The notes under the pieces: model-generated
Database searches by the model: none
Told to the model about the DNA's origin: nothing
Seen by the model: the letters and a program-made list of their open reading frames with translations, nothing else
Program-made: the position numbers and the translations under genes
Part shown: positions 1-64,000 of the stretch, piece by piece
How positions within the stretch are numbered: position 1 is the first letter of the stretch
How the letters are laid out: the number at the start of each line of letters is the position of its first letter
NCBI GenBank assembly: GCA_963797095.1
Contig: CAWCNY010000002.1
Span: 1,088,001-1,152,000, forward strand
Direction: 5' to 3'
Length of the DNA: 64,000 nucleotides
DNA from: an uncultured Chloroflexia bacterium
GTDB lineage: Bacteria; Chloroflexota; Chloroflexia; QHBQ01; JADMIH01

Positions 1-1
1 G

Positions 2-2026
2 TGGATCTATGAGTACACTCCTGGCGATAGCTCCTACGTCCTCAAGAACGCCAGGCTTGATAACTGCCGCTACAGCCTCCGCTTCACCTCCAACATGGCT
101 GGTGGTGTCCTCAACGATGGTACAGGCACCTACATCTATGCCGTTGGTGGCTCCAACGTAGATAGCGTCGCCACCAACATGGTGCGTGTGTACGACCCGG
201 TTGCGGATACAGTCACTACCCTCACCAGCGACCCGTGGCCGGCCAGTCCAACCAGGATACCAGGTGGGTATGCAGTGTACAACAACAAACTGTACATCTT
301 CGGAGGGTACGTATCCCAACCCTCATCAGTGGTGTACTCAGACACATGGGTATTCGACCCGACAGCCTCAGCAGGCTCAAAGTGGTCCCAGATAGCAAGT
401 GCCAACCTGAGTGTAGCCAGAGGGTTCATAGGAGGGGCATCACTCGATGGGTGGCTGTACGCAGTGGGAGGCAACGTCATAACAGGAGTAGTAACCACCA
501 CCGTGACCCCGCAGACAGTGGTGGAGAGGATGGACCCAGGAGCAGGCAGTCCCACATGGCAGGCGGTAGCGAGTTTACCGGTAGCGAGGGGAGATGTAGG
601 AATATGGGCATACGACAGTACAAGCGGGTATGAGATAGGTGGGAAGCTAGTGATAGGGGGAGGGGGGTGGCCGGTACCGGACACGAGTGCCTACATCTAC
701 GACCCCACAACAGACAGTTGGAGCACCTTTGCATCACTGCTAAGGGCGAGGAGGGACGTAGGGCACACAGAGTTAGACGGGAAGCTGTACGCATTTGGAG
801 GGTACAATGTAACAGACAGCTACTATGGTGCCAACGACAGCATGGTCTATGACGCCACTGCCGGGGGTACCACGCCCACCAACACGCCTGTGTTGCCCAC
901 CGGTACGCCTACCAATTCACCAACGCGCACTAACACGCCAAGTAACACACCGCTACCTCCAACAAGCACCTCCACGCGCACGAATACGCCTGTGCCGCCT
1001 ACCAACACGCCTACCAACACGCCTACCAACACGCCTACCAACACCCCAACTAACACTCCAACGGATCCCCCCACTAATACGCCTACCAATATGCCCACCA
1101 ACACGCCTACCAATACCAACACTCCGGTGCCGCAAACTGCCACCAACACAACGGTGCCATCTACGAACACGGCGGTTGCGACCAATACCCCTACCAATAC
1201 GAACACTCCCGTACCTACCAATACCCCAACGAGCACGAACACACCCATAGACACCCCAACCGACACCCCAACCGACACCCCAACCGACACTCCTGTACCG
1301 CCAAGTACTCCCGCCAGCACAGACACGCCCGTGCCTCCAAGTGATACGCCTGTGCCGACAGACACTGCCGTGCCCCCGACTGACACTCCAGTGCTTTCGA
1401 CACCTACTACCTGTACCTTGAGCTTCTCAGATGTTCCGTCCGGCAGCACGTTCTACCCATATGTTATCTGCCTTGCCTGCCACGGCATAGTAACCGGCTA
1501 TCCTGATGGAACGTTCCGCCCGGATAACAATGTGACCAGGGGTCAGCTTGCCAAGATCGTGTCCAACTCGGCAGGGTTCGATGATGTGCCGGGCGCGCAG
1601 ATGTTCGCAGACATAGCACCGGGCTCCACCTTCTTCGATTTCGTTCAGCGTCTCGCCTCTCGCGGGTTTATAGGCGGTTATGCATGTGGCGGATCCGGTG
1701 AGCCTTGTGGAGCAGGCAACCTGCCATACTTCAGGCCGAACAATAACGCCGCGCGTGGGCAGATAGCCAAAATCGTCAGCAGTACGGCGGGCTTTGGCGG
1801 CGACCCTGGCGTACAGATCTTCGAGGATGTGCCGCTAGGCTCCGCCTTCTTCGACTACGCACAGCAACTCGCCATGCGCGGAATAGTGAGCGGTTATGAC
1901 TGCGGCGGGCCGGGAGAGCCGTGCGGTCCAGGCAACAGGCCCTACTTCAGGCCCAACGAGAACGCTACACGCGGGCAGATAGCCAAGATCGTATCTATCA
2001 CTTTCTTCCCGGATTGTGATCTATAG
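2..2026 (+). CDS. Kelch-repeat beta-propeller + Pro/Thr linker + Cys-rich SLH module surface protein (5'-truncated)
   Basis: Frame is open from position 2. Kelch motifs (LYIFGG, LYAVGG, YDP..W), PTNT repeats, three SLH-like repeats (F.DVP.GSTFY, FRP.NN.TRGQ.AKIV). Confidence 0.85.
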
Positions 2027-2037
2027 AGAAGAATCAA

Positions 2038-2078
2038 GCAAAGAAAATGGGCCGCATGACGCGGCCCATTTTCTTTGC
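2038..2078. terminator. Bidirectional intrinsic terminator
   Basis: GCAAAGAAAATGGGCCGC-atgac-GCGGCCCATTTTCTTTGC between convergent genes. Confidence 0.85.
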
Positions 2079-2090
2079 CATTTGTGTTGG

Positions 2091-4355
2091 CTAAGAGGTG
2101 CGTTGTGAGCTATCGTAGAAGTACGCCCCTTCGGTGGTCTCGTCCGGGTAGAAGAATGGATAAGCCCCCGACAGCAAGCTGCGCAGCCAGCTTCGCGACA
2201 TTGGCCGCTCCAGGTTGACCACGGGGAAGAGGTCATCCAGGATCGCCCACAGTTTGCCGTCATTGCTCTCACCAACCGCCTCGAAAGCGTTGGCTATGAT
2301 TACTTCCGGCTTCCTGCGGTCGGCATCGTCCAGTTTCTTCTGGTTGTGCAACTTACCGAACTTCTCCTGGGTCAAAAGCATGTTGGGGTCGGTGCCGACC
2401 ACGAACTGCACGGGCCGGAACACCCATCTCCCCTTGCGCTCGTCAAGCTGAATAAGGTTGGCTTCTTCCTCTTCGGTGCGCACGAAGTGTATCTCAAATA
2501 CGTCCTCGCCACGGTCGGTGGGGGTGATGGTGAACTTTGCGCCCGGCACCATATGGTCGGTGAAAAGCTCGCTCAGGCCCATAATGAAGCCGCCCCGGTT
2601 GCCGGTTGGGTATCGTAGCTCGGCAAGGAGGGAGCCGTAGAGTTGTGGCACCTCGAAGCGGAGAAGCGATGCGCGCTGGTCCTCGAAGACACCCCCTGGG
2701 AAGACGCGTTTGAAGCGTAGGTCGTAGGGCAGGACGCCATGCTCGTACTCGTAGTAGGTCAGCGAGTATTCCATCGGCCCGCCGCTGTAGGCACGTATAG
2801 CTTCGTCTTCCTCTTCGGTTTCCAAAACGGTGGGGTCTTCCAGGAAGCGATAGTCCTGCCCGATCTCTGCCGGTTTGCGGGTGGCTGGGGGCAATACAGG
2901 CGACGAGCCTGCGTTCACCCAGAGGCGGTCGCCGTCGATGCCGACGAACTCGAAATCTTTCTTCTCCTTGAGGAGGCGGAAATCGAGTGAGAAGCGCACG
3001 CGATCATATGCCGGGTCATCGAGTCGGCGTCCCAGGACATCGGCCATAATATCGCGATCGGATGCCACACCTCCGGTCTCAGGCTCGTCCAGGTATTCTT
3101 TGATCCTGCGGTAATCGCCTTTACTGAAGCGTTCCGTCGCCTCTTCGGGGAATATGTCGGAGCCGAAAGTAATAAGCCGTGTGTCGTTTTCGACCGCTGC
3201 TGCCATCATACCGCCAAGCGCGGCTGCCACGTTATCATCCAGCAAAATTTCATCGACAGACTGGTTGAGGTCAATTGTAACAGGCCCTTGCTCGGTCGCC
3301 AGCGTAACCTCTACAGGCCCCGTTACGACGGGGGCGGCCGGGGTTGGCGGTGCGGCGGTTGCCGGGCGTGTGGCGGGCGTGGCGGGTGATGTAGGCGTGA
3401 CCGGTGCCGCCGGGGTCGCGGGTTTACCGGCAGCCTGGGCTTCAACCGGGGCTTCTGTGGTTGTATCAGTAACTGTGGTTGTGGCAGGTGGGGTTGCCTC
3501 TTCGGCGGGTGTGGCGACTGGTGTTTCTGCTCGGCGCGCTGCTGCCTCTTCTTCCGGTTTTGTTGTAGTCCGGGCCGCCGTGGTGGGGGTCGTTGGAGTG
3601 GTCGGAGCGGTTGCTGGAGTCGTGGGTACGCTCACGGCAGGTTCGGCCACGCCCTGGGCTTGAGATGTTGCGTTGGCAGCTTCGGCAGGACGTGCGGTAG
3701 GGGCAATTGCTGGAGGTTGTGTTGTAGGCGTGGCAGCGGATGCGGCGGCAGGCGTAGCGGGAGCCTGGACAGTCGGCTCCGGCGGTCGCTCACGGACGAC
3801 TTGCGCTTGCGGGATGAGGGTTGGCTTCTCGGTGCTACGGCTATATGGCGTGGTAGGTAGTGGCGGATATGCCGGGCCGACAACGCTGCGAGATGGCATC
3901 TCTTCTATTTCCACTTCCTCAAGCATGGCGCTCTTCTCGGCGCGGCTACTCGACTGGCTTTGCAGGTGCGTCTTATATTCCTCCGCCTCCTCGGGAGCGA
4001 GCACTGTTGCTTCCTGGTTGAGTCTTTCCCTGAAGGTATGGGTGCTGTCGGCTCCGCCTGTGTTTGGTGCGTGACCTGCCTTGGTGGTTGCGAATTCTCC
4101 GTCGCCCATATCGGCGAACACATCGGGGTTGGCTTGCAGGGCGGCCTCCAACCTCGTTGCGAGGTCCGCCGGCTTGGTGCCCGCGTATGGCCCACCTGCT
4201 TTGGTGAGCATCTCGGCTATGGCTGCGAGCGACATTTTCATGGGCGCATTGACGGCATACAGAGGATATTTACGCTTGACTACATCAAACGCGCGGGCCG
4301 CCATCTCCTGTTCTTCTTTTGTACCGTGAAACGCTACCTGTACTGCTCCTGTCAT
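2091..4355 (-). CDS. Hypothetical multidomain protein (putative winged-helix domains, Pro/Ala/Thr linker)
   Basis: 754-aa ORF with GGAG RBS; globular N- and C-terminal parts around a low-complexity linker. Confidence 0.75.
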   Translation of the reverse strand: MTGAVQVAFHGTKEEQEMAARAFDVVKRKYPLYAVNAPMKMSLAAIAEMLTKAGGPYAGTKPADLATRLEAALQANPDVFADMGDGEFATTKAGHAPNTGGADSTHTFRERLNQEATVLAPEEAEEYKTHLQSQSSSRAEKSAMLEEVEIEEMPSRSVVGPAYPPLPTTPYSRSTEKPTLIPQAQVVRERPPEPTVQAPATPAAASAATPTTQPPAIAPTARPAEAANATSQAQGVAEPAVSVPTTPATAPTTPTTPTTAARTTTKPEEEAAARRAETPVATPAEEATPPATTTVTDTTTEAPVEAQAAGKPATPAAPVTPTSPATPATRPATAAPPTPAAPVVTGPVEVTLATEQGPVTIDLNQSVDEILLDDNVAAALGGMMAAAVENDTRLITFGSDIFPEEATERFSKGDYRRIKEYLDEPETGGVASDRDIMADVLGRRLDDPAYDRVRFSLDFRLLKEKKDFEFVGIDGDRLWVNAGSSPVLPPATRKPAEIGQDYRFLEDPTVLETEEEDEAIRAYSGGPMEYSLTYYEYEHGVLPYDLRFKRVFPGGVFEDQRASLLRFEVPQLYGSLLAELRYPTGNRGGFIMGLSELFTDHMVPGAKFTITPTDRGEDVFEIHFVRTEEEEANLIQLDERKGRWVFRPVQFVVGTDPNMLLTQEKFGKLHNQKKLDDADRRKPEVIIANAFEAVGESNDGKLWAILDDLFPVVNLERPMSRSWLRSLLSGAYPFFYPDETTEGAYFYDSSQRTS

Positions 4356-4430
4356 GCTTACTCCAGTTGTCGGGGTCGAATCGAATTGTCCTGATCTGGT
4401 TTGGGTGGTATATCAGCAATTAATGCGGGT

Positions 4431-4574
4431 CTATCTTATACCGCGCTCCTCCCGCAACAATTCAATGTAGCGCCGGACCAGCGACTCGATAGTCTGAGGC
4501 TTGCCCGTGCGCCGCATCCAGTCAATAAGGCGCTCCATGTCACGCATGGAAATTGTGATTTCTTTACCTGGCAA
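4431..4574 (-). CDS. Small 47-aa hypothetical protein
   Basis: AAGGAG 5 nt before a TTG start; amphipathic helical sequence; co-oriented with the 754-aa gene. Confidence 0.6.
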   Translation of the reverse strand: MPGKEITISMRDMERLIDWMRRTGKPQTIESLVRRYIELLREERGIR

Positions 4575-4688
4575 TTTAGCTCCTTCTCCTTGGTTCGATC
4601 CATTTACAAATATTAATGGCAACATTGCGCCAAGCTATTTTACCGTATAGAGCCGGGGATGGCAATGCGCACACACATTATGACAAAA

Positions 4689-4717
4689 TTGACAAAGCGG
4701 TCATGCTCGTTTAGAAT
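4689..4717 (+). promoter_or_regulatory. sigma70-type promoter
   Basis: TTGACA-N17-TAGAAT upstream of 4754. Confidence 0.7.
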
Positions 4718-4753
4718 CGGCACAACTCTAACCTGTAATAGAGGCGGGCGATT

Positions 4754-5239
4754 ATGGCGTTGAGTGAGATCGCGGCCTGGGTCGCGCTTGGGTTGTCGCT
4801 GGTGCTTCTGGTGCTGTTTGCCTGGCAAACGGTGCGCTTAGGCAATATAGAACGGCGATATAAGGCGCTGACCGGTGGGGAAGGGTCGGGGGGCGCGCCT
4901 ACGCTCGGTGAGCTGGTTGTGGGGCAGGGGCAAAAGCTCGATAAGACCGCCAAAGACCTCTCCGGGCTGACCGATACCGTGAAAACGATGGAGAAATCGG
5001 TGCAGGGGAGCGTACAGCACGTCGGCCTTGTGCGCTTCAACCCCTTTCAGGAGACGGGTGGAGATCAGAGTTTCGCGCTGGCTCTGCTCGATGGTCGCGG
5101 TGATGGCATAGTGATCAGCAGCCTGCACAGCCGGGCCGTGACACGCTTCTACGCCAAGCCTATCAAGGGGGGAGCATCCCAACTGTCGCTTTCCGACGAA
5201 GAGGCGCAGGCGGTACAAATGGCACTACGAAGCCAGTAG
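4754..5239 (+). CDS. DUF4446 family membrane-anchored coiled-coil protein
   Basis: N-terminal TM helix, coiled coil, GLVRFNPF..GGDQSFALALLD...G.V.SSLHSR motif. Confidence 0.85.
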   Translation: MALSEIAAWVALGLSLVLLVLFAWQTVRLGNIERRYKALTGGEGSGGAPTLGELVVGQGQKLDKTAKDLSGLTDTVKTMEKSVQGSVQHVGLVRFNPFQETGGDQSFALALLDGRGDGIVISSLHSRAVTRFYAKPIKGGASQLSLSDEEAQAVQMALRSQ

Positions 5240-5446
5240 CCTGCGCCAATGATCCTCCCCAATACAGAGCAAAAGCGCTGAAGTGATGTTTCCAAATGTG
5301 GCACAAAAATGCTATAACTAAGGTGTATTGAACTAGCGGAAACGGATCACTTGTGTATAGTGCGTGTGGCTATAAAGAACCCCCTGCCATCCAGCTTCTA
5401 AAGGGGAAGGGCCGGACGCAACATATCGTTTCAGGAGCCAGGGTAA

Positions 5447-6628
5447 ATGAGCACGCTTCGCAGTTTGCGGGAGAGAAAAGGATTTACAGTATCGCAGTTG
5501 GCGGCAAAAGCCAGCATCCCTTCCAGGCTTATCGCCGATTATGAAGAGGGCAAGACCTCGATCACCCTCACCCATGCCAGATTGCTTGCCAAAGCCTTGT
5601 GGGTAGGGATCGAGGACCTGATGCCCCCAGCCGGGGCTATACCTCCCTCGCCATCGCAATCGCCGCCTGTGCAGTCCGCACCACCTGTGCAGAGGCAGGC
5701 CCCTTCCCCTCCACAGACGGCCCAGCGTCCGGCGCCGCCCCCTCCGAGGCAAGCGCCCGATCCGGGCACCGGTGGCGGGCAGAGCCAGACCTACGGGCGG
5801 AGCCAGACCTACGGGCAAGCGCAAGGGCAGGGTTACAGGCAGGACAGGCACGATTATCCCGGAGGCCAGAGCACACGTGTGGATACCCCACGTCCCCAAC
5901 GGCCCGCTGGTTATGAAGGCCGAGAGGGTGGTCATGGGCAGCATAGAGGAGCGGGAGATAGCGCGGGTGGTGGCCGTCAGGTGCGCAGCCCGCGCCCTGC
6001 ACCTCCGCCGCCCAGCGCTATTAGCGAGGGCCAGGTCCAGGAGCTTGAACGATTAGCTGTCAAGTTAGAGATTACACTTGAGCAATTGGAAGAGCGAATC
6101 GGCAAGAAGGTGCCGGAGTTGAGCAGGCCCGAAGCCAAAGATTGGATCAAGCGAGTGCGCGGCATGGCGGAGGAACTTGCACCCAGCAAGAAAGCGGCTT
6201 ACGGCCAATGGCCCGGCGGCCACGTCGATCAGGAAGCGTCGTACCTCGCTTCACAGAAAGAGGCAGGTGCCTATTTCCGGTTCAAATTGTTCAACGGAGA
6301 AGAGATCGGCGGCACAATCACCGATTTCACCCCCTACACGATCACGATCAGCTCGAACGGAAGCGGTGATGACGTTGTGCTGCGCAAGCTTGCCATCGCC
6401 TACTACCGGCGTAGCGACCAGCCCGCTGCCGGAGAGGAGCCTGCGTCTGCGGATGCCACTTCCCAGGCAGCCCCAAAGCGCACCCGCGCATCCAAAGCGC
6501 ACGCCCCCACGCATAACCACGAGCGCGACGATCAGCACCAACCTCTCGCTACAGGCATAGATTCCGACCGCCCCGATGAGCCGGGAGCGCCCGAAGTCGA
6601 CAATATGGACGAAGATCGGGGGCTGTAG
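5447..6628 (+). CDS. XRE HTH + disordered linker + Hfq/Sm-like domain fusion protein
   Basis: LRSLRERKGFTVSQLA..YEEG HTH; FKLFNGEEIGGTITDFTPYTITI...VVLRKLAI resembles Hfq Sm1/Sm2 motifs; GGAG RBS. Confidence 0.75.
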   Translation: MSTLRSLRERKGFTVSQLAAKASIPSRLIADYEEGKTSITLTHARLLAKALWVGIEDLMPPAGAIPPSPSQSPPVQSAPPVQRQAPSPPQTAQRPAPPPPRQAPDPGTGGGQSQTYGRSQTYGQAQGQGYRQDRHDYPGGQSTRVDTPRPQRPAGYEGREGGHGQHRGAGDSAGGGRQVRSPRPAPPPPSAISEGQVQELERLAVKLEITLEQLEERIGKKVPELSRPEAKDWIKRVRGMAEELAPSKKAAYGQWPGGHVDQEASYLASQKEAGAYFRFKLFNGEEIGGTITDFTPYTITISSNGSGDDVVLRKLAIAYYRRSDQPAAGEEPASADATSQAAPKRTRASKAHAPTHNHERDDQHQPLATGIDSDRPDEPGAPEVDNMDEDRGL

Positions 6629-6630
6629 CC

Positions 6631-7089
6631 ATGAGCCTGAGCGACTACATAAAGTACCAGAGGGCTTTGAAGGGCGGCCTGACGCCCTGGGAGATCGCGG
6701 AGGGAAGTGGAGTGCCATCGCGCGAGGTGCACCTCATCGAGGTGAAGCACAGGCGCATGGGCGAAGATGACTCCGTCCTTCAGAAACTGGCCGACTACTT
6801 CGGAGTGCCCATAGCTGAGCTTGCGGGCAGGCGCGAGGCATACCGCAAGCGGATGATCTCGTTCCTGGAGGACTATATTCGCGACGAGCGAACGGTGAGC
6901 CTCCGGCTGGAAGGCGGTGAGGAGGTCGGAGGCGTGCCCATCTGGTATTCCAGGGAAGCGGTAGCGCTACGTGCCCAGGATGCAACCGAGGAATCAGATG
7001 ATTTGTGTATAGTGCAGAGGGCATGGGTGGCGGATTGGAAAGCGGGTGACGCGCCTGATTGGGAAGTGGGAGCGCCTGCCACTCTATAG
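6631..7089 (+). CDS. XRE HTH + divergent Hfq/Sm-like domain protein
   Basis: HTH (LTPWEIAEGSGV..IE..LQKLADYFGVP); FLEDYIRDERTVSLRLEGGEEVGG...IVQRAWV Sm-like; starts 2 nt after the upstream stop. Confidence 0.7.
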   Translation: MSLSDYIKYQRALKGGLTPWEIAEGSGVPSREVHLIEVKHRRMGEDDSVLQKLADYFGVPIAELAGRREAYRKRMISFLEDYIRDERTVSLRLEGGEEVGGVPIWYSREAVALRAQDATEESDDLCIVQRAWVADWKAGDAPDWEVGAPATL

Positions 7090-7095
7090 ACACTG

Positions 7096-7122
7096 AGAGA
7101 CCCGCCGCCTGGCGGGTTTTCT
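7096..7122 (+). terminator. Intrinsic terminator closing the HTH-Sm gene pair
   Basis: ACCCGCC-gcct-GGCGGGT followed by TTT. Confidence 0.7.
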
Positions 7123-7128
7123 GTTACT

Positions 7129-8292
7129 ATGGTGAACCCGATGGTAGATGCACAGGCAAGCGCAGGACTAAAGGAAGAACTGGACCCTGAGCGGCAGGAG
7201 AAGGCGCGCCGCTACGCACGTATTCAGCGTATATTTTCGTTCGTTGACCTCGCTATCGTAGCAGTTGTGCTCGTGCTGCTCCTGGTCACTAACCTGTCCA
7301 TTGGTCTTCGTGACTGGGTCGAGGGCATGGGCGGGCCGCGCCTGCTGAGCGTCGCTTTGTACGGAATTGTGGTGAGTGCGGTGTTTATCATCCTCTCATT
7401 GCCCCTCGACTTCTACAGTGATTATGTGCTCCCGAAGCGCTACGGTTTGCTGACTCAGAGCCTGGGCGGGTGGGCGCTCAATTCGGTCAAAAGCCTGGTC
7501 CTAACGGGTGTGCTGGGGCTGCTGGGGCTTGAGGCGTTATACATCTTGCTCGATGCCTGGCCTCAGTGGTGGTGGGTCGCGATGGCGGCTCTGCTGTGGC
7601 TCTTCTCGGTGGCGGCTGCGTGGCTTGCGCCTTTACTGCTCATGCCTCTCTTCTACAAGTTCAAGCCTCTCGACGATCCTGAGTTGGTGGCCCGACTTAC
7701 CAGGCTGGCAGAACAGGCCGGGACGCGGGTAGAGGGCGTCTATGTGATGGATATGAGCAGCAGGACTACCGCCGCCAATGCCATGCTGGCGGGTATGGGC
7801 AGCACCCGCCGTATCATCCTGGGCGATACCTTGCTGGCTAATTATACTTACGACGAAATAGAAACGGTGCTGGCCCACGAGTTGGCTCACCACGTGCACA
7901 ACGACCTGCTGCTAGGGTTGGCCGCCCAGGCCGTCATTATCACTGTGGGCATGTGGGTTGCCTCTGTGCTGCTTGCCTGGGGTGTTGGAGCCTTTGGGTT
8001 CAGCAGTGTTGCCGACATAGCGGCCTTGCCGTTATTCGTGCTGACAATGAGCGTCTTCGGACTTGTGACAGCCCCTCTTGTCAACTTCCTATCGAGGGGC
8101 AGAGAGCGCGCCGCTGACCTATACGCCCTGAAGACCACAGGCAACGTGCAGGCGTTCCGCTCGATGATGCTCAAGTTAGCAAACCAGAACCTCTCGGACG
8201 CCAACCCACCCGCCTGGGTGCGCATAATGTTCTACAGCCACCCGCCCGTAGCCGAAAGAGTAAAGCTGGCCGAAGCAAGAAGTGAGACGTGA
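7129..8292 (+). CDS. M48 family (Ste24-like) membrane zinc metallopeptidase
   Basis: Multiple TM helices, ANA..G.G..RRI.L.DTL, HELAH, E..AD, YSHPP..ER. Confidence 0.92.
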   Translation: MVNPMVDAQASAGLKEELDPERQEKARRYARIQRIFSFVDLAIVAVVLVLLLVTNLSIGLRDWVEGMGGPRLLSVALYGIVVSAVFIILSLPLDFYSDYVLPKRYGLLTQSLGGWALNSVKSLVLTGVLGLLGLEALYILLDAWPQWWWVAMAALLWLFSVAAAWLAPLLLMPLFYKFKPLDDPELVARLTRLAEQAGTRVEGVYVMDMSSRTTAANAMLAGMGSTRRIILGDTLLANYTYDEIETVLAHELAHHVHNDLLLGLAAQAVIITVGMWVASVLLAWGVGAFGFSSVADIAALPLFVLTMSVFGLVTAPLVNFLSRGRERAADLYALKTTGNVQAFRSMMLKLANQNLSDANPPAWVRIMFYSHPPVAERVKLAEARSET

Positions 8293-8320
8293 GGACGAAG
8301 CATCCGCAAGAGCAATCCCG

Positions 8321-8397
8321 AAAACTATACCAAAGTACACCCCAAAACCTGTCCAGATTTGTCCCACCAATGCCATTTAGTAAGTGAGGCCGAATCC
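8321..8397 (+). repeat. Dispersed ~65-bp intergenic element, copy A
   Basis: AAAGTACACCCCAAAACCTGTCCAGATTTGT...CAATGCCATTTAGTA; recurs near 31.9 kb (+) and 48.0 kb (-). Confidence 0.85.
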
Positions 8398-8512
8398 AAC
8401 ACCAGGATCGAGCATCAAGCAGAAAAGCACCAGCAACCAAAGGTCCACATCCGGTGATCAGAAGTCGCAATCAGGAAGTAGGAACTAGGAACCAGGAACT
8501 CGCTACATCTCC

Positions 8513-8541
8513 TTGCAGTATAGTGAGCAGCAGACTATAAT
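8513..8541 (+). promoter_or_regulatory. sigma70-type promoter
   Basis: TTGCAG-N17-TATAAT. Confidence 0.6.
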
Positions 8542-8592
8542 CGCATGCTAGGTGGGAGTGCGATCCTCATTCGATTGGAAAGGAGCGGTCTC

Positions 8593-9351
8593 ATGGGGGA
8601 ATTGGTACGCATTGGCCTGGTTGGTGAATACAACGCGAACGTGAAGGCGCATAAAGCTTTGCCAATCGCGCTTGCTATGGCAGCCGAGCAGGTTGGCTGC
8701 GACGTAGAGACCGTGTGGCTTACCACTCCTCAACTTGCCGAAGACCTTGACCATGCCAGGCGGCTCGACGGTATCTGGGTAACGCCGAACAGCCCTTACG
8801 CAAGCCTGGAGGGCGCTCTCGGCGTGATCAGGATGGCGCGAGAAGAGCACAAACCCTTCATGGGCACATGCGGCGGCTTCCAGCACGTCCTCATAGAGTA
8901 CGCACGCGATGTGCTTGGCATCCTCGATGCGGAACATGCCGAATCGAACCCCGATGCTTCGGTGCTTTTCGTCACCCCATTAGTGTGCGCCTTGCGCGAC
9001 GTCAAAGGCCCGATCTATCTCAGGCCAGGGTCTAGGATCAGCCGCATCTACGGTGTTGAGGAGACATTAGAAGAGTATAATTGCGGGTTCGGCCTCAACC
9101 CCACCTATCGAGCGATGATCGAAGAGAGCGCGGCCGAGATCACAGGCCGGGACATCGAGGGAGATGCGCGAGTGCTCGAATTGTCCGCCGAGCGCCACCC
9201 CTTCTTCATAGCAACCCTCTACCAGCCTGAACGGTCGGCGCTGGCTGGCGAGCGCCACCCATTGATTACGGCCTACATGCAGGCCGTTATGCAGACAAAG
9301 AGCGCGGTGGCTCAGTTTAGCACTGCCGAGCGACTACCGGTAGGACGGTAA
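8593..9351 (+). CDS. Stand-alone CTP synthase C-terminal-like glutamine amidotransferase domain protein
   Basis: IGLVGEY, LDGIW, GTCGGFQH, HPFFIATLYQPER; AAGGAG RBS before ATG 8593. Confidence 0.85.
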   Translation: MGELVRIGLVGEYNANVKAHKALPIALAMAAEQVGCDVETVWLTTPQLAEDLDHARRLDGIWVTPNSPYASLEGALGVIRMAREEHKPFMGTCGGFQHVLIEYARDVLGILDAEHAESNPDASVLFVTPLVCALRDVKGPIYLRPGSRISRIYGVEETLEEYNCGFGLNPTYRAMIEESAAEITGRDIEGDARVLELSAERHPFFIATLYQPERSALAGERHPLITAYMQAVMQTKSAVAQFSTAERLPVGR

Positions 9352-9382
9352 GTAAATCTCACGGCGCGAAAGAGAGGTCATA

Positions 9383-10567
9383 ATGGCCGACATCACAGAC
9401 ACAAGCCGTCTCGACTACACAAGAGAGAGCACCAAGCCCAATGGTAAAGCCACAGCGGGAGGCGGACTGGTTGGCCGTGAGGATCCGTTGGCGAAGGTGC
9501 TGGAGTGGGATTGGGGCACGGCCTACGAGATGCTTTTCAGCCTCCATACTATCCTGCGGCCCAAAGAGCACGGCATCCCGGCCCCCTGGGCGGCGGGCGT
9601 GCGCAAGCGGCTCTCTCCCCAGTCACAGTCCGACCTCAAGCTCTTTTTCAGCATGCCCTTCGGCTACCTGGCTTATTCCCCTATGCATCTTATCCTGGGG
9701 ATGAACAAGCCCAAGAACGTCAAGCGGTTTCTCGACCTGGTGAGCGGCATACCGGATGACGAGTTCTCGAACAGGGTGCACTTGCCCATCGTGGGCGATG
9801 AAAGCCTTAAGCGCCTTATGGACAAGGCCGCCGAAGGCAAGCGAATGAGCGAGGTCGATGTGGAGGAATATCGCCGGATCGTCGCCATGTCGGCAGGGCG
9901 AAGTGCTCCCAGCGCGACCGAGATACGCAGGCTCTTCTCGGAGATGGGCGACTCGGCTGGCACCAAGCAGCGCTGGCTCTCTCTACTGCGCGAGTACCAG
10001 GCGGTCTATTTTGCCGAGGAAGAGAAGCGTGTGGGACCGGTGCTTGAGAAGATGGTGGCCGATGCCCAGAAACTGGCGAAGAAGACCACAGTGCCCGACC
10101 TGATAGAGCGGCTTTCCAACGGCTTCACCCTGAGCCAGGATTTCGATCTGCAAAGGCTGGTGCTCATCCCTTCCGTGTGGGCGCACCCCTTTGTGATCAG
10201 GTTCGAGCCTGCTGACAGAGAATACTTCGTGGCCTGGGGCGCGCACCCACCAGGCTACCGGCTGGTTCCCGGCGAGTCGGTGCCGGACGATGCGCTGCTG
10301 GTACTTCGCGCCCTGGGCGACCCGACGCGCCTGCGCCTGCTGCGCCTGTTGAGCGCCGAGCCGAGGTCGCCGCAATCGCTGGCAATCGAATTGAAGTTAA
10401 GCCTGCCCACCGTATCGCACCACATGCGCGAGCTGAGGATCGCGGGCCTGATCAGGATCGAGGTCGCGGGCAAGGGACGTGAGAGCAAGTACACCGTCAG
10501 GTGGCCCAGCGCCCGCCGAGCCTTTGAGCAACTGGAAGAGTTTGTCCTGCGTTCAGGGGAAGAGTGA
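9383..10567 (+). CDS. ArsR/SmtB family regulator with long N-terminal (DUF5937-like) domain
   Basis: C-terminal ALGDPTRLRLLRLL...SLPTVSHHMRELRIAGLI. Confidence 0.88.
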   Translation: MADITDTSRLDYTRESTKPNGKATAGGGLVGREDPLAKVLEWDWGTAYEMLFSLHTILRPKEHGIPAPWAAGVRKRLSPQSQSDLKLFFSMPFGYLAYSPMHLILGMNKPKNVKRFLDLVSGIPDDEFSNRVHLPIVGDESLKRLMDKAAEGKRMSEVDVEEYRRIVAMSAGRSAPSATEIRRLFSEMGDSAGTKQRWLSLLREYQAVYFAEEEKRVGPVLEKMVADAQKLAKKTTVPDLIERLSNGFTLSQDFDLQRLVLIPSVWAHPFVIRFEPADREYFVAWGAHPPGYRLVPGESVPDDALLVLRALGDPTRLRLLRLLSAEPRSPQSLAIELKLSLPTVSHHMRELRIAGLIRIEVAGKGRESKYTVRWPSARRAFEQLEEFVLRSGEE

Positions 10568-12486
10568 GGCGCGATAGCCCAGGTCAACAAGACACCGCGG
10601 AGACGCGCATCGCGTCTTTTCTCCGGTCCGTGACAACCCCCACTTCCATAAAGACCGCCCTCCTGGCGATTGCGCTTCTGTATCTGGTGGGCCTGGCTGT
10701 CATGCCTCCGGAGGGTCTGACCCACCACGACACCGGGGCCAAATACTTGCAGGTGCGCAACTTGCGCATCACCATGAGCGGCCTCGATTACTCGATCAAC
10801 TATCCGGCGCGCAACCTCGACCCTACTTTGCAATGGGTGCCGTTTCAGGAGAAGCAATACTACATAGACTACCGCGAGGGGCAGGATCACGGGCTTATCT
10901 ACTTACAGTGGCCTATCTTTCTCGGTCTGCTAACGCGCATACCCTGGAAAGTGCTGGGGTTCTGGGGCCTGTATGTTGTGCCTTTTCTGGGGGGCATAGG
11001 CGTTTGCTGGGCGACTTTCCGGCTGGCTCTGGCATTGGGCGTGCCCAGGCTCGTAGGGTGGGTAGCCGCGCCACTGGTGGGTCTCGCGACCCCTCTCGCG
11101 ATCTACTCCCTACTCTTTTTCGAGCACACCCTGGCGGCCATGTTGGTCGCTCTGAGCCTCCTTTTCGCGGCCAGGAGCGTGACCGGGGGCGGTCGCCACG
11201 CTATGGCTTTGAGCGCGGTAGCTCTGGCGGTTGCGGTCTATTTCCGGTCGGAGTTGTATGTGCTGGCGGCGGTAATGGGGCTTGTATACGCGCTGCTGGC
11301 TTTGCGCTGGCGCGACTGGCGGGCGTGCCTGCTGGTGTGGGTTGGGGCCTTTGCCCTGGCGCTGGTGCCTCTGTGGGCTTTCTACGCCATCACCGAAGGC
11401 ACTCTCTTGCCTCTGCACGCGACGTGGTACTTCGCCGGAAGCTCCGGCGTGGGAGAGGCCGCGCCTGGGCAATCGGGCGGGCTTGAGCTTCCGGCTTTGC
11501 GCTATATAGTGACGGCGGGCTGGCGGGTCGTCCCCGATTTCCTGTTTGGTCCGCAGACTTTTCCTTCGTCGCCCATCTTCCCGGTGTGGGTAGGCGTGCT
11601 GGGCGTAGGTGGCATGATCTTGTGTGCACTGGCGGCGTTTGGGCGAGGACTGGCCCGCAGGTGGGCCAGACTTGGAGATTGGTGGCAGGCATGGGCCTTT
11701 CTGATTGGTATGGCGTCTGTGTGTGTGGCCTCTCTAGCAGTGGCCCTCTTGCCTCAATCTTATCACAACCTGCATGGGTTCGTGCTGGCAAGCCCGTTCG
11801 TCGCTCTAGCTCTGTGGCCGCCTGATAAGATCGTCACTCAGGACGGAATAAGCGCGCACGGCTTGGTTTACGTGATAACCCTCGCGTACATCGTCCTGCA
11901 CGCGCTAATAATCAGCGCATTGAGCGGTCTGGGGCCGATCAGCCGGGCCGAATGGGGCCAGCGCTATTTGCTAGCGGCTTATCCTGGGTTGGTGGCGCTC
12001 GCTATGGCGGCGGCAGTGCGGTTGTGGAATACGGAGCTTGGGAAGCTCGCTGCGAACGCGGAAACCCGCAGGCGCTTCAAGATAGCGTTCGCAACCGTGA
12101 CACTGGCGCTCGTGGGGGTGGGATTGGCCTTCACCATAAGAGGCTATGGCGTGCTCTATTACGAGAAGACGCAGGTGAAGGCGTGGCAGGACCTGGCAAG
12201 CGCGCTGCCCGACCGTGAGCCGCTGGTAACGGACGATTGGTGGCTTCCGCTCAACCTGGCGGCGGTCTTCTATTCGCGGCCTATTATGCTGGCAAGCGAC
12301 GACCGGTTGGCGCAGTGGGCAGGCGGCATGCAGCAGCGCGGAGTGGCTGAATTCGCCTTGATGAGCGACCGGCCCTCGGTATTCGAGGGAGCATGGCGTA
12401 GCAGCGTGCCGAGCTTGGAGCCTGTGAATGGGTTGGTGGAGGTGCGTGGGATCTGGTTGCAGAGGTTCCGGTTCACCGGGCCATAG
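10564..12486 (+). CDS. Polytopic membrane protein, putative GT-C fold glycosyltransferase
   Basis: Many TM helices; D.G.KYLQ loop after the first TM, FFEH and WGQRYLL motifs. Confidence 0.6.
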   Translation: MRRDSPGQQDTAETRIASFLRSVTTPTSIKTALLAIALLYLVGLAVMPPEGLTHHDTGAKYLQVRNLRITMSGLDYSINYPARNLDPTLQWVPFQEKQYYIDYREGQDHGLIYLQWPIFLGLLTRIPWKVLGFWGLYVVPFLGGIGVCWATFRLALALGVPRLVGWVAAPLVGLATPLAIYSLLFFEHTLAAMLVALSLLFAARSVTGGGRHAMALSAVALAVAVYFRSELYVLAAVMGLVYALLALRWRDWRACLLVWVGAFALALVPLWAFYAITEGTLLPLHATWYFAGSSGVGEAAPGQSGGLELPALRYIVTAGWRVVPDFLFGPQTFPSSPIFPVWVGVLGVGGMILCALAAFGRGLARRWARLGDWWQAWAFLIGMASVCVASLAVALLPQSYHNLHGFVLASPFVALALWPPDKIVTQDGISAHGLVYVITLAYIVLHALIISALSGLGPISRAEWGQRYLLAAYPGLVALAMAAAVRLWNTELGKLAANAETRRRFKIAFATVTLALVGVGLAFTIRGYGVLYYEKTQVKAWQDLASALPDREPLVTDDWWLPLNLAAVFYSRPIMLASDDRLAQWAGGMQQRGVAEFALMSDRPSVFEGAWRSSVPSLEPVNGLVEVRGIWLQRFRFTGP

Positions 12487-12494
12487 CTACGTCG

Positions 12495-13142
12495 TCAACC
12501 GATAAGCTCCAGCGTCTTCTGGAGGATAGTAGCCGCCACCACGCCTATCGGAAGCCTGCCATCTATTGTAATGATGCGCTCGCCCGCTTTGCGTGCTTCC
12601 TCGATCAGTTGCAGGTAGTTGGCGTACACAGTGTTCAGGCGCTCCTCGGTCTCATACAATTCCACGTAGTTCCCACGCGACGCTATGCGCTGGCGGCATA
12701 TCTCAGGTGTCACGTCGATGAAGAATGTTACATCGGGAGCCACGGACCTCTGGTTGATGGCGCGCACCCAATCCTGGCCCAAAGTGGCCCCCTGGTACGC
12801 GTAAGACGAGAGGCGATAGCGGTCGCAAATCACGTGGGTGCCTGCTTCCAACCTGGGGAGTATATCGGCGTTGAGGTGGTCGAGACGGTCGGCGGCGAAC
12901 AGGAGGGCTACCACATCATCGCTCAATGGTTGGCTTGGAGGGTAGACCAGTCGGTGGGTAAGTACCTGCCGGATAAGCGAGCCAATAGGCCCGGAGGTCG
13001 GCTCTTTGGTGGCGTTAGAGCGGATATCGCGCTGGGTGAGGCCGGAATGGAGCAGGCCGGTTTGCGTGCTGATACCCGCACCGTCCGGCCCTTCCAGCAC
13101 AATGAAAAGCCCTCTTTTCCGGCTCGAACCGCTATCCGCCAT
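12495..13142 (-). CDS. tmk: Thymidylate kinase
   Basis: FIVLEGPDGAG.STQ P-loop, EP, LLFAADR, ICDRY..SS.AYQG; GGAGG RBS. Confidence 0.9.
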   Translation of the reverse strand: MADSGSSRKRGLFIVLEGPDGAGISTQTGLLHSGLTQRDIRSNATKEPTSGPIGSLIRQVLTHRLVYPPSQPLSDDVVALLFAADRLDHLNADILPRLEAGTHVICDRYRLSSYAYQGATLGQDWVRAINQRSVAPDVTFFIDVTPEICRQRIASRGNYVELYETEERLNTVYANYLQLIEEARKAGERIITIDGRLPIGVVAATILQKTLELIG

Positions 13143-13250
13143 GTGTAAACCTCCTCCTTCAGGTGCTGAAATTATAACATAAGGGTCTGGCGGGAGGTGC
13201 GTTAGGTTGCCCACCCCCCGTAAAGGCTTTATACTTTGATCAGGGTTTGT

Positions 13251-14021
13251 ATGGTGAGAGGAAGAGGAGTGCGCCGCCGAAACATACTCGGAGTGTGGAT
13301 AGACGACTGTGACGGAGAGCGGGCCGCCCGTGCGGTCGCCGCTTTCCTGCGCGAACAGCCAGCACACCTACACCACGTATGCACCGTGAATCCTGAGTTT
13401 GTGATGGAGGCGCGGGCCAACCCCACCTTCAAGAGCGTGCTCAGCAGCGCGGACCTCTGCACACCTGATGGGGTCGGCATCATCCTGGCGGGCAAGCTCC
13501 TTCGCAGGCCGTTCAGGGGACGCGCTACCGGAGTTGGCCTGGTCCATCATGTGGCGGCACTATCGGCGCGGGAAGGTTACACGCTGTACCTGTTGGGCGC
13601 TGGCCCCAATGTCGCTGAAGAAGCGGCTGCCGCCATCCAGGCGAAGCACCCAGGTGCGAGGGTAGCAGGCACGTTCGCAGGCTCGCCAGGCGACGGTGAT
13701 TGGCCTGCCATCAGGGAGAGGTTGTGGGCCACCCGGCCCGATGTGCTCCTTGTAGCCTATGGCGCGCCGAAGCAGGACCTGTGGATTGCCGAGCACAGGC
13801 ACGACCTGCCGGACAGCATAAAGTTGGCGATGGGTGTCGGCGGTGTGTTCGACTACCTTTCGGGGCGGGTCAAGCTCGCCCCGTGGTGGATGAGGCGCGT
13901 GGGGCTGGAGTGGCTCTTCAGGCTGGTGATGCAGCCCTGGCGCTGGCGGCGTATTTTGCGCGTGTTTGAGTTCGCGCTATTGGTTTTATGGACAAGACTC
14001 AGTAGAATATGGAGCGCATAG
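13251..14021 (+). CDS. WecB/TagA/CpsF family glycosyltransferase
   Basis: TVNPE, PDGVG, GAPKQD.W, GVGGVFD, GLEWLFRL motifs. Confidence 0.92.
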   Translation: MVRGRGVRRRNILGVWIDDCDGERAARAVAAFLREQPAHLHHVCTVNPEFVMEARANPTFKSVLSSADLCTPDGVGIILAGKLLRRPFRGRATGVGLVHHVAALSAREGYTLYLLGAGPNVAEEAAAAIQAKHPGARVAGTFAGSPGDGDWPAIRERLWATRPDVLLVAYGAPKQDLWIAEHRHDLPDSIKLAMGVGGVFDYLSGRVKLAPWWMRRVGLEWLFRLVMQPWRWRRILRVFEFALLVLWTRLSRIWSA

Positions 14022-14073
14022 TATCGGCTAACGAAAGCGTATCAGGTAGCGAACCACTAGCAACGGAAAAAAT

Positions 14074-14649
14074 ATGGCAGCGACAGATTTCAGCAATTAC
14101 GACCCCGAAGTACCTATGTACTGCGCGAACCACCCTGACGTGCAGACCTATCTGCGATGCGGCAAATGCGGCAAGCCGATCTGCGCCCGGTGCCGCGTCA
14201 GTACGCCTGTGGGCTTCCGGTGCTACCAGTGCGCCAACCTACAGGTGTTGCCAACCTACGCGGTAAGCACCGACTACTATGTCAAAAGCTCCATAGCGGG
14301 TTTGCTAGCGGCGGCTATCACGGGCGTGCTCATGGGTGTCTTCCCGGCGTTCGAGTTCTGGTTCGCGCTGGCGATGGGGATTGGGGTGCCGGAGGTGGTG
14401 GCGGCGGCGGCAAACCAGAAGCGCGGGCCTGGCTTGCGGGCGGTCGCGATCTTTTCTATCGCCTTCGGGTTCATTTTGAGTAGAGTGGTGTTGCGCTGGC
14501 AATGGTGGGCGTACCTACCGCTTGGTGGAGTAAATATCCCGCTACATGGAGGCATCTCGTTCCTCGAAGATATCCCGTTCTTCATCAACCAGTACACCAT
14601 ATTGTGGTCTCTGATGGCTATACTCCTGGCTTACCAGCGACTAAAGTAA
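14074..14649 (+). CDS. B-box zinc-finger membrane protein
   Basis: C..HP....LRC..C.KPIC..C....PVG.RC..C followed by TM helices. Confidence 0.8.
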   Translation: MAATDFSNYDPEVPMYCANHPDVQTYLRCGKCGKPICARCRVSTPVGFRCYQCANLQVLPTYAVSTDYYVKSSIAGLLAAAITGVLMGVFPAFEFWFALAMGIGVPEVVAAAANQKRGPGLRAVAIFSIAFGFILSRVVLRWQWWAYLPLGGVNIPLHGGISFLEDIPFFINQYTILWSLMAILLAYQRLK

Positions 14650-14715
14650 GCCTTACCTGGAGAGATAGCGCCGGTGGCAACAGCGAACGATGTCAGTTGT
14701 GTGCTGCGCTACTAA

Positions 14716-15741
14716 ATGATGACAACATTGAGGCATGGAACAAGCATAGCGGCTCGCCGGTTGCTGGAAAGCGTGATCGAGCGTTTTGACGGCGTGCGCG
14801 TGCTGGTGGTGGGGGACCTGATCCTCGATAAATACACTGTCGGCAAGCCCACGCGCCTATCGCGGGAAGCGCCAATTCCCGTTCTCGAGTACCTGAGCGA
14901 GTATGCAGTGCCTGGGGGTGGCACCAACCCGGCCTGCACCGTGGCATCCCTGGGCGGAAAGGCTCACCTGGCAGGCGTGATCGGCAATGATGATGCGGGG
15001 GTGGAACTGAGGCGCGAGCTTGAGCAATACGGGGTGGATACCGAAGGGATCGTGGTAGATGCGTCGCGGCCTACTATTGCCAAGCGGCGGATCGTGGCGC
15101 GGGTCACCACCACCATGCTCCAGCAGGTAGCGCGGGTGGATCAGATCGACCGCAAGCCGGTCGATGGCGAGGTGGAGCGCGACCTGATCTCATCCATCGA
15201 AAAGCTGCTGCCGGAGTGCGACGCCGTGCTTCTCAGCAATTACAAGAGTGGCACGCTCACTCCGGGTGTGGTTGAGCGCGCCGGGAGCCTGGCAGCGCAA
15301 CTCGGCAAGCTCTCGACCGTTGACTCCCAGGGTGACCTGCAATACTTCAAGGGTTTCGGGATAGTCAAATGCAACCAGCCTGAGGCGGAAGAGGCTTTGC
15401 GCAGGCCGCTCAAGAGTGAAGAGGACTTTCGGCAGGGGATGATCGAATTGCTTGAGCAGCTGGATGCGCGGGCCGTAATCGTCACGCGGAGCGCCGAAGG
15501 GATGTCGGTCGTATCACGCGACGGTGGTTACTGCCATATCCCCGTCACGAATACCTCCGAGGTATTCGACGTGACCGGTGCGGGTGATACAGTGATCGCG
15601 CTGGTCACGCTGGCTGTAGCCGCCGGTGCTGACCTTTTCGACGCCGCTCGGCTCGCCAACTACGGCGCGGGGGTAGTGGTCCGCAAGTGGGGCAACGCGG
15701 TTTTGAAGCCGGACGAGTTGCGGGCGGCTTTGCACGAGTGA
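14716..15741 (+). CDS. PfkB-family kinase, RfaE/HldE domain I (heptose-7-phosphate kinase-like)
   Basis: VLVVGDLILDKY..G..RLSREAP.PV, VFDVTGAGDTV, AN...GVVV.K.G. Confidence 0.88.
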   Translation: MMTTLRHGTSIAARRLLESVIERFDGVRVLVVGDLILDKYTVGKPTRLSREAPIPVLEYLSEYAVPGGGTNPACTVASLGGKAHLAGVIGNDDAGVELRRELEQYGVDTEGIVVDASRPTIAKRRIVARVTTTMLQQVARVDQIDRKPVDGEVERDLISSIEKLLPECDAVLLSNYKSGTLTPGVVERAGSLAAQLGKLSTVDSQGDLQYFKGFGIVKCNQPEAEEALRRPLKSEEDFRQGMIELLEQLDARAVIVTRSAEGMSVVSRDGGYCHIPVTNTSEVFDVTGAGDTVIALVTLAVAAGADLFDAARLANYGAGVVVRKWGNAVLKPDELRAALHE

Positions 15742-15797
15742 GACCCATTAATTCACCACATAGGGGTAGAGAGTGCGAAGGTTCGCAGAGAGCATCT

Positions 15798-17036
15798 ATG
15801 GGTTTTGATGGAGCTAGCCGCGTCGTGCGTGGGGCAAGCACTCCGCAAGCAAAACGCCCGCATACTTATCTACAGGGAGTTCTTCTCATTGCGCTCCTAT
15901 CCACTGTCGCTATTTTGCTGGCGGGATGCTCTGCGTCGGGTGCGTCCCTGTCAAATGTGACCGCTTCTGCTGACAAGATCGTGCCTGGGTCGGTGGGCAT
16001 CGGGAAGCCTCCCGGCGTGGTGCAGGTGAGCTACAGGCTGGGGAGCGATGCCTATGTTACCGCCACTCTTGAGGGGCCTCAAAGTGCTGTGCTCTTGCAG
16101 CGCGGTCAAAAGGCCGGCGATCACATTTTGCGTTTCAACGGCACCACAGCCACAAGCGACGACCAGGGCGAGTACCGTGTGGTGCGGTCCGTGGTGCCTC
16201 CTGGCGCTTACAGCATTACGATCGCAGCGGGCGCGGCCAGCGAGACCGTGCGCTTCTCTGTGGAGGCGGTAAATTCAGCCGTCCCCACTCTGGCGAACAT
16301 GACCCTCTATCCGCAGACGATCTCTCCCAACCAGGACGCCATAGAGGACGTGGCCGAGTTGACATTTCGGACTGATATGACCACCACCCTCTCCGCGAGC
16401 CTGGACAATGCACAGGGAGATAGCGCATTGGTACTTCCACCCACCAAAAAGGGGCCGGGGGAGCAGCGCGTGGTAATCGACGGCATGGACAGCGTGGGCG
16501 ATCCGCTGCCCGATGGGGTATACACTGCCACCATTCGCGCCGAGGACAATCTGGGGAACAGGATAGAGGCTAACAAACCCCTCACCATCGAGGCTGGGGG
16601 CGCGCCATCCATCGAGGTGGTGAGCGTGGACATCACGCCCCAGCAAATAATCGTGGGTGGCGAGATCAGCGTCACGATCAGGGTGAAGAACACGGGCAAC
16701 GTGCCTCTCAGGACGCAGGGGCCGGACCCCGGCTATGTGTACACCACAAACGATAGCTATTCCTCTATCGAGTATGGTAAGTGGATCGACAGGGCGGGGC
16801 TGTGGCGCGTGGGCGTCGACTGGGACGGCAACAGTGGCGGAGGTGCACCCTATCGCTATCCTTTTCGGTGGGGATTCGGGCAGACCCTCCAACCCGGCCA
16901 GGAAGCGATCACCGGCGGCAAGATACGCATCCTGAAGCAGGAGCGCACCATGTGGTTCTACGCAGGTGTGCTACAAGAAGGAGTGCGGATCGTGCTCGAC
17001 CACCTGGCGCGCACGCGTATCGGCGTCGATTTCTAA
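15798..17036 (+). CDS. Lipoprotein with FlgD-like Ig domains
   Basis: LLAGC lipobox; ISPNQD..D and DG.D..G..LPDG.Y motifs. Confidence 0.7.
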   Translation: MGFDGASRVVRGASTPQAKRPHTYLQGVLLIALLSTVAILLAGCSASGASLSNVTASADKIVPGSVGIGKPPGVVQVSYRLGSDAYVTATLEGPQSAVLLQRGQKAGDHILRFNGTTATSDDQGEYRVVRSVVPPGAYSITIAAGAASETVRFSVEAVNSAVPTLANMTLYPQTISPNQDAIEDVAELTFRTDMTTTLSASLDNAQGDSALVLPPTKKGPGEQRVVIDGMDSVGDPLPDGVYTATIRAEDNLGNRIEANKPLTIEAGGAPSIEVVSVDITPQQIIVGGEISVTIRVKNTGNVPLRTQGPDPGYVYTTNDSYSSIEYGKWIDRAGLWRVGVDWDGNSGGGAPYRYPFRWGFGQTLQPGQEAITGGKIRILKQERTMWFYAGVLQEGVRIVLDHLARTRIGVDF

Positions 17037-17253
17037 TTCCAGGGCAGTCCTCCCACAATTTAATCCCGTAACTCAAGATGTACCTCACCGCAGTGATCTG
17101 GTATGATGGGGACCATGAAGGTGGCCATGAAGGTGGCGCGCTTTGTGCCCTATCCTTGCAGCGTATTTCCCTGGAGACCTCTCTTGTGAGCGGATGGTGG
17201 CTTATGTCTATCGCCGGTCCCGTAATCTCGACCCCGGCGGAAAGGAAAGTGTC

Positions 17254-19329
17254 GTGAAAAGAGGCTTGAAGAAAAGGAAGACCTTTCTACCACTGGGTAT
17301 CAAAGTGCTGCTCATGCTGATCGCGCCTGTGGTGGCGTTCGGGCTTTTCGGGGGTAATACCAGTGTCATAAAAGCCGCCGGCAATTCGGTGCTTATCAAG
17401 GACTACATGTTCCACGGCACTGACGGCACTACCATCAGGATCGCGGTTGGCGATACAGTGAAATGGACCAATCAGGACCAAGAATCGCATGATGTAGCGA
17501 TCCTTGAAGGGCCTGAGTTGAACGTATCGCCTGAGATCAAGCCGGGGCAAACATGGAGCATGACCTTCACCGAACCCGGCAAATACCACTACTACTGTGA
17601 GTTCCACCCGGCTATGGTGGGCGACGTGATCGTGGGCGACTCCGAGTCCACCGAACCTGCCAACAGGGAATTCCAGACCTTCGCCGAAACGGGCAAAACA
17701 GTACGCGGCAATTTCCTCCAGTACTGGAACGCGCACGGCGGGTTGCCTCAGCAGGGCTTCCCGATTTCTGAGGAGATGCAAGAGAAGTCGGAGACCGATG
17801 GCAAGATTTACACCGTTCAGTACTTCGAGCGGGCCGTGTTCGAGATGCACCCTGAGAACGCACCTCCCAATGACGTGCTCTTGAGCCTGCTTGGCAACTT
17901 CCTCTACAAGCAGAAGTACCCGGACGGCGCGCCGGGCCAGCAGTCTAACACCTCCGCAGGCTCGATCCTGTTCAATGAGACAGGCAAGCGCGTGGGCGGG
18001 CGATTCCTGGAATACTGGCAGCAGAATGGTGGCCTGGCACAGCAGGGCTTCCCTATCTCCGATGAATTTATGGAGAAGAGCGACCTGGATGGCAAGACAT
18101 ATCACGTTCAATACTTCGAGCGAGCGGTGTTTGAGATGCACCCTGAGAACAAGCCGCCCTATGATGTGCTCCTCTCGCAGTTAGGCAAGTTCAGGTACGA
18201 CAAGGTGTTCCAACTCACGCCGCCCGACGCCAATGGTATACAGGTGATCGGCATGTCGTCGGGGCCCGACCACTACCCCCTGCTTGCGGGGCCGCATGCC
18301 GCGCCCGGCCTCAACGTATGGATCTACGAGAACGACCCTAAGCCTGTGGTCGGCTGGCTGCAAGACCTGGGCGTGAAGTACGCGGTGCACCAGCTGTCGT
18401 GGTACCAGATCGAGAACAAGAAGGGCGAGTACAAGTGGGACATACTCGATGGGGCGGTCAATGCGTTGGCGAAGGCAGGCATCAAGGTGATTCTGCATCC
18501 GGTGCACACCCCTCCCTGGCTGCTCGACTCGCAAGGTCAGATGCGTGACCCCTCGGAGTTCGAGAAGTTCATGAAAATCGTCGCCGAGCGCTATAAAGGC
18601 AAGGTGATAGGCTATCAGATATGGAATGAGGCCAACCTTGCCCGCGAAGTAGGTACCTATGTGATCTCAGCCCGCTACGCCGAGATCTTGAAAGCGGGCT
18701 ACAGAGGCGTAAAAGCCGCCGATCCGCACGCCGTTGTGATCTCGGCTGCCCTTACCCCTACTGGTGTGAACAACCCGGAGGTCGCGGTGGACGATGTGAC
18801 ATTCCTGCGCAGGCTGTACGCTTATAACGGTGGCGAACTGAAGGGTTACTTCGATGTGCTGGGCGCGCACCCAGGCTCCAACGCCAACCCACCCGACAAG
18901 ATGTATCCCGATGATCCGGGGCCTGGGCCGGGCTGGACCGATCACCCTAGCTTCTACTTCCGCAGGATAGAGCAGCTAAGAGGTGTGATGCTTGAGAACG
19001 GCGATGGACAAAAACAGATGTGGCTCACCGAGTTCGGATGGGCCAGCAGCGACAACCCAGCGCCAGGCTACGAATACGCCGCCCAGAACTCGGAAGAGGA
19101 GCAAGCGCAGTACATAGGGCAGGCGTTCCGGATGGGCCGCGATAACTATCCCTGGATGGGGCCGATGCTTCTATTCCAACTCAACATGGCAACCCCTAAC
19201 ATTTCAACCGACCCCGGCGACGAGCGGATCGCCTGGGGCATAATCAGGAGGGATGGTAGCGAGAGGCCGTCATACGACGCGGTGAAGAAATACGCCACCG
19301 AATGGAACAGCGCCAACTCTAAAAGATAG
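17254..19329 (+). CDS. Secreted cupredoxin + 'FPETG/QYFER' repeats + clan GH-A glycoside hydrolase
   Basis: Signal peptide; H..YYCEFHPAM type-1 Cu site; two repeats; IWNEAN and WLTEFGW catalytic Glu motifs. Confidence 0.85.
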   Translation: MKRGLKKRKTFLPLGIKVLLMLIAPVVAFGLFGGNTSVIKAAGNSVLIKDYMFHGTDGTTIRIAVGDTVKWTNQDQESHDVAILEGPELNVSPEIKPGQTWSMTFTEPGKYHYYCEFHPAMVGDVIVGDSESTEPANREFQTFAETGKTVRGNFLQYWNAHGGLPQQGFPISEEMQEKSETDGKIYTVQYFERAVFEMHPENAPPNDVLLSLLGNFLYKQKYPDGAPGQQSNTSAGSILFNETGKRVGGRFLEYWQQNGGLAQQGFPISDEFMEKSDLDGKTYHVQYFERAVFEMHPENKPPYDVLLSQLGKFRYDKVFQLTPPDANGIQVIGMSSGPDHYPLLAGPHAAPGLNVWIYENDPKPVVGWLQDLGVKYAVHQLSWYQIENKKGEYKWDILDGAVNALAKAGIKVILHPVHTPPWLLDSQGQMRDPSEFEKFMKIVAERYKGKVIGYQIWNEANLAREVGTYVISARYAEILKAGYRGVKAADPHAVVISAALTPTGVNNPEVAVDDVTFLRRLYAYNGGELKGYFDVLGAHPGSNANPPDKMYPDDPGPGPGWTDHPSFYFRRIEQLRGVMLENGDGQKQMWLTEFGWASSDNPAPGYEYAAQNSEEEQAQYIGQAFRMGRDNYPWMGPMLLFQLNMATPNISTDPGDERIAWGIIRRDGSERPSYDAVKKYATEWNSANSKR

Positions 19330-19358
19330 GTCACTTGCCAGCAGCGCCGGTTGCATCA

Positions 19359-19449
19359 AAGTCCCGTAGGGACGCAAGAGAGTAGCCCAGGGCGTAAGCC
19401 CTGCGGATCGCGTGCCCCTAAGCAGAAGTCCCGTAGGGACGTAAGAGCA
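19359..19449. repeat. REP-like palindromic element
   Basis: Two AAGTCCCGTAGGGACG(C/T)AAGAG copies around CAGGGCgtaaGCCCTG; flanked by direct TTGCATCA. Confidence 0.75.
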
Positions 19450-19524
19450 TTGCATCAGTGGAGCGCAGAAGTAGCACTCTTCAAGGACGACTGGAATTAC
19501 CAGGTGCTGTAAAATCGTATGGTG

Positions 19525-21399
19525 TCAATATTGGGCGGGCACGCCCTTCATCAAGCTCTTGCCATCCGCACCAAGCACTTCTATCTCCAACACCTGCCCG
19601 CTGATATGAACTGAGGCGGGCTTGTCGGGATAAGCATCGAAGGGATACGTTGTAGAGCCTGATGGGCCCCGCACCACCAGCGATGCTCTCTCGATCCGGC
19701 GCACGGGAAGTATGTGCACAGTATCGCCCTCCACGCTCACCGTCCCCCAGGCGTTGGCGAGGCTCACGCCCCCTGTGCGGGCTACGGGCTGCCAGCGTTC
19801 GGTCCACCCCAGCGCGCTGTTGGGCGGAAACGTGGCGTAGTCCCAGAAGGTAGGCGTAATCCCGCCCCACAATTCGGCGTATGACGACCCGTCGTCGGTG
19901 TAGACGCTCGGGTTGACGTCAGGCCCCCACCCGAAGAACTTGAGGCCGAGCATCTCCTTATTGGAGAAGGTCTTGACCAACCCCTCGTCGCTGTTGGGGT
20001 CGTACACAGCTGCGAACTCGCCTCGATTGGCATCCGGCAGCGCGAATCCCCCCAGCCAGCCGCCCCAGGTCGAGCTATCGGCCAGGTTGCGCCCGCTGTA
20101 CTTCGGCCACGAGATAACGCCATGCTCTGCCGGAAGACCTGGATCGTGGGTGCTATGCACCACCATCTGGTTAGTTGGCAGTACCCAGCGCAGATTGGAT
20201 GCAACAGTGTTTGTGCCGCCGGGGGCCACCATGGCGTTCGTCCATAGCTGTCCATTCTGCTGTGTGCCTGTGAAGTTTTCCATACGGGCTGAGATGGTGT
20301 AAGCTGCCTCTTCCGGGCTGAGAGTGACGGCGGTAGTGACCTTCATCCCCGTGAGCTTGTCCATCGCCGACAGGGTAACGGTTGCCCCTGCGTCGCTGTT
20401 GCGGGTTATTTGTGCGTCCCACGGCAGATATTCCATCAACCCATGTTCCTCGGTCGGCGCGGCCCACTCGGTGCCCCCAGCGCCAAGCCACCAACCTTTC
20501 TCCGAGAAGGGCGCTGGCTTGATCACCGAGTTTCGATATAGCTCGTCATGGCCTGTCGGCTTGTAGATCGCTTCGTACAATCTGCCTCCTAACTGTGGCA
20601 GGATCGTCAGCTTGATAAAGCGATTTTCCAGGGCGATCAAGCGGTAGGTGCGCAGCGCGGGCGGACCCACCTTGTCGGGGTCAACAAGTGGGTAGGGAGC
20701 TACAGGATCTTCCCCAGGCGTATAAAATGCCTGCTCGTAGGCATAGACCGGGAGTGTGATGGCGGTTTCCGTCACCTTCACACGCTGGTTCAGCATATCG
20801 CGCCCCAGGAGGCCAAGTTGCACCTCATAGTCGGTGCCGCTGTCTTCGGGGTGTAGCTCGAAGCGGTTGCGCTGAAAATACTGCACGGTGAAGCCACCCT
20901 CGGTGAACGGCTCGGAGATCGGGTAGCCGAAAAGGGCGAGGCCGCCATTACGGTTCCAGTAGTCAAGGAACTTGCCGGAGAGGGTATGGCTCGTTTCGGG
21001 GAAGTAGATACGTGTGGGCGTGTTTGATGCGATATCGGTGGAGGCGGTCGGGAACTGCCTGCCCGCCGTCTCGATAGAGCCGAGCAGGCCAAGCTGCACC
21101 TCATAACCTGTGCCCGCGTTCTCTGGGTGGTATTCGATGCGGGCGCGCTCCAGATACTGCACCTTGAATCCACCCTCGGTTTCAGGGTCGGTCAGTGGGT
21201 AGCCGAAAAGGGCGAGGCCGCCGTGCGAGTCGAAGAAGGTAATGAATTCGGGGGCCAGCGTTTTCCCGGTCTCAGGGTAGAAGCGACCCGCCTGGGCCAG
21301 GGTGATTTGTTGGGATGATGAGAGGGGCGCAAACATAAGAAGAAGCGCCGCGCCGAAAGCGACCAGAGAGATTGTGCGGTGTTTACTGCCGGTTTTCAA
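19525..21399 (-). CDS. Secreted 'FPETG/QYFER' repeat protein with DUF5107-like domain
   Basis: Signal peptide, two repeats, LEN..K.TILP.LGGR, GG.EW, W.NA, Y.ELWGG motifs. Confidence 0.8.
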   Translation of the reverse strand: MKTGSKHRTISLVAFGAALLLMFAPLSSSQQITLAQAGRFYPETGKTLAPEFITFFDSHGGLALFGYPLTDPETEGGFKVQYLERARIEYHPENAGTGYEVQLGLLGSIETAGRQFPTASTDIASNTPTRIYFPETSHTLSGKFLDYWNRNGGLALFGYPISEPFTEGGFTVQYFQRNRFELHPEDSGTDYEVQLGLLGRDMLNQRVKVTETAITLPVYAYEQAFYTPGEDPVAPYPLVDPDKVGPPALRTYRLIALENRFIKLTILPQLGGRLYEAIYKPTGHDELYRNSVIKPAPFSEKGWWLGAGGTEWAAPTEEHGLMEYLPWDAQITRNSDAGATVTLSAMDKLTGMKVTTAVTLSPEEAAYTISARMENFTGTQQNGQLWTNAMVAPGGTNTVASNLRWVLPTNQMVVHSTHDPGLPAEHGVISWPKYSGRNLADSSTWGGWLGGFALPDANRGEFAAVYDPNSDEGLVKTFSNKEMLGLKFFGWGPDVNPSVYTDDGSSYAELWGGITPTFWDYATFPPNSALGWTERWQPVARTGGVSLANAWGTVSVEGDTVHILPVRRIERASLVVRGPSGSTTYPFDAYPDKPASVHISGQVLEIEVLGADGKSLMKGVPAQY

Positions 21400-21434
21400 A
21401 TCGTGTTTAGCCTCGACCTTCTATACTTTTCGCC

Positions 21435-21463
21435 AAAAAGAAGGGCGGACCCCTGTCCGCCCT
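21435..21463 (-). terminator. Intrinsic terminator
   Basis: AGGGCGGAC-aggg-GTCCGCCCT followed by a U-tract on the minus strand. Confidence 0.75.
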
Positions 21464-21555
21464 AGCATACCATAGGTGTGCGCTTTCGCCTGTTGGTTGC
21501 ACATCCGGTGTCTGATATTAAAACGAGCTTGTGATGGCGTGGTTGCAGGGCGACG

Positions 21556-22524
21556 CTATCCTGACCCCCAATCCTTATTCCACTGAACTGCTCGGGGAAT
21601 ACCCTCTTCCAGCGGCACTTTAGGTTCGTAGCCGAGGAGTTGGTTGGCCCTGGTGATGTCGGCTATATAGCGGGTCACTTCGCCTATTTGCGTGGGGGCA
21701 ATGGTGACCTGGGGTTGCTTATCGAGCGATTGGGCTACGAGGTGGGCCATCTTGACCAGGGAGTTGCCTTTGCCGTAGGCCAGGTTGATCGTCTGGTTCT
21801 CCACTAGTCCTTCGTGTAGGGCGTGGATGCCTGCGATGATGCCGGAGATGCAATCGTCTACGTATGTGAAATCGAGGACCTTGTTCTCTCCATAAATAGT
21901 GATAGGCTGGTCGTTGGCGATGCGTCGGATAAAGAGAGGAATAACGCGCTCCATCCGCTCTATATCGTTGTCGTAACGACCGTAGACATTGGAGAAGCGG
22001 AACACGATGTATTTCAAACCGTAGCAGCGGGCGTAAGAGTAGATGAGAGCTTCGCCCGCGATCTTGGAGGCAGAGTAAGGTGACTCCGTATAGGCAAAGT
22101 GGGCCGTGCTCTCACCCATCGTTTCAGGGCGGGCACCTTCGTCCTCGATATAGCGGTGGATGTCGCCGTACACCTCACGACTGCTGGAAAAGATGATGGG
22201 GAGGTGGGCCAACCGGCAGAATTCGAGCACGTTATAAGTGATGGTGATATTCTGCATGGCGCGGTGGGGCTGCCGCACCAGCTCATGCACCTTAGCGTGA
22301 GCGGCCAGGTGCACCACCAGATCGACCTGCGGGTACTCAACGCCCCCTATCCCCCGCTCATCTGCAGGGTAAAAGCTGGAGAGATCCTGCAAGAGATAGG
22401 GGAAGCGGTCGGTCCAGGTGTTGATCCGCTTGTCCACGCCGAACACGAAGTGGCCTTCGTCAAGTAGGCGGAGGGCAAGGTTGGTGCCGATCTGGCCTGA
22501 GGAGCCGGTGATTAGGATACGCAT
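21556..22524 (-). CDS. NAD-dependent epimerase/dehydratase (extended SDR)
   Basis: ITGSSGQIG, HLAA, SSREVYG, YSASK, RFSNVYG, DFTYVDD. Confidence 0.92.
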   Translation of the reverse strand: MRILITGSSGQIGTNLALRLLDEGHFVFGVDKRINTWTDRFPYLLQDLSSFYPADERGIGGVEYPQVDLVVHLAAHAKVHELVRQPHRAMQNITITYNVLEFCRLAHLPIIFSSSREVYGDIHRYIEDEGARPETMGESTAHFAYTESPYSASKIAGEALIYSYARCYGLKYIVFRFSNVYGRYDNDIERMERVIPLFIRRIANDQPITIYGENKVLDFTYVDDCISGIIAGIHALHEGLVENQTINLAYGKGNSLVKMAHLVAQSLDKQPQVTIAPTQIGEVTRYIADITRANQLLGYEPKVPLEEGIPRAVQWNKDWGSG

Positions 22525-22557
22525 TGGTGCTTGGTGTGCCGAGTCAAGATCGATTTC

Positions 22558-22902
22558 TTAGTCGTTGGTTCCCAATTCCTCTAAGATAACTGAAATGGAT
22601 TGCTTGAGTGGTGGCAGATCCTTGTGCGTGATTTCCCAGACAGCATTTAGATCGACGCCCATATAGTCGTGTACCAGCACATCGCCTAAGCCGGCAATCC
22701 GTCGCCAGGGCACAGCTATATATTCAGATCGCAAGTCTTCTGATAATCGCTTGGTTGCTTCACCAATGATCTCAAGTTGTCGGATTATAGCATCTTGCCA
22801 ATGCGATTGCTCCATGAAAGCTTCTTTTCCGACGGCTGCATATAGCTCGATCTTTTCAATCGCATCTCGGATATGTTGCAGATAGAGCGCGTCGCCTATC
22901 AC
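22558..22902 (-). CDS. HEPN/DUF86 (HepT-like) toxin, probably catalytically inactive
   Basis: DA..R.LEIIGEA, PW..IAG.GD.L.HDY.GVD...VW; Gly replaces the catalytic Arg. Confidence 0.88.
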   Translation of the reverse strand: MIGDALYLQHIRDAIEKIELYAAVGKEAFMEQSHWQDAIIRQLEIIGEATKRLSEDLRSEYIAVPWRRIAGLGDVLVHDYMGVDLNAVWEITHKDLPPLKQSISVILEELGTND

Positions 22903-23189
22903 AAATTTGTTGCTTCTTGAAGCACTTGCTCACGTATATATGGGCTTAGGGCTGCTTCCGTTACCACATCTACCTCGCATTTGAGCAGATCCTCGAGGTC
23001 CTGCTTGATTGCTGTCAGATCAAGCAGGCTGTAACCTGGTTCAAGACGGACAAGTAGGTCAAGGTCACTTTCAGGCCCAGCTTCGCCACGTGCCACCGAG
23101 CCAAAGACGCGCACATCTTTGGCGCCATGTTCCGACGCAATTCGCAATATATCCCGTCGTTTGCTTCGAATATCATAAGCTGTGTTCAT
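22899..23189 (-). CDS. Minimal nucleotidyltransferase antitoxin (MntA-like)
   Basis: VFGSVARGE...SDLDLLV; 4-nt overlap with the HEPN gene. Confidence 0.9.
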   Translation of the reverse strand: MNTAYDIRSKRRDILRIASEHGAKDVRVFGSVARGEAGPESDLDLLVRLEPGYSLLDLTAIKQDLEDLLKCEVDVVTEAALSPYIREQVLQEATNL

Positions 23190-24157
23190 ATCCGTTTACC
23201 TTCTATTTCGTCCAATACCGCCTGTAGTTCTGATGGCAACTCACTAACGAACTCCCTCCATTCACCCGTCGATGGTAGTGTAAACCCTAGCTTGTGGGCG
23301 TGCAAGAACTGGCGGGTGATGCCGAGCGCAACTGCTTCCTTAAGAGTACGCTTGCCGTATACAGGATCGCCAAGGACCGGGTGGCCAATTGAAGCCATAT
23401 GCACCCTGATCTGGTGTGTGCGTCCTGTTTCCAATCGGACCTTCAGAAGCGAGTAGGGACCGAGGTCGCGCTCGACAGTGTAGCGTGTGCGGGCCGCCCG
23501 GCCCCCTTGCACAACGGCCATCCGCTGGCGGTCGCGTGGGTCGCGTGCAATTGGCGCGTCGATAATGCCGGTCGAAGGTTTCGGGTGGCCCAACACAACG
23601 GCTATGTACTCCTTGAGCACGGCTCGCGATGCCATCTGCCGTGCCAGCGCGTCGTGGGCCGCTCGCCGCTTGGCGACTACGATCAGCCCGCTGGTGTCCT
23701 TATCCAGTCGATGGACTATACCCGGCCTTGCATCATCGCCCATATCAAGCTCGATCCCTGGCACATGGGCCAGCAGGGCATTGACAAGCGTGCCTCCCGA
23801 ATGGCCAGGCGCGGGGTGTACTACCATGCCTGCGGGCTTGTCGATCACCAGCAGGTCGGCATCTTCATAAACTATCTTGAGGGGGATTGCTTCAGCTTGC
23901 AGGCCGCTAGGCTGCGGCGCGGGGATCTCTACCGAGATAGAATCGCCTGCCTTCACCTTACGGGCAGGTTTGGTGACAGCAGCGCCGTTAATCGAAACGT
24001 GTCCGCCTTCGATCAACTGCGCGGCATAGGAGCGCGAAAGATCGGGCAGGAAAGTCGCGAGGGCACGGTCGAGGCGGTCGCCCGCCTGAGAGGGGTCAAC
24101 CGGCCACGTGTGTATTGTTGGAGGTTGAGGTGTTTGGGGGAGTTGTGGGTTGGTCAT
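23186..24157 (-). CDS. rluD: RluA/RluD family pseudouridine synthase with S4 domain
   Basis: RLD..L S4 domain, DKPAGMVVHP, VHRLDKDTSGL, TGRTHQIRVH. Confidence 0.93.
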   Translation of the reverse strand: MTNPQLPQTPQPPTIHTWPVDPSQAGDRLDRALATFLPDLSRSYAAQLIEGGHVSINGAAVTKPARKVKAGDSISVEIPAPQPSGLQAEAIPLKIVYEDADLLVIDKPAGMVVHPAPGHSGGTLVNALLAHVPGIELDMGDDARPGIVHRLDKDTSGLIVVAKRRAAHDALARQMASRAVLKEYIAVVLGHPKPSTGIIDAPIARDPRDRQRMAVVQGGRAARTRYTVERDLGPYSLLKVRLETGRTHQIRVHMASIGHPVLGDPVYGKRTLKEAVALGITRQFLHAHKLGFTLPSTGEWREFVSELPSELQAVLDEIEGKRI

Positions 24158-24665
24158 CCGCTGTCGGTTGTGCCTGCGGCGCTTTGTTCTCGTCCTTCGC
24201 GAAGATCAGGCTTGCCAGGACGAGAATGACGCCGATTGTAATCCCGCTGTCGCCCACGTTGAACACAGGAAATGTGTAGACCGTATTGTTTATATTCAGG
24301 TGGGGGCCGTACACTTCAATGAAGTCGACAACGTAGCCTAGACGAATGCGGTCAACCAGATTGCCAAGCGCCCCGCCCACAATCAGCCCCGCCGCCACCG
24401 TTGTGAGACGCGAAGGATTGCCCATTCGCACAAACGCCACCAGGATGCCCGCTATCACCAACGGCGAAAGTATGCTCAGGAGTCCCGTGGCGTCTCGAAG
24501 AAAACCGAAGGCTGCCCCTGTGTTCTGGACATAGCGAAGACGGGCGAAGCCATCAATAATCGAGATTGTGTCGCCTAGCTTCAGGGTAGAAACGATCCAC
24601 CATTTTACGAGTTGATCGAGGACGAGCACCACCAATGCGGTGATTGCCAGCACTCTATATTTCAC
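24096..24665 (-). CDS. lspA: Lipoprotein signal peptidase II
   Basis: DQ..K, NTGAAFG, GGALGNLVDR..G.VVDFI, FNVGD; GTG start overlaps the upstream stop. Confidence 0.93.
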   Translation of the reverse strand: MKYRVLAITALVVLVLDQLVKWWIVSTLKLGDTISIIDGFARLRYVQNTGAAFGFLRDATGLLSILSPLVIAGILVAFVRMGNPSRLTTVAAGLIVGGALGNLVDRIRLGYVVDFIEVYGPHLNINNTVYTFPVFNVGDSGITIGVILVLASLIFAKDENKAPQAQPTADDQPTTPPNTSTSNNTHVAG

Positions 24666-25063
24666 AGGCGCCCTCGGTCGGCCAACTGCTGGCAATCAAT
24701 ACAGTAAATAGAGAAGGGGCGGGCCTTCAGGCGGGCTGGGCTGATCGGCTTGCCGCAGTTCGCGCAGATCCCATAGGTGCCCGCTTCCATGCGCGCAAGG
24801 GCTTCATTCACCTGCTCCAATTCGTGCTGTGCTTTGTTCTGGAGGGTGATCATCGTTTCTTGTTCAGCGGTGTCGTTCGCATCGTCGGCCATGTGGTTGC
24901 CGACCCCGCCGCGCTCAGGCACCAGGTCGTCGCCGTCCTCGGCGATCTCGCGCTCCTTCGTTTCTATATCGTGGTGCAAGCGGGCTTTGAGAGTCAGCAA
25001 CTGCTCCTTAAGCGCCCCCATATCGAGAGTAGGTTCGTCATCCATGTAGTCATTATCCGCCAT
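24662..25063 (-). CDS. TraR/DksA C4-type zinc finger protein
   Basis: Coiled coil with HMADDA; GTYGICANCGKPI...RL.A.P....CIDC. Confidence 0.9.
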   Translation of the reverse strand: MADNDYMDDEPTLDMGALKEQLLTLKARLHHDIETKEREIAEDGDDLVPERGGVGNHMADDANDTAEQETMITLQNKAQHELEQVNEALARMEAGTYGICANCGKPISPARLKARPFSIYCIDCQQLADRGRL

Positions 25064-25162
25064 GTCTGTCTCCTCATTGAGCCAGAGAATCAGGGCACCG
25101 CGCCTTTTCGGCCACCCTGGCTTGCAGTGTCTATCCTCTGATTATACCACAAGCGGATTGGC

Positions 25163-26947
25163 CTACTTACAGGGCGAGACATTCAGCCCAAGCAAACCGA
25201 GCAACACTTCGTATTGAGTGCCGCTATTCTCAGGGTGGAGCTCGAAACGAGCGCGCTCGAAATATTGGACCGAGTAAGTCTTGCCATCGATCGCGCTATT
25301 TTCCAGCACCGGCTCCGAGATAGGATAACCGAACTGGCGGAGCGCGCCGTTCTCCTGCCAGTAAGCGAGGAACGAGTCGCTCAGGCTGTGGCCCACCTGC
25401 GGGAAATAGATGGTGTTCAACCCAATAGGTGGGTCGGCTGCCGGTGGGAAAGTGCGGCTGCCTGCTACTTGCACGCCCAGCAACCCCAACTGCACGTTGT
25501 TTGGCGCTGGGTTCTCCGGGTGGTACTCGAAGCGATTGCGCTCGAAATATTGCACGGCATACGGCTTGCCGTCGGTAGGGCTTTTCTCGATAAATTCCTC
25601 GGTGATGGGGTAGCCGTAGACAGGCAAGCCTCCGTATTCCTGCCAGTATTTCAAGAATGCCCCGCCCAGCGTGTGCCCCGTCTCAGGAAAGTAGATTCTA
25701 TCTGTCGTGGAGGTTGCAGGAGCAATAGGATTACACGCTACAGGCTTAGGGGTGGGTGTGGCGGTTGGAGTGGGCGGTGGGATAGTGGCTGTGGCGGTAG
25801 GTTGTGGATTGGTAGCCGTGGGAGGTGTGTATGGCGTGCCGGGCGGGTTTGTAGGGAAGCCCGGAGGTGTGGGGGTAGTTGGCACAGGTGTTGGGAGCGC
25901 CGCGATGCTATTCCAGATGAGCGGGTCCTCCTGCCCTAGCCGCCAGAGCGCAAAGCCCGCCATGCCCCGCCCACTCACCAACTCCATCTTGGCATCAAAA
26001 CTGCGCTGATCCTCATACCACACCTGGCGAGAAACGCCCGTGAGGGTGTAGCGCGCCCACGGGGCCTGGGCCGCCGTGTCGTAGCCGCTCTGAGCGCCCG
26101 TTTGATGGGTGATGGCGTCGGCCTCTGCCCAGGTGCGCGGGTCCGCCCTCCCGATAGCCTTGCCATCGGAGCCAACGGGCCAATCATACCCGTAGACCCC
26201 CACTCCCCAGATGATCTGGTTGGCCGGGATGTGTGCTACTGCATACGTGGCAGTATCGCGCAGCTTGCTCATGGGTGCGATAGGGCCGGGGTCACCCGTT
26301 GTGTACGAGTAGTCGTAAGCCATCACCATCGCATAATCCACCACTTTGCCGATGGCCGGGTAGTCATAAGGCGCGGCCCAGCCTGTGCTCACATCGCGAG
26401 TCTTGGCAGCCACCACCGCCACTGTGAGCTTTCCTTTCGGGTGCAACCTGTCGTATATACGGCTGAAAAGGATAGTAAGCTGGGTCTTGTCCGTGGCGTT
26501 GAGCGCCTCGAAGTCGAGCGTGATGCCGTCGTAGTTGTTGTTAGTGACCAGCGCATCTATCTGGTCGACTATGTAATTCATCTTATCCGGGTTATTAACC
26601 AACCCGGAGAAATCGTTGTACTCGGCGCTGGTGTTCTTGAGCATAGGCAGGTTCTTCGCGCCCGCCGAATGGATCAGAGATGACACCTCGGCCTGGTCGC
26701 TACCCGAAATGCGCCCATCGGGGTTCAGGTTGTAGAACCAGGGCGAAACGTGTGTGAGCTTCTGCACGTTTGCCCTCAGCGATTCCAGCGAATTAGGGTT
26801 GTAAGTTATATAGAAGCCCCAACGTATGCCAACGCCGCCGGTGGCCGCGCTTACATCCCGTATGGTGACCGTCGCAACGACCACAGTAAGGACAGCGAGC
26901 AGCGCAACCGGCAAAGCGGCCACTCTCACGATACGCGGTCTTTTCAT
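25163..26947 (-). CDS. Secreted GH18 glycoside hydrolase + Pro/Thr linker + 'FPETG/QYFER' repeats
   Basis: YDGITLDFE, MAYDY, GFALWRLGQED; two C-terminal repeats. Confidence 0.9.
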   Translation of the reverse strand: MKRPRIVRVAALPVALLAVLTVVVATVTIRDVSAATGGVGIRWGFYITYNPNSLESLRANVQKLTHVSPWFYNLNPDGRISGSDQAEVSSLIHSAGAKNLPMLKNTSAEYNDFSGLVNNPDKMNYIVDQIDALVTNNNYDGITLDFEALNATDKTQLTILFSRIYDRLHPKGKLTVAVVAAKTRDVSTGWAAPYDYPAIGKVVDYAMVMAYDYSYTTGDPGPIAPMSKLRDTATYAVAHIPANQIIWGVGVYGYDWPVGSDGKAIGRADPRTWAEADAITHQTGAQSGYDTAAQAPWARYTLTGVSRQVWYEDQRSFDAKMELVSGRGMAGFALWRLGQEDPLIWNSIAALPTPVPTTPTPPGFPTNPPGTPYTPPTATNPQPTATATIPPPTPTATPTPKPVACNPIAPATSTTDRIYFPETGHTLGGAFLKYWQEYGGLPVYGYPITEEFIEKSPTDGKPYAVQYFERNRFEYHPENPAPNNVQLGLLGVQVAGSRTFPPAADPPIGLNTIYFPQVGHSLSDSFLAYWQENGALRQFGYPISEPVLENSAIDGKTYSVQYFERARFELHPENSGTQYEVLLGLLGLNVSPCK

Positions 26948-27109
26948 GGTATCTCCTGCTTAGTTGTCATAACATCCTGCGCCGATTATAGAGGGTGAGG
27001 ATGCGCAAGTCAAAAGATTGTGGATACTCCGCATAACTGCCGCCTAATAGCCTAACGTGCGTGCTGCAACTTGGTCGCACGACTTACCCTATTTACGACT
27101 TAAGACTGA

Positions 27110-27156
27110 TTGACACCTCACGCATCGCCCATGTTATACTTAGTGAAGCTAACTAT
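27110..27156 (+). promoter_or_regulatory. Promoter with overlapping putative MarR operator
   Basis: TTGACA, extended -10 TGnTATACT, imperfect palindrome ATACTTAG-tgaag-CTAACTAT. Confidence 0.55.
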
Positions 27157-27201
27157 TTATCACCCTAATATATATGGCACATAGAATTGGAGTTTAGAGA
27201 G

Positions 27202-27798
27202 ATGGCACACGCGATAAGGATCATGCCAGATAGCAAAGAAGCGGAGGCAATAATGGAGGCCGAGCGTCTTCACGACGAAGTGTTAGAATTGGCTGTTACC
27301 CATCTGATCGGCACCATGCCCAGGATGTTCAGGAACATCAAGCATGGTCTACGTTACACAGACGGTGATGGGCCATTTCGCGACCTGGGCGAGCAGCAAA
27401 TCTGGGTGCTGTACAACCTGTCCCGAGGCAGGCAATTGACCAGTGAGCTTGCTCGTGCCTTCAATGTAACCATGCCAACCATCACACGCGCAGTAGATAC
27501 CCTTGTGGAGAAGGGGTATGTCGAGCGCCAGCCTGACGACGAAGATAGGCGGCGCATTTATCTCCAGCTTACCGAGGCCGGGGCGCTGATAAGCGACTAT
27601 GCTCACGCACAGTTTCGCTCCGCTGTATCGCGCTACCTATCCCCCCTCGGTGATAGCCAACTTCGCGACGTCGTACTCGCTTGCAAGCATCTCGGTGCGC
27701 TGCTGCCCGAAGGCTTGTACGATTACGAAGGGGTTTGCCCTGTCCGCCCTGATGAGCTTTCCAGGGACGAGAAGAACGCTTCGGGCGCGATTGCATAA
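27202..27798 (+). CDS. MarR family transcriptional regulator
   Basis: SELA....T.PTITR.VD.L.EKG.VER..D..DRR...L.LT..G. Confidence 0.92.
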   Translation: MAHAIRIMPDSKEAEAIMEAERLHDEVLELAVTHLIGTMPRMFRNIKHGLRYTDGDGPFRDLGEQQIWVLYNLSRGRQLTSELARAFNVTMPTITRAVDTLVEKGYVERQPDDEDRRRIYLQLTEAGALISDYAHAQFRSAVSRYLSPLGDSQLRDVVLACKHLGALLPEGLYDYEGVCPVRPDELSRDEKNASGAIA

Positions 27799-27855
27799 GC
27801 GAATTGGTTCAAATAGGGCTGCACTAATCAAGACATTCGAGGAGAACGTACCATA

Positions 27856-29778
27856 ATGGAAAATAGGACTGACAGAGGCCGGTCGGCGGCGCAAGGAGTC
27901 GTGGCGACCCAGGCCTCAACAGCAGCACCGGCGGCAGGCGCACAGCCAAAGGTTTATTCACGCGGGCAGGTGCTGGCGGTGATGGCGAGCGTGTTGCTCG
28001 GCATCCTGTTGGCTGCCCTTGACCAGACTATTGTAGGCCCGGCGCTCCCCAAGATTATCGGCGAGTTGCAAGGCTTCGACCAGTATTCATGGGTGGTGAC
28101 CATCTATCTGCTCACCTCCACAATCAGCGTGCCTATCATCGGCAAGTTGTCCGACATGTATGGGCGCAAGTGGTTCTACGTAGCAGGCATCGTTACATTT
28201 GTGATCGGCTCGGCTTTGTCGGGCTTGAGCGCTGATATGCTCCAGCTAATCATCTTCAGGGGCTTCCAGGGTCTTGGAGCCGGTATGCTGTTCGGTATCG
28301 CGTTCGCCATCATAGCCGATGTTATTCCTCCGGCGGATCGAGGCAAGTGGCAGGGTGTGTTTGGGTCGGTGTTCGGCCTGGCTTCGGTAGTTGGTCCCAC
28401 CATTGGCGGTTTCCTCACCGATAACCTGAGCTGGCGCTGGGTTTTCTACGTAAATGTGCCCGTAGGTGTGCTGGCTATCGCTGTGCTGCTATTCTCCTTC
28501 CCAAGAGAGGATAGAGCGCACGTTCAGAAGTCAATCGACTGGATCGGCGCTGGGGCGCTGGTTGCTTCTATCACGCCGCTCCTGTTGGCACTGTCGTTCG
28601 GTGGCAAAGATTGGGCCTGGGACTCATGGCAGATCATCGGCTCGTTCGCGATGGCCGCGATCTTCCTGGCCGTCTTCCTCTTCGCCGAGAGTCGAGCCAA
28701 AGAGCCTATCATCCCGCTCGATATATTCAAGAACGACATCTTCACCGTGTCCTCAATTACGGTCTTTATGACCGGCCTGGGGCTGTTCGGGGCTGTGATC
28801 TACATACCCCTCTTTATCCAGGCCATCCAGGGTGGTAGCGCCACCAGCAGCGGCAACGCTGTTACCCCCATGACCCTGTCAATCGTGGTTTCCAGCGTGA
28901 TCACAGGCCAGATCGTGTCGCGCCTGGGTAAGTATCGGATCATAGGTATCGTGGGCATGGCGATGGTGACGCTCGGCATGACCCTGCTCTGGACCATGAA
29001 TGTGGATACACCCCGACTGACCACTATCATCTACATGATCATTATGGGTCTGGGGTTGGGTGTGGCCTTCCCGCTCTATACATTGGTGGTGCAGAATGCA
29101 TTCCCCTTCCAGCGCGTCGGCGTGGTAACGGCGGCTCTCCAATTCTTCCGCTCGATCGGTAGCACGGTGGGCACAGCGGTGCTCGGTACGCTGGTGAACA
29201 CCCAGTTCCACGACCGCTTCCCAGTGGAGTTGGCTAACCAGGTCAAGCAACTCCCGCCGGATGTGGCCTCTAACATACCTGTAGATCAACTTGTGGCCCA
29301 TCTTGGCAACATCAACCCACAGGCGCTGTTGAGCGATGGTGGCGTGGATGCGCTGACCTCCCAACTTACCCAGAGTGGGGTGCCATCAACGTTCGTAGGC
29401 ACTCTCGTCGACCTGATTTTCAAGGCTATGAAGCCCGCCCTCTTCGGCGGCATCCAGACCGCCTTCCTCATCGGCGCGATAATGCTGGCGCTCGGCCTGG
29501 TCGCCACGATCTTCCTCCGCGAAATCCCGTTGCGCAAGAGCAATATGCCGGTCGCGGCGATGGCTGAAGGTGGTCACGTCTCACCGGAGGAAGGCCAGCC
29601 GGGAGCCAATGGGCGTGTGCCCGCTGCGAGCAGCGGCAACCGGACTTCCGGCAACGGGTATCGTCCAACCCTCGAAGGCGAACTGGCCGAAGCAGGCCAG
29701 GAGTTCGCCGCAAGCGGCCTACCGGGCGCTACCTCCCTCGACGCCGACTATGAACCACGGGTTGGCGACGCGGAATGA
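27856..29778 (+). CDS. MFS drug:H+ antiporter, DHA2 (EmrB/QacA) family
   Basis: LDQTIV, GKLSD.YGRK, GPTIGG.L.D..SWRWVFYVN. Confidence 0.93.
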   Translation: MENRTDRGRSAAQGVVATQASTAAPAAGAQPKVYSRGQVLAVMASVLLGILLAALDQTIVGPALPKIIGELQGFDQYSWVVTIYLLTSTISVPIIGKLSDMYGRKWFYVAGIVTFVIGSALSGLSADMLQLIIFRGFQGLGAGMLFGIAFAIIADVIPPADRGKWQGVFGSVFGLASVVGPTIGGFLTDNLSWRWVFYVNVPVGVLAIAVLLFSFPREDRAHVQKSIDWIGAGALVASITPLLLALSFGGKDWAWDSWQIIGSFAMAAIFLAVFLFAESRAKEPIIPLDIFKNDIFTVSSITVFMTGLGLFGAVIYIPLFIQAIQGGSATSSGNAVTPMTLSIVVSSVITGQIVSRLGKYRIIGIVGMAMVTLGMTLLWTMNVDTPRLTTIIYMIIMGLGLGVAFPLYTLVVQNAFPFQRVGVVTAALQFFRSIGSTVGTAVLGTLVNTQFHDRFPVELANQVKQLPPDVASNIPVDQLVAHLGNINPQALLSDGGVDALTSQLTQSGVPSTFVGTLVDLIFKAMKPALFGGIQTAFLIGAIMLALGLVATIFLREIPLRKSNMPVAAMAEGGHVSPEEGQPGANGRVPAASSGNRTSGNGYRPTLEGELAEAGQEFAASGLPGATSLDADYEPRVGDAE

Positions 29779-29796
29779 GTCTCACATAATCTGGTT

Positions 29797-29843
29797 CTAA
29801 AAAGGCAAAAATGGTGGCGCAGCCACCATTTTTGCCTTTTTAG
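29797..29843. terminator. Intrinsic terminator (perfect 22-bp stem)
   Basis: CTAAAAAGGCAAAAATGGTGGC-gca-GCCACCATTTTTGCCTTTTTAG. Confidence 0.9.
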
Positions 29844-31141
29844 GGACTCTCAAGAAATTAACAAGCCTGGGAGTAGAGTGGAGCAGGAGTGATGTCGAGA
29901 AACCATTTGCCCAACGTTTTATGGCGTATGAGTTGCCCTTCTACTGCCTTCATCGCCTCTTTGCTCAGTTTCACCCCACTGGCATACCTTGTTGTCACCA
30001 GTTCCACTGCCGGTCGGCGCCCCTTCCAGGTCATCGTCCCCGCATACGCAATTACTGCCTCTATGGAGTCGAGTAATGCACCGTTCCAATGGTTTTCCAG
30101 GATGCCCCAACAGCGCTCAACCGCATTGTACTTGCTGTGGTACGGTGGGTAGTAAGCCAGCCGCACCTTTATCCCGTAGTCCGATGCGAAATTCAGCAGT
30201 CGCTGCACGAATTGGGTGCGCCGACTGTGGTTCTCCGGTCCATTATCCAGATTGATCACCAGCGTCCTGATTGTGGCGAAGCGACTGCGCACGCTCTGCC
30301 ACCACTGCTCCAGACAATCGACCAGGCAGTCACTCGTCACTTTGGAAGTAATGCCATATAGAAACAATTCGTTCGACTGGGGTAGCATAATCCCCACTGG
30401 CGTCACCTTTGCCAGCGCTTCAAAGTCGTGGTCAGCGGCTGCGGTCGGCACACGAGACTTACCACCACGGGAGAATGGCCCGACTAAAACAGCCGCTTTG
30501 GCGTCCATAGAAATGCGCAATTCCCTCTCATTAGCATCGGCTGCGCGATTGACCGCATTTACTTGCTCGAAGATGGCATCAGTTTGGGGGACTTTTTTTG
30601 GGGTTGCGACTTGGCAACCTTCTTGGGGTAGTAGCCCAGGTCATTCAACTTGCCCCCGATGGTTTCTGGGGTAGGCAACTGCGGGTCGGTGTAGCCCTTT
30701 TGCGCGATCAACTGACGGCGCACTTCGGCGGCAGAGAGGCGGGTATAGAGGCGGTTAGTACGAAACTGAGGATCAGCCTGGCTCTGGCTATCGACTATAG
30801 CTTGCAGATCCGGTAATAGGTTGGGCAGATGAACTTCTGACCGCTTGCGGCCACGCGCAGCGAAAGCATCGACACATCTGATGCCAGTGTCAAGTTCATG
30901 GATACCTTTGCGAATAGTCATGCGGCCCCAGTGCAGTTCACGGGCTGCGAGAGCTTGACCACCAGGACCGAGTTCTTTGACGGTACGGGCCATAAACAAG
31001 CGGCGGTCACTGCCTTTGAGGGACTTAGCGGTCTCGATTAGCATTGTCTTGAGAGAGTTGGTTAGTTCCATCAACATACCTCCAGAGTGTGATCACTGGA
31101 GTATAACACCAGAAGAGGCTAGTTTATTCATCGAGAGTCCC
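29843..31141 (-). mobile_element. ISAzo13-family insertion sequence
   Basis: Terminal IRs GGGACTCTC / GAGAGTCCC with TTA duplicated on both flanks; transposase inside. Confidence 0.9.
29858..31077 (-). CDS. ISAzo13 DDE transposase split by a programmed -1 frameshift
   Basis: ORF A 30559-31077 plus ORF B; A-AAA-AAG at 30592-30598 gives QKK-VPQTDAIF...ISMDAK, DNGPEN, YYPPYHSKYN..ER.W. Confidence 0.85.
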
Positions 31142-31169
31142 TTAGAAAGCTAAGGGCAGGTTGCTGGAA

Positions 31170-31295
31170 AAGGGGGTGCATGGGCGCTCCCCTGCCGGGC
31201 GGGTGCCCTTTGGCGACTGGGGCGTCTCGCAACTCTTCACTCACTATTTACTCCCCTCTCTCCCCTCTCCTCGCTTCATGCAAGGAGAAGGGTGC
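31170..31295. repeat. Degenerate GC-rich REP-like palindromes
   Basis: GGGGGTGCA..CCCCTGCC and CCCCTCTCCT...AGGAGAAGGG hairpins in non-coding DNA. Confidence 0.4.
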
Positions 31296-31344
31296 TAGCC
31301 CGCACTCACCTATGGGTTCCAACGCAAAACCCATCCCAAACTCA

Positions 31345-31371
31345 TGTCGATCCATAGCACATCTATTCGTC
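31345..31371 (+). promoter_or_regulatory. ECF42-type promoter
   Basis: TGTCGA-N17-CGTC upstream of the DGPF gene. Confidence 0.75.
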
Positions 31372-31458
31372 TATATATCAGACGAGGGCACAGGCTGACA
31401 CTCTCGTCCGAGATGTATAATCCAACAGATATGGACCAGAGTTAGGAGGACCAAGAAA

Positions 31459-31800
31459 ATGCCGCGTTACATGTTGATCCTGAAGGATAGCGGAGACGAC
31501 TGGGCAAGCTATACGCCTGAGCAGGCCCAGGGAATGATGCAGAAGTATTACGATTGGTCGCGTGAGATAGCCGAGAAGGGCATCTCCCTGGCGGGCGACC
31601 CCCTGACCGAGGGTGGCCGCGTGCTCGCGGTGCGGGATGGTGCTGTGGTAGACGGCCCGTACACCGAGACCAAAGAGAGTATCGCCGGGTACTACATCAT
31701 CAAAGCCGGCGACTACGACAGCGCCGTAGAAATCGCGAAGGGCTGCCCTGCCCTGCTTCACGGCGGTATCGTAGAAGTCCGCGAAGTGCAGGAAGTTTAG
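31459..31800 (+). CDS. YciI/DGPF family protein
   Basis: VVDGPYTETKE.IAGYY..A; VEVR. Confidence 0.92.
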   Translation: MPRYMLILKDSGDDWASYTPEQAQGMMQKYYDWSREIAEKGISLAGDPLTEGGRVLAVRDGAVVDGPYTETKESIAGYYIIKAGDYDSAVEIAKGCPALLHGGIVEVREVQEV

Positions 31801-31815
31801 CGTCGCTAGCACACC

Positions 31816-31842
31816 AGGGGCGAGGCATAACTCGCCCCTACA
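31816..31842 (-). repeat. GTAG-type REP palindrome
   Basis: TGTAGGGGCGAG-ttatgc-CTCGCCCCT on the minus strand; related copy at 48078-48107. Confidence 0.7.
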
Positions 31843-31887
31843 CCCCAACAATCCATTCCACATTCCGAACTCCGAACTTCCCACTAA

Positions 31888-31975
31888 AAAACTGTACCAA
31901 AGTACACCCCAAAACCTGTCCCGTTTTGCCCCACCTTTACCATATAGTACCCACCTTTACCATATAGTATATGAG
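31888..31975 (+). repeat. Dispersed ~65-bp element, copy B, with internal 20-bp tandem duplication
   Basis: AAAACTGTACCAAAGTACACCCCAAAACCTGTCC; CCCACCTTTACCATATAGTA x2. Confidence 0.8.
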
Positions 31976-32058
31976 GGCAAGAATAACCATCCATCTACCA
32001 CATATCAAAAACCATAACGATTGATCGTACGAAATATGGGACCGAACAGGAGGCAACC

Positions 32059-32517
32059 ATGTCCAATATTATTCACACACAAGCTACCGTTGAACGTGAG
32101 CCTGGGCGAGCCTTTGAACTGTTCGTCGAAAGCAGTTTGGTAGGCTCGTGGCTGGTCGACCGGGCCGAGATCGAGCCGCGAGTTGGTGGCAAGTACGATG
32201 TGTTGTGGGACTATGAGCATTACACAGCGGGTACGGCGGGCTGCAAGGTGACGGGAATCGAGCTGGGCAAGTTCATCCCATTCGAGTGGAAAGGTCCGCC
32301 GCAGTTCCAACACACCATGAACGAGGCCGATCCCCTAACGCATCTGGTCGTCTTCTTCATACCTTCAGGAGAGTCCAGCACCGAAGTGCATCTCATCCAT
32401 ACAGGGTGGGGTAGCTCGCCCGAATGGGAGGAGGCGCGACAGTGGTTTGTCGAAGCCTGGGAGCTGGCCTTCAGCCATCTTGCAAAGCACGTTGCGAGCG
32501 CCGTCCCCGTCGCGTAG
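32059..32517 (+). CDS. SRPBCC/AHSA1-like domain protein
   Basis: W...A.IEPRVGG.Y, F.W.GPP, T.V.L.H.GW, W..A. Confidence 0.85.
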   Translation: MSNIIHTQATVEREPGRAFELFVESSLVGSWLVDRAEIEPRVGGKYDVLWDYEHYTAGTAGCKVTGIELGKFIPFEWKGPPQFQHTMNEADPLTHLVVFFIPSGESSTEVHLIHTGWGSSPEWEEARQWFVEAWELAFSHLAKHVASAVPVA

Positions 32518-32524
32518 GCTTGTT

Positions 32525-33793
32525 ATGGATAACGCCAACGTTTCCCTGGCAGTTGCCCATCTGTTCCGTCATCAAGCTGGGCAGGCGGTTTCCACTCTCA
32601 CGCGCATCTTCGGCCCGGAGCATCTGGACCTGGCCGAGGACGTGGTTCAAGACACTCTGATCAAAGCCCTCAAAGTGTGGCCCTACCAGGGCATCCCGGA
32701 GAACCCGGCTGCGTGGATCATGCGGGTCGCCAAGAACGGCGCACTCGACGTGCTCAGGCGCGAACGAAGTCTACGCGACAAGGTGGACGATATCGCTCGC
32801 TTGCCCGAACATAGCTCGGTCCACACCGACGAGGTCGACATAGATGGCGACCGTGAGTTATGGGATGATCAACTTGGCATGATGTTCATGTGCTGCCACC
32901 CTGCCCTGTCGCGCCCCGCCAGGGTGGCCCTCACCCTCAAGACGCTGGGCGGCTTCGGCGTGCCCGAGATAGCACGGGCCTTCCTGGCCGAAGAAGCCAC
33001 GATTGCTCAACGGTTGGTGCGGGCCAAGCGCACCCTGCGAGAAATGCGCGTACCCTTCGAGATGCCTGAGCGCCAGCACCTGCCCGCCCGCCTCGATTCG
33101 GTGCTCGATGTCCTCTACCTCCTCTTCAATGAGGGGTACAGCGCCCACAGCGGAGCGGAACTGGTGCGGCAGGACCTCTGCGCCGAGGCGATCAGGCTGA
33201 CATCCATGCTGGCCCAACACCCCGTTGGCGATCTGCCCAGGGTGCATGCCCTTCTTGCGCTGATGCTGCTCCAGGCGTCGAGGTTGCCAGCGCGTACGGA
33301 CGACCATGGCAATATCCTCTTGCTGCGCGAGCAAGATCGCTCCTTGTGGGATCGCGCCTTGATTAACATGGGCTTGACCGAGTTGGCGCAATCCGCTACC
33401 GGCGATACGGTCAGCGAGTACCACCTGCAAGCAGGCATCGCATCCATCCATGCCCTCGCGACCACCTACGAGGAAACAGAGTGGTGGCGAATCTTGATGC
33501 AGTACAACGCCCTTATGCAGATCGCCCCCTCACCCGTGGTGGCGCTCAACCGGGCGGTGGCGCTGGCGATGGTGAAAGGCCCGCAGGTGGGATTGCAAGA
33601 GTTGGATCGCGTAATGGGTATGGCCGGGATGGAGGGGTATTATCTCTTCTATGCGACTTTAGGCGAGTTCCTCAAAGAAACGGGTGACAGGGCGGGTGCG
33701 GCAGTGGCCTATCGTAGCGCGCTCGACCTGGTAACCACCGCTCCTGAACATCGGTTCTTGCAGAGTAAACTGGCCGAGTGCGAAGTCGAATAA
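32525..33793 (+). CDS. ECF42-type sigma factor with C-terminal TPR/DUF6596 extension
   Basis: AEDVVQD..AL..WP..G.P.NP.AW, CCHPAL, IAQRLVRAK, YLLFNEGY, QDRSLWD, SPVVALNRAVA. Confidence 0.93.
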   Translation: MDNANVSLAVAHLFRHQAGQAVSTLTRIFGPEHLDLAEDVVQDTLIKALKVWPYQGIPENPAAWIMRVAKNGALDVLRRERSLRDKVDDIARLPEHSSVHTDEVDIDGDRELWDDQLGMMFMCCHPALSRPARVALTLKTLGGFGVPEIARAFLAEEATIAQRLVRAKRTLREMRVPFEMPERQHLPARLDSVLDVLYLLFNEGYSAHSGAELVRQDLCAEAIRLTSMLAQHPVGDLPRVHALLALMLLQASRLPARTDDHGNILLLREQDRSLWDRALINMGLTELAQSATGDTVSEYHLQAGIASIHALATTYEETEWWRILMQYNALMQIAPSPVVALNRAVALAMVKGPQVGLQELDRVMGMAGMEGYYLFYATLGEFLKETGDRAGAAVAYRSALDLVTTAPEHRFLQSKLAECEVE

Positions 33794-33880
33794 CGGTGGG
33801 AGAATAAGTCACAAAAATGCGCAACCTTGCGATCATTTGTTCGTCCAATGGATGGGCACCCAATAATTGTCGAGGAGATT

Positions 33881-36598
33881 ATGATGGCAAGGTTTCGGAG
33901 AGGGGCGCAGCTTATCGCGCTGATCGCACTCTTCATATCGCTCTTCCATGCGCCTCAGGTACATGCTCAGAGCGACACGCGATACTTCCCTGAGACAGGG
34001 CGGACGGTCCAGGGACGCTTTCTTCAATATTGGAACGACAACGGTGGTCTGATGCAGCAGGGCTACCCGATCTCTACCGAGATGCAGGAACGCTCGGATA
34101 CGGACGGCAAGATATACACAGTCCAATACTTCGAGCGGGCGGTGTTCGAGAAGCACCCTGAGAACGCATACCCATTTGATGTGCTTTTGAGCCTGCTGGG
34201 CGTGCAGAAATATAAGTCGAAGTACCCGGACGGCGCGCCTAACCAGCGCCCGAACGACGAAGCAGGCTCGGTCTACTTCAAGGATACGGGCAAGCGCGTG
34301 GGCGGCTCCTTCCTGGTCTACTTCAACGAGTTTGGTGGAGTGCCCCAACAGGGCCTGCCCATCTCAGATGAGTTCCAGGAGAGGTCGGAGCTTGACGGCA
34401 AGGTGCGCACCGTCCAGTACTTCGAGCGCGCCGTGTTCGAGTGGAACCCCGACAACACGCCTCCATACAATGTGTTGCTCGCGCAGTTGGGCACATTCGC
34501 CTATAAGGCGAAATACGAGCAGCCCGCCCCGCCCCCCTTACTGGAGCCACAACTCCCTGAGCCGCTCGACCCCACCAAGAACCAATATTCCCCTCAGGCT
34601 TCGGGACGCTATATGGTCTGGAATGAAGGCAACGTATCCGGCTCTTATGGGCAAATCCCAATCGAATTCGATATTCGAGCCTTGGACCTCGCGACCAACA
34701 AGCCAATAACCGTCACAACCGCACCGGGAAATCAAATTGAGTTCGCGCTGGATGGCTCGTTAGTAGCATGGGAAAACGAGAACTATGGCTGCGACAACTG
34801 CCCACCCAACGGTCTGTACGCCACCGACCTTGCGACCGGGCAGGAATACGTGATCGCACTGGACGACGTAAGCGGCAACCCGTTAACTATGCGCGACCCC
34901 GCTGTGGCAGGAAGATACGTGATCTGGCGAGAGATCGGCAACAACAATAGACAACGCCTCCTTATGGAAAATGTCGATACAGGCGCTAACTTTGAGCTAC
35001 GATCTCTACTTGAGGGCACACCGGATGTGCAGACGGATATAGGTAATGTGCAGGGCAGTGGCCGGTTCGTAGTGTGGAGTGAGAGGTCCGGCATTGCTTT
35101 GCCATCCGATCCCGGCAACAGTAACCCTCTCTATCCGTTCAGCATCCATGTCTACGATATTGCTACAGATCGCCAGTTTGTCGTGATGCAAAACGACACG
35201 CCGGGCGCAATTACCTATGATATTCCGGCGTTCTCTTTGAGCGGCAACACACTGGCGGTGGCGGACAAAGAAGGCAATATCATCCTCATAGACCTCGTAA
35301 CGCGCACGCAGGTTGATATGCCCATCGCTCAGGATGTATTCGACCTGCACCTGTACGGTGATAAGCTCCTGATCAACACAACCTTTGAGTCTACCGACAT
35401 CTGGGGCCTTGACCTATCCAAGCCTGAACACGAGCCTGTGCCTTTACTGCAACCTCCCGCGGGCACGCCTGCCCAACGGATGCCAAGATATACGGCCACG
35501 ATAGCGGGTGACTGGCTGGTATGGAGCGAGGCCACCGCCCCCCAACCAAGACTATCTAAGAAAATGCTGGACCTGACTCCTGCTGGGCCATCGAGCGAGT
35601 TGTTGCCCCCGCTGCCACCGCCCGATAAATACAGGGAGCAGAATCTGGTAGCCGCTTCCGACCACGCTGTGGTCTGGTGGGATTGTGCCGTCAATGGGCG
35701 AACCGAGGGCCAGCCTGTGTGCAGGTTGCGCGGCTTCAATCTTGGTCTCAATACGGAATTCACGACCCTACCGGACCTGAACCCGGAAACGGCTGTTGAG
35801 GTGGTATTGTCGGGTGGCCTGTTGGTATGGCGCACCAACTCGATATGCTCCGGCTGCCCAGATATCGGTATCTATGCTGTCGACCTCGATAGTGGGAAGT
35901 CATACACAGTAGTCAGCGGTCCAGTGAATAGATACAATGTGGCCGCTTACGGCAACACCGTTGTATGGATAGAGGAGGACGCGAACTCGGTGCGGGTGAT
36001 GGGCAAGAACCTTGACACAGGCGAGTACAAGAACTACAGAGAGCTTAGTACGACCCCACCCACTATCTCCAACCTCCAGATCACCGACCAGTACCTCGCG
36101 TGGAATGAGCAGGACACCGAACACCTGGATGGTAAGAAATCGCATATCCAGGTCTACAACCGAGGCACAGGTGATCTGTCTAGAGCCTACTCCTACGACT
36201 GGAACGAGTTCACGATCAGGTCCTTACGTATCGCGCTAGATGGCACCCGCCTGGCCGTGAAGTATGCCGATACCTTCTTCGTGCGCGACCTGTTGAACGA
36301 TACCGACACGAACCTGGACGGAAGCAGTTTCACAGTGTGGATGCAACTAAGAGAGGATGCATTGGTATACGCAAGCGCGCCAACAGACCCCGGCCCCTAC
36401 GGCGGCATCACAGGCGTGGGCATCTACGGGATCGACCTCAAAGACCCTGGGAACACTCTTACCCTGGTGCCCAGGCATGAATCGGGAACTGAGTACTACA
36501 CAAGTGCGCTGGCGGGCCCCTGGCTCATCTATTCCAACCGCAACGCCCAACAATCGCGTCTGCTGTCTCTACGGCTGCCCGAGTCGCTTTGGAGATAG
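33881..36598 (+). CDS. Secreted 'FPETG/QYFER' repeat protein with two TolB-like beta-propeller regions
   Basis: Signal peptide, two repeats, recurrent G..VVW.E...YDL.T motifs; GAGGAG RBS. Confidence 0.8.
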   Translation: MMARFRRGAQLIALIALFISLFHAPQVHAQSDTRYFPETGRTVQGRFLQYWNDNGGLMQQGYPISTEMQERSDTDGKIYTVQYFERAVFEKHPENAYPFDVLLSLLGVQKYKSKYPDGAPNQRPNDEAGSVYFKDTGKRVGGSFLVYFNEFGGVPQQGLPISDEFQERSELDGKVRTVQYFERAVFEWNPDNTPPYNVLLAQLGTFAYKAKYEQPAPPPLLEPQLPEPLDPTKNQYSPQASGRYMVWNEGNVSGSYGQIPIEFDIRALDLATNKPITVTTAPGNQIEFALDGSLVAWENENYGCDNCPPNGLYATDLATGQEYVIALDDVSGNPLTMRDPAVAGRYVIWREIGNNNRQRLLMENVDTGANFELRSLLEGTPDVQTDIGNVQGSGRFVVWSERSGIALPSDPGNSNPLYPFSIHVYDIATDRQFVVMQNDTPGAITYDIPAFSLSGNTLAVADKEGNIILIDLVTRTQVDMPIAQDVFDLHLYGDKLLINTTFESTDIWGLDLSKPEHEPVPLLQPPAGTPAQRMPRYTATIAGDWLVWSEATAPQPRLSKKMLDLTPAGPSSELLPPLPPPDKYREQNLVAASDHAVVWWDCAVNGRTEGQPVCRLRGFNLGLNTEFTTLPDLNPETAVEVVLSGGLLVWRTNSICSGCPDIGIYAVDLDSGKSYTVVSGPVNRYNVAAYGNTVVWIEEDANSVRVMGKNLDTGEYKNYRELSTTPPTISNLQITDQYLAWNEQDTEHLDGKKSHIQVYNRGTGDLSRAYSYDWNEFTIRSLRIALDGTRLAVKYADTFFVRDLLNDTDTNLDGSSFTVWMQLREDALVYASAPTDPGPYGGITGVGIYGIDLKDPGNTLTLVPRHESGTEYYTSALAGPWLIYSNRNAQQSRLLSLRLPESLWR

Positions 36599-36694
36599 GG
36601 CAGGCGGTCTGAGAGGGGTAAGAGGCAAATCGCATACCAATCACCCCTATTATTAGATGCAGGTTTGCGAACACAGAATCTGTTTCTAAGAACG

Positions 36695-36730
36695 CCCCTC
36701 CCCAAAACTTGGGGAGGGGTTGGGGTGGGG
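36695..36730. repeat. REP-like hairpin
   Basis: CCCCTCCCCAA-aac-TTGGGGAGGGG followed by TTGGGGTGGGG. Confidence 0.6.
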
Positions 36731-36799
36731 TCTTTGGGTACTACCGAATTGCTCTATACATGAACCTAAAATTCGGGGTGACTGCCGTTCCTGTCGGAT

Positions 36800-36968
36800 G
36801 CTTGGGCGTCTTCTCAGCGTGGGACTAGAACCACACGAAGTTATCTTCGTTGACGACCACATCGAATGCACCGATGGTGCTTGCGACCTCGGCATCCACG
36901 GCGTACTGTACAGGGACAATGCCCAACTAATCGGAGAGATTCAGGCACTTCTCGCGTCGGAAGAGTAG
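36800..36968 (+). pseudogene. C-terminal remnant of a HAD-family hydrolase
   Basis: P.EVIFVDD...GA..LGIH motif IV; no N-terminal DxD motif or start. Confidence 0.55.
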
Positions 36969-37010
36969 CGCACGAAAGATATCCCTGCCCGTTGGTGGGG
37001 TCAAAGAGGA

Positions 37011-37625
37011 TCACAGTGCGGTGAATTCAGGCTTGCCTATGCAGGCCGAGAAATCGCCCGTGGCCCGTGCTACCTGCCTGTATGCCAGTTGGAGCGTCAT
37101 AGCTTCTTTCAGGTGCGCAGAAGCCAGGTCGCAACGCCCCATCAGGGCATTGACGCGAGCCATATTGAAGTGAGCCTCGGCATACTGAGGCTTGATGTCG
37201 ATGGCGCGGCTGAAATCGACTATGGCGGCAATATAGTCGCCTTTCTGGGCGAGCACTGCCGCGCGGGTGTTGTAAGGCTCAGGCTGGTTGGGGTTTAGCT
37301 CGATGCAGCGCGTGAGGTCGGCGTATGCCGCGTCCCACTCGCCGAGCATAGCATAGACGCTGCCGCGATTGTTCAGTATGTCGGCGTCATCTCCCCTAAG
37401 CTCAAGAGCGTGAGAAAAGTCCTGGATGGCGAGAGGAAGCGCCCCGTCGTTGGCGTAGAGGATGCCCCGATTGTACCAGTAGCCGGGGTTGTCGGGGTCC
37501 AATTCTATCGCCTTCGAGAAAGACGCAATAGCCTGCCCTGCCATATTCTGCGTTGCCTGGGCAATCCCCATAGTGTTGTAGCGATTAGCTTCGGCCTGGA
37601 TGTCAGTAGACGCATTGTCGTTCAT
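37011..37625 (-). CDS. TPR repeat protein
   Basis: Repeated Y.NRG..Y...G....A..DF..A..L.P. Confidence 0.9.
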   Translation of the reverse strand: MNDNASTDIQAEANRYNTMGIAQATQNMAGQAIASFSKAIELDPDNPGYWYNRGILYANDGALPLAIQDFSHALELRGDDADILNNRGSVYAMLGEWDAAYADLTRCIELNPNQPEPYNTRAAVLAQKGDYIAAIVDFSRAIDIKPQYAEAHFNMARVNALMGRCDLASAHLKEAMTLQLAYRQVARATGDFSACIGKPEFTAL

Positions 37626-37684
37626 ATTGGGTCCCCTGTTGCATTATAACGCCAGGGCGCACAAGTCGGTAGTCAGAACCGGCA

Positions 37685-37747
37685 ACTCGTCACTCGCCAC
37701 TCGCCACTCGCCACTCGCCACTCGCCACTCGCCACTCGTCACTCGTC
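37685..37747. repeat. Heptamer tandem repeat (ACTCGYC)x9
   Basis: Read directly from the sequence. Confidence 0.95.
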
Positions 37748-37854
37748 CTCTGACTACCTACCACATTTCCGAAAGTCCCATGATTATGACCCCCCAATAG
37801 GCTATTGTTCCAACATGACGCTGTTGGTAGGATATCATCGGAGGCAGTGTCACT

Positions 37855-39231
37855 ATGAAGATACAATCTAAACTATTGGGTGGACGCTTTGGCAAACGCA
37901 GTCAATCTGGCGAACAGGGGGAGACAGCAGTAGCAGCAACAGCAATGGCGGGTGCGGGCGAAGGCACCTCGCTTACAAACACCAACTCGACTGTAGCCAT
38001 GGGTACAAATCTGCGCTCGCTTGGCTCGGAGTTGCAACAGGCTGCACTCCAGAGCACATTTGACTATCCCAAGAACAGGACTTTGATCACAAAGACAGTG
38101 GCGGCCCTGTTGTTGATGTTATCCTTCGCTCACGCAGGTCTCACCCTTATCCCCATGAGGGGAGTGGTCGGCAATTGGACTCACACATTTCTTAGTTGGT
38201 CCGCTCTTGGGCTGGCCCTGGAAATCGCGGTTGCGGGATTCGTAGCAGCCGTGCTTGTCAATCTATTTCCCGCCATCAGGATCAACCCACAGGGGCTAGG
38301 CGTGCCTGAGCTAACAGGCTGGCGCATGATCCCCTGGAAACAAGTAGAAGTGATCCGCGTAATGGAGCTTGGCGGCTGGCTGGGCAAGGGACGCTACCTG
38401 GTGATGGTCCCGTTCACGGGCAAGACAACTCCGCGCACTCCTGCCCCTATGCTCCGCTGGATACCTGCTCTGTTCGGCGCTTCTCGTGAGGGCGAGCGCG
38501 GCGTGATGATCACCTCGGACATTAAGAGTTTTGAGCGCCTGCTCCAGCTTATTGTTTCATATATGGCGAAGGCTTCGGGCACGAGCGGTGGGGGCGTGGT
38601 GATCGAGTCTTATGTAGACGAAGAAGTTACGATGAACACTGCCCAACTCATGCTAGACCCGGAGGCGGCGCTGGAGAGGTTGTCGCGGTATACCATCGCT
38701 ACCGTGACACCGGACCCTTACGGGGTAACAGAGATCGACATAGATCCGCCCGTGAACTGGACGCGGATGCTGCTCCGCCAGGTGCCTATCGCTTTACTCC
38801 CTGCGCTTATGTTGTTCACAGAGGTAACGGTTAGTGTGGGCGACAAGCCCTTCCTGGGATTACATGCTGCGTGGGCCGTATTTCTCCTTTTGCTAGGGCT
38901 GGCCGAGCTACCCTTCGTAGCCTACTTGATCCAGGCTGTAGGCGAGCTGATGGTAGGTGGCGGAAAATTCAAGCGATCGGTGTGGGCCTATGCGGAACTG
39001 CAATTGCCCCGCGCAATAGCGATCTTGCTGGGGCTGGCACTTCTTGGCGTAGGATTACCCATAGGTTTCGCGCACGCGCTTTGGTTGGCGGGCATCGCCC
39101 TGACCACTCTGCTGACGACACGCTATGTACAAAAGCTCTACTACATGCCACTGCTACATGCTGTGCCTGCGGCAATCGGTGTGTTCATCTACCAGATGCT
39201 GATCCTGGCCCTCTATTTCGGGGTGAGATAG
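37855..39231 (+). CDS. Hypothetical membrane protein (PH-like domain + C-terminal TM bundle)
   Basis: 458-aa ORF, GGAGG RBS, I...GL......IPW..V motif, several TM helices. Confidence 0.7.
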   Translation: MKIQSKLLGGRFGKRSQSGEQGETAVAATAMAGAGEGTSLTNTNSTVAMGTNLRSLGSELQQAALQSTFDYPKNRTLITKTVAALLLMLSFAHAGLTLIPMRGVVGNWTHTFLSWSALGLALEIAVAGFVAAVLVNLFPAIRINPQGLGVPELTGWRMIPWKQVEVIRVMELGGWLGKGRYLVMVPFTGKTTPRTPAPMLRWIPALFGASREGERGVMITSDIKSFERLLQLIVSYMAKASGTSGGGVVIESYVDEEVTMNTAQLMLDPEAALERLSRYTIATVTPDPYGVTEIDIDPPVNWTRMLLRQVPIALLPALMLFTEVTVSVGDKPFLGLHAAWAVFLLLLGLAELPFVAYLIQAVGELMVGGGKFKRSVWAYAELQLPRAIAILLGLALLGVGLPIGFAHALWLAGIALTTLLTTRYVQKLYYMPLLHAVPAAIGVFIYQMLILALYFGVR

Positions 39232-39256
39232 ATGCTTGGTGCGCAAGAAAAGCGCT

Positions 39257-39302
39257 ATACAAACAAAAACCCGCGCTTGTGGGCGCGGGTTTTTGTTTGT
39301 AT
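39257..39302. terminator. Bidirectional terminator
   Basis: ATACAAACAAAAACCCGCGC-loop-GCGCGGGTTTTTGTTTGTAT. Confidence 0.9.
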
Positions 39303-39312
39303 TCAATTATAC

Positions 39313-39693
39313 TCAGGAACGGGCCTCCACTACCAATCGGATAGCGGTGCGCTCCTCGTCAGCGATCACCACGTCGATGAAGGCGGGCACGACCACTATA
39401 TCTATCCCATTAGGCTGCAAATAATCGCGCGCGATAGCAATGGCTTTCACAGCCTGGTTGGTTGCGCCTGCGCCTATGGCCTGAACGTCGGCTCGCCCAT
39501 GGTTGCGGATGACGGCTGCGATAGCGCCGGCTACCGCACTCGGCCTTGAATGAGCGGATACTTTGAGTACCTCGGTTCCATCGCCTCTATAGTCCGAAGT
39601 AGTGTTGACGTCGACCGTGTCACTCATATCACTTTCGCCCCCTTCGCGACCGTCGCGAGTAGCTGTAAGATTTGTGGTGTGTGCAGTGTCCAT
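39313..39693 (-). CDS. spoVS: Stage V sporulation protein S
   Basis: VLKVSA.S.P..VAGAIA, QAIGAGA.NQAVKAIAIAR, PAF, ERTAI; GGAGG RBS. Confidence 0.92.
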   Translation of the reverse strand: MDTAHTTNLTATRDGREGGESDMSDTVDVNTTSDYRGDGTEVLKVSAHSRPSAVAGAIAAVIRNHGRADVQAIGAGATNQAVKAIAIARDYLQPNGIDIVVVPAFIDVVIADEERTAIRLVVEARS

Positions 39694-40001
39694 GCTTGCC
39701 TCCAATGGAGAAGTTTGTATGACGTATGGTTTGTGCGGGGCCTCAGGATAGCGGAGTGCTGGGTGTATAGTTTGGTGCATTGGGTGTGTATGAGGGGGCG
39801 GAGATTATATAGGTCGTTGCTCTGTTATTACCTCAATACCCACATACCTCTAGTCTAGTGCCATGGGCCCTGGTCTTTTCGCGTATGCGTGAGAAGGACG
39901 CTGCTATAACCCTCCACAGCGCCCTTCTCAATCTCTTCAGGAGTTACGAGCCATGAGTACCTATACTTATAAAGCCATAGGGTCATAATTCGTAATTAGC
40001 C

Positions 40002-41567
40002 TTACTTAGCGTACTCTATGGCGCGGGTCTCTCGCACAACAGTGACCTTGATCTGGCCCGGATATTCCAGGCTTTCCTCGATCTTCTTGGCGACATCCCG
40101 TGCCAGTCTCATCGCCCCCAGATCGTCGATACTTTCGGGCTTGACGAGCATTCGTACCTCTCTACCTGCCTGGATCGCGAAGCTCTTTTCAACTCCCTCG
40201 AATGAGTTGGCAACCGCCTCGAGTGCTTCCAGGCGCTTGATATAATTTTCCACGCTGTCTCGGCGCGCGCCGGGGCGTCCGCCCGAAAGAGCATCGGCGG
40301 CCTGTACTATCCAGGCCTCAACAGTTTCGGGTTCTTCCTCGTTGTGGTGTGCCGCGATAGCGTGTACTATCTTCTGCGACCGGCCAAGCCGCTTGGCTAG
40401 CTCTGCTCCGATAATGGCATGTGGCCCTTCGACCTCGTGGTCTACGGCCTTGCCGATATCGTGCAGGAGGGTAGCAGTCTTCGCTACGTTCACGTCGGCT
40501 CCGATCTCGGCGGCGATGGCAGCGGCTATGCGCGCGGCCTCCACCACGTGATGGAGCTGGTTTTGCCCGTAGCTGGTGCGATACATCAGCCTGCCCAGCA
40601 GCTTGATCAGGTCAGGGTGCAAACCCTGCACGTTAGCGGCGTAGGCGGCTTTCTCCCCCTCTTCGCGCATTTGATTCTCGACCTCTGCCTTAGCCTTGCT
40701 CACCACCTCCTCGATACGTGCGGGGTGGATGCGGCCATCAGCGATCAACTTGGTCAAAGCCCTCCGGGCCACCTCACGGCGAACCGGGTCAAACGCCGAC
40801 AGAGTGATGGCTTCCGGGGTCTCATCTATGATGAGGTCAACCCCCGTGGCCTGCTCGATTGCGCGGATGTTTCGTCCTTCGCGGCCTATAATCCGGCCTT
40901 TCATTTCTTCGTTGGGCAGAGGCACTATCGAAACGGTGATTTCAGGTACATATTCTGAAGCGGCCCTGGAAGCGGCCACCGAGAGTACCTTTTTGATGCG
41001 CATATCGGCCTCTTCTTTAACTTCGGCCTCTATTTCGCGGTACCGCCGGTTGGCATCTATCCGCACTTCCTCTTCGATTTCCTGGAGGAGTGCGTCCTTG
41101 GCCTGGTCTACGGTCATGCCTGCTACTCGCTCAAGCTCTTTGCGGCGCTCTGCTTGTAGATCGCTGATACGCGCCTCCATAGCCTCAAGCTCGCGCTCCT
41201 TGGTCTGAAGGGCGCGTTCCCGTTTCTCGGTGCTGTCTATCTTGCGGTCAAGGGTCTCCTCTTTCTGCTGGAGTCTTCGCTCCTGGCGCTGCACTTCGGC
41301 TCGCCTTTCGCGGTACTCGTTCTCGACCTCCGCACGTACCTGGTGCGATTGGTCTTTCGCCTGGAGGATCATCTCTTTCCGCTGGGCTTCGACCTCCCGG
41401 AGAGCCACTTGGGCGCGCTCCTCGGCGGTCTTCACCTGATCGTCGGCCAGCTTTTGTACACGGCCAACGTCTGCCCTCGAATGGTTCCACGCGACTACTA
41501 CGGCCACTGCCACCAAAAGGAACACAATAGCAGCGCCAGCAGCTAGCCACGTTAGCAGTTCTGGCAT
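40002..41567 (-). CDS. rny: Ribonuclease Y
   Basis: TM anchor, coiled coil, KH ([14 protein letters not shown]), HD (LLHDIGK), [12 protein letters not shown]. Confidence 0.97.
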
Positions 41568-41770
41568 AAAACACCTCCCTATTCTCTTGTTAAGGTACGT
41601 TGTCTACAACGTAGTAATAGATCGTTGTTCCGTGGGCCGGTTTAGGACCTACGGGACACCTGCGTGCGTTTGGATATGTGTTCCTGCCTGGGTTCGGCAG
41701 CCTCATAACCTGCAAGCGCAGGCGTAGTTAGGCAAACAGCTTAGCAATGAAGCTAATTTGTATAACCTGT

Positions 41771-41799
41771 ATCATACGATGGATATGGGCTTATGTCAA
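41771..41799 (-). promoter_or_regulatory. sigma70 promoter of rny
   Basis: TTGACA-N17-TATGAT on the minus strand. Confidence 0.75.
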
Positions 41800-41818
41800 G
41801 GGTCTCTAGTTTGACATC

Positions 41819-43180
41819 CAGGGCTGATGCAAAGTCGAAATAGAGGAAAAGAGGATAGACAAGCAAATAGCACCCGCTTGGGATAAGATGCGAGTTGCAA
41901 CAACCATCAAACCCAAGAAAGGTGCTATGTGAGATGAAATGTACCATGCTCCCCCTTGACGTGCAACTGCCCCAAGAGCCATTCGCCTTCAGTCTGCAAG
42001 CTCTTGTAGAGAAACTACACTCAGTACAAGATCTGCGAGATCCAAGAGGAGTGCGCTACCCATTGAGTGTGGTGCTGACAGTGGCCGTGCTCGCCAAGCT
42101 GGCGGGTCACAGCCAGTTGAGGGCTGTGGCTGAGTGGGCCTCCTTGCGCTCAGAACAACTCTGCTCGCTGCTGGGTTTTGGCAGAACTACTCTGCCACAC
42201 CCTACCACCTGGGGGCGCATCTTTGGCACAGCTCTCGACCCTTGTGCTCTGGACCAGGTGGTAGGGGAGTACTTCAAGGAGTTGTGTCAGCCTTCTATAC
42301 ACAGGAAGCGCAATCGTCGAGGAGGGTTGGTGCTCACCATTGACGGCAAGACGCTGAGGGGTACGATCCCGTTGGGCAACACACAAGGAGTGCATCTGGT
42401 GTGTGCCTACTTACCACAGGTGGGAGTGGTGCTGGCTCAAGTAGAGGTAAAACACAAGGCTAACGAGTTGACAGTGGCTCCCACTCTCCTTGCCCAACTT
42501 GACCTTGAAGGTGTAGTGGTAACAGGAGATGCTATGTTTGCCCAGCGCAATCTATCTGCTCAGATCGTTAGAGGGGGAGGAGATTACCTGTGGAAGGTGA
42601 AGGAGAACCAACCGGAGTTGCTCGCCGATATCCGCACGCTGTTTGATCCTCCACCTGCCCTCCAACCGACCAGGACTGAGGCTCCAAACTTCGCCTTGCC
42701 CTCCGATCTAGAGTGGGCAAGCAGTGTGAGCAAAGGGCATGGACGAATAGAAGAGCGCACAATATGGGTGAGTTCGGCTCTGTGTGGGTACTCAGATTGG
42801 CCGCATTTGGAGCAGGTGTTCAAGCTCAAGTGCCGGGTGGTAGACGGATTGGGTCAGATAAAGGAGATGGTGCATTACGGAGTAACCTCTCTGCCAAGTG
42901 CAGCAGGGTCGCCCCGCAGGCTCTTGGCGGTGGTAAGAGAGCATTGGGGAATAGAGAACGGGTTGCACTATCGCCGAGATGTAAGCCTGGACGAGGACTA
43001 TTCCCAGGTAAGGGTAGGACATGCACCGCGTGTACTGGCGACTCTCAACAACATTGTGGTAGGGTTAGCAGCTCATCATGAGCAAGCAAATCTGCCTGCT
43101 GCTCAACGCGCCTTCCACTACCGCTTGGAGCGTGCCCTTTGGACGAGGTCCCTCTCATGATAGACTTTGCATCAGCCCTG
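41819..43180 (+). mobile_element. ISAs1-family insertion sequence
   Basis: 18-bp IRs CAGGGCTGATGCAAAGTC / GACTTTGCATCAGCCCTG; 10-bp TSD GTTTGACATC. Confidence 0.95.
41934..43160 (+). CDS. ISAs1 transposase
   Basis: D.R..RG.RY.L, IDGKTLRG, NE, VTGDAM, K.NQ, HGRIE.R, HWGIENGLHY.RDV...ED. Confidence 0.95.
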   Translation: MKCTMLPLDVQLPQEPFAFSLQALVEKLHSVQDLRDPRGVRYPLSVVLTVAVLAKLAGHSQLRAVAEWASLRSEQLCSLLGFGRTTLPHPTTWGRIFGTALDPCALDQVVGEYFKELCQPSIHRKRNRRGGLVLTIDGKTLRGTIPLGNTQGVHLVCAYLPQVGVVLAQVEVKHKANELTVAPTLLAQLDLEGVVVTGDAMFAQRNLSAQIVRGGGDYLWKVKENQPELLADIRTLFDPPPALQPTRTEAPNFALPSDLEWASSVSKGHGRIEERTIWVSSALCGYSDWPHLEQVFKLKCRVVDGLGQIKEMVHYGVTSLPSAAGSPRRLLAVVREHWGIENGLHYRRDVSLDEDYSQVRVGHAPRVLATLNNIVVGLAAHHEQANLPAAQRAFHYRLERALWTRSLS

Positions 43181-43193
43181 GTTTGACATCCCA

Positions 43194-44013
43194 TCATAAC
43201 TCTTCGGGAGGCTTTGGTTGCCAGTCGCCGAGGAACTGTGCAATTCTGAGTGGGAACTTGGCATGTTCTTGGTAGTAGGCTTGCAAAACCGCCTCAGTCA
43301 CCATCCTCTCCATCAACCGTTGCAACCCACGTGTCAGCACCACCTTGCCTGGCTTACGATCTTTGTGCGGCTCAAAGCCTCCTAATCTGGCGAGCAGTTG
43401 CACTTCCTCCCACTCCCAAGTCACTCCCAATTCGTACAGAAAGCCCGCCGCTATCCATGCTAAGGCCACCAACGTGCGTACTCCCTCCAAATCAAGCACC
43501 TGCACCTGTTCCCAATCCACGCATTCTTTGGTGAATTTGAAGCTGTCCCCCACAGCCCACCGCTGGCGATACATCTGGAAGATACGCACTGCCCCTGCCG
43601 CATCTTCTATGGGCCAATCGGTTAGCAGCAGCCACGGCTCCCAATTGCTGTCCACTATCCGCACCTCCACCAACCACATTTGTTTGGTTACACTCTTGCC
43701 TGGCCTTGCCTGGCCTTGCCTGGCCCACGGCGACGGACATTGGTGCGGTAGTCCAACTCCAATGGGTAAGCACTGAGTAGTGCCTGCACACGCTGGCGCT
43801 TGGTCATTCGTTGTCCTTGCAAGCGTATCTCCAACTCGGTGTTTGCCGTTGCCAGCTTTCGTACCTGTGATTGGGCTTGCTCGATAGAACCACTCTGCCG
43901 ATAGAACCACTCTGCCGATAGAACCACTCTGCCGATAGAACCACTCTGCCACTGGTCCTGACCGTGCCTGTCCAAGTAGCGCACTGCTCGCTCACTTCCC
44001 TCCTCTTGCCCAT
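43194..44013 (-). pseudogene. Truncated, frameshifted IS4-like transposase
   Basis: W.LLT.WP, Y..RW.V(G)D.FK..K with Gly in place of the catalytic Glu; N-terminus missing. Confidence 0.8.
43883..43950. repeat. 17-bp tandem repeat x4 (GATAGAACCACTCTGCC)
   Basis: Four contiguous identical units without spacers. Confidence 0.95.
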
Positions 44014-44051
44014 TTATGATGGGATGTCAATCTCTAGAAGTATGGAAAGAT

Positions 44052-44101
44052 GACAAAGAGGAAGGACGAAGGTGCTGATGCCTTCGTCCTTCCTCTTTGT
44101 C
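44052..44101. terminator. Terminator hairpin (perfect 21-bp stem)
   Basis: GACAAAGAGGAAGGACGAAGG-loop-CCTTCGTCCTTCCTCTTTGTC. Confidence 0.85.
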
Positions 44102-44145
44102 CCTAGTAGAAGTAGCTACAAGATGCTACCCCATCTTACCTCATG

Positions 44146-47100
44146 CTACCTCGATGGTGTCTGGCAACCGGGTAAGAATGTGTTAGCCACTATCTTACTC
44201 GCCTGTCCTCTGGTGGCATTGGAGCCTGGCCTGAAGTATGGCAGGTTGGCAGGGCCTACACATGGCTCTCCCACTCCTCCACATGCGTACCCGTTCATCA
44301 CTCCCAATGCTGTCAGCCTCCAGATGTACTCGTAGAATGTTGACCCTGGCAGCACGTCCTGGAACTGCTGAGAGCCTGCCGGTGCTGTCAGCCCTGCTGC
44401 ATTCGAGATTATCTTCGAGATTTGCCCTCTCGTGATGTTCGCATTAGGTCTGAAGTACGGCAGGTTGCCTGCACCACACGGTTCTCCTGCTCCACCACAA
44501 GGGTAGCCGTTGACATACCCTCTGATGGTCAGCTGCCAGATGTACTCAAAGAAGGTAGAGCCAAGAGGCACATCTTCATACTGCTGAGGACCTGTTGGGT
44601 CGTTGAAGCCAGCAGCATTGGAGGCTATCTTTGCGAGTTGTCCCCTGGTGACCAGGTTAGCAGGCTTGAAGCAAGGGTTACCTGTATCACAGCCTGACGA
44701 GTAGCCGTTGATAATGCCTCTACAAGCCAGGCACTTGATGTTGTCGTAGAACGTTGAGCCAGGCAGCACATCGGTGAACTCAAGGGTACATGCTGTGGGG
44801 GTAGCTGTCACCTCTCCCGGCGTATTCGTGGGGGCCACAGATGTAGACGTAGATGTTGCACCAGGAGGCGAGGTAGACGTTGCACCAGGCGGTGAGGTAG
44901 ATGTGGCGGTAGCGGGTGGTGAGGTAGATGTTGAAGTGGCAGGTGGTGACGTAGATGTGGCGGGCGGTGTGGTAGCTGTCGATGTGGCGGGTATAGGTGT
45001 TATCGTAGGCGTGCCGCACGGTGGCGCTGAATAGGAAAGTAGCAGGCCATCGCTGATGGCAGTAAAGCACGAGTACTGTGTGAATTGAGTGGGGTTCCTC
45101 TGCACACCCAGCGTGGCATCATCGCCTGTCAGGCCCATTGTGCCGTAGATTACGTCGAACTTGTTCTGCCCTTCGTACAGGCGTATTTCGTAGTTGGTGT
45201 CGGTGCCGGGCTCGCATGTGGTAGATGTGTTGTACCCGCACGTTCTGAACTCCATATTGTAGATGCGGTTAGGTTCTACGCCGGATATGGATGTAAAGAC
45301 ACCCTTGCCGGAAGGCGTAGTGAGTTGGTCATCCCAGAAGGGGAAGATGGCGTAGTCGGTGATTGCAGCGCTCGCCAGGCAGTCATTATCGTATTCGTCG
45401 TTAGTAGAGACGAATTGCAGGTTGCCGTTAGAGCTTACATTGACCCCTGAGAACTGCTGGTCATAAAGTTGCACGGGGAACGGCAGGCTGACAAAGGTCA
45501 TGCCGTCGTCGGTATGGTTGCCGATATCGTTTGTGCCCGGCACGATAGTGGCCGTGCCTGTGGCGACCGTGTAGTCCATAGCGCAGGCGGGCGTAGGCGT
45601 GGGTGTCCCCGGCGTGGGAGTGGTAGTAGGCGTCCCGCCTCCTCCTGTGCAAGGGTTGATCTCCACGGTATAAGACTCGCAGCCGAGGTTAGGCGAAAGC
45701 TCGTGTACCACCACGACCACGGCGTGCCCCGCCGGCACATTGACTGAGTAGCTGTATTGTGGGCCTCCTATGTCTCCATAGTCGCCCAGGTAGTTCTGAG
45801 CCAGGCTGGCCGGGTTGAACGTATCGAGGTAGGCGGCGCTACCTGTGGTGTTATCGCTACAGGCATTTGTCACTCGTATTGTGACGCATTGTGACACTGC
45901 TGTAGTGTTGGTATAGACGTAGGTGTCGTAGTGCCGCACGAAACCGTCGGCGGTGACTGAGCCGCTGTTTGGTGAAGCGCACGAGCTAGGCGGGTGGCCC
46001 CTGTTCACACGGCCTGTCTGGGTTGGGTCGCTGTTGGTGATCACGCCCGTGTATGAGACGTAACCTGTGCACGGTGTAGGGCTTGGTGGTGGCGTGGTAG
46101 GGGTCGGGTAAACTCCGGTAGCGGTCGGTACAGGGGTTGATGTACCGCCTGTGCAGCCGGGGAACTTGAATGAGCCGATGCGTGTTCGCCAGTTGCGCGG
46201 GCCGGTCTGGGCGAAGTACTCGGTGGTGTACCAGAAGGTGCAGTCGTCCAGCGGGTCGATGGAGATGCTGCTATAGTCGCCCCAGCGCGGTGCGGCGGCA
46301 TTGGTCTCGGACCCACCGCCCGCTATGAGCGTTTCTTCTCCCTGCGACATCTGCCCCAGCGGGTCGCCCGCCAATCTACCTGCGTACCTTATCTCTGGGT
46401 AGATCGATGAGCTTGACGCACTGAAGCCGATTGCCATATCCCCCACATGGTCGAAGGTGATACTGCCCATCCACCGGAATATGCCGTCGGCAGGCGAGTA
46501 TGTCCCCTCCTGGTAGACGGTAGGCGTGCCGTTAGGGTCGCGCAATTCATACCAGCGCGGGCCTACGGTCGATCCCGTATCGATGGTGTAATTGAGCGCA
46601 AGGGCCTCGTGGTCTCCGAAGTTGCGGTAGGCCAGCCTGTACATCAACCTGTCATTAAGGGGATCGACCTGCACCGATGTGCCCAATTGTGGTATCCCGC
46701 CCCGGTTGATGGTGAAGGGCGTGACCGCCAGGGAGGTGGGGCCTGTAAAGGTCGAGTTGGAGGGGGTGGTCCAGTCTACATGGAATTTGTAGAGGGCCAG
46801 GTGCGAGAGGTCGGGGTAGGTTACGAAGTAGTTCGGGCTGCCGGCCGGAGGTAGAGCGCCATCCAGGTCGGATGGAAGAAGGCCGCCGTCGGAGGAGCCG
46901 AAGAAGACCATGCGAGCCGTCGGGTCGCCCTCAAGCATGCGGGCCCGCTCGAAAGCGAAGTTGCCGCCGTTGTAGGGACCACCAAACTCGTTGGAGGTCA
47001 TGTAGTACGCATCGGGCCACACGCCAAAGTGCGGGTAGTCCTCGAATGCACCGGGGGTGGGGCCGGATACGAAGTCGTAGCGATAATAGGTGCCCGCCGC

Positions 47101-47778
47101 GTCCTCGCTGGCCGAGATTGCGATGCACTGGTGGCTAGGGGTATTGGTAGTAAACTGGCTGATGAGCCACCTGCCCGCCATCGAGTCGTACAGGCCGATG
47201 ACATCGCCATCATTATTGCTTTCGCACTGGCCGCCGAAGCCGGTCCAGATGGTGTTCATGTTGGTGGGGCCGTAGATAGACGTGCCGTTCCTGGCGAACA
47301 CCTCGAATGTGGAGTTGACCGTCTGTACGTACTGGTTGCGCCCGATGTCGCCGTTGGTGTCGGGCGGTATGTAGCCATCGAGGTTGTACTGGCCCTCGAA
47401 GTTGGCTTCGGGGGTTGGCATTGTAAGAGGACCAGCCAGTTGCTGCCGGGTGGGGTCATCTCCCTTTAGGGTATCGCCGCCGGTGACGTTGCGCCGTTCA
47501 TGCCAGTTTTCGTCGGGGCGCGTCTTGGGTGTGAGCTTGATCGGGTATTCGCGTATAGGGAGCGAGATATCGCTCCTGGCCGGGTAGCGGATGATAGGCT
47601 CGCCTGCGGCCAGCTTGCGGGCATCACCCTGCCAGTCGATGGTGGTCTCGTCGGTTGTCATCACCTTGACACGTGTGCCCGCGCTGGTCGATACAATCGA
47701 GTTGAGCGCGCTGAGGCCCGTGACGATGGCAAGCAGCATGAAAAGAGTGACGACTATACGGGTTGGCCTGTTTCTCAT
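44146..47778 (-). CDS. Secreted multidomain surface protein (PPDT..G / RWGDYS domain, NIDO-like domain, Cys-rich SLH module)
   Basis: Signal peptide, Pro/Thr linkers, three SLH-like repeats; AAGGAG RBS. Confidence 0.82.
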   Translation of the reverse strand: MRNRPTRIVVTLFMLLAIVTGLSALNSIVSTSAGTRVKVMTTDETTIDWQGDARKLAAGEPIIRYPARSDISLPIREYPIKLTPKTRPDENWHERRNVTGGDTLKGDDPTRQQLAGPLTMPTPEANFEGQYNLDGYIPPDTNGDIGRNQYVQTVNSTFEVFARNGTSIYGPTNMNTIWTGFGGQCESNNDGDVIGLYDSMAGRWLISQFTTNTPSHQCIAISASEDAAGTYYRYDFVSGPTPGAFEDYPHFGVWPDAYYMTSNEFGGPYNGGNFAFERARMLEGDPTARMVFFGSSDGGLLPSDLDGALPPAGSPNYFVTYPDLSHLALYKFHVDWTTPSNSTFTGPTSLAVTPFTINRGGIPQLGTSVQVDPLNDRLMYRLAYRNFGDHEALALNYTIDTGSTVGPRWYELRDPNGTPTVYQEGTYSPADGIFRWMGSITFDHVGDMAIGFSASSSSIYPEIRYAGRLAGDPLGQMSQGEETLIAGGGSETNAAAPRWGDYSSISIDPLDDCTFWYTTEYFAQTGPRNWRTRIGSFKFPGCTGGTSTPVPTATGVYPTPTTPPPSPTPCTGYVSYTGVITNSDPTQTGRVNRGHPPSSCASPNSGSVTADGFVRHYDTYVYTNTTAVSQCVTIRVTNACSDNTTGSAAYLDTFNPASLAQNYLGDYGDIGGPQYSYSVNVPAGHAVVVVVHELSPNLGCESYTVEINPCTGGGGTPTTTPTPGTPTPTPACAMDYTVATGTATIVPGTNDIGNHTDDGMTFVSLPFPVQLYDQQFSGVNVSSNGNLQFVSTNDEYDNDCLASAAITDYAIFPFWDDQLTTPSGKGVFTSISGVEPNRIYNMEFRTCGYNTSTTCEPGTDTNYEIRLYEGQNKFDVIYGTMGLTGDDATLGVQRNPTQFTQYSCFTAISDGLLLSYSAPPCGTPTITPIPATSTATTPPATSTSPPATSTSTSPPATATSTSPPGATSTSPPGATSTSTSVAPTNTPGEVTATPTACTLEFTDVLPGSTFYDNIKCLACRGIINGYSSGCDTGNPCFKPANLVTRGQLAKIASNAAGFNDPTGPQQYEDVPLGSTFFEYIWQLTIRGYVNGYPCGGAGEPCGAGNLPYFRPNANITRGQISKIISNAAGLTAPAGSQQFQDVLPGSTFYEYIWRLTALGVMNGYACGGVGEPCVGPANLPYFRPGSNATRGQASKIVANTFLPGCQTPSR

Positions 47779-47964
47779 ACTTGGCTCCTTCCTTCCTCAC
47801 CTGATATGTGAAACGTGACAAATGGCTATCGTCTTTGGTCCCTTGAAATATCGGCAAATATATTCTTTCCCCTGCCGGGGACCAGGACCTGCCAATTGTA
47901 CATCCATAACCACGCCCGCGCTAGCCTTTTGGCACAAGCATTTTGGTAAATTTGCGAGGTAGTC

Positions 47965-48030
47965 GGATTCGCCGTCATATACTAAATGGCATTGATAGCA
48001 CAAATCTGGACAGGTTTTGGGGTGTACTTT
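47965..48030 (-). repeat. Dispersed ~65-bp element, copy C
   Basis: Reverse complement matches copy A over the first 31 nt plus CAATGCCATTTAGTA. Confidence 0.85.
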
Positions 48031-48077
48031 CGGGTGGTTTCCGGATGTAGATGCACCAGTATGGCAGTTTAGATCTC

Positions 48078-48107
48078 GTAGAGCGCGAGGCATGCCTAGC
48101 CCCTACA
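48078..48107 (-). repeat. GTAG-type REP palindrome
   Basis: TGTAGGGGCTAGGCATGCCTCGCGCTCTAC on the minus strand. Confidence 0.6.
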
Positions 48108-48163
48108 AGTGGATTTCATGAGGGTTCGCCTAGATTATTCGTTGGTTCGTCGTCTTTCGTCCT

Positions 48164-51100
48164 TCAGCGGATCGTTGCTGTACACGCCGGGAAGAAGGTG
48201 TTGGCTACTATCTTGGATGTTTGACCTCTCGTAACGCTGTTGGCGGGGCGGAAGTATGGACGGTTGCCCGGCATGCATGGTTCAGGGTTGCCGCAGGGAT
48301 AGCCGCTCATCACCCCCCTCGAAGCTAACCTTTCGATGAAGTCATAGAAGGTGGAGCCGGGTGGCACGTCCTCGAAGGTCTGCTCGGCGGTGGTATCGTT
48401 GTAGCCTGCCGCGTTGGAGACGATCTTGGCAAGCTGGCCGCGGGTGGCGGTGCCATTGGGCCGGAAGTAGGGGCGGTTGGCGGTGCCACATGGCTCGCCC
48501 GGCCCGCCGCAGGGGTAGCCCTGCATGACCCCCCTCGATGCAAGCCTGCCGATGAAATCGTAGAAGGTTGAGCCGAGCGGCACATCTTCGAATATCTGCA
48601 CGCCGGGGTCGTCGTTGAAGCCCGCCGAATTGGATACGATCTTGGCTATCTGCCCCCTGGTAACGTCGTTGCCCGGCTTGAAGCATGGGCTACCCGTCTC
48701 GCACCCCTCCGCGTATCCGTTGATTATGCCGAGACAGGCCAGGCAGTGGATGAATGGGTAGAAAGTGCTGTCGTTCGGCACATCCATGAATGCAAGGGTG
48801 CATAGGGTGGCGGTAGCGGTGACGACAGCACTGGTGGATGTCGCTTGAGGTATGCCCGTCAGGATGGGCGTAGACGAGGGATTGGCGGGTGTCTGGCTAG
48901 GCAGGAGCGTGTTAGAGGGGGTGCCGGTTGGGTTGGGAGTGGCACTGGGACCGCCCGGCGTCTGGGTCGGTTCCGGCGTGTCAGTGGGGGGCGTGTCAGT
49001 GGGGTTAGTAGTGCCGCTCGCGGTCGGGGTGCTGGTAGCTGTGGCTGTAGCTGTGGCTGTGGTAGTAGTAGTGGGGGTGCCTGGGGTAGGGGTGGCGCAG
49101 CTACCGAGATTGAAGTACACCGAATCGCTGATCGACCCTCCGCACCGGTATTGCGTGTAAAAGACGCCGTCTTTTTGAACGCCCACAAGAGCCACGTTTT
49201 GAGATGTGGAACCGTATCTCAATTCAAAACGCGCCAACCCCTCACTCAACCTTAGCTCGAAGTTGACCCGGTCGCCGCATACTCCGCCTGCGAAGTAGCA
49301 ACCCCTCCACTCTACATTGAAAGTGCGGAAAGGAGCAGTGCCCGATATCGACGTATAGATACCGTCGCCTGCGCTAGTGAGCAGCAGGTCGTCCCCGTTG
49401 GCGAAGATTGTGTATGTGGCGCTGGTTACGGGCATGCAAGTGGCCGCGAGGCCAGGGCTGCTCCCGAATGTGGCTATGCCGTTCGCGTAAACGTGCAACG
49501 TTGAGAAATACTGGTCGTAGAGCTTGTACGAGAAGGGCAGGCTGATCTCTACGCTACAATCGTCGCAGTTCGAGCCCGGAACAAAGGTAGTGCCCGGCAC
49601 TATTGGGTCCGTGTTGGTCCCTGTAGTATAGTTCTGGGTTGGGCATAGGGTGGGGATGGTGGTGGGAGTGTAAGTGGGTGGCGGCGTAACAGGAGTGCCT
49701 GTGGTCGTATCGATCGTGAGGCACCACCCGTCTTCAATATAGCCGTCGAAGCCTGGGTAATCATCAACAATATAGAGGCTCCAGGTGCCGTTGGGGTCGG
49801 TACCGTTAAAGGCCGACAGCGTAGATCCCCAGGGTGCAGGAGGGGCGGGTGGCGGGTAGTTGTCGTCGTAAGGCGGGCTTTCGTAGTTGGTGGGGCTTAC
49901 TATGAACGGGCTTGAAGGCGGGCACCCTACCTGTGGGAACTGCGGCGCTCCGTCCACAAACTGTATATCGACGTCATTGGAGTGGCAAGCATCCCCGGCG
50001 TCGGACAGGAGCACCACGCTCTGGCCCTGAGGCCCAACCAGCAGTATGTCGAGATCGCCCGTCCATTGCGTCTGCACGTTGCTCAGTGTGACGCTCATGC
50101 CCGTGATGGTGCCGCTAAGGCCGCTCACCTCAATATGCGATGGGTAGGGAGTGGCGGTGCCCCACTGAGGCCATGTGATCTCGTCAGTGTTGCAGAACGT
50201 ATCGCCTGTGAAGGGTGTGGGTGAACTTGTGGGTGTGGAAGTGGATGGCGCGGTTGGAGTGCGCGACGCAGTTGAAGTAGGAGTGCTCGTTGGTGTCGAG
50301 GTTTGTGTGGGGACGATAGAAGGGGTTCCTGTGGCTGTGGGGCTGGCACCGGCAGGCGTGGGGGTGCGGGTTGGTGTGCCGCCACCGCCCGGCAGCACAT
50401 CCAGGAAGATTGCGCTGATGGCCCCCCAGCTCTGGAAGCCTTCATAGCTGTTCACACCCCGCCCGCGTACCATCAGAAGGTGCCTGCCGGGCGTGAGGCC
50501 CGATGTATCGACGGTGGCCTGCACCCCCTCGGTAGCCGAGTTGAAGCTTCCGTCGATGGGTTGCATCGCTATGCCTGTGCCTCCCGCCCAGGGTGGGTTG
50601 TCAATGTAGTATTCGGCGGCGGCTACATTCTGGTAGTAGGTGTTCAACTCGTTTGGATTGTTGCTCGACCAGTTGTAATTGATACTGGCCGTCAGGTTCG
50701 CGGAGGTGCCCTGGGTGACAGTCATCGGGGTGGATACCACCGAATTTGTATCAGGGCCGCGCGTCATCAGGTAGGGCTGGCGCGCCAGCTTGCTGAGATA
50801 GATCAGCGGGCCTCTGTTGGCGTTCCAGTCGACGGCTACCTGGCTGTAGGGAGGGGTAAAGCTGCCGCCGCTATCAAGCTCGATGGTGAAGCCGGGGGCA
50901 CCCAGGTCGCCGTACTCGGCGTCGTCGATTGCGCCGTCTGTGGGGTAGAGGCCCACCGATTGCTCCATGAGATAGCCATTGCCTCCCACGCCGGTGGCTG
51001 CCATGTGCTTGGCAAGGTTACGCAGGTCGTCGTTGTTGGGCGCGTGGTCGAAGGTCTGTCCCCACGGATAGAGGGTAAGGCGGGCGTCTGAATGCATATC

Positions 51101-52159
51101 GAGGAATGCGCCCGTGGTGGTGATGGGTGCGGCGTCGGCCAGGTTGGGGCCGCGCTGGTCGGGGATCAGTTCGTTGCGCTTGGCGGTGATGAACTGGGTC
51201 TCAGGCTCGGAGGCGGGCGAGGGACCGCGATAGGTGAGGTTGCAGGGTGCGCCGCTGGATCCTCCGCAGCACCCCCACATGAAGGCGAAGTTGCGGTTGA
51301 GGTCGGTGCCGAACTGGCTGCTGCCGTTAGGAGGCCATGTACTGCAACCATTGGCCTTGTCGGCGTTCTTGCGCTGCGTCCTGGGGGTGGCGGTGCCGTT
51401 CTCCACAATGTGGTGGCCGTCAGGGTTGGACATAGGCACGATCCAAATTTCGTCCCAGTCTACGAGCCAGCGTGCATCGGCGTTGGTGTTGTAGCCGTCC
51501 AGCAGCCAGTTGATGTAATTAATGGCAAGCTCAGGCGGCACGATCTCCCGCGAGTGTAGGCCCGCGTTGAACCAGAACACAGGCTTGGTGCCGGTGATGT
51601 TCTGGTTGGTGATGCGCAAAGCGTACAGGTCGTAGCCGTTGTAATTGTTCGGCTGGGTGCACTGGTCGGGGTTGACCTTGCACCAGGAGTCGCCGATGTC
51701 CACTTTCTGCGCGAGGGTGGGGTACTGCGCCACCTTCTGGTCGAGGAAGGCTTGCATCTCCTCGACGGTGTAGTAGCCGTTGTAGAAGTTGTCGGCATTG
51801 TGGCCGAAAACGGGCGGGTTCTCCCTCGCGTAGTTAGTGGCATCCACGTCAACTTGCACATTGAGGCCGCGCGCCGCCAATTCGTTGTAAGTATCGCGGT
51901 CGGCTTGCAACGAGAGGTATCCGCCCTGGGCGTATTGCTGTTCGAGGCCGAACTCGCTTGTCACGTCTGCGTATTCGATCTGGCTCCGGTAATATATACG
52001 CAGCACAAGCATATCTCCCTGCGTCGATAGCACCGAGGGGGTCGGAGCTTGGGCGCGGGCGGGGCCAGCGCTGCCGCTGAAGGCTACCACTACCAGGCAG
52101 GCCAGGGTTAAGATCACGCTCAGTCTGAAAAAAGGCAGTATAGCATAGCGCTTCGCCAA
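48164..52159 (-). CDS. M14 zinc carboxypeptidase + proprotein-convertase P domain + NIDO-like domain + SLH module
   Basis: HSRE, NPDG, RKN, DLNRN, SEPET, DMHS, FTIEL; DLDILLVGP.G..V.L / G.W.L.I.D. Confidence 0.9.
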   Translation of the reverse strand: MAKRYAILPFFRLSVILTLACLVVVAFSGSAGPARAQAPTPSVLSTQGDMLVLRIYYRSQIEYADVTSEFGLEQQYAQGGYLSLQADRDTYNELAARGLNVQVDVDATNYARENPPVFGHNADNFYNGYYTVEEMQAFLDQKVAQYPTLAQKVDIGDSWCKVNPDQCTQPNNYNGYDLYALRITNQNITGTKPVFWFNAGLHSREIVPPELAINYINWLLDGYNTNADARWLVDWDEIWIVPMSNPDGHHIVENGTATPRTQRKNADKANGCSTWPPNGSSQFGTDLNRNFAFMWGCCGGSSGAPCNLTYRGPSPASEPETQFITAKRNELIPDQRGPNLADAAPITTTGAFLDMHSDARLTLYPWGQTFDHAPNNDDLRNLAKHMAATGVGGNGYLMEQSVGLYPTDGAIDDAEYGDLGAPGFTIELDSGGSFTPPYSQVAVDWNANRGPLIYLSKLARQPYLMTRGPDTNSVVSTPMTVTQGTSANLTASINYNWSSNNPNELNTYYQNVAAAEYYIDNPPWAGGTGIAMQPIDGSFNSATEGVQATVDTSGLTPGRHLLMVRGRGVNSYEGFQSWGAISAIFLDVLPGGGGTPTRTPTPAGASPTATGTPSIVPTQTSTPTSTPTSTASRTPTAPSTSTPTSSPTPFTGDTFCNTDEITWPQWGTATPYPSHIEVSGLSGTITGMSVTLSNVQTQWTGDLDILLVGPQGQSVVLLSDAGDACHSNDVDIQFVDGAPQFPQVGCPPSSPFIVSPTNYESPPYDDNYPPPAPPAPWGSTLSAFNGTDPNGTWSLYIVDDYPGFDGYIEDGWCLTIDTTTGTPVTPPPTYTPTTIPTLCPTQNYTTGTNTDPIVPGTTFVPGSNCDDCSVEISLPFSYKLYDQYFSTLHVYANGIATFGSSPGLAATCMPVTSATYTIFANGDDLLLTSAGDGIYTSISGTAPFRTFNVEWRGCYFAGGVCGDRVNFELRLSEGLARFELRYGSTSQNVALVGVQKDGVFYTQYRCGGSISDSVYFNLGSCATPTPGTPTTTTTATATATATSTPTASGTTNPTDTPPTDTPEPTQTPGGPSATPNPTGTPSNTLLPSQTPANPSSTPILTGIPQATSTSAVVTATATLCTLAFMDVPNDSTFYPFIHCLACLGIINGYAEGCETGSPCFKPGNDVTRGQIAKIVSNSAGFNDDPGVQIFEDVPLGSTFYDFIGRLASRGVMQGYPCGGPGEPCGTANRPYFRPNGTATRGQLAKIVSNAAGYNDTTAEQTFEDVPPGSTFYDFIERLASRGVMSGYPCGNPEPCMPGNRPYFRPANSVTRGQTSKIVANTFFPACTATIR

Positions 52160-52198
52160 CGGATGCCCCTCCTCCATGAATGATATAGATTGTGGTAC

Positions 52199-52224
52199 AA
52201 AAAAGCCCAGGCAGTGGCCGGGCT
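52199..52224 (-). terminator. Intrinsic terminator
   Basis: AGCCCgGCCAC..GCCTGGGCT followed by TTTTTT on the minus strand. Confidence 0.65.
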
Positions 52225-52225
52225 A

Positions 52226-55200
52226 CTATCTTCGCTGCGGAGTGCAACCAGGAAGAAATGTGTTACTGACGATCTTGGATAATTGGCCCCTGGTAGCGTC
52301 GTTACTCGGGCGGAAATACGGCAGGTTTCCCACACCGCACGGCTCACCTGGCCCTCCACAGGGATAGCCATTCATTATACCGCGCAATGCCAACCTGTAA
52401 ATAAAGTCGTAGAAAGTGGAGCCTGGGTCTACGTCCTCGAATTGCTGTGAGCCAGGGGGATCGGTGGGGCCCGCCGCCTCGGACACTATCTTGCTTATCT
52501 GCCCCCTGGTGGCGTTGCCGTTCGGGCGGAAATATGGCAGGTTTCCGTCTCCACAAGGCTCACCCTGTCCTCCACATGCATAGCCTGATATGATTTCTCT
52601 GGAGGCCAGCCGCCACACGAAATCGTAGAAAGTGGAGCCAGGTACCACATCCTCGAATTGCTGTGGTCCTCCCGCTTCCGAGAACCCGGCTGCGTTCGAC
52701 ACAATCTTGGCGATCTGCCCACGTGTAACGTTGTTGTTCGGGCGGAACGTGCCATCGGGATACCCGTTGAGTATGCCCATGCACGCCAGGCACTTTATAA
52801 ACGTGTAGAAGGTGCTCCCCACAGGAACGTCGGAGAAGGGAATCGTGCAGGCGGCAGGCGTAGCCGTAGATGTGCCTGTGGGAACGGTGGTGGCTGTGGC
52901 TGTGCTTACAGATGTGCTGGTGGCCGTGGCGATGGCGGGGACTGTTCCGGTCGATGTAGCGGCGGACGTGGAGGTGGAGGTGGGAGTGGATGTCGGGATC
53001 GAGGTAGAAGTGGGTGCGGTTGTGGGCGTGTTGGTGGCTGCTGGCGCGGTCCCCGTGGCAGTATTGAGGGCGCTAGGTGTGCGCGTCGCCGTTGAGGTAG
53101 ACGTGGAAGTGGGGATGGCGGATGGTGTGGAGGTAGAGGTAGAGGTAGAGGTGGAGCTAGGACCGGGCGTGGGCGTGCCGCCTGCCGGGTCGCTGATCTT
53201 GCTGATGAACACGTCGAAGGGCGCGGCGTTGTGGTCCTGGAATGGGTTGGCTGTTGGGAAGTTAGTAGAAGCCGTAAATCCCGAGGCGTATACCGCTCCG
53301 TCATCGTCGATAGCCGCTCCCTGGCCGTAGTCGCTGCCGGAACCACCCAGGTACGTAATGAACGAAGCAGGATTACCCGCAGGGGTCATTTTGAGTGCGA
53401 AAGCATCTAATGCGCCCCCGTAGGTGGGCTGAATCGGGTTGACCAAAGGGAAGTCGGCACTGTCGACGATGCCTACCACAGCGACCTCGCCGGCCGCATT
53501 GACCGCGATCCCTTGCCCGCGCTCGTTCCCCGGGCCATGACCACCGACATAGGTCGAGTAGATCAAGGCTGTGCCCGCGGCGTTCATCTTGCTGACGAAC
53601 ACGTCATAGAAACCGACCAGGGTGGGTTGGATGGGGTTCACGACCGGAAAATCATCCGAATCGGTGTCGCCCGTTACATAGATGTTGTTTTCGCTATCTA
53701 GGGTGATAGCAAAGCCCGTATCCGCGCCTGAGCCGCCTATCGTGTGACCTCCACCGAAGTAGGTTGAAAAGACAAATGCGCTGCCATCCGGGTTCAGCTT
53801 GGTTATGAAGGCATCCGACTCGCCTCCCTGGTATGTTGGGAAGAACGCGTTAAACGTAGGGAAATCCTGCGAGCTGGTTACACCCGTTGCGTAGGCGTTG
53901 CCCGTGCTATCTGCGGCGATACCATAAGCGTCCTCGCCGTCGAACTGCACAGACCCGCCCAGGAATGTCGAATAGACATAGGATTGGCCGTCGGATGTGT
54001 ATTTGGTGATGAAGGCATCGCCTGCACCGGACATAGTGCCCTGGATGGCGTTGAATGTTGGGAAGTTAGCCGAAATGGTGGACCCACATACGTAGATGTT
54101 GCCCGCCTGGTCAACATCCACTCCAGATCCCTGGTCCATAGTGCTCCCCCCCAGGTAGGTCGAAAAGACCAAAGCCGACCCCTCCGGGTTTACCTTCAGG
54201 ACGAACGCATCGATCCAGCCTCCATTCGAGGGTTGTTTAGGGTTGACAGTCGGGAAATCGGTTGAGGTGGTTTGTCCGGTGACCACCGCGTTACCGTCGC
54301 TATCCACCTTGATACCTCTGGCCCAGTCTACATCGTTGCCGCCCAGGTAGGTCGAGTAGACCAGCGCATCGCCGGAGGCGTTCATTTTGGTGATAATTAC
54401 GTCAGCGGACTTGGTGTGGTTGGGCTGTATGGGGTCGTGCACTGGGTAGTCATCTGAGCCTGTAACTCCCACGATATACATGTTCCGCGAGGGATCCACG
54501 GCGAGCGCGTATGCGCCATCGCTTCCCGTGCCGCCCAGATAAGTGGAATATGTGAGAGTGGGGTCTATCACAAGTGGCCGCGCCGAATCGTAGGAGCCAA
54601 CCTTGAAGCCGATGCTGCCGTCCGCGCGGATGCTGTAACTCGCAGGCACGCTCACCTTCTGCCCATCTATCTCCTGCCATGCTACCGGCGCGGCCTCCAC
54701 CAATTGCGAGTCCTGCCCTGAGCTTAGCGCGATCGTGAGATTGCCGCTTTCGTCTACGGTGGGCGTTCCGGCACCGTCATAACGCCAGCTAATGATCAAG
54801 GGGTTGGCTCCCGGCGCTATTGCGTAGGTGCCCTTCAGTTGCCCCTGCCGGTCGCCTGAGTAGGCAAGGTCTATCCCGGCGTACAGTCCTTTGTAGAAGA
54901 TATCGCCGTATAGCGGTACATCCGTGTGCCAGGCCGAAGGATCGTTGCCAATAAAGTAGTTGACCTTGCCGGGAGCGACTGCGCCGTGCTCGATTGTACG
55001 TGCAGGGTCAGCGCCAAGGAAGCGGACCCTTACTACGCTTGTGGTTTGTGATGTCGGCGCTTGAGGGGCAGCAAGACCGGGGCCGCGTGCGCGCTCGCCT
55101 CCCTGCATATCTTCGTCGGGTTGCGCGCCGAATGTCAATGTGACTTCGGAGGGGGTGAAATAGAGGTTAGCGCCGGGCGCGTGTGCGAGGTAGCGTACCG

Positions 55201-55378
55201 CCTCTCCGGTCTGGCCCACGTTCGGCTCGAAAAGGAGGCCGAGATGGGATGTGGTGAGGCTCTGAGTTGCGGCGCCGTTCGGTGATGTGCGGAATGCACT
55301 GCCCGACAGGCAGTATGATAAGACGGCCAGGATAACCAGCGAGAATCCTGCCAGCCTTTTGCGCGCTTGCCTGGACAT
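52226..55378 (-). CDS. SBBP beta-propeller repeat protein + SLH module
   Basis: FEPNVGQ, LVIDP, repeated YSTYLGG...D....IAVD..GN.YV.G.T.S.DFP. Confidence 0.9.
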   Translation of the reverse strand: MSRQARKRLAGFSLVILAVLSYCLSGSAFRTSPNGAATQSLTTSHLGLLFEPNVGQTGEAVRYLAHAPGANLYFTPSEVTLTFGAQPDEDMQGGERARGPGLAAPQAPTSQTTSVVRVRFLGADPARTIEHGAVAPGKVNYFIGNDPSAWHTDVPLYGDIFYKGLYAGIDLAYSGDRQGQLKGTYAIAPGANPLIISWRYDGAGTPTVDESGNLTIALSSGQDSQLVEAAPVAWQEIDGQKVSVPASYSIRADGSIGFKVGSYDSARPLVIDPTLTYSTYLGGTGSDGAYALAVDPSRNMYIVGVTGSDDYPVHDPIQPNHTKSADVIITKMNASGDALVYSTYLGGNDVDWARGIKVDSDGNAVVTGQTTSTDFPTVNPKQPSNGGWIDAFVLKVNPEGSALVFSTYLGGSTMDQGSGVDVDQAGNIYVCGSTISANFPTFNAIQGTMSGAGDAFITKYTSDGQSYVYSTFLGGSVQFDGEDAYGIAADSTGNAYATGVTSSQDFPTFNAFFPTYQGGESDAFITKLNPDGSAFVFSTYFGGGHTIGGSGADTGFAITLDSENNIYVTGDTDSDDFPVVNPIQPTLVGFYDVFVSKMNAAGTALIYSTYVGGHGPGNERGQGIAVNAAGEVAVVGIVDSADFPLVNPIQPTYGGALDAFALKMTPAGNPASFITYLGGSGSDYGQGAAIDDDGAVYASGFTASTNFPTANPFQDHNAAPFDVFISKISDPAGGTPTPGPSSTSTSTSTSTPSAIPTSTSTSTATRTPSALNTATGTAPAATNTPTTAPTSTSIPTSTPTSTSTSAATSTGTVPAIATATSTSVSTATATTVPTGTSTATPAACTIPFSDVPVGSTFYTFIKCLACMGILNGYPDGTFRPNNNVTRGQIAKIVSNAAGFSEAGGPQQFEDVVPGSTFYDFVWRLASREIISGYACGGQGEPCGDGNLPYFRPNGNATRGQISKIVSEAAGPTDPPGSQQFEDVDPGSTFYDFIYRLALRGIMNGYPCGGPGEPCGVGNLPYFRPSNDATRGQLSKIVSNTFLPGCTPQRR

Positions 55379-55393
55379 TGGCGGCCCCCTTGC

Positions 55394-55891
55394 TTAGGAG
55401 AGGATACGATAGAGATGTTCTATCGGAACCACGCGTGAGAGGAGCGCGTGAACAGGGCAATATTTCGTGATTGAGAGTTCTATAGCACGGGCTACCGCCG
55501 GCGCATCCACCTTCGGGCCGGACACCATATGCTCGACCACTATGCTCGTGTAGATTTTGGGGTGTTCGGTGGCCTCGGTGGCGTACACATTGATCTCGTA
55601 GCCCGTAACGATCTGGCGCTTCTTTCTGAGGATCGAGATCACGTCCATGCCGGTACAGGTCGCCAGCGATATAAGGAGCAGACCTTTCGGTTCAGGGCCT
55701 GTGCTGTCGCCGCCCACCAATGGGTCGGCGTCTATTCTGAGCAGATGCCCGCTAGGCGCGGTGGCGTCGAAGGCCATGCGGGCTGTATTGGGCATTGTAA
55801 TGCGTGCAATTGCCGGGTAATCTGTAGGTTCGACAGGCTCCGAAATATGGCGGGGCTGCGCAGGCGAAATGCTTTCTGTAGGAGGGAACAT
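55394..55891 (-). CDS. OsmC family protein
   Basis: GP.P..LLL..LA.C.GMDV..IL.K.R; LS..KYC.V. Confidence 0.9.
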   Translation of the reverse strand: MFPPTESISPAQPRHISEPVEPTDYPAIARITMPNTARMAFDATAPSGHLLRIDADPLVGGDSTGPEPKGLLLISLATCTGMDVISILRKKRQIVTGYEINVYATEATEHPKIYTSIVVEHMVSGPKVDAPAVARAIELSITKYCPVHALLSRVVPIEHLYRILS

Positions 55892-55992
55892 TAAGTGAAT
55901 TAGGCCCCTTTCTAAAGGTGGGCGGGGAGGTAAGGTGATGCCTTGTTACGGAAGTATAGCAGGCATGCTGTGCAGGCGCAAGAGGCGCGCCT

Positions 55993-57687
55993 CTACTCGC
56001 GTTTGCGGAGCAGGGCCAGCGCGGCAGCCATGGCCACTCCTGCCAGACTCCACCCTCGCCAGTTGCGCTGCTTTGGCCGAAGGTCGGCCAGCACGGCACC
56101 GGCGGCGCTGCGCCCAGATGCGCCCGATACGCCGCCGCCTGGGTGAGTGCTGGCCCCCGTGATATAGAGACCGGGTATGTGCGCCCTGTACAGCGATAGC
56201 TCAGGCAGGGGGCGGAACATAAACATCTGGTCAAGCGACATATCGATATGCATGATGTTGCCGCGCAGCAGGCCCACGTTGCGCTCCAGGTCGAGCGGTG
56301 ACTGGATGTGCCGGTGGGTGATGCTGCCCGCCACGTTGGGCGCGTACTCGGCCAGCGTCTCGATCAAGCGGTTTGCCTCGCGCTCGCGTATGCTGTCCCA
56401 ACTCTCGCCGTTCGCCAGCGCATAGGGGTGATACTGCGCCCAGATGTAAAGCGAGTGCTTGCCGGGAGGCACAATAGTCGGATCAACAGCCGAAGGTGTC
56501 ATAGCCACCAGGGCGGGCTTGCGAGCGGGGTAGCCCAATTGCGCATCGTCGTAAGCGCGCTGCAAATAGTCCACGCCTGGGCAGATCAATTGCATCGCGG
56601 AGTGTTCAGGATATGTGATATGTGATACTCGACCTTTGTCCGAATCACCACTGTTCATCGTCTTGTAACGTGGCAGCTCATCCACCGCGCAGCGCACCGT
56701 CATGCCGATGCCGTTGCCCACTCGCAGCGATCTCACCCTGGCGCGCAGGTCAGAGGGGAGGCTTTCAGGGTCGAGCAGTCGCAAGAGCGTAGTCTGGATG
56801 TGCGCGCCCGATACAACAATATCCGCGCTGACCCGCTCGCCTCCCGCGACTTGAACCCCTGATACCTTGCCGGTGGCCGTAAGGATGCGCTCCACAGGTG
56901 CGTCGCACCGCACCTCGCCGCCGTGCGCCCGGAGGCAAGAGGCCAGGGCCGTCGCCAGCATGCCCGACCCCCCGCGAGGGTGGGTCGCCCTCACGTCGTG
57001 GTAGAGGCTGTGCGCGCCGGCCAGCGCCCCCGCGCCGACCTCCGAAGGGGGAGGGCCTGATTGGGCGGCAATCCAGGCGACGGCAGCCTTCACCTGCGGC
57101 GAGACAAAAGTCTCATCGAGCATCCTGCCATAGCTGCCTAATACCCTGCTCAGCAGGGGGAGGCCCGACATCGAGGGATCGGCTTTGCCCCCCGATCTGA
57201 TCTGCCCGATGGCGGTCTGCCGTGCGATCTTGCCGATGGCCGCGCCGGGCGCGGGGGCCTGCGCGAATATCTCGAACACCGCCCGGTTGAAGTCGTGCCA
57301 TTTCTCTACGAATTGCCGGTAAGCCTCGGCGTCCCGCTCGGATATCCGCGCTATCGATTGGCATGTGCGGTCGAGGTCGCGCCAGAAGGTGATGTACGTG
57401 CCGTCGGGGAAGGGCGCGAAACCCCATGGGTCCATCTGCATATACTCGAGGCCATATTTACGCAGCTCCAACTCCTGTATCACCGGCGTCTTGTGGATCA
57501 GGATGTGCATCACCGAGCAGGTATCGATATGGTAGCCGGGCCAAAGCTCCTCGGTGTTGACCGCGCCTCCCACGCGAGAGCGACGCTCGAGCACACTTAC
57601 ATCGTGGCCTGCCCTGGCTAGATAGCAGGCGCACACCAGGGCGTTGTGGCCCGCTCCTACGACAACTACTCGCTTTTTGGCCTGCAT
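55993..57687 (-). CDS. Phytoene dehydrogenase-like FAD oxidoreductase (CrtO-type)
   Basis: VVGAGHNAL..A.YLA, GGSG.L, DP...P.GKH, GA.THPGGGV.GA.G. Confidence 0.88.
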   Translation of the reverse strand: MQAKKRVVVVGAGHNALVCACYLARAGHDVSVLERRSRVGGAVNTEELWPGYHIDTCSVMHILIHKTPVIQELELRKYGLEYMQMDPWGFAPFPDGTYITFWRDLDRTCQSIARISERDAEAYRQFVEKWHDFNRAVFEIFAQAPAPGAAIGKIARQTAIGQIRSGGKADPSMSGLPLLSRVLGSYGRMLDETFVSPQVKAAVAWIAAQSGPPPSEVGAGALAGAHSLYHDVRATHPRGGSGMLATALASCLRAHGGEVRCDAPVERILTATGKVSGVQVAGGERVSADIVVSGAHIQTTLLRLLDPESLPSDLRARVRSLRVGNGIGMTVRCAVDELPRYKTMNSGDSDKGRVSHITYPEHSAMQLICPGVDYLQRAYDDAQLGYPARKPALVAMTPSAVDPTIVPPGKHSLYIWAQYHPYALANGESWDSIREREANRLIETLAEYAPNVAGSITHRHIQSPLDLERNVGLLRGNIMHIDMSLDQMFMFRPLPELSLYRAHIPGLYITGASTHPGGGVSGASGRSAAGAVLADLRPKQRNWRGWSLAGVAMAAALALLRKRE

Positions 57688-57895
57688 TTAACCCTCTTTT
57701 CGCAGTTAAGCAGATTACTCGCCTGGCCTAGTATATACGCTACCTGCTCCAGGCGTAGAGGCTTCTTCAGCCTTCCGTCCGAGCCCTGGCCGGGCCGTAA
57801 TCTTGGAACTCTGTTCCCGATTCTTCTCCCCTTGACAGGCGGTGCGGGCCTGGGGTAACGTACTACTGCGGATCTTGAGCGCACTGTGAGGTCAG

Positions 57896-58552
57896 TTGAT
57901 GGCGCCTATAGAGGTCGAGGACAAGGGAGAAGGCGGGGTGGGGCTGGAGCGGATTATCTTCTTCAGCGATGCGGTATTTGCCATAGCCATCACTCTGCTG
58001 GTTATAGATCTGCGCTTGCCTCCGAACCTCGCGGACCTATCCTACGATGAAATCTCCAGGCAGTTAGGCAACGCGATACAGGAAGTGTTCAACGGAGAGT
58101 TCCGCAGCTTTGTAATCAGTTTTATGGTGCTAGGCAACTACTGGATGCTCCATCACAGGCTGTTCGGCTTTATCAAGCGATATGACCCCGGCCTTATCTG
58201 GCGCAATCTCTTCTTCCTGATGAGCATCGCCTTCTTGCCTTTTCCAACCTCGGTCCTCGGTGGGTACGGCGACCATGCGGAAGCTGTTATCCTCTATGCG
58301 GCGTCCGGGGCGGTGACCGGCTTGCTCGTCACATGGCTCTGGAACTACGCGACCTCAGCCTACCGCCTCGTGGACCCTGACCTGGATCCACGTTTCATCC
58401 GCTACAACCTCCTGAGGACCTCTGGTGCCACGTTTGTATTCCTGCTATCGATACCCATAGCCCTCTTCAACTGGTTCATCGCCGAACTCTGCTGGGTTGC
58501 CCTGTTCCCCTTCCTGTTCCTCCTCCGCCGCCGCTACGGCCACGCCTCCTGA
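57896..58552 (+). CDS. TMEM175 (DUF1211) potassium channel family protein
   Basis: R...FSDAVFAIA.TLL signature; W..HH; N...L.....LPFPT. Confidence 0.92.
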   Translation: MMAPIEVEDKGEGGVGLERIIFFSDAVFAIAITLLVIDLRLPPNLADLSYDEISRQLGNAIQEVFNGEFRSFVISFMVLGNYWMLHHRLFGFIKRYDPGLIWRNLFFLMSIAFLPFPTSVLGGYGDHAEAVILYAASGAVTGLLVTWLWNYATSAYRLVDPDLDPRFIRYNLLRTSGATFVFLLSIPIALFNWFIAELCWVALFPFLFLLRRRYGHAS

Positions 58553-58693
58553 TATTGGCGGGAGTTACCAAGTAACCGAGAGTTGCACAGGCGTCTATTC
58601 CTTCGTTGGCGAGCTAATGATCATAGCTCATTCTAGCCACTCCATCAACTTTGTGCAGGCCGAAGTAGCACTTTGCACATTGGTTACACATCC

Positions 58694-58722
58694 TTGCACA
58701 GGTAGAACATAGGTGCTATACT
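58694..58722 (+). promoter_or_regulatory. sigma70 promoter containing a LexA-type (SOS) box
   Basis: TTGCAC-N17-TATACT with AGAAC-ATAG-GTGCT at 58704-58717. Confidence 0.65.
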
Positions 58723-58765
58723 CAAAGCAAAGCGCTGCACATCTCTAGACAGGAGGCAAATAGCT

Positions 58766-59878
58766 ATGTCAGGCAAGGCGGGCAAGGTGACCGTGCTGGT
58801 GGGCACCACAAGAGGGGCGTTCTTTTATCACTCGGACGCCGATCGGAAGAACTGGGAGATGACCGGGCCGCATCTCGACGGCTGGGAAATCTATAGCCTG
58901 TGTGGGCTAAACGATAGCAACGGGAACGGCAACCAAAGTAACGGCCGCATTTTCGCCGGCACATCGCACTTCGTATATGGCACCACGATTCGCGTCAGCG
59001 ATGATATGGGCGAGACCTGGACGCAGGTGGAGGCTAGCCCCCGCTACTCCGAAGATAGCGGGTTCAAGATGAACAGGATATGGCAGATCGTGCCAGGCCA
59101 CCCGGCGCAACCGGGCACCATGTACGCTGGCGTGGACGAAGCCGGGCTATTTGCCAGCCACGACGGTGGCACTACCTGGGAGGAAGTGACCGGCCTGAGC
59201 CGGCATTCCACACGAGGCGAGTGGGGACCGGGCAACGGCGGGCTTTGTCTTCACACCATTCTGGTTGACCCTACCAATCCAAAGCGCATGTGGATCGGCA
59301 TTTCGGCGGTGGGTGTCTTTCGCACCGACGATGGCGGCCAGAACTGGAAGGTGTGCAACAACGGCTTGCCGGGAGTGCCCACAGGTGTCCCCACACAGGA
59401 AGTAGGGCGTTGCGTGCACAAGATAGTGCTCGACCCCGACAATCCCGATACTCTCTACTGCCAGTTCCACGGTGGGGTGTTCAAATCGACCGATGCCGCC
59501 AATTCGTGGCAGCCAATCGAAAGCGGCCTGCCAAGTAACTTCGGCTTCCCGATGGGCGTAACCAATGGCGGCGACCTCTTCGTGATCCCCCTGGAGAGCG
59601 ATATGCAGCGCCATGTGAAGAACGGGCAGCTAAAGGTCTACAGGTCGCAGGATAAAGGAGAGAGTTGGGCACCCTCCGGCTCTGGTCTGCCTGAGCAGCC
59701 GCACTATGTCGGCGTGCTTCGCGACGCGCTCGCCGTGGATAGCATGGACCCCGCAGGGATCTACTTCGGCACCAGCATGGGCGAGGTATTCTATTCGCCC
59801 GATGCCGGGGAGACCTGGGATCGCCTACCGGGCCAGTTCCCGCGCATCACCATGATCAAAGCCTGGGTGCGAGACTGA
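58766..59878 (+). CDS. BNR/Asp-box beta-propeller protein (cytoplasmic)
   Basis: Repeated S.D.G.TW; W.PG.GGLCLHTI, GRCVHK, QFHGGV motifs; no signal peptide. Confidence 0.9.
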   Translation: MSGKAGKVTVLVGTTRGAFFYHSDADRKNWEMTGPHLDGWEIYSLCGLNDSNGNGNQSNGRIFAGTSHFVYGTTIRVSDDMGETWTQVEASPRYSEDSGFKMNRIWQIVPGHPAQPGTMYAGVDEAGLFASHDGGTTWEEVTGLSRHSTRGEWGPGNGGLCLHTILVDPTNPKRMWIGISAVGVFRTDDGGQNWKVCNNGLPGVPTGVPTQEVGRCVHKIVLDPDNPDTLYCQFHGGVFKSTDAANSWQPIESGLPSNFGFPMGVTNGGDLFVIPLESDMQRHVKNGQLKVYRSQDKGESWAPSGSGLPEQPHYVGVLRDALAVDSMDPAGIYFGTSMGEVFYSPDAGETWDRLPGQFPRITMIKAWVRD

Positions 59879-59894
59879 AAAGAGGGTTCCTGAT

Positions 59895-60179
59895 ATGAGC
59901 AATACGGGCATCGAGGTCAATGTTCCGACGATTTTGCGCGATTGCGTCGGCGGTAGCACCCAGGTCAGAATCGAGGCGACCACTCTGGCCGATGCATTGG
60001 ACCGCCTTTGCACAACCTACCCTCTGTTGCGCTTCCACCTCTACGACGAGACGGCGAAGCTGCGGCCTCACGTGCTGATCTTCTACAACGACGAGAGCAC
60101 CCGCTGGCTGGAGCGGCTGGACATTCCGCTCCAGCCGGGCGACCGCCTGGAGATCCTCCAGGCTGTTTCCGGTGGATAG
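59895..60179 (+). CDS. MoaD/ThiS-like ubiquitin-like protein
   Basis: V..P..LR, L..GD.L.I..AVSGG C-terminal diglycine. Confidence 0.92.
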   Translation: MSNTGIEVNVPTILRDCVGGSTQVRIEATTLADALDRLCTTYPLLRFHLYDETAKLRPHVLIFYNDESTRWLERLDIPLQPGDRLEILQAVSGG

Positions 60180-60948
60180 TCGCGGCAGTTCGAGAAAAGG
60201 CGTGCGCCTGGTCGCCTATAACATGGGGCAGGGCTGGTCCCGTAACCCCGCCCTGTGGGCCCGCCTCTTACAAAGCCTGAAGCCCGACCTCTTCTTCGCA
60301 CAAGAGTCCCGCGACCCGGCGCGTTCGTGGCTGGCGGCCTTCCAGGACAGCGAAAGCTCCGTGCTCTGGGCGAAAATATCTGGTCGTCGCTGGGGAAGCG
60401 GCCTCTGGTTGAGCGATGGGCGCATGACGCCGCTGGCGGTGCCCGAAGAATATACGGGGCGCGTGGTGGCGGCCCTCATAGAGGGCCGAGAGTGGCCGGG
60501 AGTGGGCATCGCACCCGTAGCGGCGCTCAGCATCCACGCGCCCGCGCCCAGGGGCAGCACCTACAGAAAAGAAGTTGGGCGCATCCTGGACCTGGCGGGC
60601 GAACTCGCATCAGGCCGCCACTTGTTCCTGGCGGGCGATTTCAACGTGGTAGTGGGGATGCGCCGTCCTGAGCAGCGCCCCTCGGTCAGTCGCGGCGAGC
60701 AGGCGCTACTTGAGCGGTTGCGCGATGAGTTCGACCTGATTCCATGCTGGCAGATGGCCCACCCCGGCGAGCCGCTGGCCCGCACCCTCCGCTGGATGCG
60801 TCGGAGCGACTCGCTGCCCTATCACTGCGATGGCATCTTCGTGCCCGCCGCATGGGCACCCGCACTCCAGAGTTGTGAGGTGCTGGAGGACGAGGAGTGG
60901 TGCGCCCTCAGCGACCACAATCCGGTGGTGGCGACCTTTGCCCCCTAG
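60172..60948 (+). CDS. Endonuclease/exonuclease/phosphatase (EEP) family protein
   Basis: YN, QE, SIHAP, GDFN, D.IFV, SDH.PV motifs; alternative GTG start at 60202. Confidence 0.88.
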   Translation: MDSRGSSRKGVRLVAYNMGQGWSRNPALWARLLQSLKPDLFFAQESRDPARSWLAAFQDSESSVLWAKISGRRWGSGLWLSDGRMTPLAVPEEYTGRVVAALIEGREWPGVGIAPVAALSIHAPAPRGSTYRKEVGRILDLAGELASGRHLFLAGDFNVVVGMRRPEQRPSVSRGEQALLERLRDEFDLIPCWQMAHPGEPLARTLRWMRRSDSLPYHCDGIFVPAAWAPALQSCEVLEDEEWCALSDHNPVVATFAP

Positions 60949-61504
60949 CCTGCTGTTGGGGATATCTCGCGGCCAGCTTCCTTACCGTGGTGACATTCCG
61001 CATCGTCATCGGAGCGCCAGTTACCTTCTCCAGCATCGCGCCGGATATCTTTGAATCGCTGATCCTGGTGCGGCATAGCCAGTATAGCTCCCGCCCATAA
61101 ACGTGAAACTCGTCCGTAGGTGTGCCCAGCGCCTCGATCTTATCGCGTGCCTCGGCAGATAGCTCGGACGGCAGGAACGCGACATAGAGCGTGACTCCAT
61201 CTACATCTTCACCAGGGAAAGGCTCGTACTCCGCGACCTGCCCTATATCAATTGTTGAGCGGATCAAGGTGGCAACCTCGTATCCAAGCTCTGCTTTGAG
61301 ATGTCGCTCGATCTTCTTCTCAAGCGCGCCCGCATCTACCTCCGGCGACGAAAAGATCACATTACCACTCGCGATGAAAGTCTCCACATCTTCAAACCCA
61401 ATCTGCTCAAAGAGCTTGCCTAACTCGCCCATCTTGACCGTGTGCCCGCCCACATTGATGGCGCGCAACAGCGCGATATACCGTGTTGGTGCAGTAGATT
61501 TCAC
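60908..61504 (-). CDS. DUF1697 family protein
   Basis: YIALLRAINVGG, V.TFIASGNVIF, T.RN..TV.KL. Confidence 0.9.
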   Translation of the reverse strand: MKSTAPTRYIALLRAINVGGHTVKMGELGKLFEQIGFEDVETFIASGNVIFSSPEVDAGALEKKIERHLKAELGYEVATLIRSTIDIGQVAEYEPFPGEDVDGVTLYVAFLPSELSAEARDKIEALGTPTDEFHVYGRELYWLCRTRISDSKISGAMLEKVTGAPMTMRNVTTVRKLAARYPQQQARGQRSPPPDCGR

Positions 61505-63120
61505 GCGTCCATCCTCAATTCTTCCAGGTCCAGGTCTCGTTCGAGCAACCGCCACACCTCGTCGTCGATTTCTCCACGCTCTCGCAGGTCCAACACAGCG
61601 GCACGTTCGGCATCCAGCACTGCCCTCTTGATCAAGTGATGCTCAAGAAGCTCCTGGTTCACTTCCTCCTCACTGGATGGGTCTCCAGGGTGATTTCCGT
61701 TATTCCCTTCCCCATTTCTGCTGATATAGTGGCTGGCGCGGTGCTCGTATTGCGCCTTCAGGGTGTCGATCAGCGGAATATGTGTGGGCCACTCGTCTCT
61801 CAAATGCTCGACACGTGATAGGGCTGCCTCGGTCGCTATCCTTCTCGCGTGCTGTTCCTGTTGTGCGATAGCATCGTGATCGGACCCAAGGCCCAGCGCG
61901 CGTACCAGCAACGGGAGCGAGAGTCCCTGTCCGACGAGCGTTGCCAGGATCACGAAGAACGTCAAGAAGATCAGCACATTTCGCTCCGGCGTCGTTTGGG
62001 GCAGGGCAAGGGCAGCCGCAAGCGATATGACCCCGCGCATACCGGCCCAACTCACGACGAATGTTTCCTTCCAGGTTGGAGGCTTTCCGGTTCGTCGCAA
62101 CTGGTGGCCCGAACGAGTAGGCTGCTTGATACGCGCTAACTGCTTCTGACTGTATGTCTCTGCAAAAACCCAGGCCATTCGTACCAGAATAATGCCTGCA
62201 CTCAGCACAAACCCGAGGCCAATGAGAGACCCTATAGAACGCCCGATAAGCGTCGGGAGAATAGTCGATAGTTGCAGCCCGATCAGAATGAAGACCAGCC
62301 CATTCAAGATGAAATCGACCATATCCCACACGGCGCGGCTTCTCAGGCGCGCCTCAGGCCGCCAGATGTACGGCGACCGCCATCCCAGGTAGAGGCCGGC
62401 CGCCACGGTAGCCAGCACTCCTGACACCCCAAGAGCTTCCGCCGAGAGGTAAGTTGCAAACGGGGTGAGTAGCGAAAGAGTGATTTCGACAGGTGGGTCG
62501 TTGAATTGGCGGAGCAGCCAGGCCGCCAGCACCGCCAGCACAAGCCCGATAGCAACACCGCCAAGGCCGACAATGACCACGCGCAAGGCGGCTTCATCCG
62601 GCGAGAAAGCAACCGCCACCGCTCCTAGCGCCGCCCGGTAGGCGACCAGGGCCGTACCGTCGTTGATCAGGCTTTCACCTTCTAGGAGGGTCACTATTTT
62701 GCGGGGTACGCCCAGGCCACGGAACACGGCGGCTGCGGCCACTGCGTCTGGGGGAGACACAATTGCCCCGAAGGCGAATGCTGCGGGCCAACCCAGTTCG
62801 GGCATCATGGTCCCAAGTATCACCGCCACCACGACGGTAGTTGCCAGCACCAGCCCCACCGATAGAGACAGAATCGGCCGGAGCAATACCCTGAAGTCTC
62901 GGACCGATGTTGTAAAGGCGGCTCTGAACACAAGCGGCGGCAGGAAGACGAGGAATACCAGATCAGGATCGAGCGGGAAATCGGGCACGATCGGGATCAA
63001 AGTCAGTACCAGCCCGCCGATTACCAGCAGGATAGGGTATGGTATATGCAATTTCCTCGCGATAGGGGTGAGCGCCGCCACCACCACCAGCAACAGGAGC
63101 ACCAGTTCGACTTCGTTCAT
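61501..63120 (-). CDS. Na+/H+ antiporter, CPA1 family
   Basis: VFLPPL, SPPDAVA, LEGESL.ND, W.GMRGV.SLAAALA. Confidence 0.93.
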   Translation of the reverse strand: MNEVELVLLLLVVVAALTPIARKLHIPYPILLVIGGLVLTLIPIVPDFPLDPDLVFLVFLPPLVFRAAFTTSVRDFRVLLRPILSLSVGLVLATTVVVAVILGTMMPELGWPAAFAFGAIVSPPDAVAAAAVFRGLGVPRKIVTLLEGESLINDGTALVAYRAALGAVAVAFSPDEAALRVVIVGLGGVAIGLVLAVLAAWLLRQFNDPPVEITLSLLTPFATYLSAEALGVSGVLATVAAGLYLGWRSPYIWRPEARLRSRAVWDMVDFILNGLVFILIGLQLSTILPTLIGRSIGSLIGLGFVLSAGIILVRMAWVFAETYSQKQLARIKQPTRSGHQLRRTGKPPTWKETFVVSWAGMRGVISLAAALALPQTTPERNVLIFLTFFVILATLVGQGLSLPLLVRALGLGSDHDAIAQQEQHARRIATEAALSRVEHLRDEWPTHIPLIDTLKAQYEHRASHYISRNGEGNNGNHPGDPSSEEEVNQELLEHHLIKRAVLDAERAAVLDLRERGEIDDEVWRLLERDLDLEELRMDA

Positions 63121-63123
63121 AGA

Positions 63124-63888
63124 TTACTGCACCGCGTCCAATTCAACTTCGATCTGCTGGTAGTACATAGAGGTTGGTCCCTCGAAGCCCGAGTCGGTGC
63201 CCACCAGCAACCACAAATCACCGCTTGCGCTGCTCTCGACCGGGAACTCGCTAGTATGCTCCTTCGTTACCGATGCATACGTTGCCGCTTCACCCTGCGT
63301 CTGATCGCACGGCAGGCCATTGCCAATATCGCCAACCACCGCCCCGGCTGGCCCGCCTGTGGTCTGCTCCCCCTTATCAACATTCATCTTGTACAGTCCA
63401 TTTTGCTCCACTGCCATCGGCTCGATGTCGCTGGCCCCGGTCTTGAGTGTTACCCCTTCGCCCGGTGCGCCACCGATCCCCAGGCAGCCGCTTGGAGCAT
63501 CTGACGCAAACACGATCTTGAACGTCAGTTGGTAGGTTGTGTTCGGTTGCACACCTTCAGCCGTGCCTAGCTCGCGTTTCAAGAACATATACAGGTCGTC
63601 TGAGTGGTTATTGCCTGTGATATAGAAGCCGGTTCCCGCAGGCTCGATCCCGGCGGGCAGTGCGCGGATGCCCGAATCCAGCTCGTAACCCTGCTCTGAG
63701 CCGGGCGGATAGTCCGCGAAACCCGCTCCCCAGCCCTGTGCGCCATCGCGGAAGTCAAAGCTCACTTTGAGTGGCGTGGGCGTACCTGTAGGGGTTGGCG
63801 TGGCGGTATCTCCGCAGGCGACCAGTAGCGGAATAATGAGCACCCCTATCCCTACCGCCCCACAGAATCTGGCGGTCCTCCCGTACAT
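63124..63888 (-). CDS. Hypothetical lipoprotein
   Basis: GAGGAGG RBS, LLVAC lipobox, F.DYP, N.SDDL.M, GTDSGFEG motifs. Confidence 0.75.
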   Translation of the reverse strand: MYGRTARFCGAVGIGVLIIPLLVACGDTATPTPTGTPTPLKVSFDFRDGAQGWGAGFADYPPGSEQGYELDSGIRALPAGIEPAGTGFYITGNNHSDDLYMFLKRELGTAEGVQPNTTYQLTFKIVFASDAPSGCLGIGGAPGEGVTLKTGASDIEPMAVEQNGLYKMNVDKGEQTTGGPAGAVVGDIGNGLPCDQTQGEAATYASVTKEHTSEFPVESSASGDLWLLVGTDSGFEGPTSMYYQQIEVELDAVQ

Positions 63889-64000
63889 CCGATTTCTCCC
63901 TCCTCGATTCGTGCCCCCTACGAGTTCGGACACGCTGTCCTCATCTTCCTCGGCTTCCTCGCCATGCTCGACTATATCGCCGTCTTTGAAGAGGATATCT

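Follow-up and report, generated by a model that had tools for sequence, protein, structure and literature searches.

Two genes in tandem in the window (the whole 64,000-nucleotide stretch of Chloroflexia DNA that was analysed) encode proteins in which an N-terminal helix-turn-helix (HTH) is joined to a predicted Hfq-like domain at the C-terminus (Table 1). The stop codon of gene 1 (TAG, 6626–6628) and the ATG of gene 2 are separated by 2 nt, and the hairpin that follows gene 2 is likely to be an intrinsic terminator. It has a folding energy of -17.2 kcal/mol (z -3.4), is equalled by 2 of 200 shuffled sequences, and is immediately followed by the ATG of an M48 protease gene. A consensus terminator scan did not list this hairpin, and in most of the related loci no comparable structure stands out after gene 2. 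An earlier, sequence-only reading of this DNA had described two closely coupled genes with a common terminator, and that description holds for the window.

Table 1. Coordinates of the gene pair, its domains and its neighbours
Feature	Position	Strand	Description and basis
Upstream neighbour	4754..5239	+	DUF4446 protein (Pfam DUF4446, E 9.9e-40); context only
Gene 1	5447..6628	+	393 aa; XRE HTH, disordered linker, three-helix domain, Hfq-like Sm domain, acidic tail
Gene 1 residues 1-60	5447..5626	+	XRE/Cro-C1 type helix-turn-helix; Pfam HTH_3, pLDDT 90-97
Gene 1 residues 61-188	5627..6010	+	Pro/Gln/Ala/Gly-rich disordered linker without secondary structure; pLDDT 41-57 (AF2)
Gene 1 residues 189-245	6011..6181	+	Conserved three-helix domain of no known family; pLDDT 90-94 (AF2)
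Gene 1 residues 262-323	6230..6415	+	Hfq-like Sm domain, helix and five strands; AF2, Foldseek, profile match
Gene 1 C-terminal acidic motif	6548..6625	+	End of the disordered tail, ending ...DNMDEDRGL; conserved in family alignment
Gene 2	6631..7089	+	152 aa; divergent XRE-like HTH, invariant basic linker, Hfq-like Sm domain
Gene 2 residues 1-66	6631..6828	+	Five-helix XRE-like HTH; AF2, Pfam of relatives, hhalign
Gene 2 residues 67-138	6829..7044	+	Basic stretch into Sm helix and five strands; invariant columns, AF2, Foldseek, profiles
Hairpin	7100..7125 (hairpin 7100-7117)	+	7-bp G+C-rich stem, 4-nt loop, T-rich tail; read and folded
Downstream neighbour	7129..8292	+	Membrane M48 (Ste24/HtpX-like) zinc metalloprotease; Pfam; context only

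The arrangement is well conserved among the Chloroflexia. There are 97 relatives of gene 1 and 177 of gene 2 (each at E≤1e-3), and in 26 of the 28 loci surveyed, which derive from different Chloroflexia species, gene 1 immediately precedes gene 2 (three of these 26 loci are cut by a contig end), in agreement with the conservation on which the earlier reading depended. The two exceptions have gene 2 with no adjacent gene 1, one of them (L008) on a long contig and the other (L001) on a contig of 3.1 kb. With the window included, 17 of 27 copies have the two genes spaced by -4 to +3 nt (16 of 26 without it), and the remaining 10 copies have spacings of 21–157 nt. We regard the pair as a conserved operon of the Chloroflexia that is usually translationally coupled. 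The flanking genes are also recurrent: a DUF4446 gene, which in the window has a promoter-like near-consensus site beside it at 4689–4717, precedes gene 1 in 16 of the 28 loci, and an M48 gene (Peptidase_M48, E 5.8e-28; Peptidase_M48_N, E 2.1e-25; Pfam) is downstream of gene 2 in 24 of 28, being directly adjacent in 20. The synteny is chromosomal, and we rejected the idea of a mobile element, a toxin-antitoxin pair or a defence system: by tblastn, gene 2 had no match in phages and the C-terminal half of gene 1 had none in plasmids, and PADLOC gave nothing past a generic HTH match to that of CapH (E 4.3e-7), with no CapP.

The domain layout of gene 1 was drawn from its AF2 model and the family alignment. 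An XRE-type HTH had been assigned to the N-terminus of each protein, and for gene 1 this is clear-cut; residues 4–56 match HTH_3 (PF01381) with 44.3 bits against a Pfam cut-off of 23 (E 1.9e-11), the same family is present in all 40 relatives scanned, and the family profile of this domain matches solved XRE regulators including DdrO and lambda-repressor-like chains. The assignment for gene 2 is to be made with more reserve, as its HTH_3 score of 15.6 bits (E 0.017) falls under the same cut-off, although the AF2 model of gene 2 (mean pLDDT 86.6, pTM 0.79) places five helices within residues 3–65, and HTH_3 is recovered at E≤1 in 25 of the 35 relatives scanned (best 1.2e-4). The third of these helices is invariant (H34, L35, E37–R41). 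A whole-profile hhalign comparison had matched the gene 2 HTH to the three-helix domain of gene 1, but this candidate was dropped since the domain-by-domain probability is 10% for that pairing and 78% (E 1.8e-5) for the N-terminal HTH of gene 1.

Between its HTH and the Hfq-like domain, gene 1 contains two segments that gene 2 lacks. The linker differs in both length and sequence among the relatives, with gappy and unconserved alignment columns. The occurrence of HTH_25 in 39 of 40 relatives prompted a RodZ-like reading of the protein, which we rejected because the linker has no hydrophobic membrane-spanning stretch, as judged by reading the sequence, and there is no DUF4115 in the Pfam listing. 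The three-helix domain (helices 194–206, 211–218 and 227–244 in the AF2 model) has no Pfam match better than E 0.047 in the six members scanned and no usable match in an Atlas search; it does have weak profile similarity to the HTH of gene 1 itself (51%, E 1.5e-4; hhalign).

The Hfq-like domain of gene 1 is confidently modelled (pLDDT 88–97 over residues 261–320), and its best-conserved motifs are the stretches DFTPYTI and VLRKLAIAYY. The invariant residues in the family alignment (G289, Y297, T298, K314, L315, A316, Y319 and Y320) fall in the two motifs that in Hfq line the pore side. The protein then ends in an acidic motif; 19 of 27 copies (window included) terminate in DRG plus one residue, and the motif is missing from the eight most distant loci (L021–L028). 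A search with the gene 1 Sm domain for short relatives (42–135 aa) returned only two, with lengths of 117 and 127 aa, and a 554-nt contig carries one of them. In gene 2 a basic stretch with invariant R67, R68, R72 and K73 lies at the start of the Sm helix, and the strands of the AF2 model are at residues 89–93, 98–106, 110–114, 125–129 and 133–138.

In structural comparison of the C-terminal domains, the top Foldseek matches listed from the PDB are all Hfq proteins, both for gene 1 (TM-score on the target 0.73–0.90) and for gene 2 (0.71–0.88), with 9–24% identity and rmsd values of 1.2–4.6 Å over 58–77 columns; the best of these matches for the two models have TM-scores of 0.77–0.90. The Pfam scores are below the 27-bit cut-offs, with 12.0 bits to Hfq for gene 1 (E 0.17) and 19.7 bits to Hfq_1 for gene 2 (E 9.5e-4), and NCBIfam Hfq_rel_Cyano gives 14.4 bits for the window's proteins against a cut-off of 52. 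These sub-threshold Pfam matches are consistent across the relatives, with Hfq found at E≤1 in 35 of 40 relatives of gene 1 (best 8.6e-5), Hfq_1 in 32 of 35 relatives of gene 2 (best 3.6e-5) and Hfq in 14 of those 35; a fragment from the wider family (P0251) passes the Hfq cut-off (28.8 bits against 27). The gene 1 family profile matches the solved Bacillus subtilis Hfq 3ahu (E 3.1e-4, and E 1.4e-4 in a second profile match), and that of gene 2 matches 6gwk at E 0.033 as well as 3hfn and 3hfo. By sequence, an archaeal Lsm chain appears only at E 1.6. We conclude from the models that both C-terminal domains are Hfq-type Sm folds, as the sequence-only reading had claimed. Its view that the genes are paralogues is likewise sustained by profile comparison: the Sm profiles match each other with 93% probability (E 2.8e-7; hhalign), a likeness far beyond chance at ~18% identity, and the HTH profiles match as described above.

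Hfq itself is a stand-alone, single-gene, homohexameric RNA chaperone of 70–100 aa. The proteins described here share with it (PF17209; cyanobacterial ‘Hfq related’ PF21979) an N-terminal helix followed by five bent strands, and gene 1 in particular has Sm1-like and Sm2-like motifs and an acidic C-terminal tail. They differ from Hfq in that they are fused to an XRE HTH, in gene 1 with the long linker and three-helix domain in addition, are encoded by two diverged paralogues and not by one gene, and score below the curated cut-offs. There are also differences in the pocket, for which we take the residue roles and numbers of the proximal pocket and distal face to be those of the Hfq literature. 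Gene 1 keeps the pocket aromatic and lysine as the invariant Y297 and K314, whereas the histidine and glutamine positions are occupied by L315 and E263, both invariant, and profile alignment puts a lysine at the position of the distal-face tyrosine. Gene 2 has E109 in place of the aromatic, and its lysine and histidine positions are R130 and A131 respectively (hhalign). Because gene 1 retains only some of the residues that mark Hfq (the Sm2 Lys-His pair and the pocket glutamine and aromatic), and in gene 2 most of them are replaced, the part of the earlier reading that invoked RNA sensing is weakened.

Complex prediction was performed with a single 1:1 hetero pair consisting of gene 1 residues 190–328 and gene 2 residues 1–148. 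The ipSAE values were 0.67, 0.57 and 0.61 (median 0.61, compared with 0.01 for the best of three controls), the runs share at least 76% of their contacts, and partner pLDDT is at least 74; the pair passes a mark that 58 of 80 solved complexes attain, as do 2 of 110 mismatched pairs. The predicted contact joins strand 5 of gene 1 to strand 4 of gene 2, which is the edge contact of the Hfq ring, and the tightest contacts are of gene 1 residues 317–321 with gene 2 residues 125–129 and of gene 1 helix 261–273 with gene 2 residues 105–112. An alternating ring needs two edge contacts, of which this is one; the other would be strand 5 of gene 2 with strand 4 of gene 1. The sequence-only reading had the paralogues co-assembling in a ring, and the edge-to-edge pairing agrees with the first part of that proposal; however, the pass may be an echo of solved Hfq hexamers, and it does not separate hetero-assembly from homo-assembly.

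We propose with moderate confidence that the operon encodes two paralogous DNA-binding proteins that co-assemble by way of the Hfq-type Sm domains at their C-termini. These domains would form the oligomerisation core, with strand 5 of gene 1 against strand 4 of gene 2, and the HTH domains would supply DNA recognition. The gene 2 HTH appears to sit tightly on its own Sm domain and the gene 1 HTH would hang from a disordered tether of ~130 residues, so that the complex would carry two kinds of DNA-reading head, and could act as a transcription regulator or a nucleoid-associated factor. The strongly conserved pore-side motifs of the Sm core may also bind a ligand, for which single-stranded nucleic acid is the obvious candidate, and if so the mode of action of the complex would resemble that of PafBC and other HTH-WYL regulators. 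The analysis shows the folds, the paralogy, the conserved pairing of the genes and a predicted interface that passes its controls, whereas DNA binding, oligomeric state (dimer or ring) and any sensing of a ligand or RNA are inferred. A more elaborate version, which we think improbable, is a mixed Hfq-type ring with both rigid and tethered HTHs in which the pore binds single-stranded RNA or DNA and thereby switches operator binding or DNA bridging, with the acidic tail of gene 1 competing for the basic patch of gene 2; were it true, no earlier hetero-Sm ring is known from bacteria.

PafB and PafC are close homologues encoded in one operon that act as a heterodimer, and PafBC and other HTH-WYL proteins are described as combining a DNA-binding HTH with an Hfq-like Sm-fold domain whose presumed ligand is a nucleic acid (PMC6789036). 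We consider PafBC to be the nearest characterised functional counterpart of the gene pair, and the statement in the sequence-only reading that no characterised system has such an architecture needs qualifying to this extent. The two systems have in common the HTH, the Sm-fold domain and the tandem paralogues, the hetero-complex being a predicted one in the pair described here. They differ in that the HTH here is of the XRE type and not winged, no WCX extension is seen, and the Sm domain is nearer to true Hfq in its motifs and its predicted edge-to-edge contact. At E≤1, Pfam lists no WYL family for either protein of the pair, nor is one among the Pfam families listed for the relatives (for gene 1, the first 25 of 30). 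The pair thereby links two separate lines of research, one on Hfq and the other on HTH-WYL regulators with a Sm-fold sensor domain.

Other comparisons are less close. In the hetero-heptamers of eukaryotic Sm/LSm proteins and the archaeal SmAP rings, as would be the case here, paralogous Sm subunits are joined by pairing of strand 4 with strand 5, but the best structural matches listed are to Hfq and not to LSm proteins, and there are two paralogues, each with an HTH, and not seven. XRE repressors such as lambda CI, SinR and DdrO similarly begin with an XRE HTH and join their subunits through a module at the C-terminus, but these lack an Hfq-type Sm domain, and here two different subunits are encoded. 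We found no paper on an XRE-Hfq fusion, and nothing in the literature on Hfq in Chloroflexus, Roseiflexus or the Chloroflexota, nor on DUF4446. We think it probable that the pair functions as a single complex, an as yet uncharacterised design for a bacterial regulator. The Hfq fold is linked here to HTH domains, and it has been duplicated into two divergent partners that stay together across a bacterial class. If the two do co-assemble, mixed Sm assemblies would have evolved in bacteria too, nature would supply an example of a DNA-binding regulator built around an Hfq core, and the way would be open to the RNA and transcription biology of the Chloroflexia, about which almost nothing is known.

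One alternative is that the two proteins form separate homo-oligomers, for example homohexameric rings, and are neighbours through tandem duplication and shared regulation with no hetero-complex. Characterised bacterial Hfqs are homohexamers, with solved hexamers among the Foldseek matches, the predicted interface is a generic Sm edge contact that homomers would probably give too, and locus L008 has its gene 2 without a neighbouring gene 1. However, tight coupling in so many of the copies and adjacency in nearly all of the loci are not readily accounted for in this way, and the low identity of the Sm domains, together with their different invariant residues, suits complementary roles better than redundant rings. 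We judge separate homo-oligomers to be unlikely.

A second alternative is that the pair constitutes the Hfq of these bacteria, in which case the proteins would be sRNA chaperones with extra domains whose main business is RNA. The acidic tail of gene 1 would then regulate the protein's own binding of RNA, as acidic tips at the C-terminus do in the Escherichia coli and Caulobacter Hfqs. The conserved acidic motif of gene 1 is in keeping with this alternative, as are the Hfq fold of both proteins, the retention of Y297 and K314 in gene 1, the passing score of P0251, and the name ‘sRNA-binding regulator protein Hfq’ given by the JGI pipeline to 17 of the 97 gene 1 relatives. Against it are the scores of the window's own proteins, which fall well short of the curated Hfq cut-offs, the substitutions at the histidine, glutamine and distal-face tyrosine positions in gene 1 and at the aromatic position in gene 2, and the canonical XRE HTH, for which a protein acting purely as an RNA chaperone would have no evident use. 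This alternative seems to us rather improbable.

BlaI/BlaR1, DdrO/IrrE and CapH/CapP are examples of repressors under protease control, and it is conceivable, though highly doubtful, that gene 1 is a repressor of this kind whose tether is cut by the neighbouring membrane M48 protease, freeing the HTH from the Sm core. The recurrent M48 gene downstream, the 128-residue disordered linker, the resemblance of the gene 1 HTH to those of DdrO and CapH (the latter by PADLOC in the HTH only), and a weak match of the M48 protein to the BlaR1 M56 peptidase (E 1e-4) would fit, but the protease is of the Ste24/HtpX type with a five-helix N-terminal domain and not of the ImmA/IrrE type (COG2856) that would be expected from ImmR/ImmA, DdrO/IrrE or CapH/CapP, the terminator-like hairpin separates it from gene 2 in the window, distant loci either have a Crp-like gene in between or no M48 gene within 8 kb downstream (L022 and L028), and conserved order among related genomes is weak evidence alone.

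Returning to the proposed DNA-binding complex, the region upstream of gene 1 was compared for a shared operator in 23 loci and the window; these sequences do not align as a whole and none was identified, although a palindrome that follows a -10-like box is present upstream of gene 1 in seven distant loci of the 23.

Genes 1 and 2 of the window, each encoding an HTH followed by a C-terminal Hfq-like (Sm) domain, are real genes. The protein collection holds relatives of both at E<=1e-3 (n=97 for gene 1 and n=177 for gene 2), and wherever the source names an organism it belongs to the Chloroflexia or Chloroflexota. The close coupling claimed by the sequence-only reading is seen directly, with a 2-nt gap between the gene 1 stop and the gene 2 ATG. 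The hairpin to the 3' side of gene 2 has a folding energy of -17.2 kcal/mol, with a z-score of -3.4 relative to shuffled sequence, and is not among the hits of a consensus terminator scan.

The pair is also conserved. Scanning one genome per species yielded 28 loci with gene 2 relatives (53-79% identity), all in Chloroflexia or Chloroflexota MAGs, and in 26 of these (three of them ending at a contig end) gene 1 lies directly 5' of gene 2, bearing out the proposed pairing. Of 27 copies, 17 have an intergenic gap of -4 to +3 nt, and in the remaining ten it is 21-157 nt. Two loci lack an adjacent gene 1: L008 has a Rieske-like ORF upstream of gene 2, and L001, a 3.1-kb contig, has other sequence there, with gene 1 missing. 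L001 could represent a rearrangement or an assembly join; between the end of a membrane-protein ORF and gene 2, at about 380-540, it contains a short tandem repeat whose frame reads DGGRWTV several times.

Both C-terminal domains are Sm/Hfq folds, as had been proposed; every PDB match listed by Foldseek is an Hfq, with TM scores on the target of 0.73-0.90 for the gene 1 model and 0.71-0.88 for gene 2. The Hfq sequence signal of the window proteins is weak, but consistent across families. They score below the cut-offs of Pfam (12.0 and 19.7 bits, cut-off 27) and of an NCBIfam Hfq-related model (14.4 bits, cut-off 52); at E<=1, Pfam Hfq matches occur in 35/40 gene 1 relatives and Hfq_1 matches in 32/35 gene 2 relatives, and the family profiles find the solved Hfq chains 3ahu (gene 1, E 3.1e-4) and 6gwk (gene 2, E 0.033). 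Because both the Sm domains (hhalign 93%, E 2.8e-7) and the HTHs (78%, E 1.8e-5) are related, we conclude from these comparisons that the two genes are paralogues, in agreement with the earlier proposal. We regard the fold assignments, the paralogous relationship and the conservation of the pair as solid. Automated pipelines already recognise both domains: JGI names 17 of 97 listed gene 1 relatives as Hfq or XRE-plus-Hfq, and the Atlas cluster nearest gene 2 (167 members, Chloroflexota) is auto-named 'Hfq related/Helix-turn-helix'. Our literature search found no paper on XRE-Hfq fusions.

The AF2 model and a 40-member alignment of relatives (A2) divide gene 1 into five parts, and gene 2 is modelled as a compact protein. 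The terminal motif of the gene 1 tail is present in 19/27 copies and missing from the eight most distant loci. With a pTM of 0.79 over the whole chain, the gene 2 model suggests fixed packing of the HTH against the Sm domain.

Features of the gene pair and of its two predicted proteins
Feature	Position	Placement	Description
Gene 1	5447-6628	same strand as gene 2	ORF, 393 aa
Gene 2	6631-7089	same strand as gene 1	ORF, 152 aa
Hairpin	7100-7125	11 bases past gene 2	7-bp G+C-rich stem and T-rich tail, read from sequence
Gene 1 XRE HTH	residues 1-60		canonical; Pfam HTH_3 E 1.9e-11
Gene 1 linker	residues 61-188		disordered, Pro/Gln/Ala-rich; length varies across relatives
Gene 1 three-helix domain	residues 189-245		folded confidently (AF2); no known family
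Gene 1 Sm domain	residues 262-323		helix and five strands (AF2 model)
Gene 1 acidic tail		C-terminal end	disordered, conserved terminal motif (A2)
Gene 2 XRE-like HTH	residues 3-65		five helices (AF2 model)
Gene 2 basic stretch	R67, R68, R72, K73		invariant (alignment)
Gene 2 Sm domain	residues 71-138		helix and five strands (AF2 model)

A 1:1 complex of gene 1 residues 190-328 and gene 2 residues 1-148 was predicted with ipSAE values of 0.67, 0.57 and 0.61 (median 0.61; best of three controls 0.01), at least 76% of contacts in common between runs, and partner pLDDT of at least 74. The mark that it passes is reached by 58/80 solved complexes and 2/110 mismatched pairs, a calibration that is only rough here because the prediction was run on our own alignments. 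In the model, gene 1 strand 5 (317-321) pairs with gene 2 strand 4 (125-129) and the gene 1 Sm helix meets gene 2 residues 105-112, with the invariant gene 1 E263 inside the interface; neighbouring Hfq subunits are joined by the same contact. Since the family has solved complexes, the pass may reflect memory of these, and so likeness rather than binding of these copies.

We consider a two-subunit DNA-binding regulator most likely, in which an Hfq-type Sm core would hold the gene 1 and gene 2 proteins together, with the gene 2 HTH head mounted rigidly and that of gene 1 on a tether; the core may additionally sense a ligand. Ring formation, hetero-assembly and nucleic-acid sensing are candidate readings. 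The rival of separate gene 1 and gene 2 homo-rings meets the same model, as the 1:1 prediction would fit hetero- or homo-assembly, dimer or ring alike. By analogy, the two-subunit regulator could work like PafBC and other HTH-WYL regulators, which PMC6789036 describes as combining an HTH with an Hfq-resembling Sm-fold domain, PafB and PafC being tandem paralogues that form a heterodimer; genes 1 and 2 share both the domain combination and the tandem paralogy. Membership of the HTH-WYL family itself is rejected, because there is no WYL among the Pfam matches listed for gene 1, gene 2 or their relatives.

A second rival, a true RNA chaperone with extras, bears on the RNA-binding residues, whose equivalents were taken from profile alignments. 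We take the roles in Hfq (E. coli numbers) to be pocket aromatic for F42, Sm2 lysine and histidine for K56 and H57, and distal tyrosine for Y25. The first three correspond to Y297, K314 and L315 in gene 1, all invariant, and to E109, R130 and A131 in gene 2; Q8 corresponds to E263 (invariant) in gene 1 and a hydrophobic residue in gene 2, and Y25 to a lysine in gene 1. These replacements leave no more than half of the canonical uridine pocket in gene 1 and little of it in gene 2. Even so, the two best-conserved gene 1 Sm stretches are those that line the pore side and subunit edges in Hfq, which is consistent with a ligand site or with a surface for assembly.

Around the pair, a DUF4446 gene lies upstream in 16/28 loci and a membrane zinc protease (M48) gene downstream in 24/28, adjacent in 20; a repressor under protease control is the remaining rival to the two-subunit regulator. 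In the distant clade (L021-L028), a 242-aa ORF lies closely 3' of gene 2 and before M48 (L023 8418-9146 (+); also L025, L026 and L027), and looks like a Crp/FNR-type regulator, its translation reading as an N-terminal part of cyclic-nucleotide-binding type with an HTH at the C-terminus. Among the upstream regions of gene 1 compared at 23 loci, the seven distant ones (L021-L025, L027, L028) conserve a promoter-like pair, TTGCAxGG and TATAAT about 17 nt apart, some 60-100 nt 5' of the gene 1 start (L023 about 6930-7030), directly followed by the palindrome CTGTGTTGCCACACAG or a near version. The palindrome could be an autoregulatory operator or a 5' hairpin; it is not seen upstream of gene 1 in the window.

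The gene 1 Sm domain (254-330) matches 91 cluster representatives at E<=1e-3 in a full-library search. Pfam was run on 55, leaving out 20 close gene 1 relatives, six short fragments and ten long multi-stretch proteins; 34 of the 55 have an XRE-type HTH (E<=0.01), 40 a sub-threshold Hfq or Hfq_1 match, and a single fragment exceeds the Hfq cut-off. The family sequences read share the gene 1 layout of HTH, Pro-rich linker, three-helix domain and Sm domain ending KLAIAYY, and because this layout recurs, the architecture is a family of some breadth rather than a one-off. The best match of the entire search (E 5.9e-34) is P0220, one of several giant proteins with repeated matches to the Sm strand 2-3 hairpin: P0220 (5745 aa) has 29 such stretches, P0226 (2416 aa) 15, P0253 12, and P0257 and P0259 six each. 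These may be repeat proteins of a similar beta-hairpin.

The remaining window is ordinary chromosome, encoding SLH-domain wall proteins, RNase Y, SpoVS, thymidylate kinase and others. A 754-aa protein gene (2091-4355 (-); long Pro/Thr/Ala-rich centre, no family in the Pfam scan) adjoins a 64-aa ORF (4431-4625 (-)), an order kept in L002-L004 (identities 62-64% and 62-86%); both are oriented divergently to the DUF4446 gene, and the short stretch between (4637-4717) has near-consensus promoter-like sites on both strands. The SLH proteins belong to the cell surface of a Chloroflexia bacterium that has a wall, and include a Kelch-repeat protein at the window start (95-2023 (+)) and three very large ones in a row (1210, 1337 and 1050 aa; 44149-55378 (-)), of which one carries an M14 carboxypeptidase domain and another beta-propeller repeats. 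Between pseudouridine synthase and epimerase genes, at 22561-23189 (-), a HepT-like ribonuclease (114 aa) and a nucleotidyltransferase (96 aa) are neighbours and form a typical HepT/MNT toxin-antitoxin pair. An ISAzo13-type DDE transposase (29861-31077 (-)) is split into ORFs of 172 and 220 aa matching different parts of the Pfam model, which suggests a frameshift or broken copy, and a second transposase, DDE_Tnp_1 (41895-43157 (+)), is intact.
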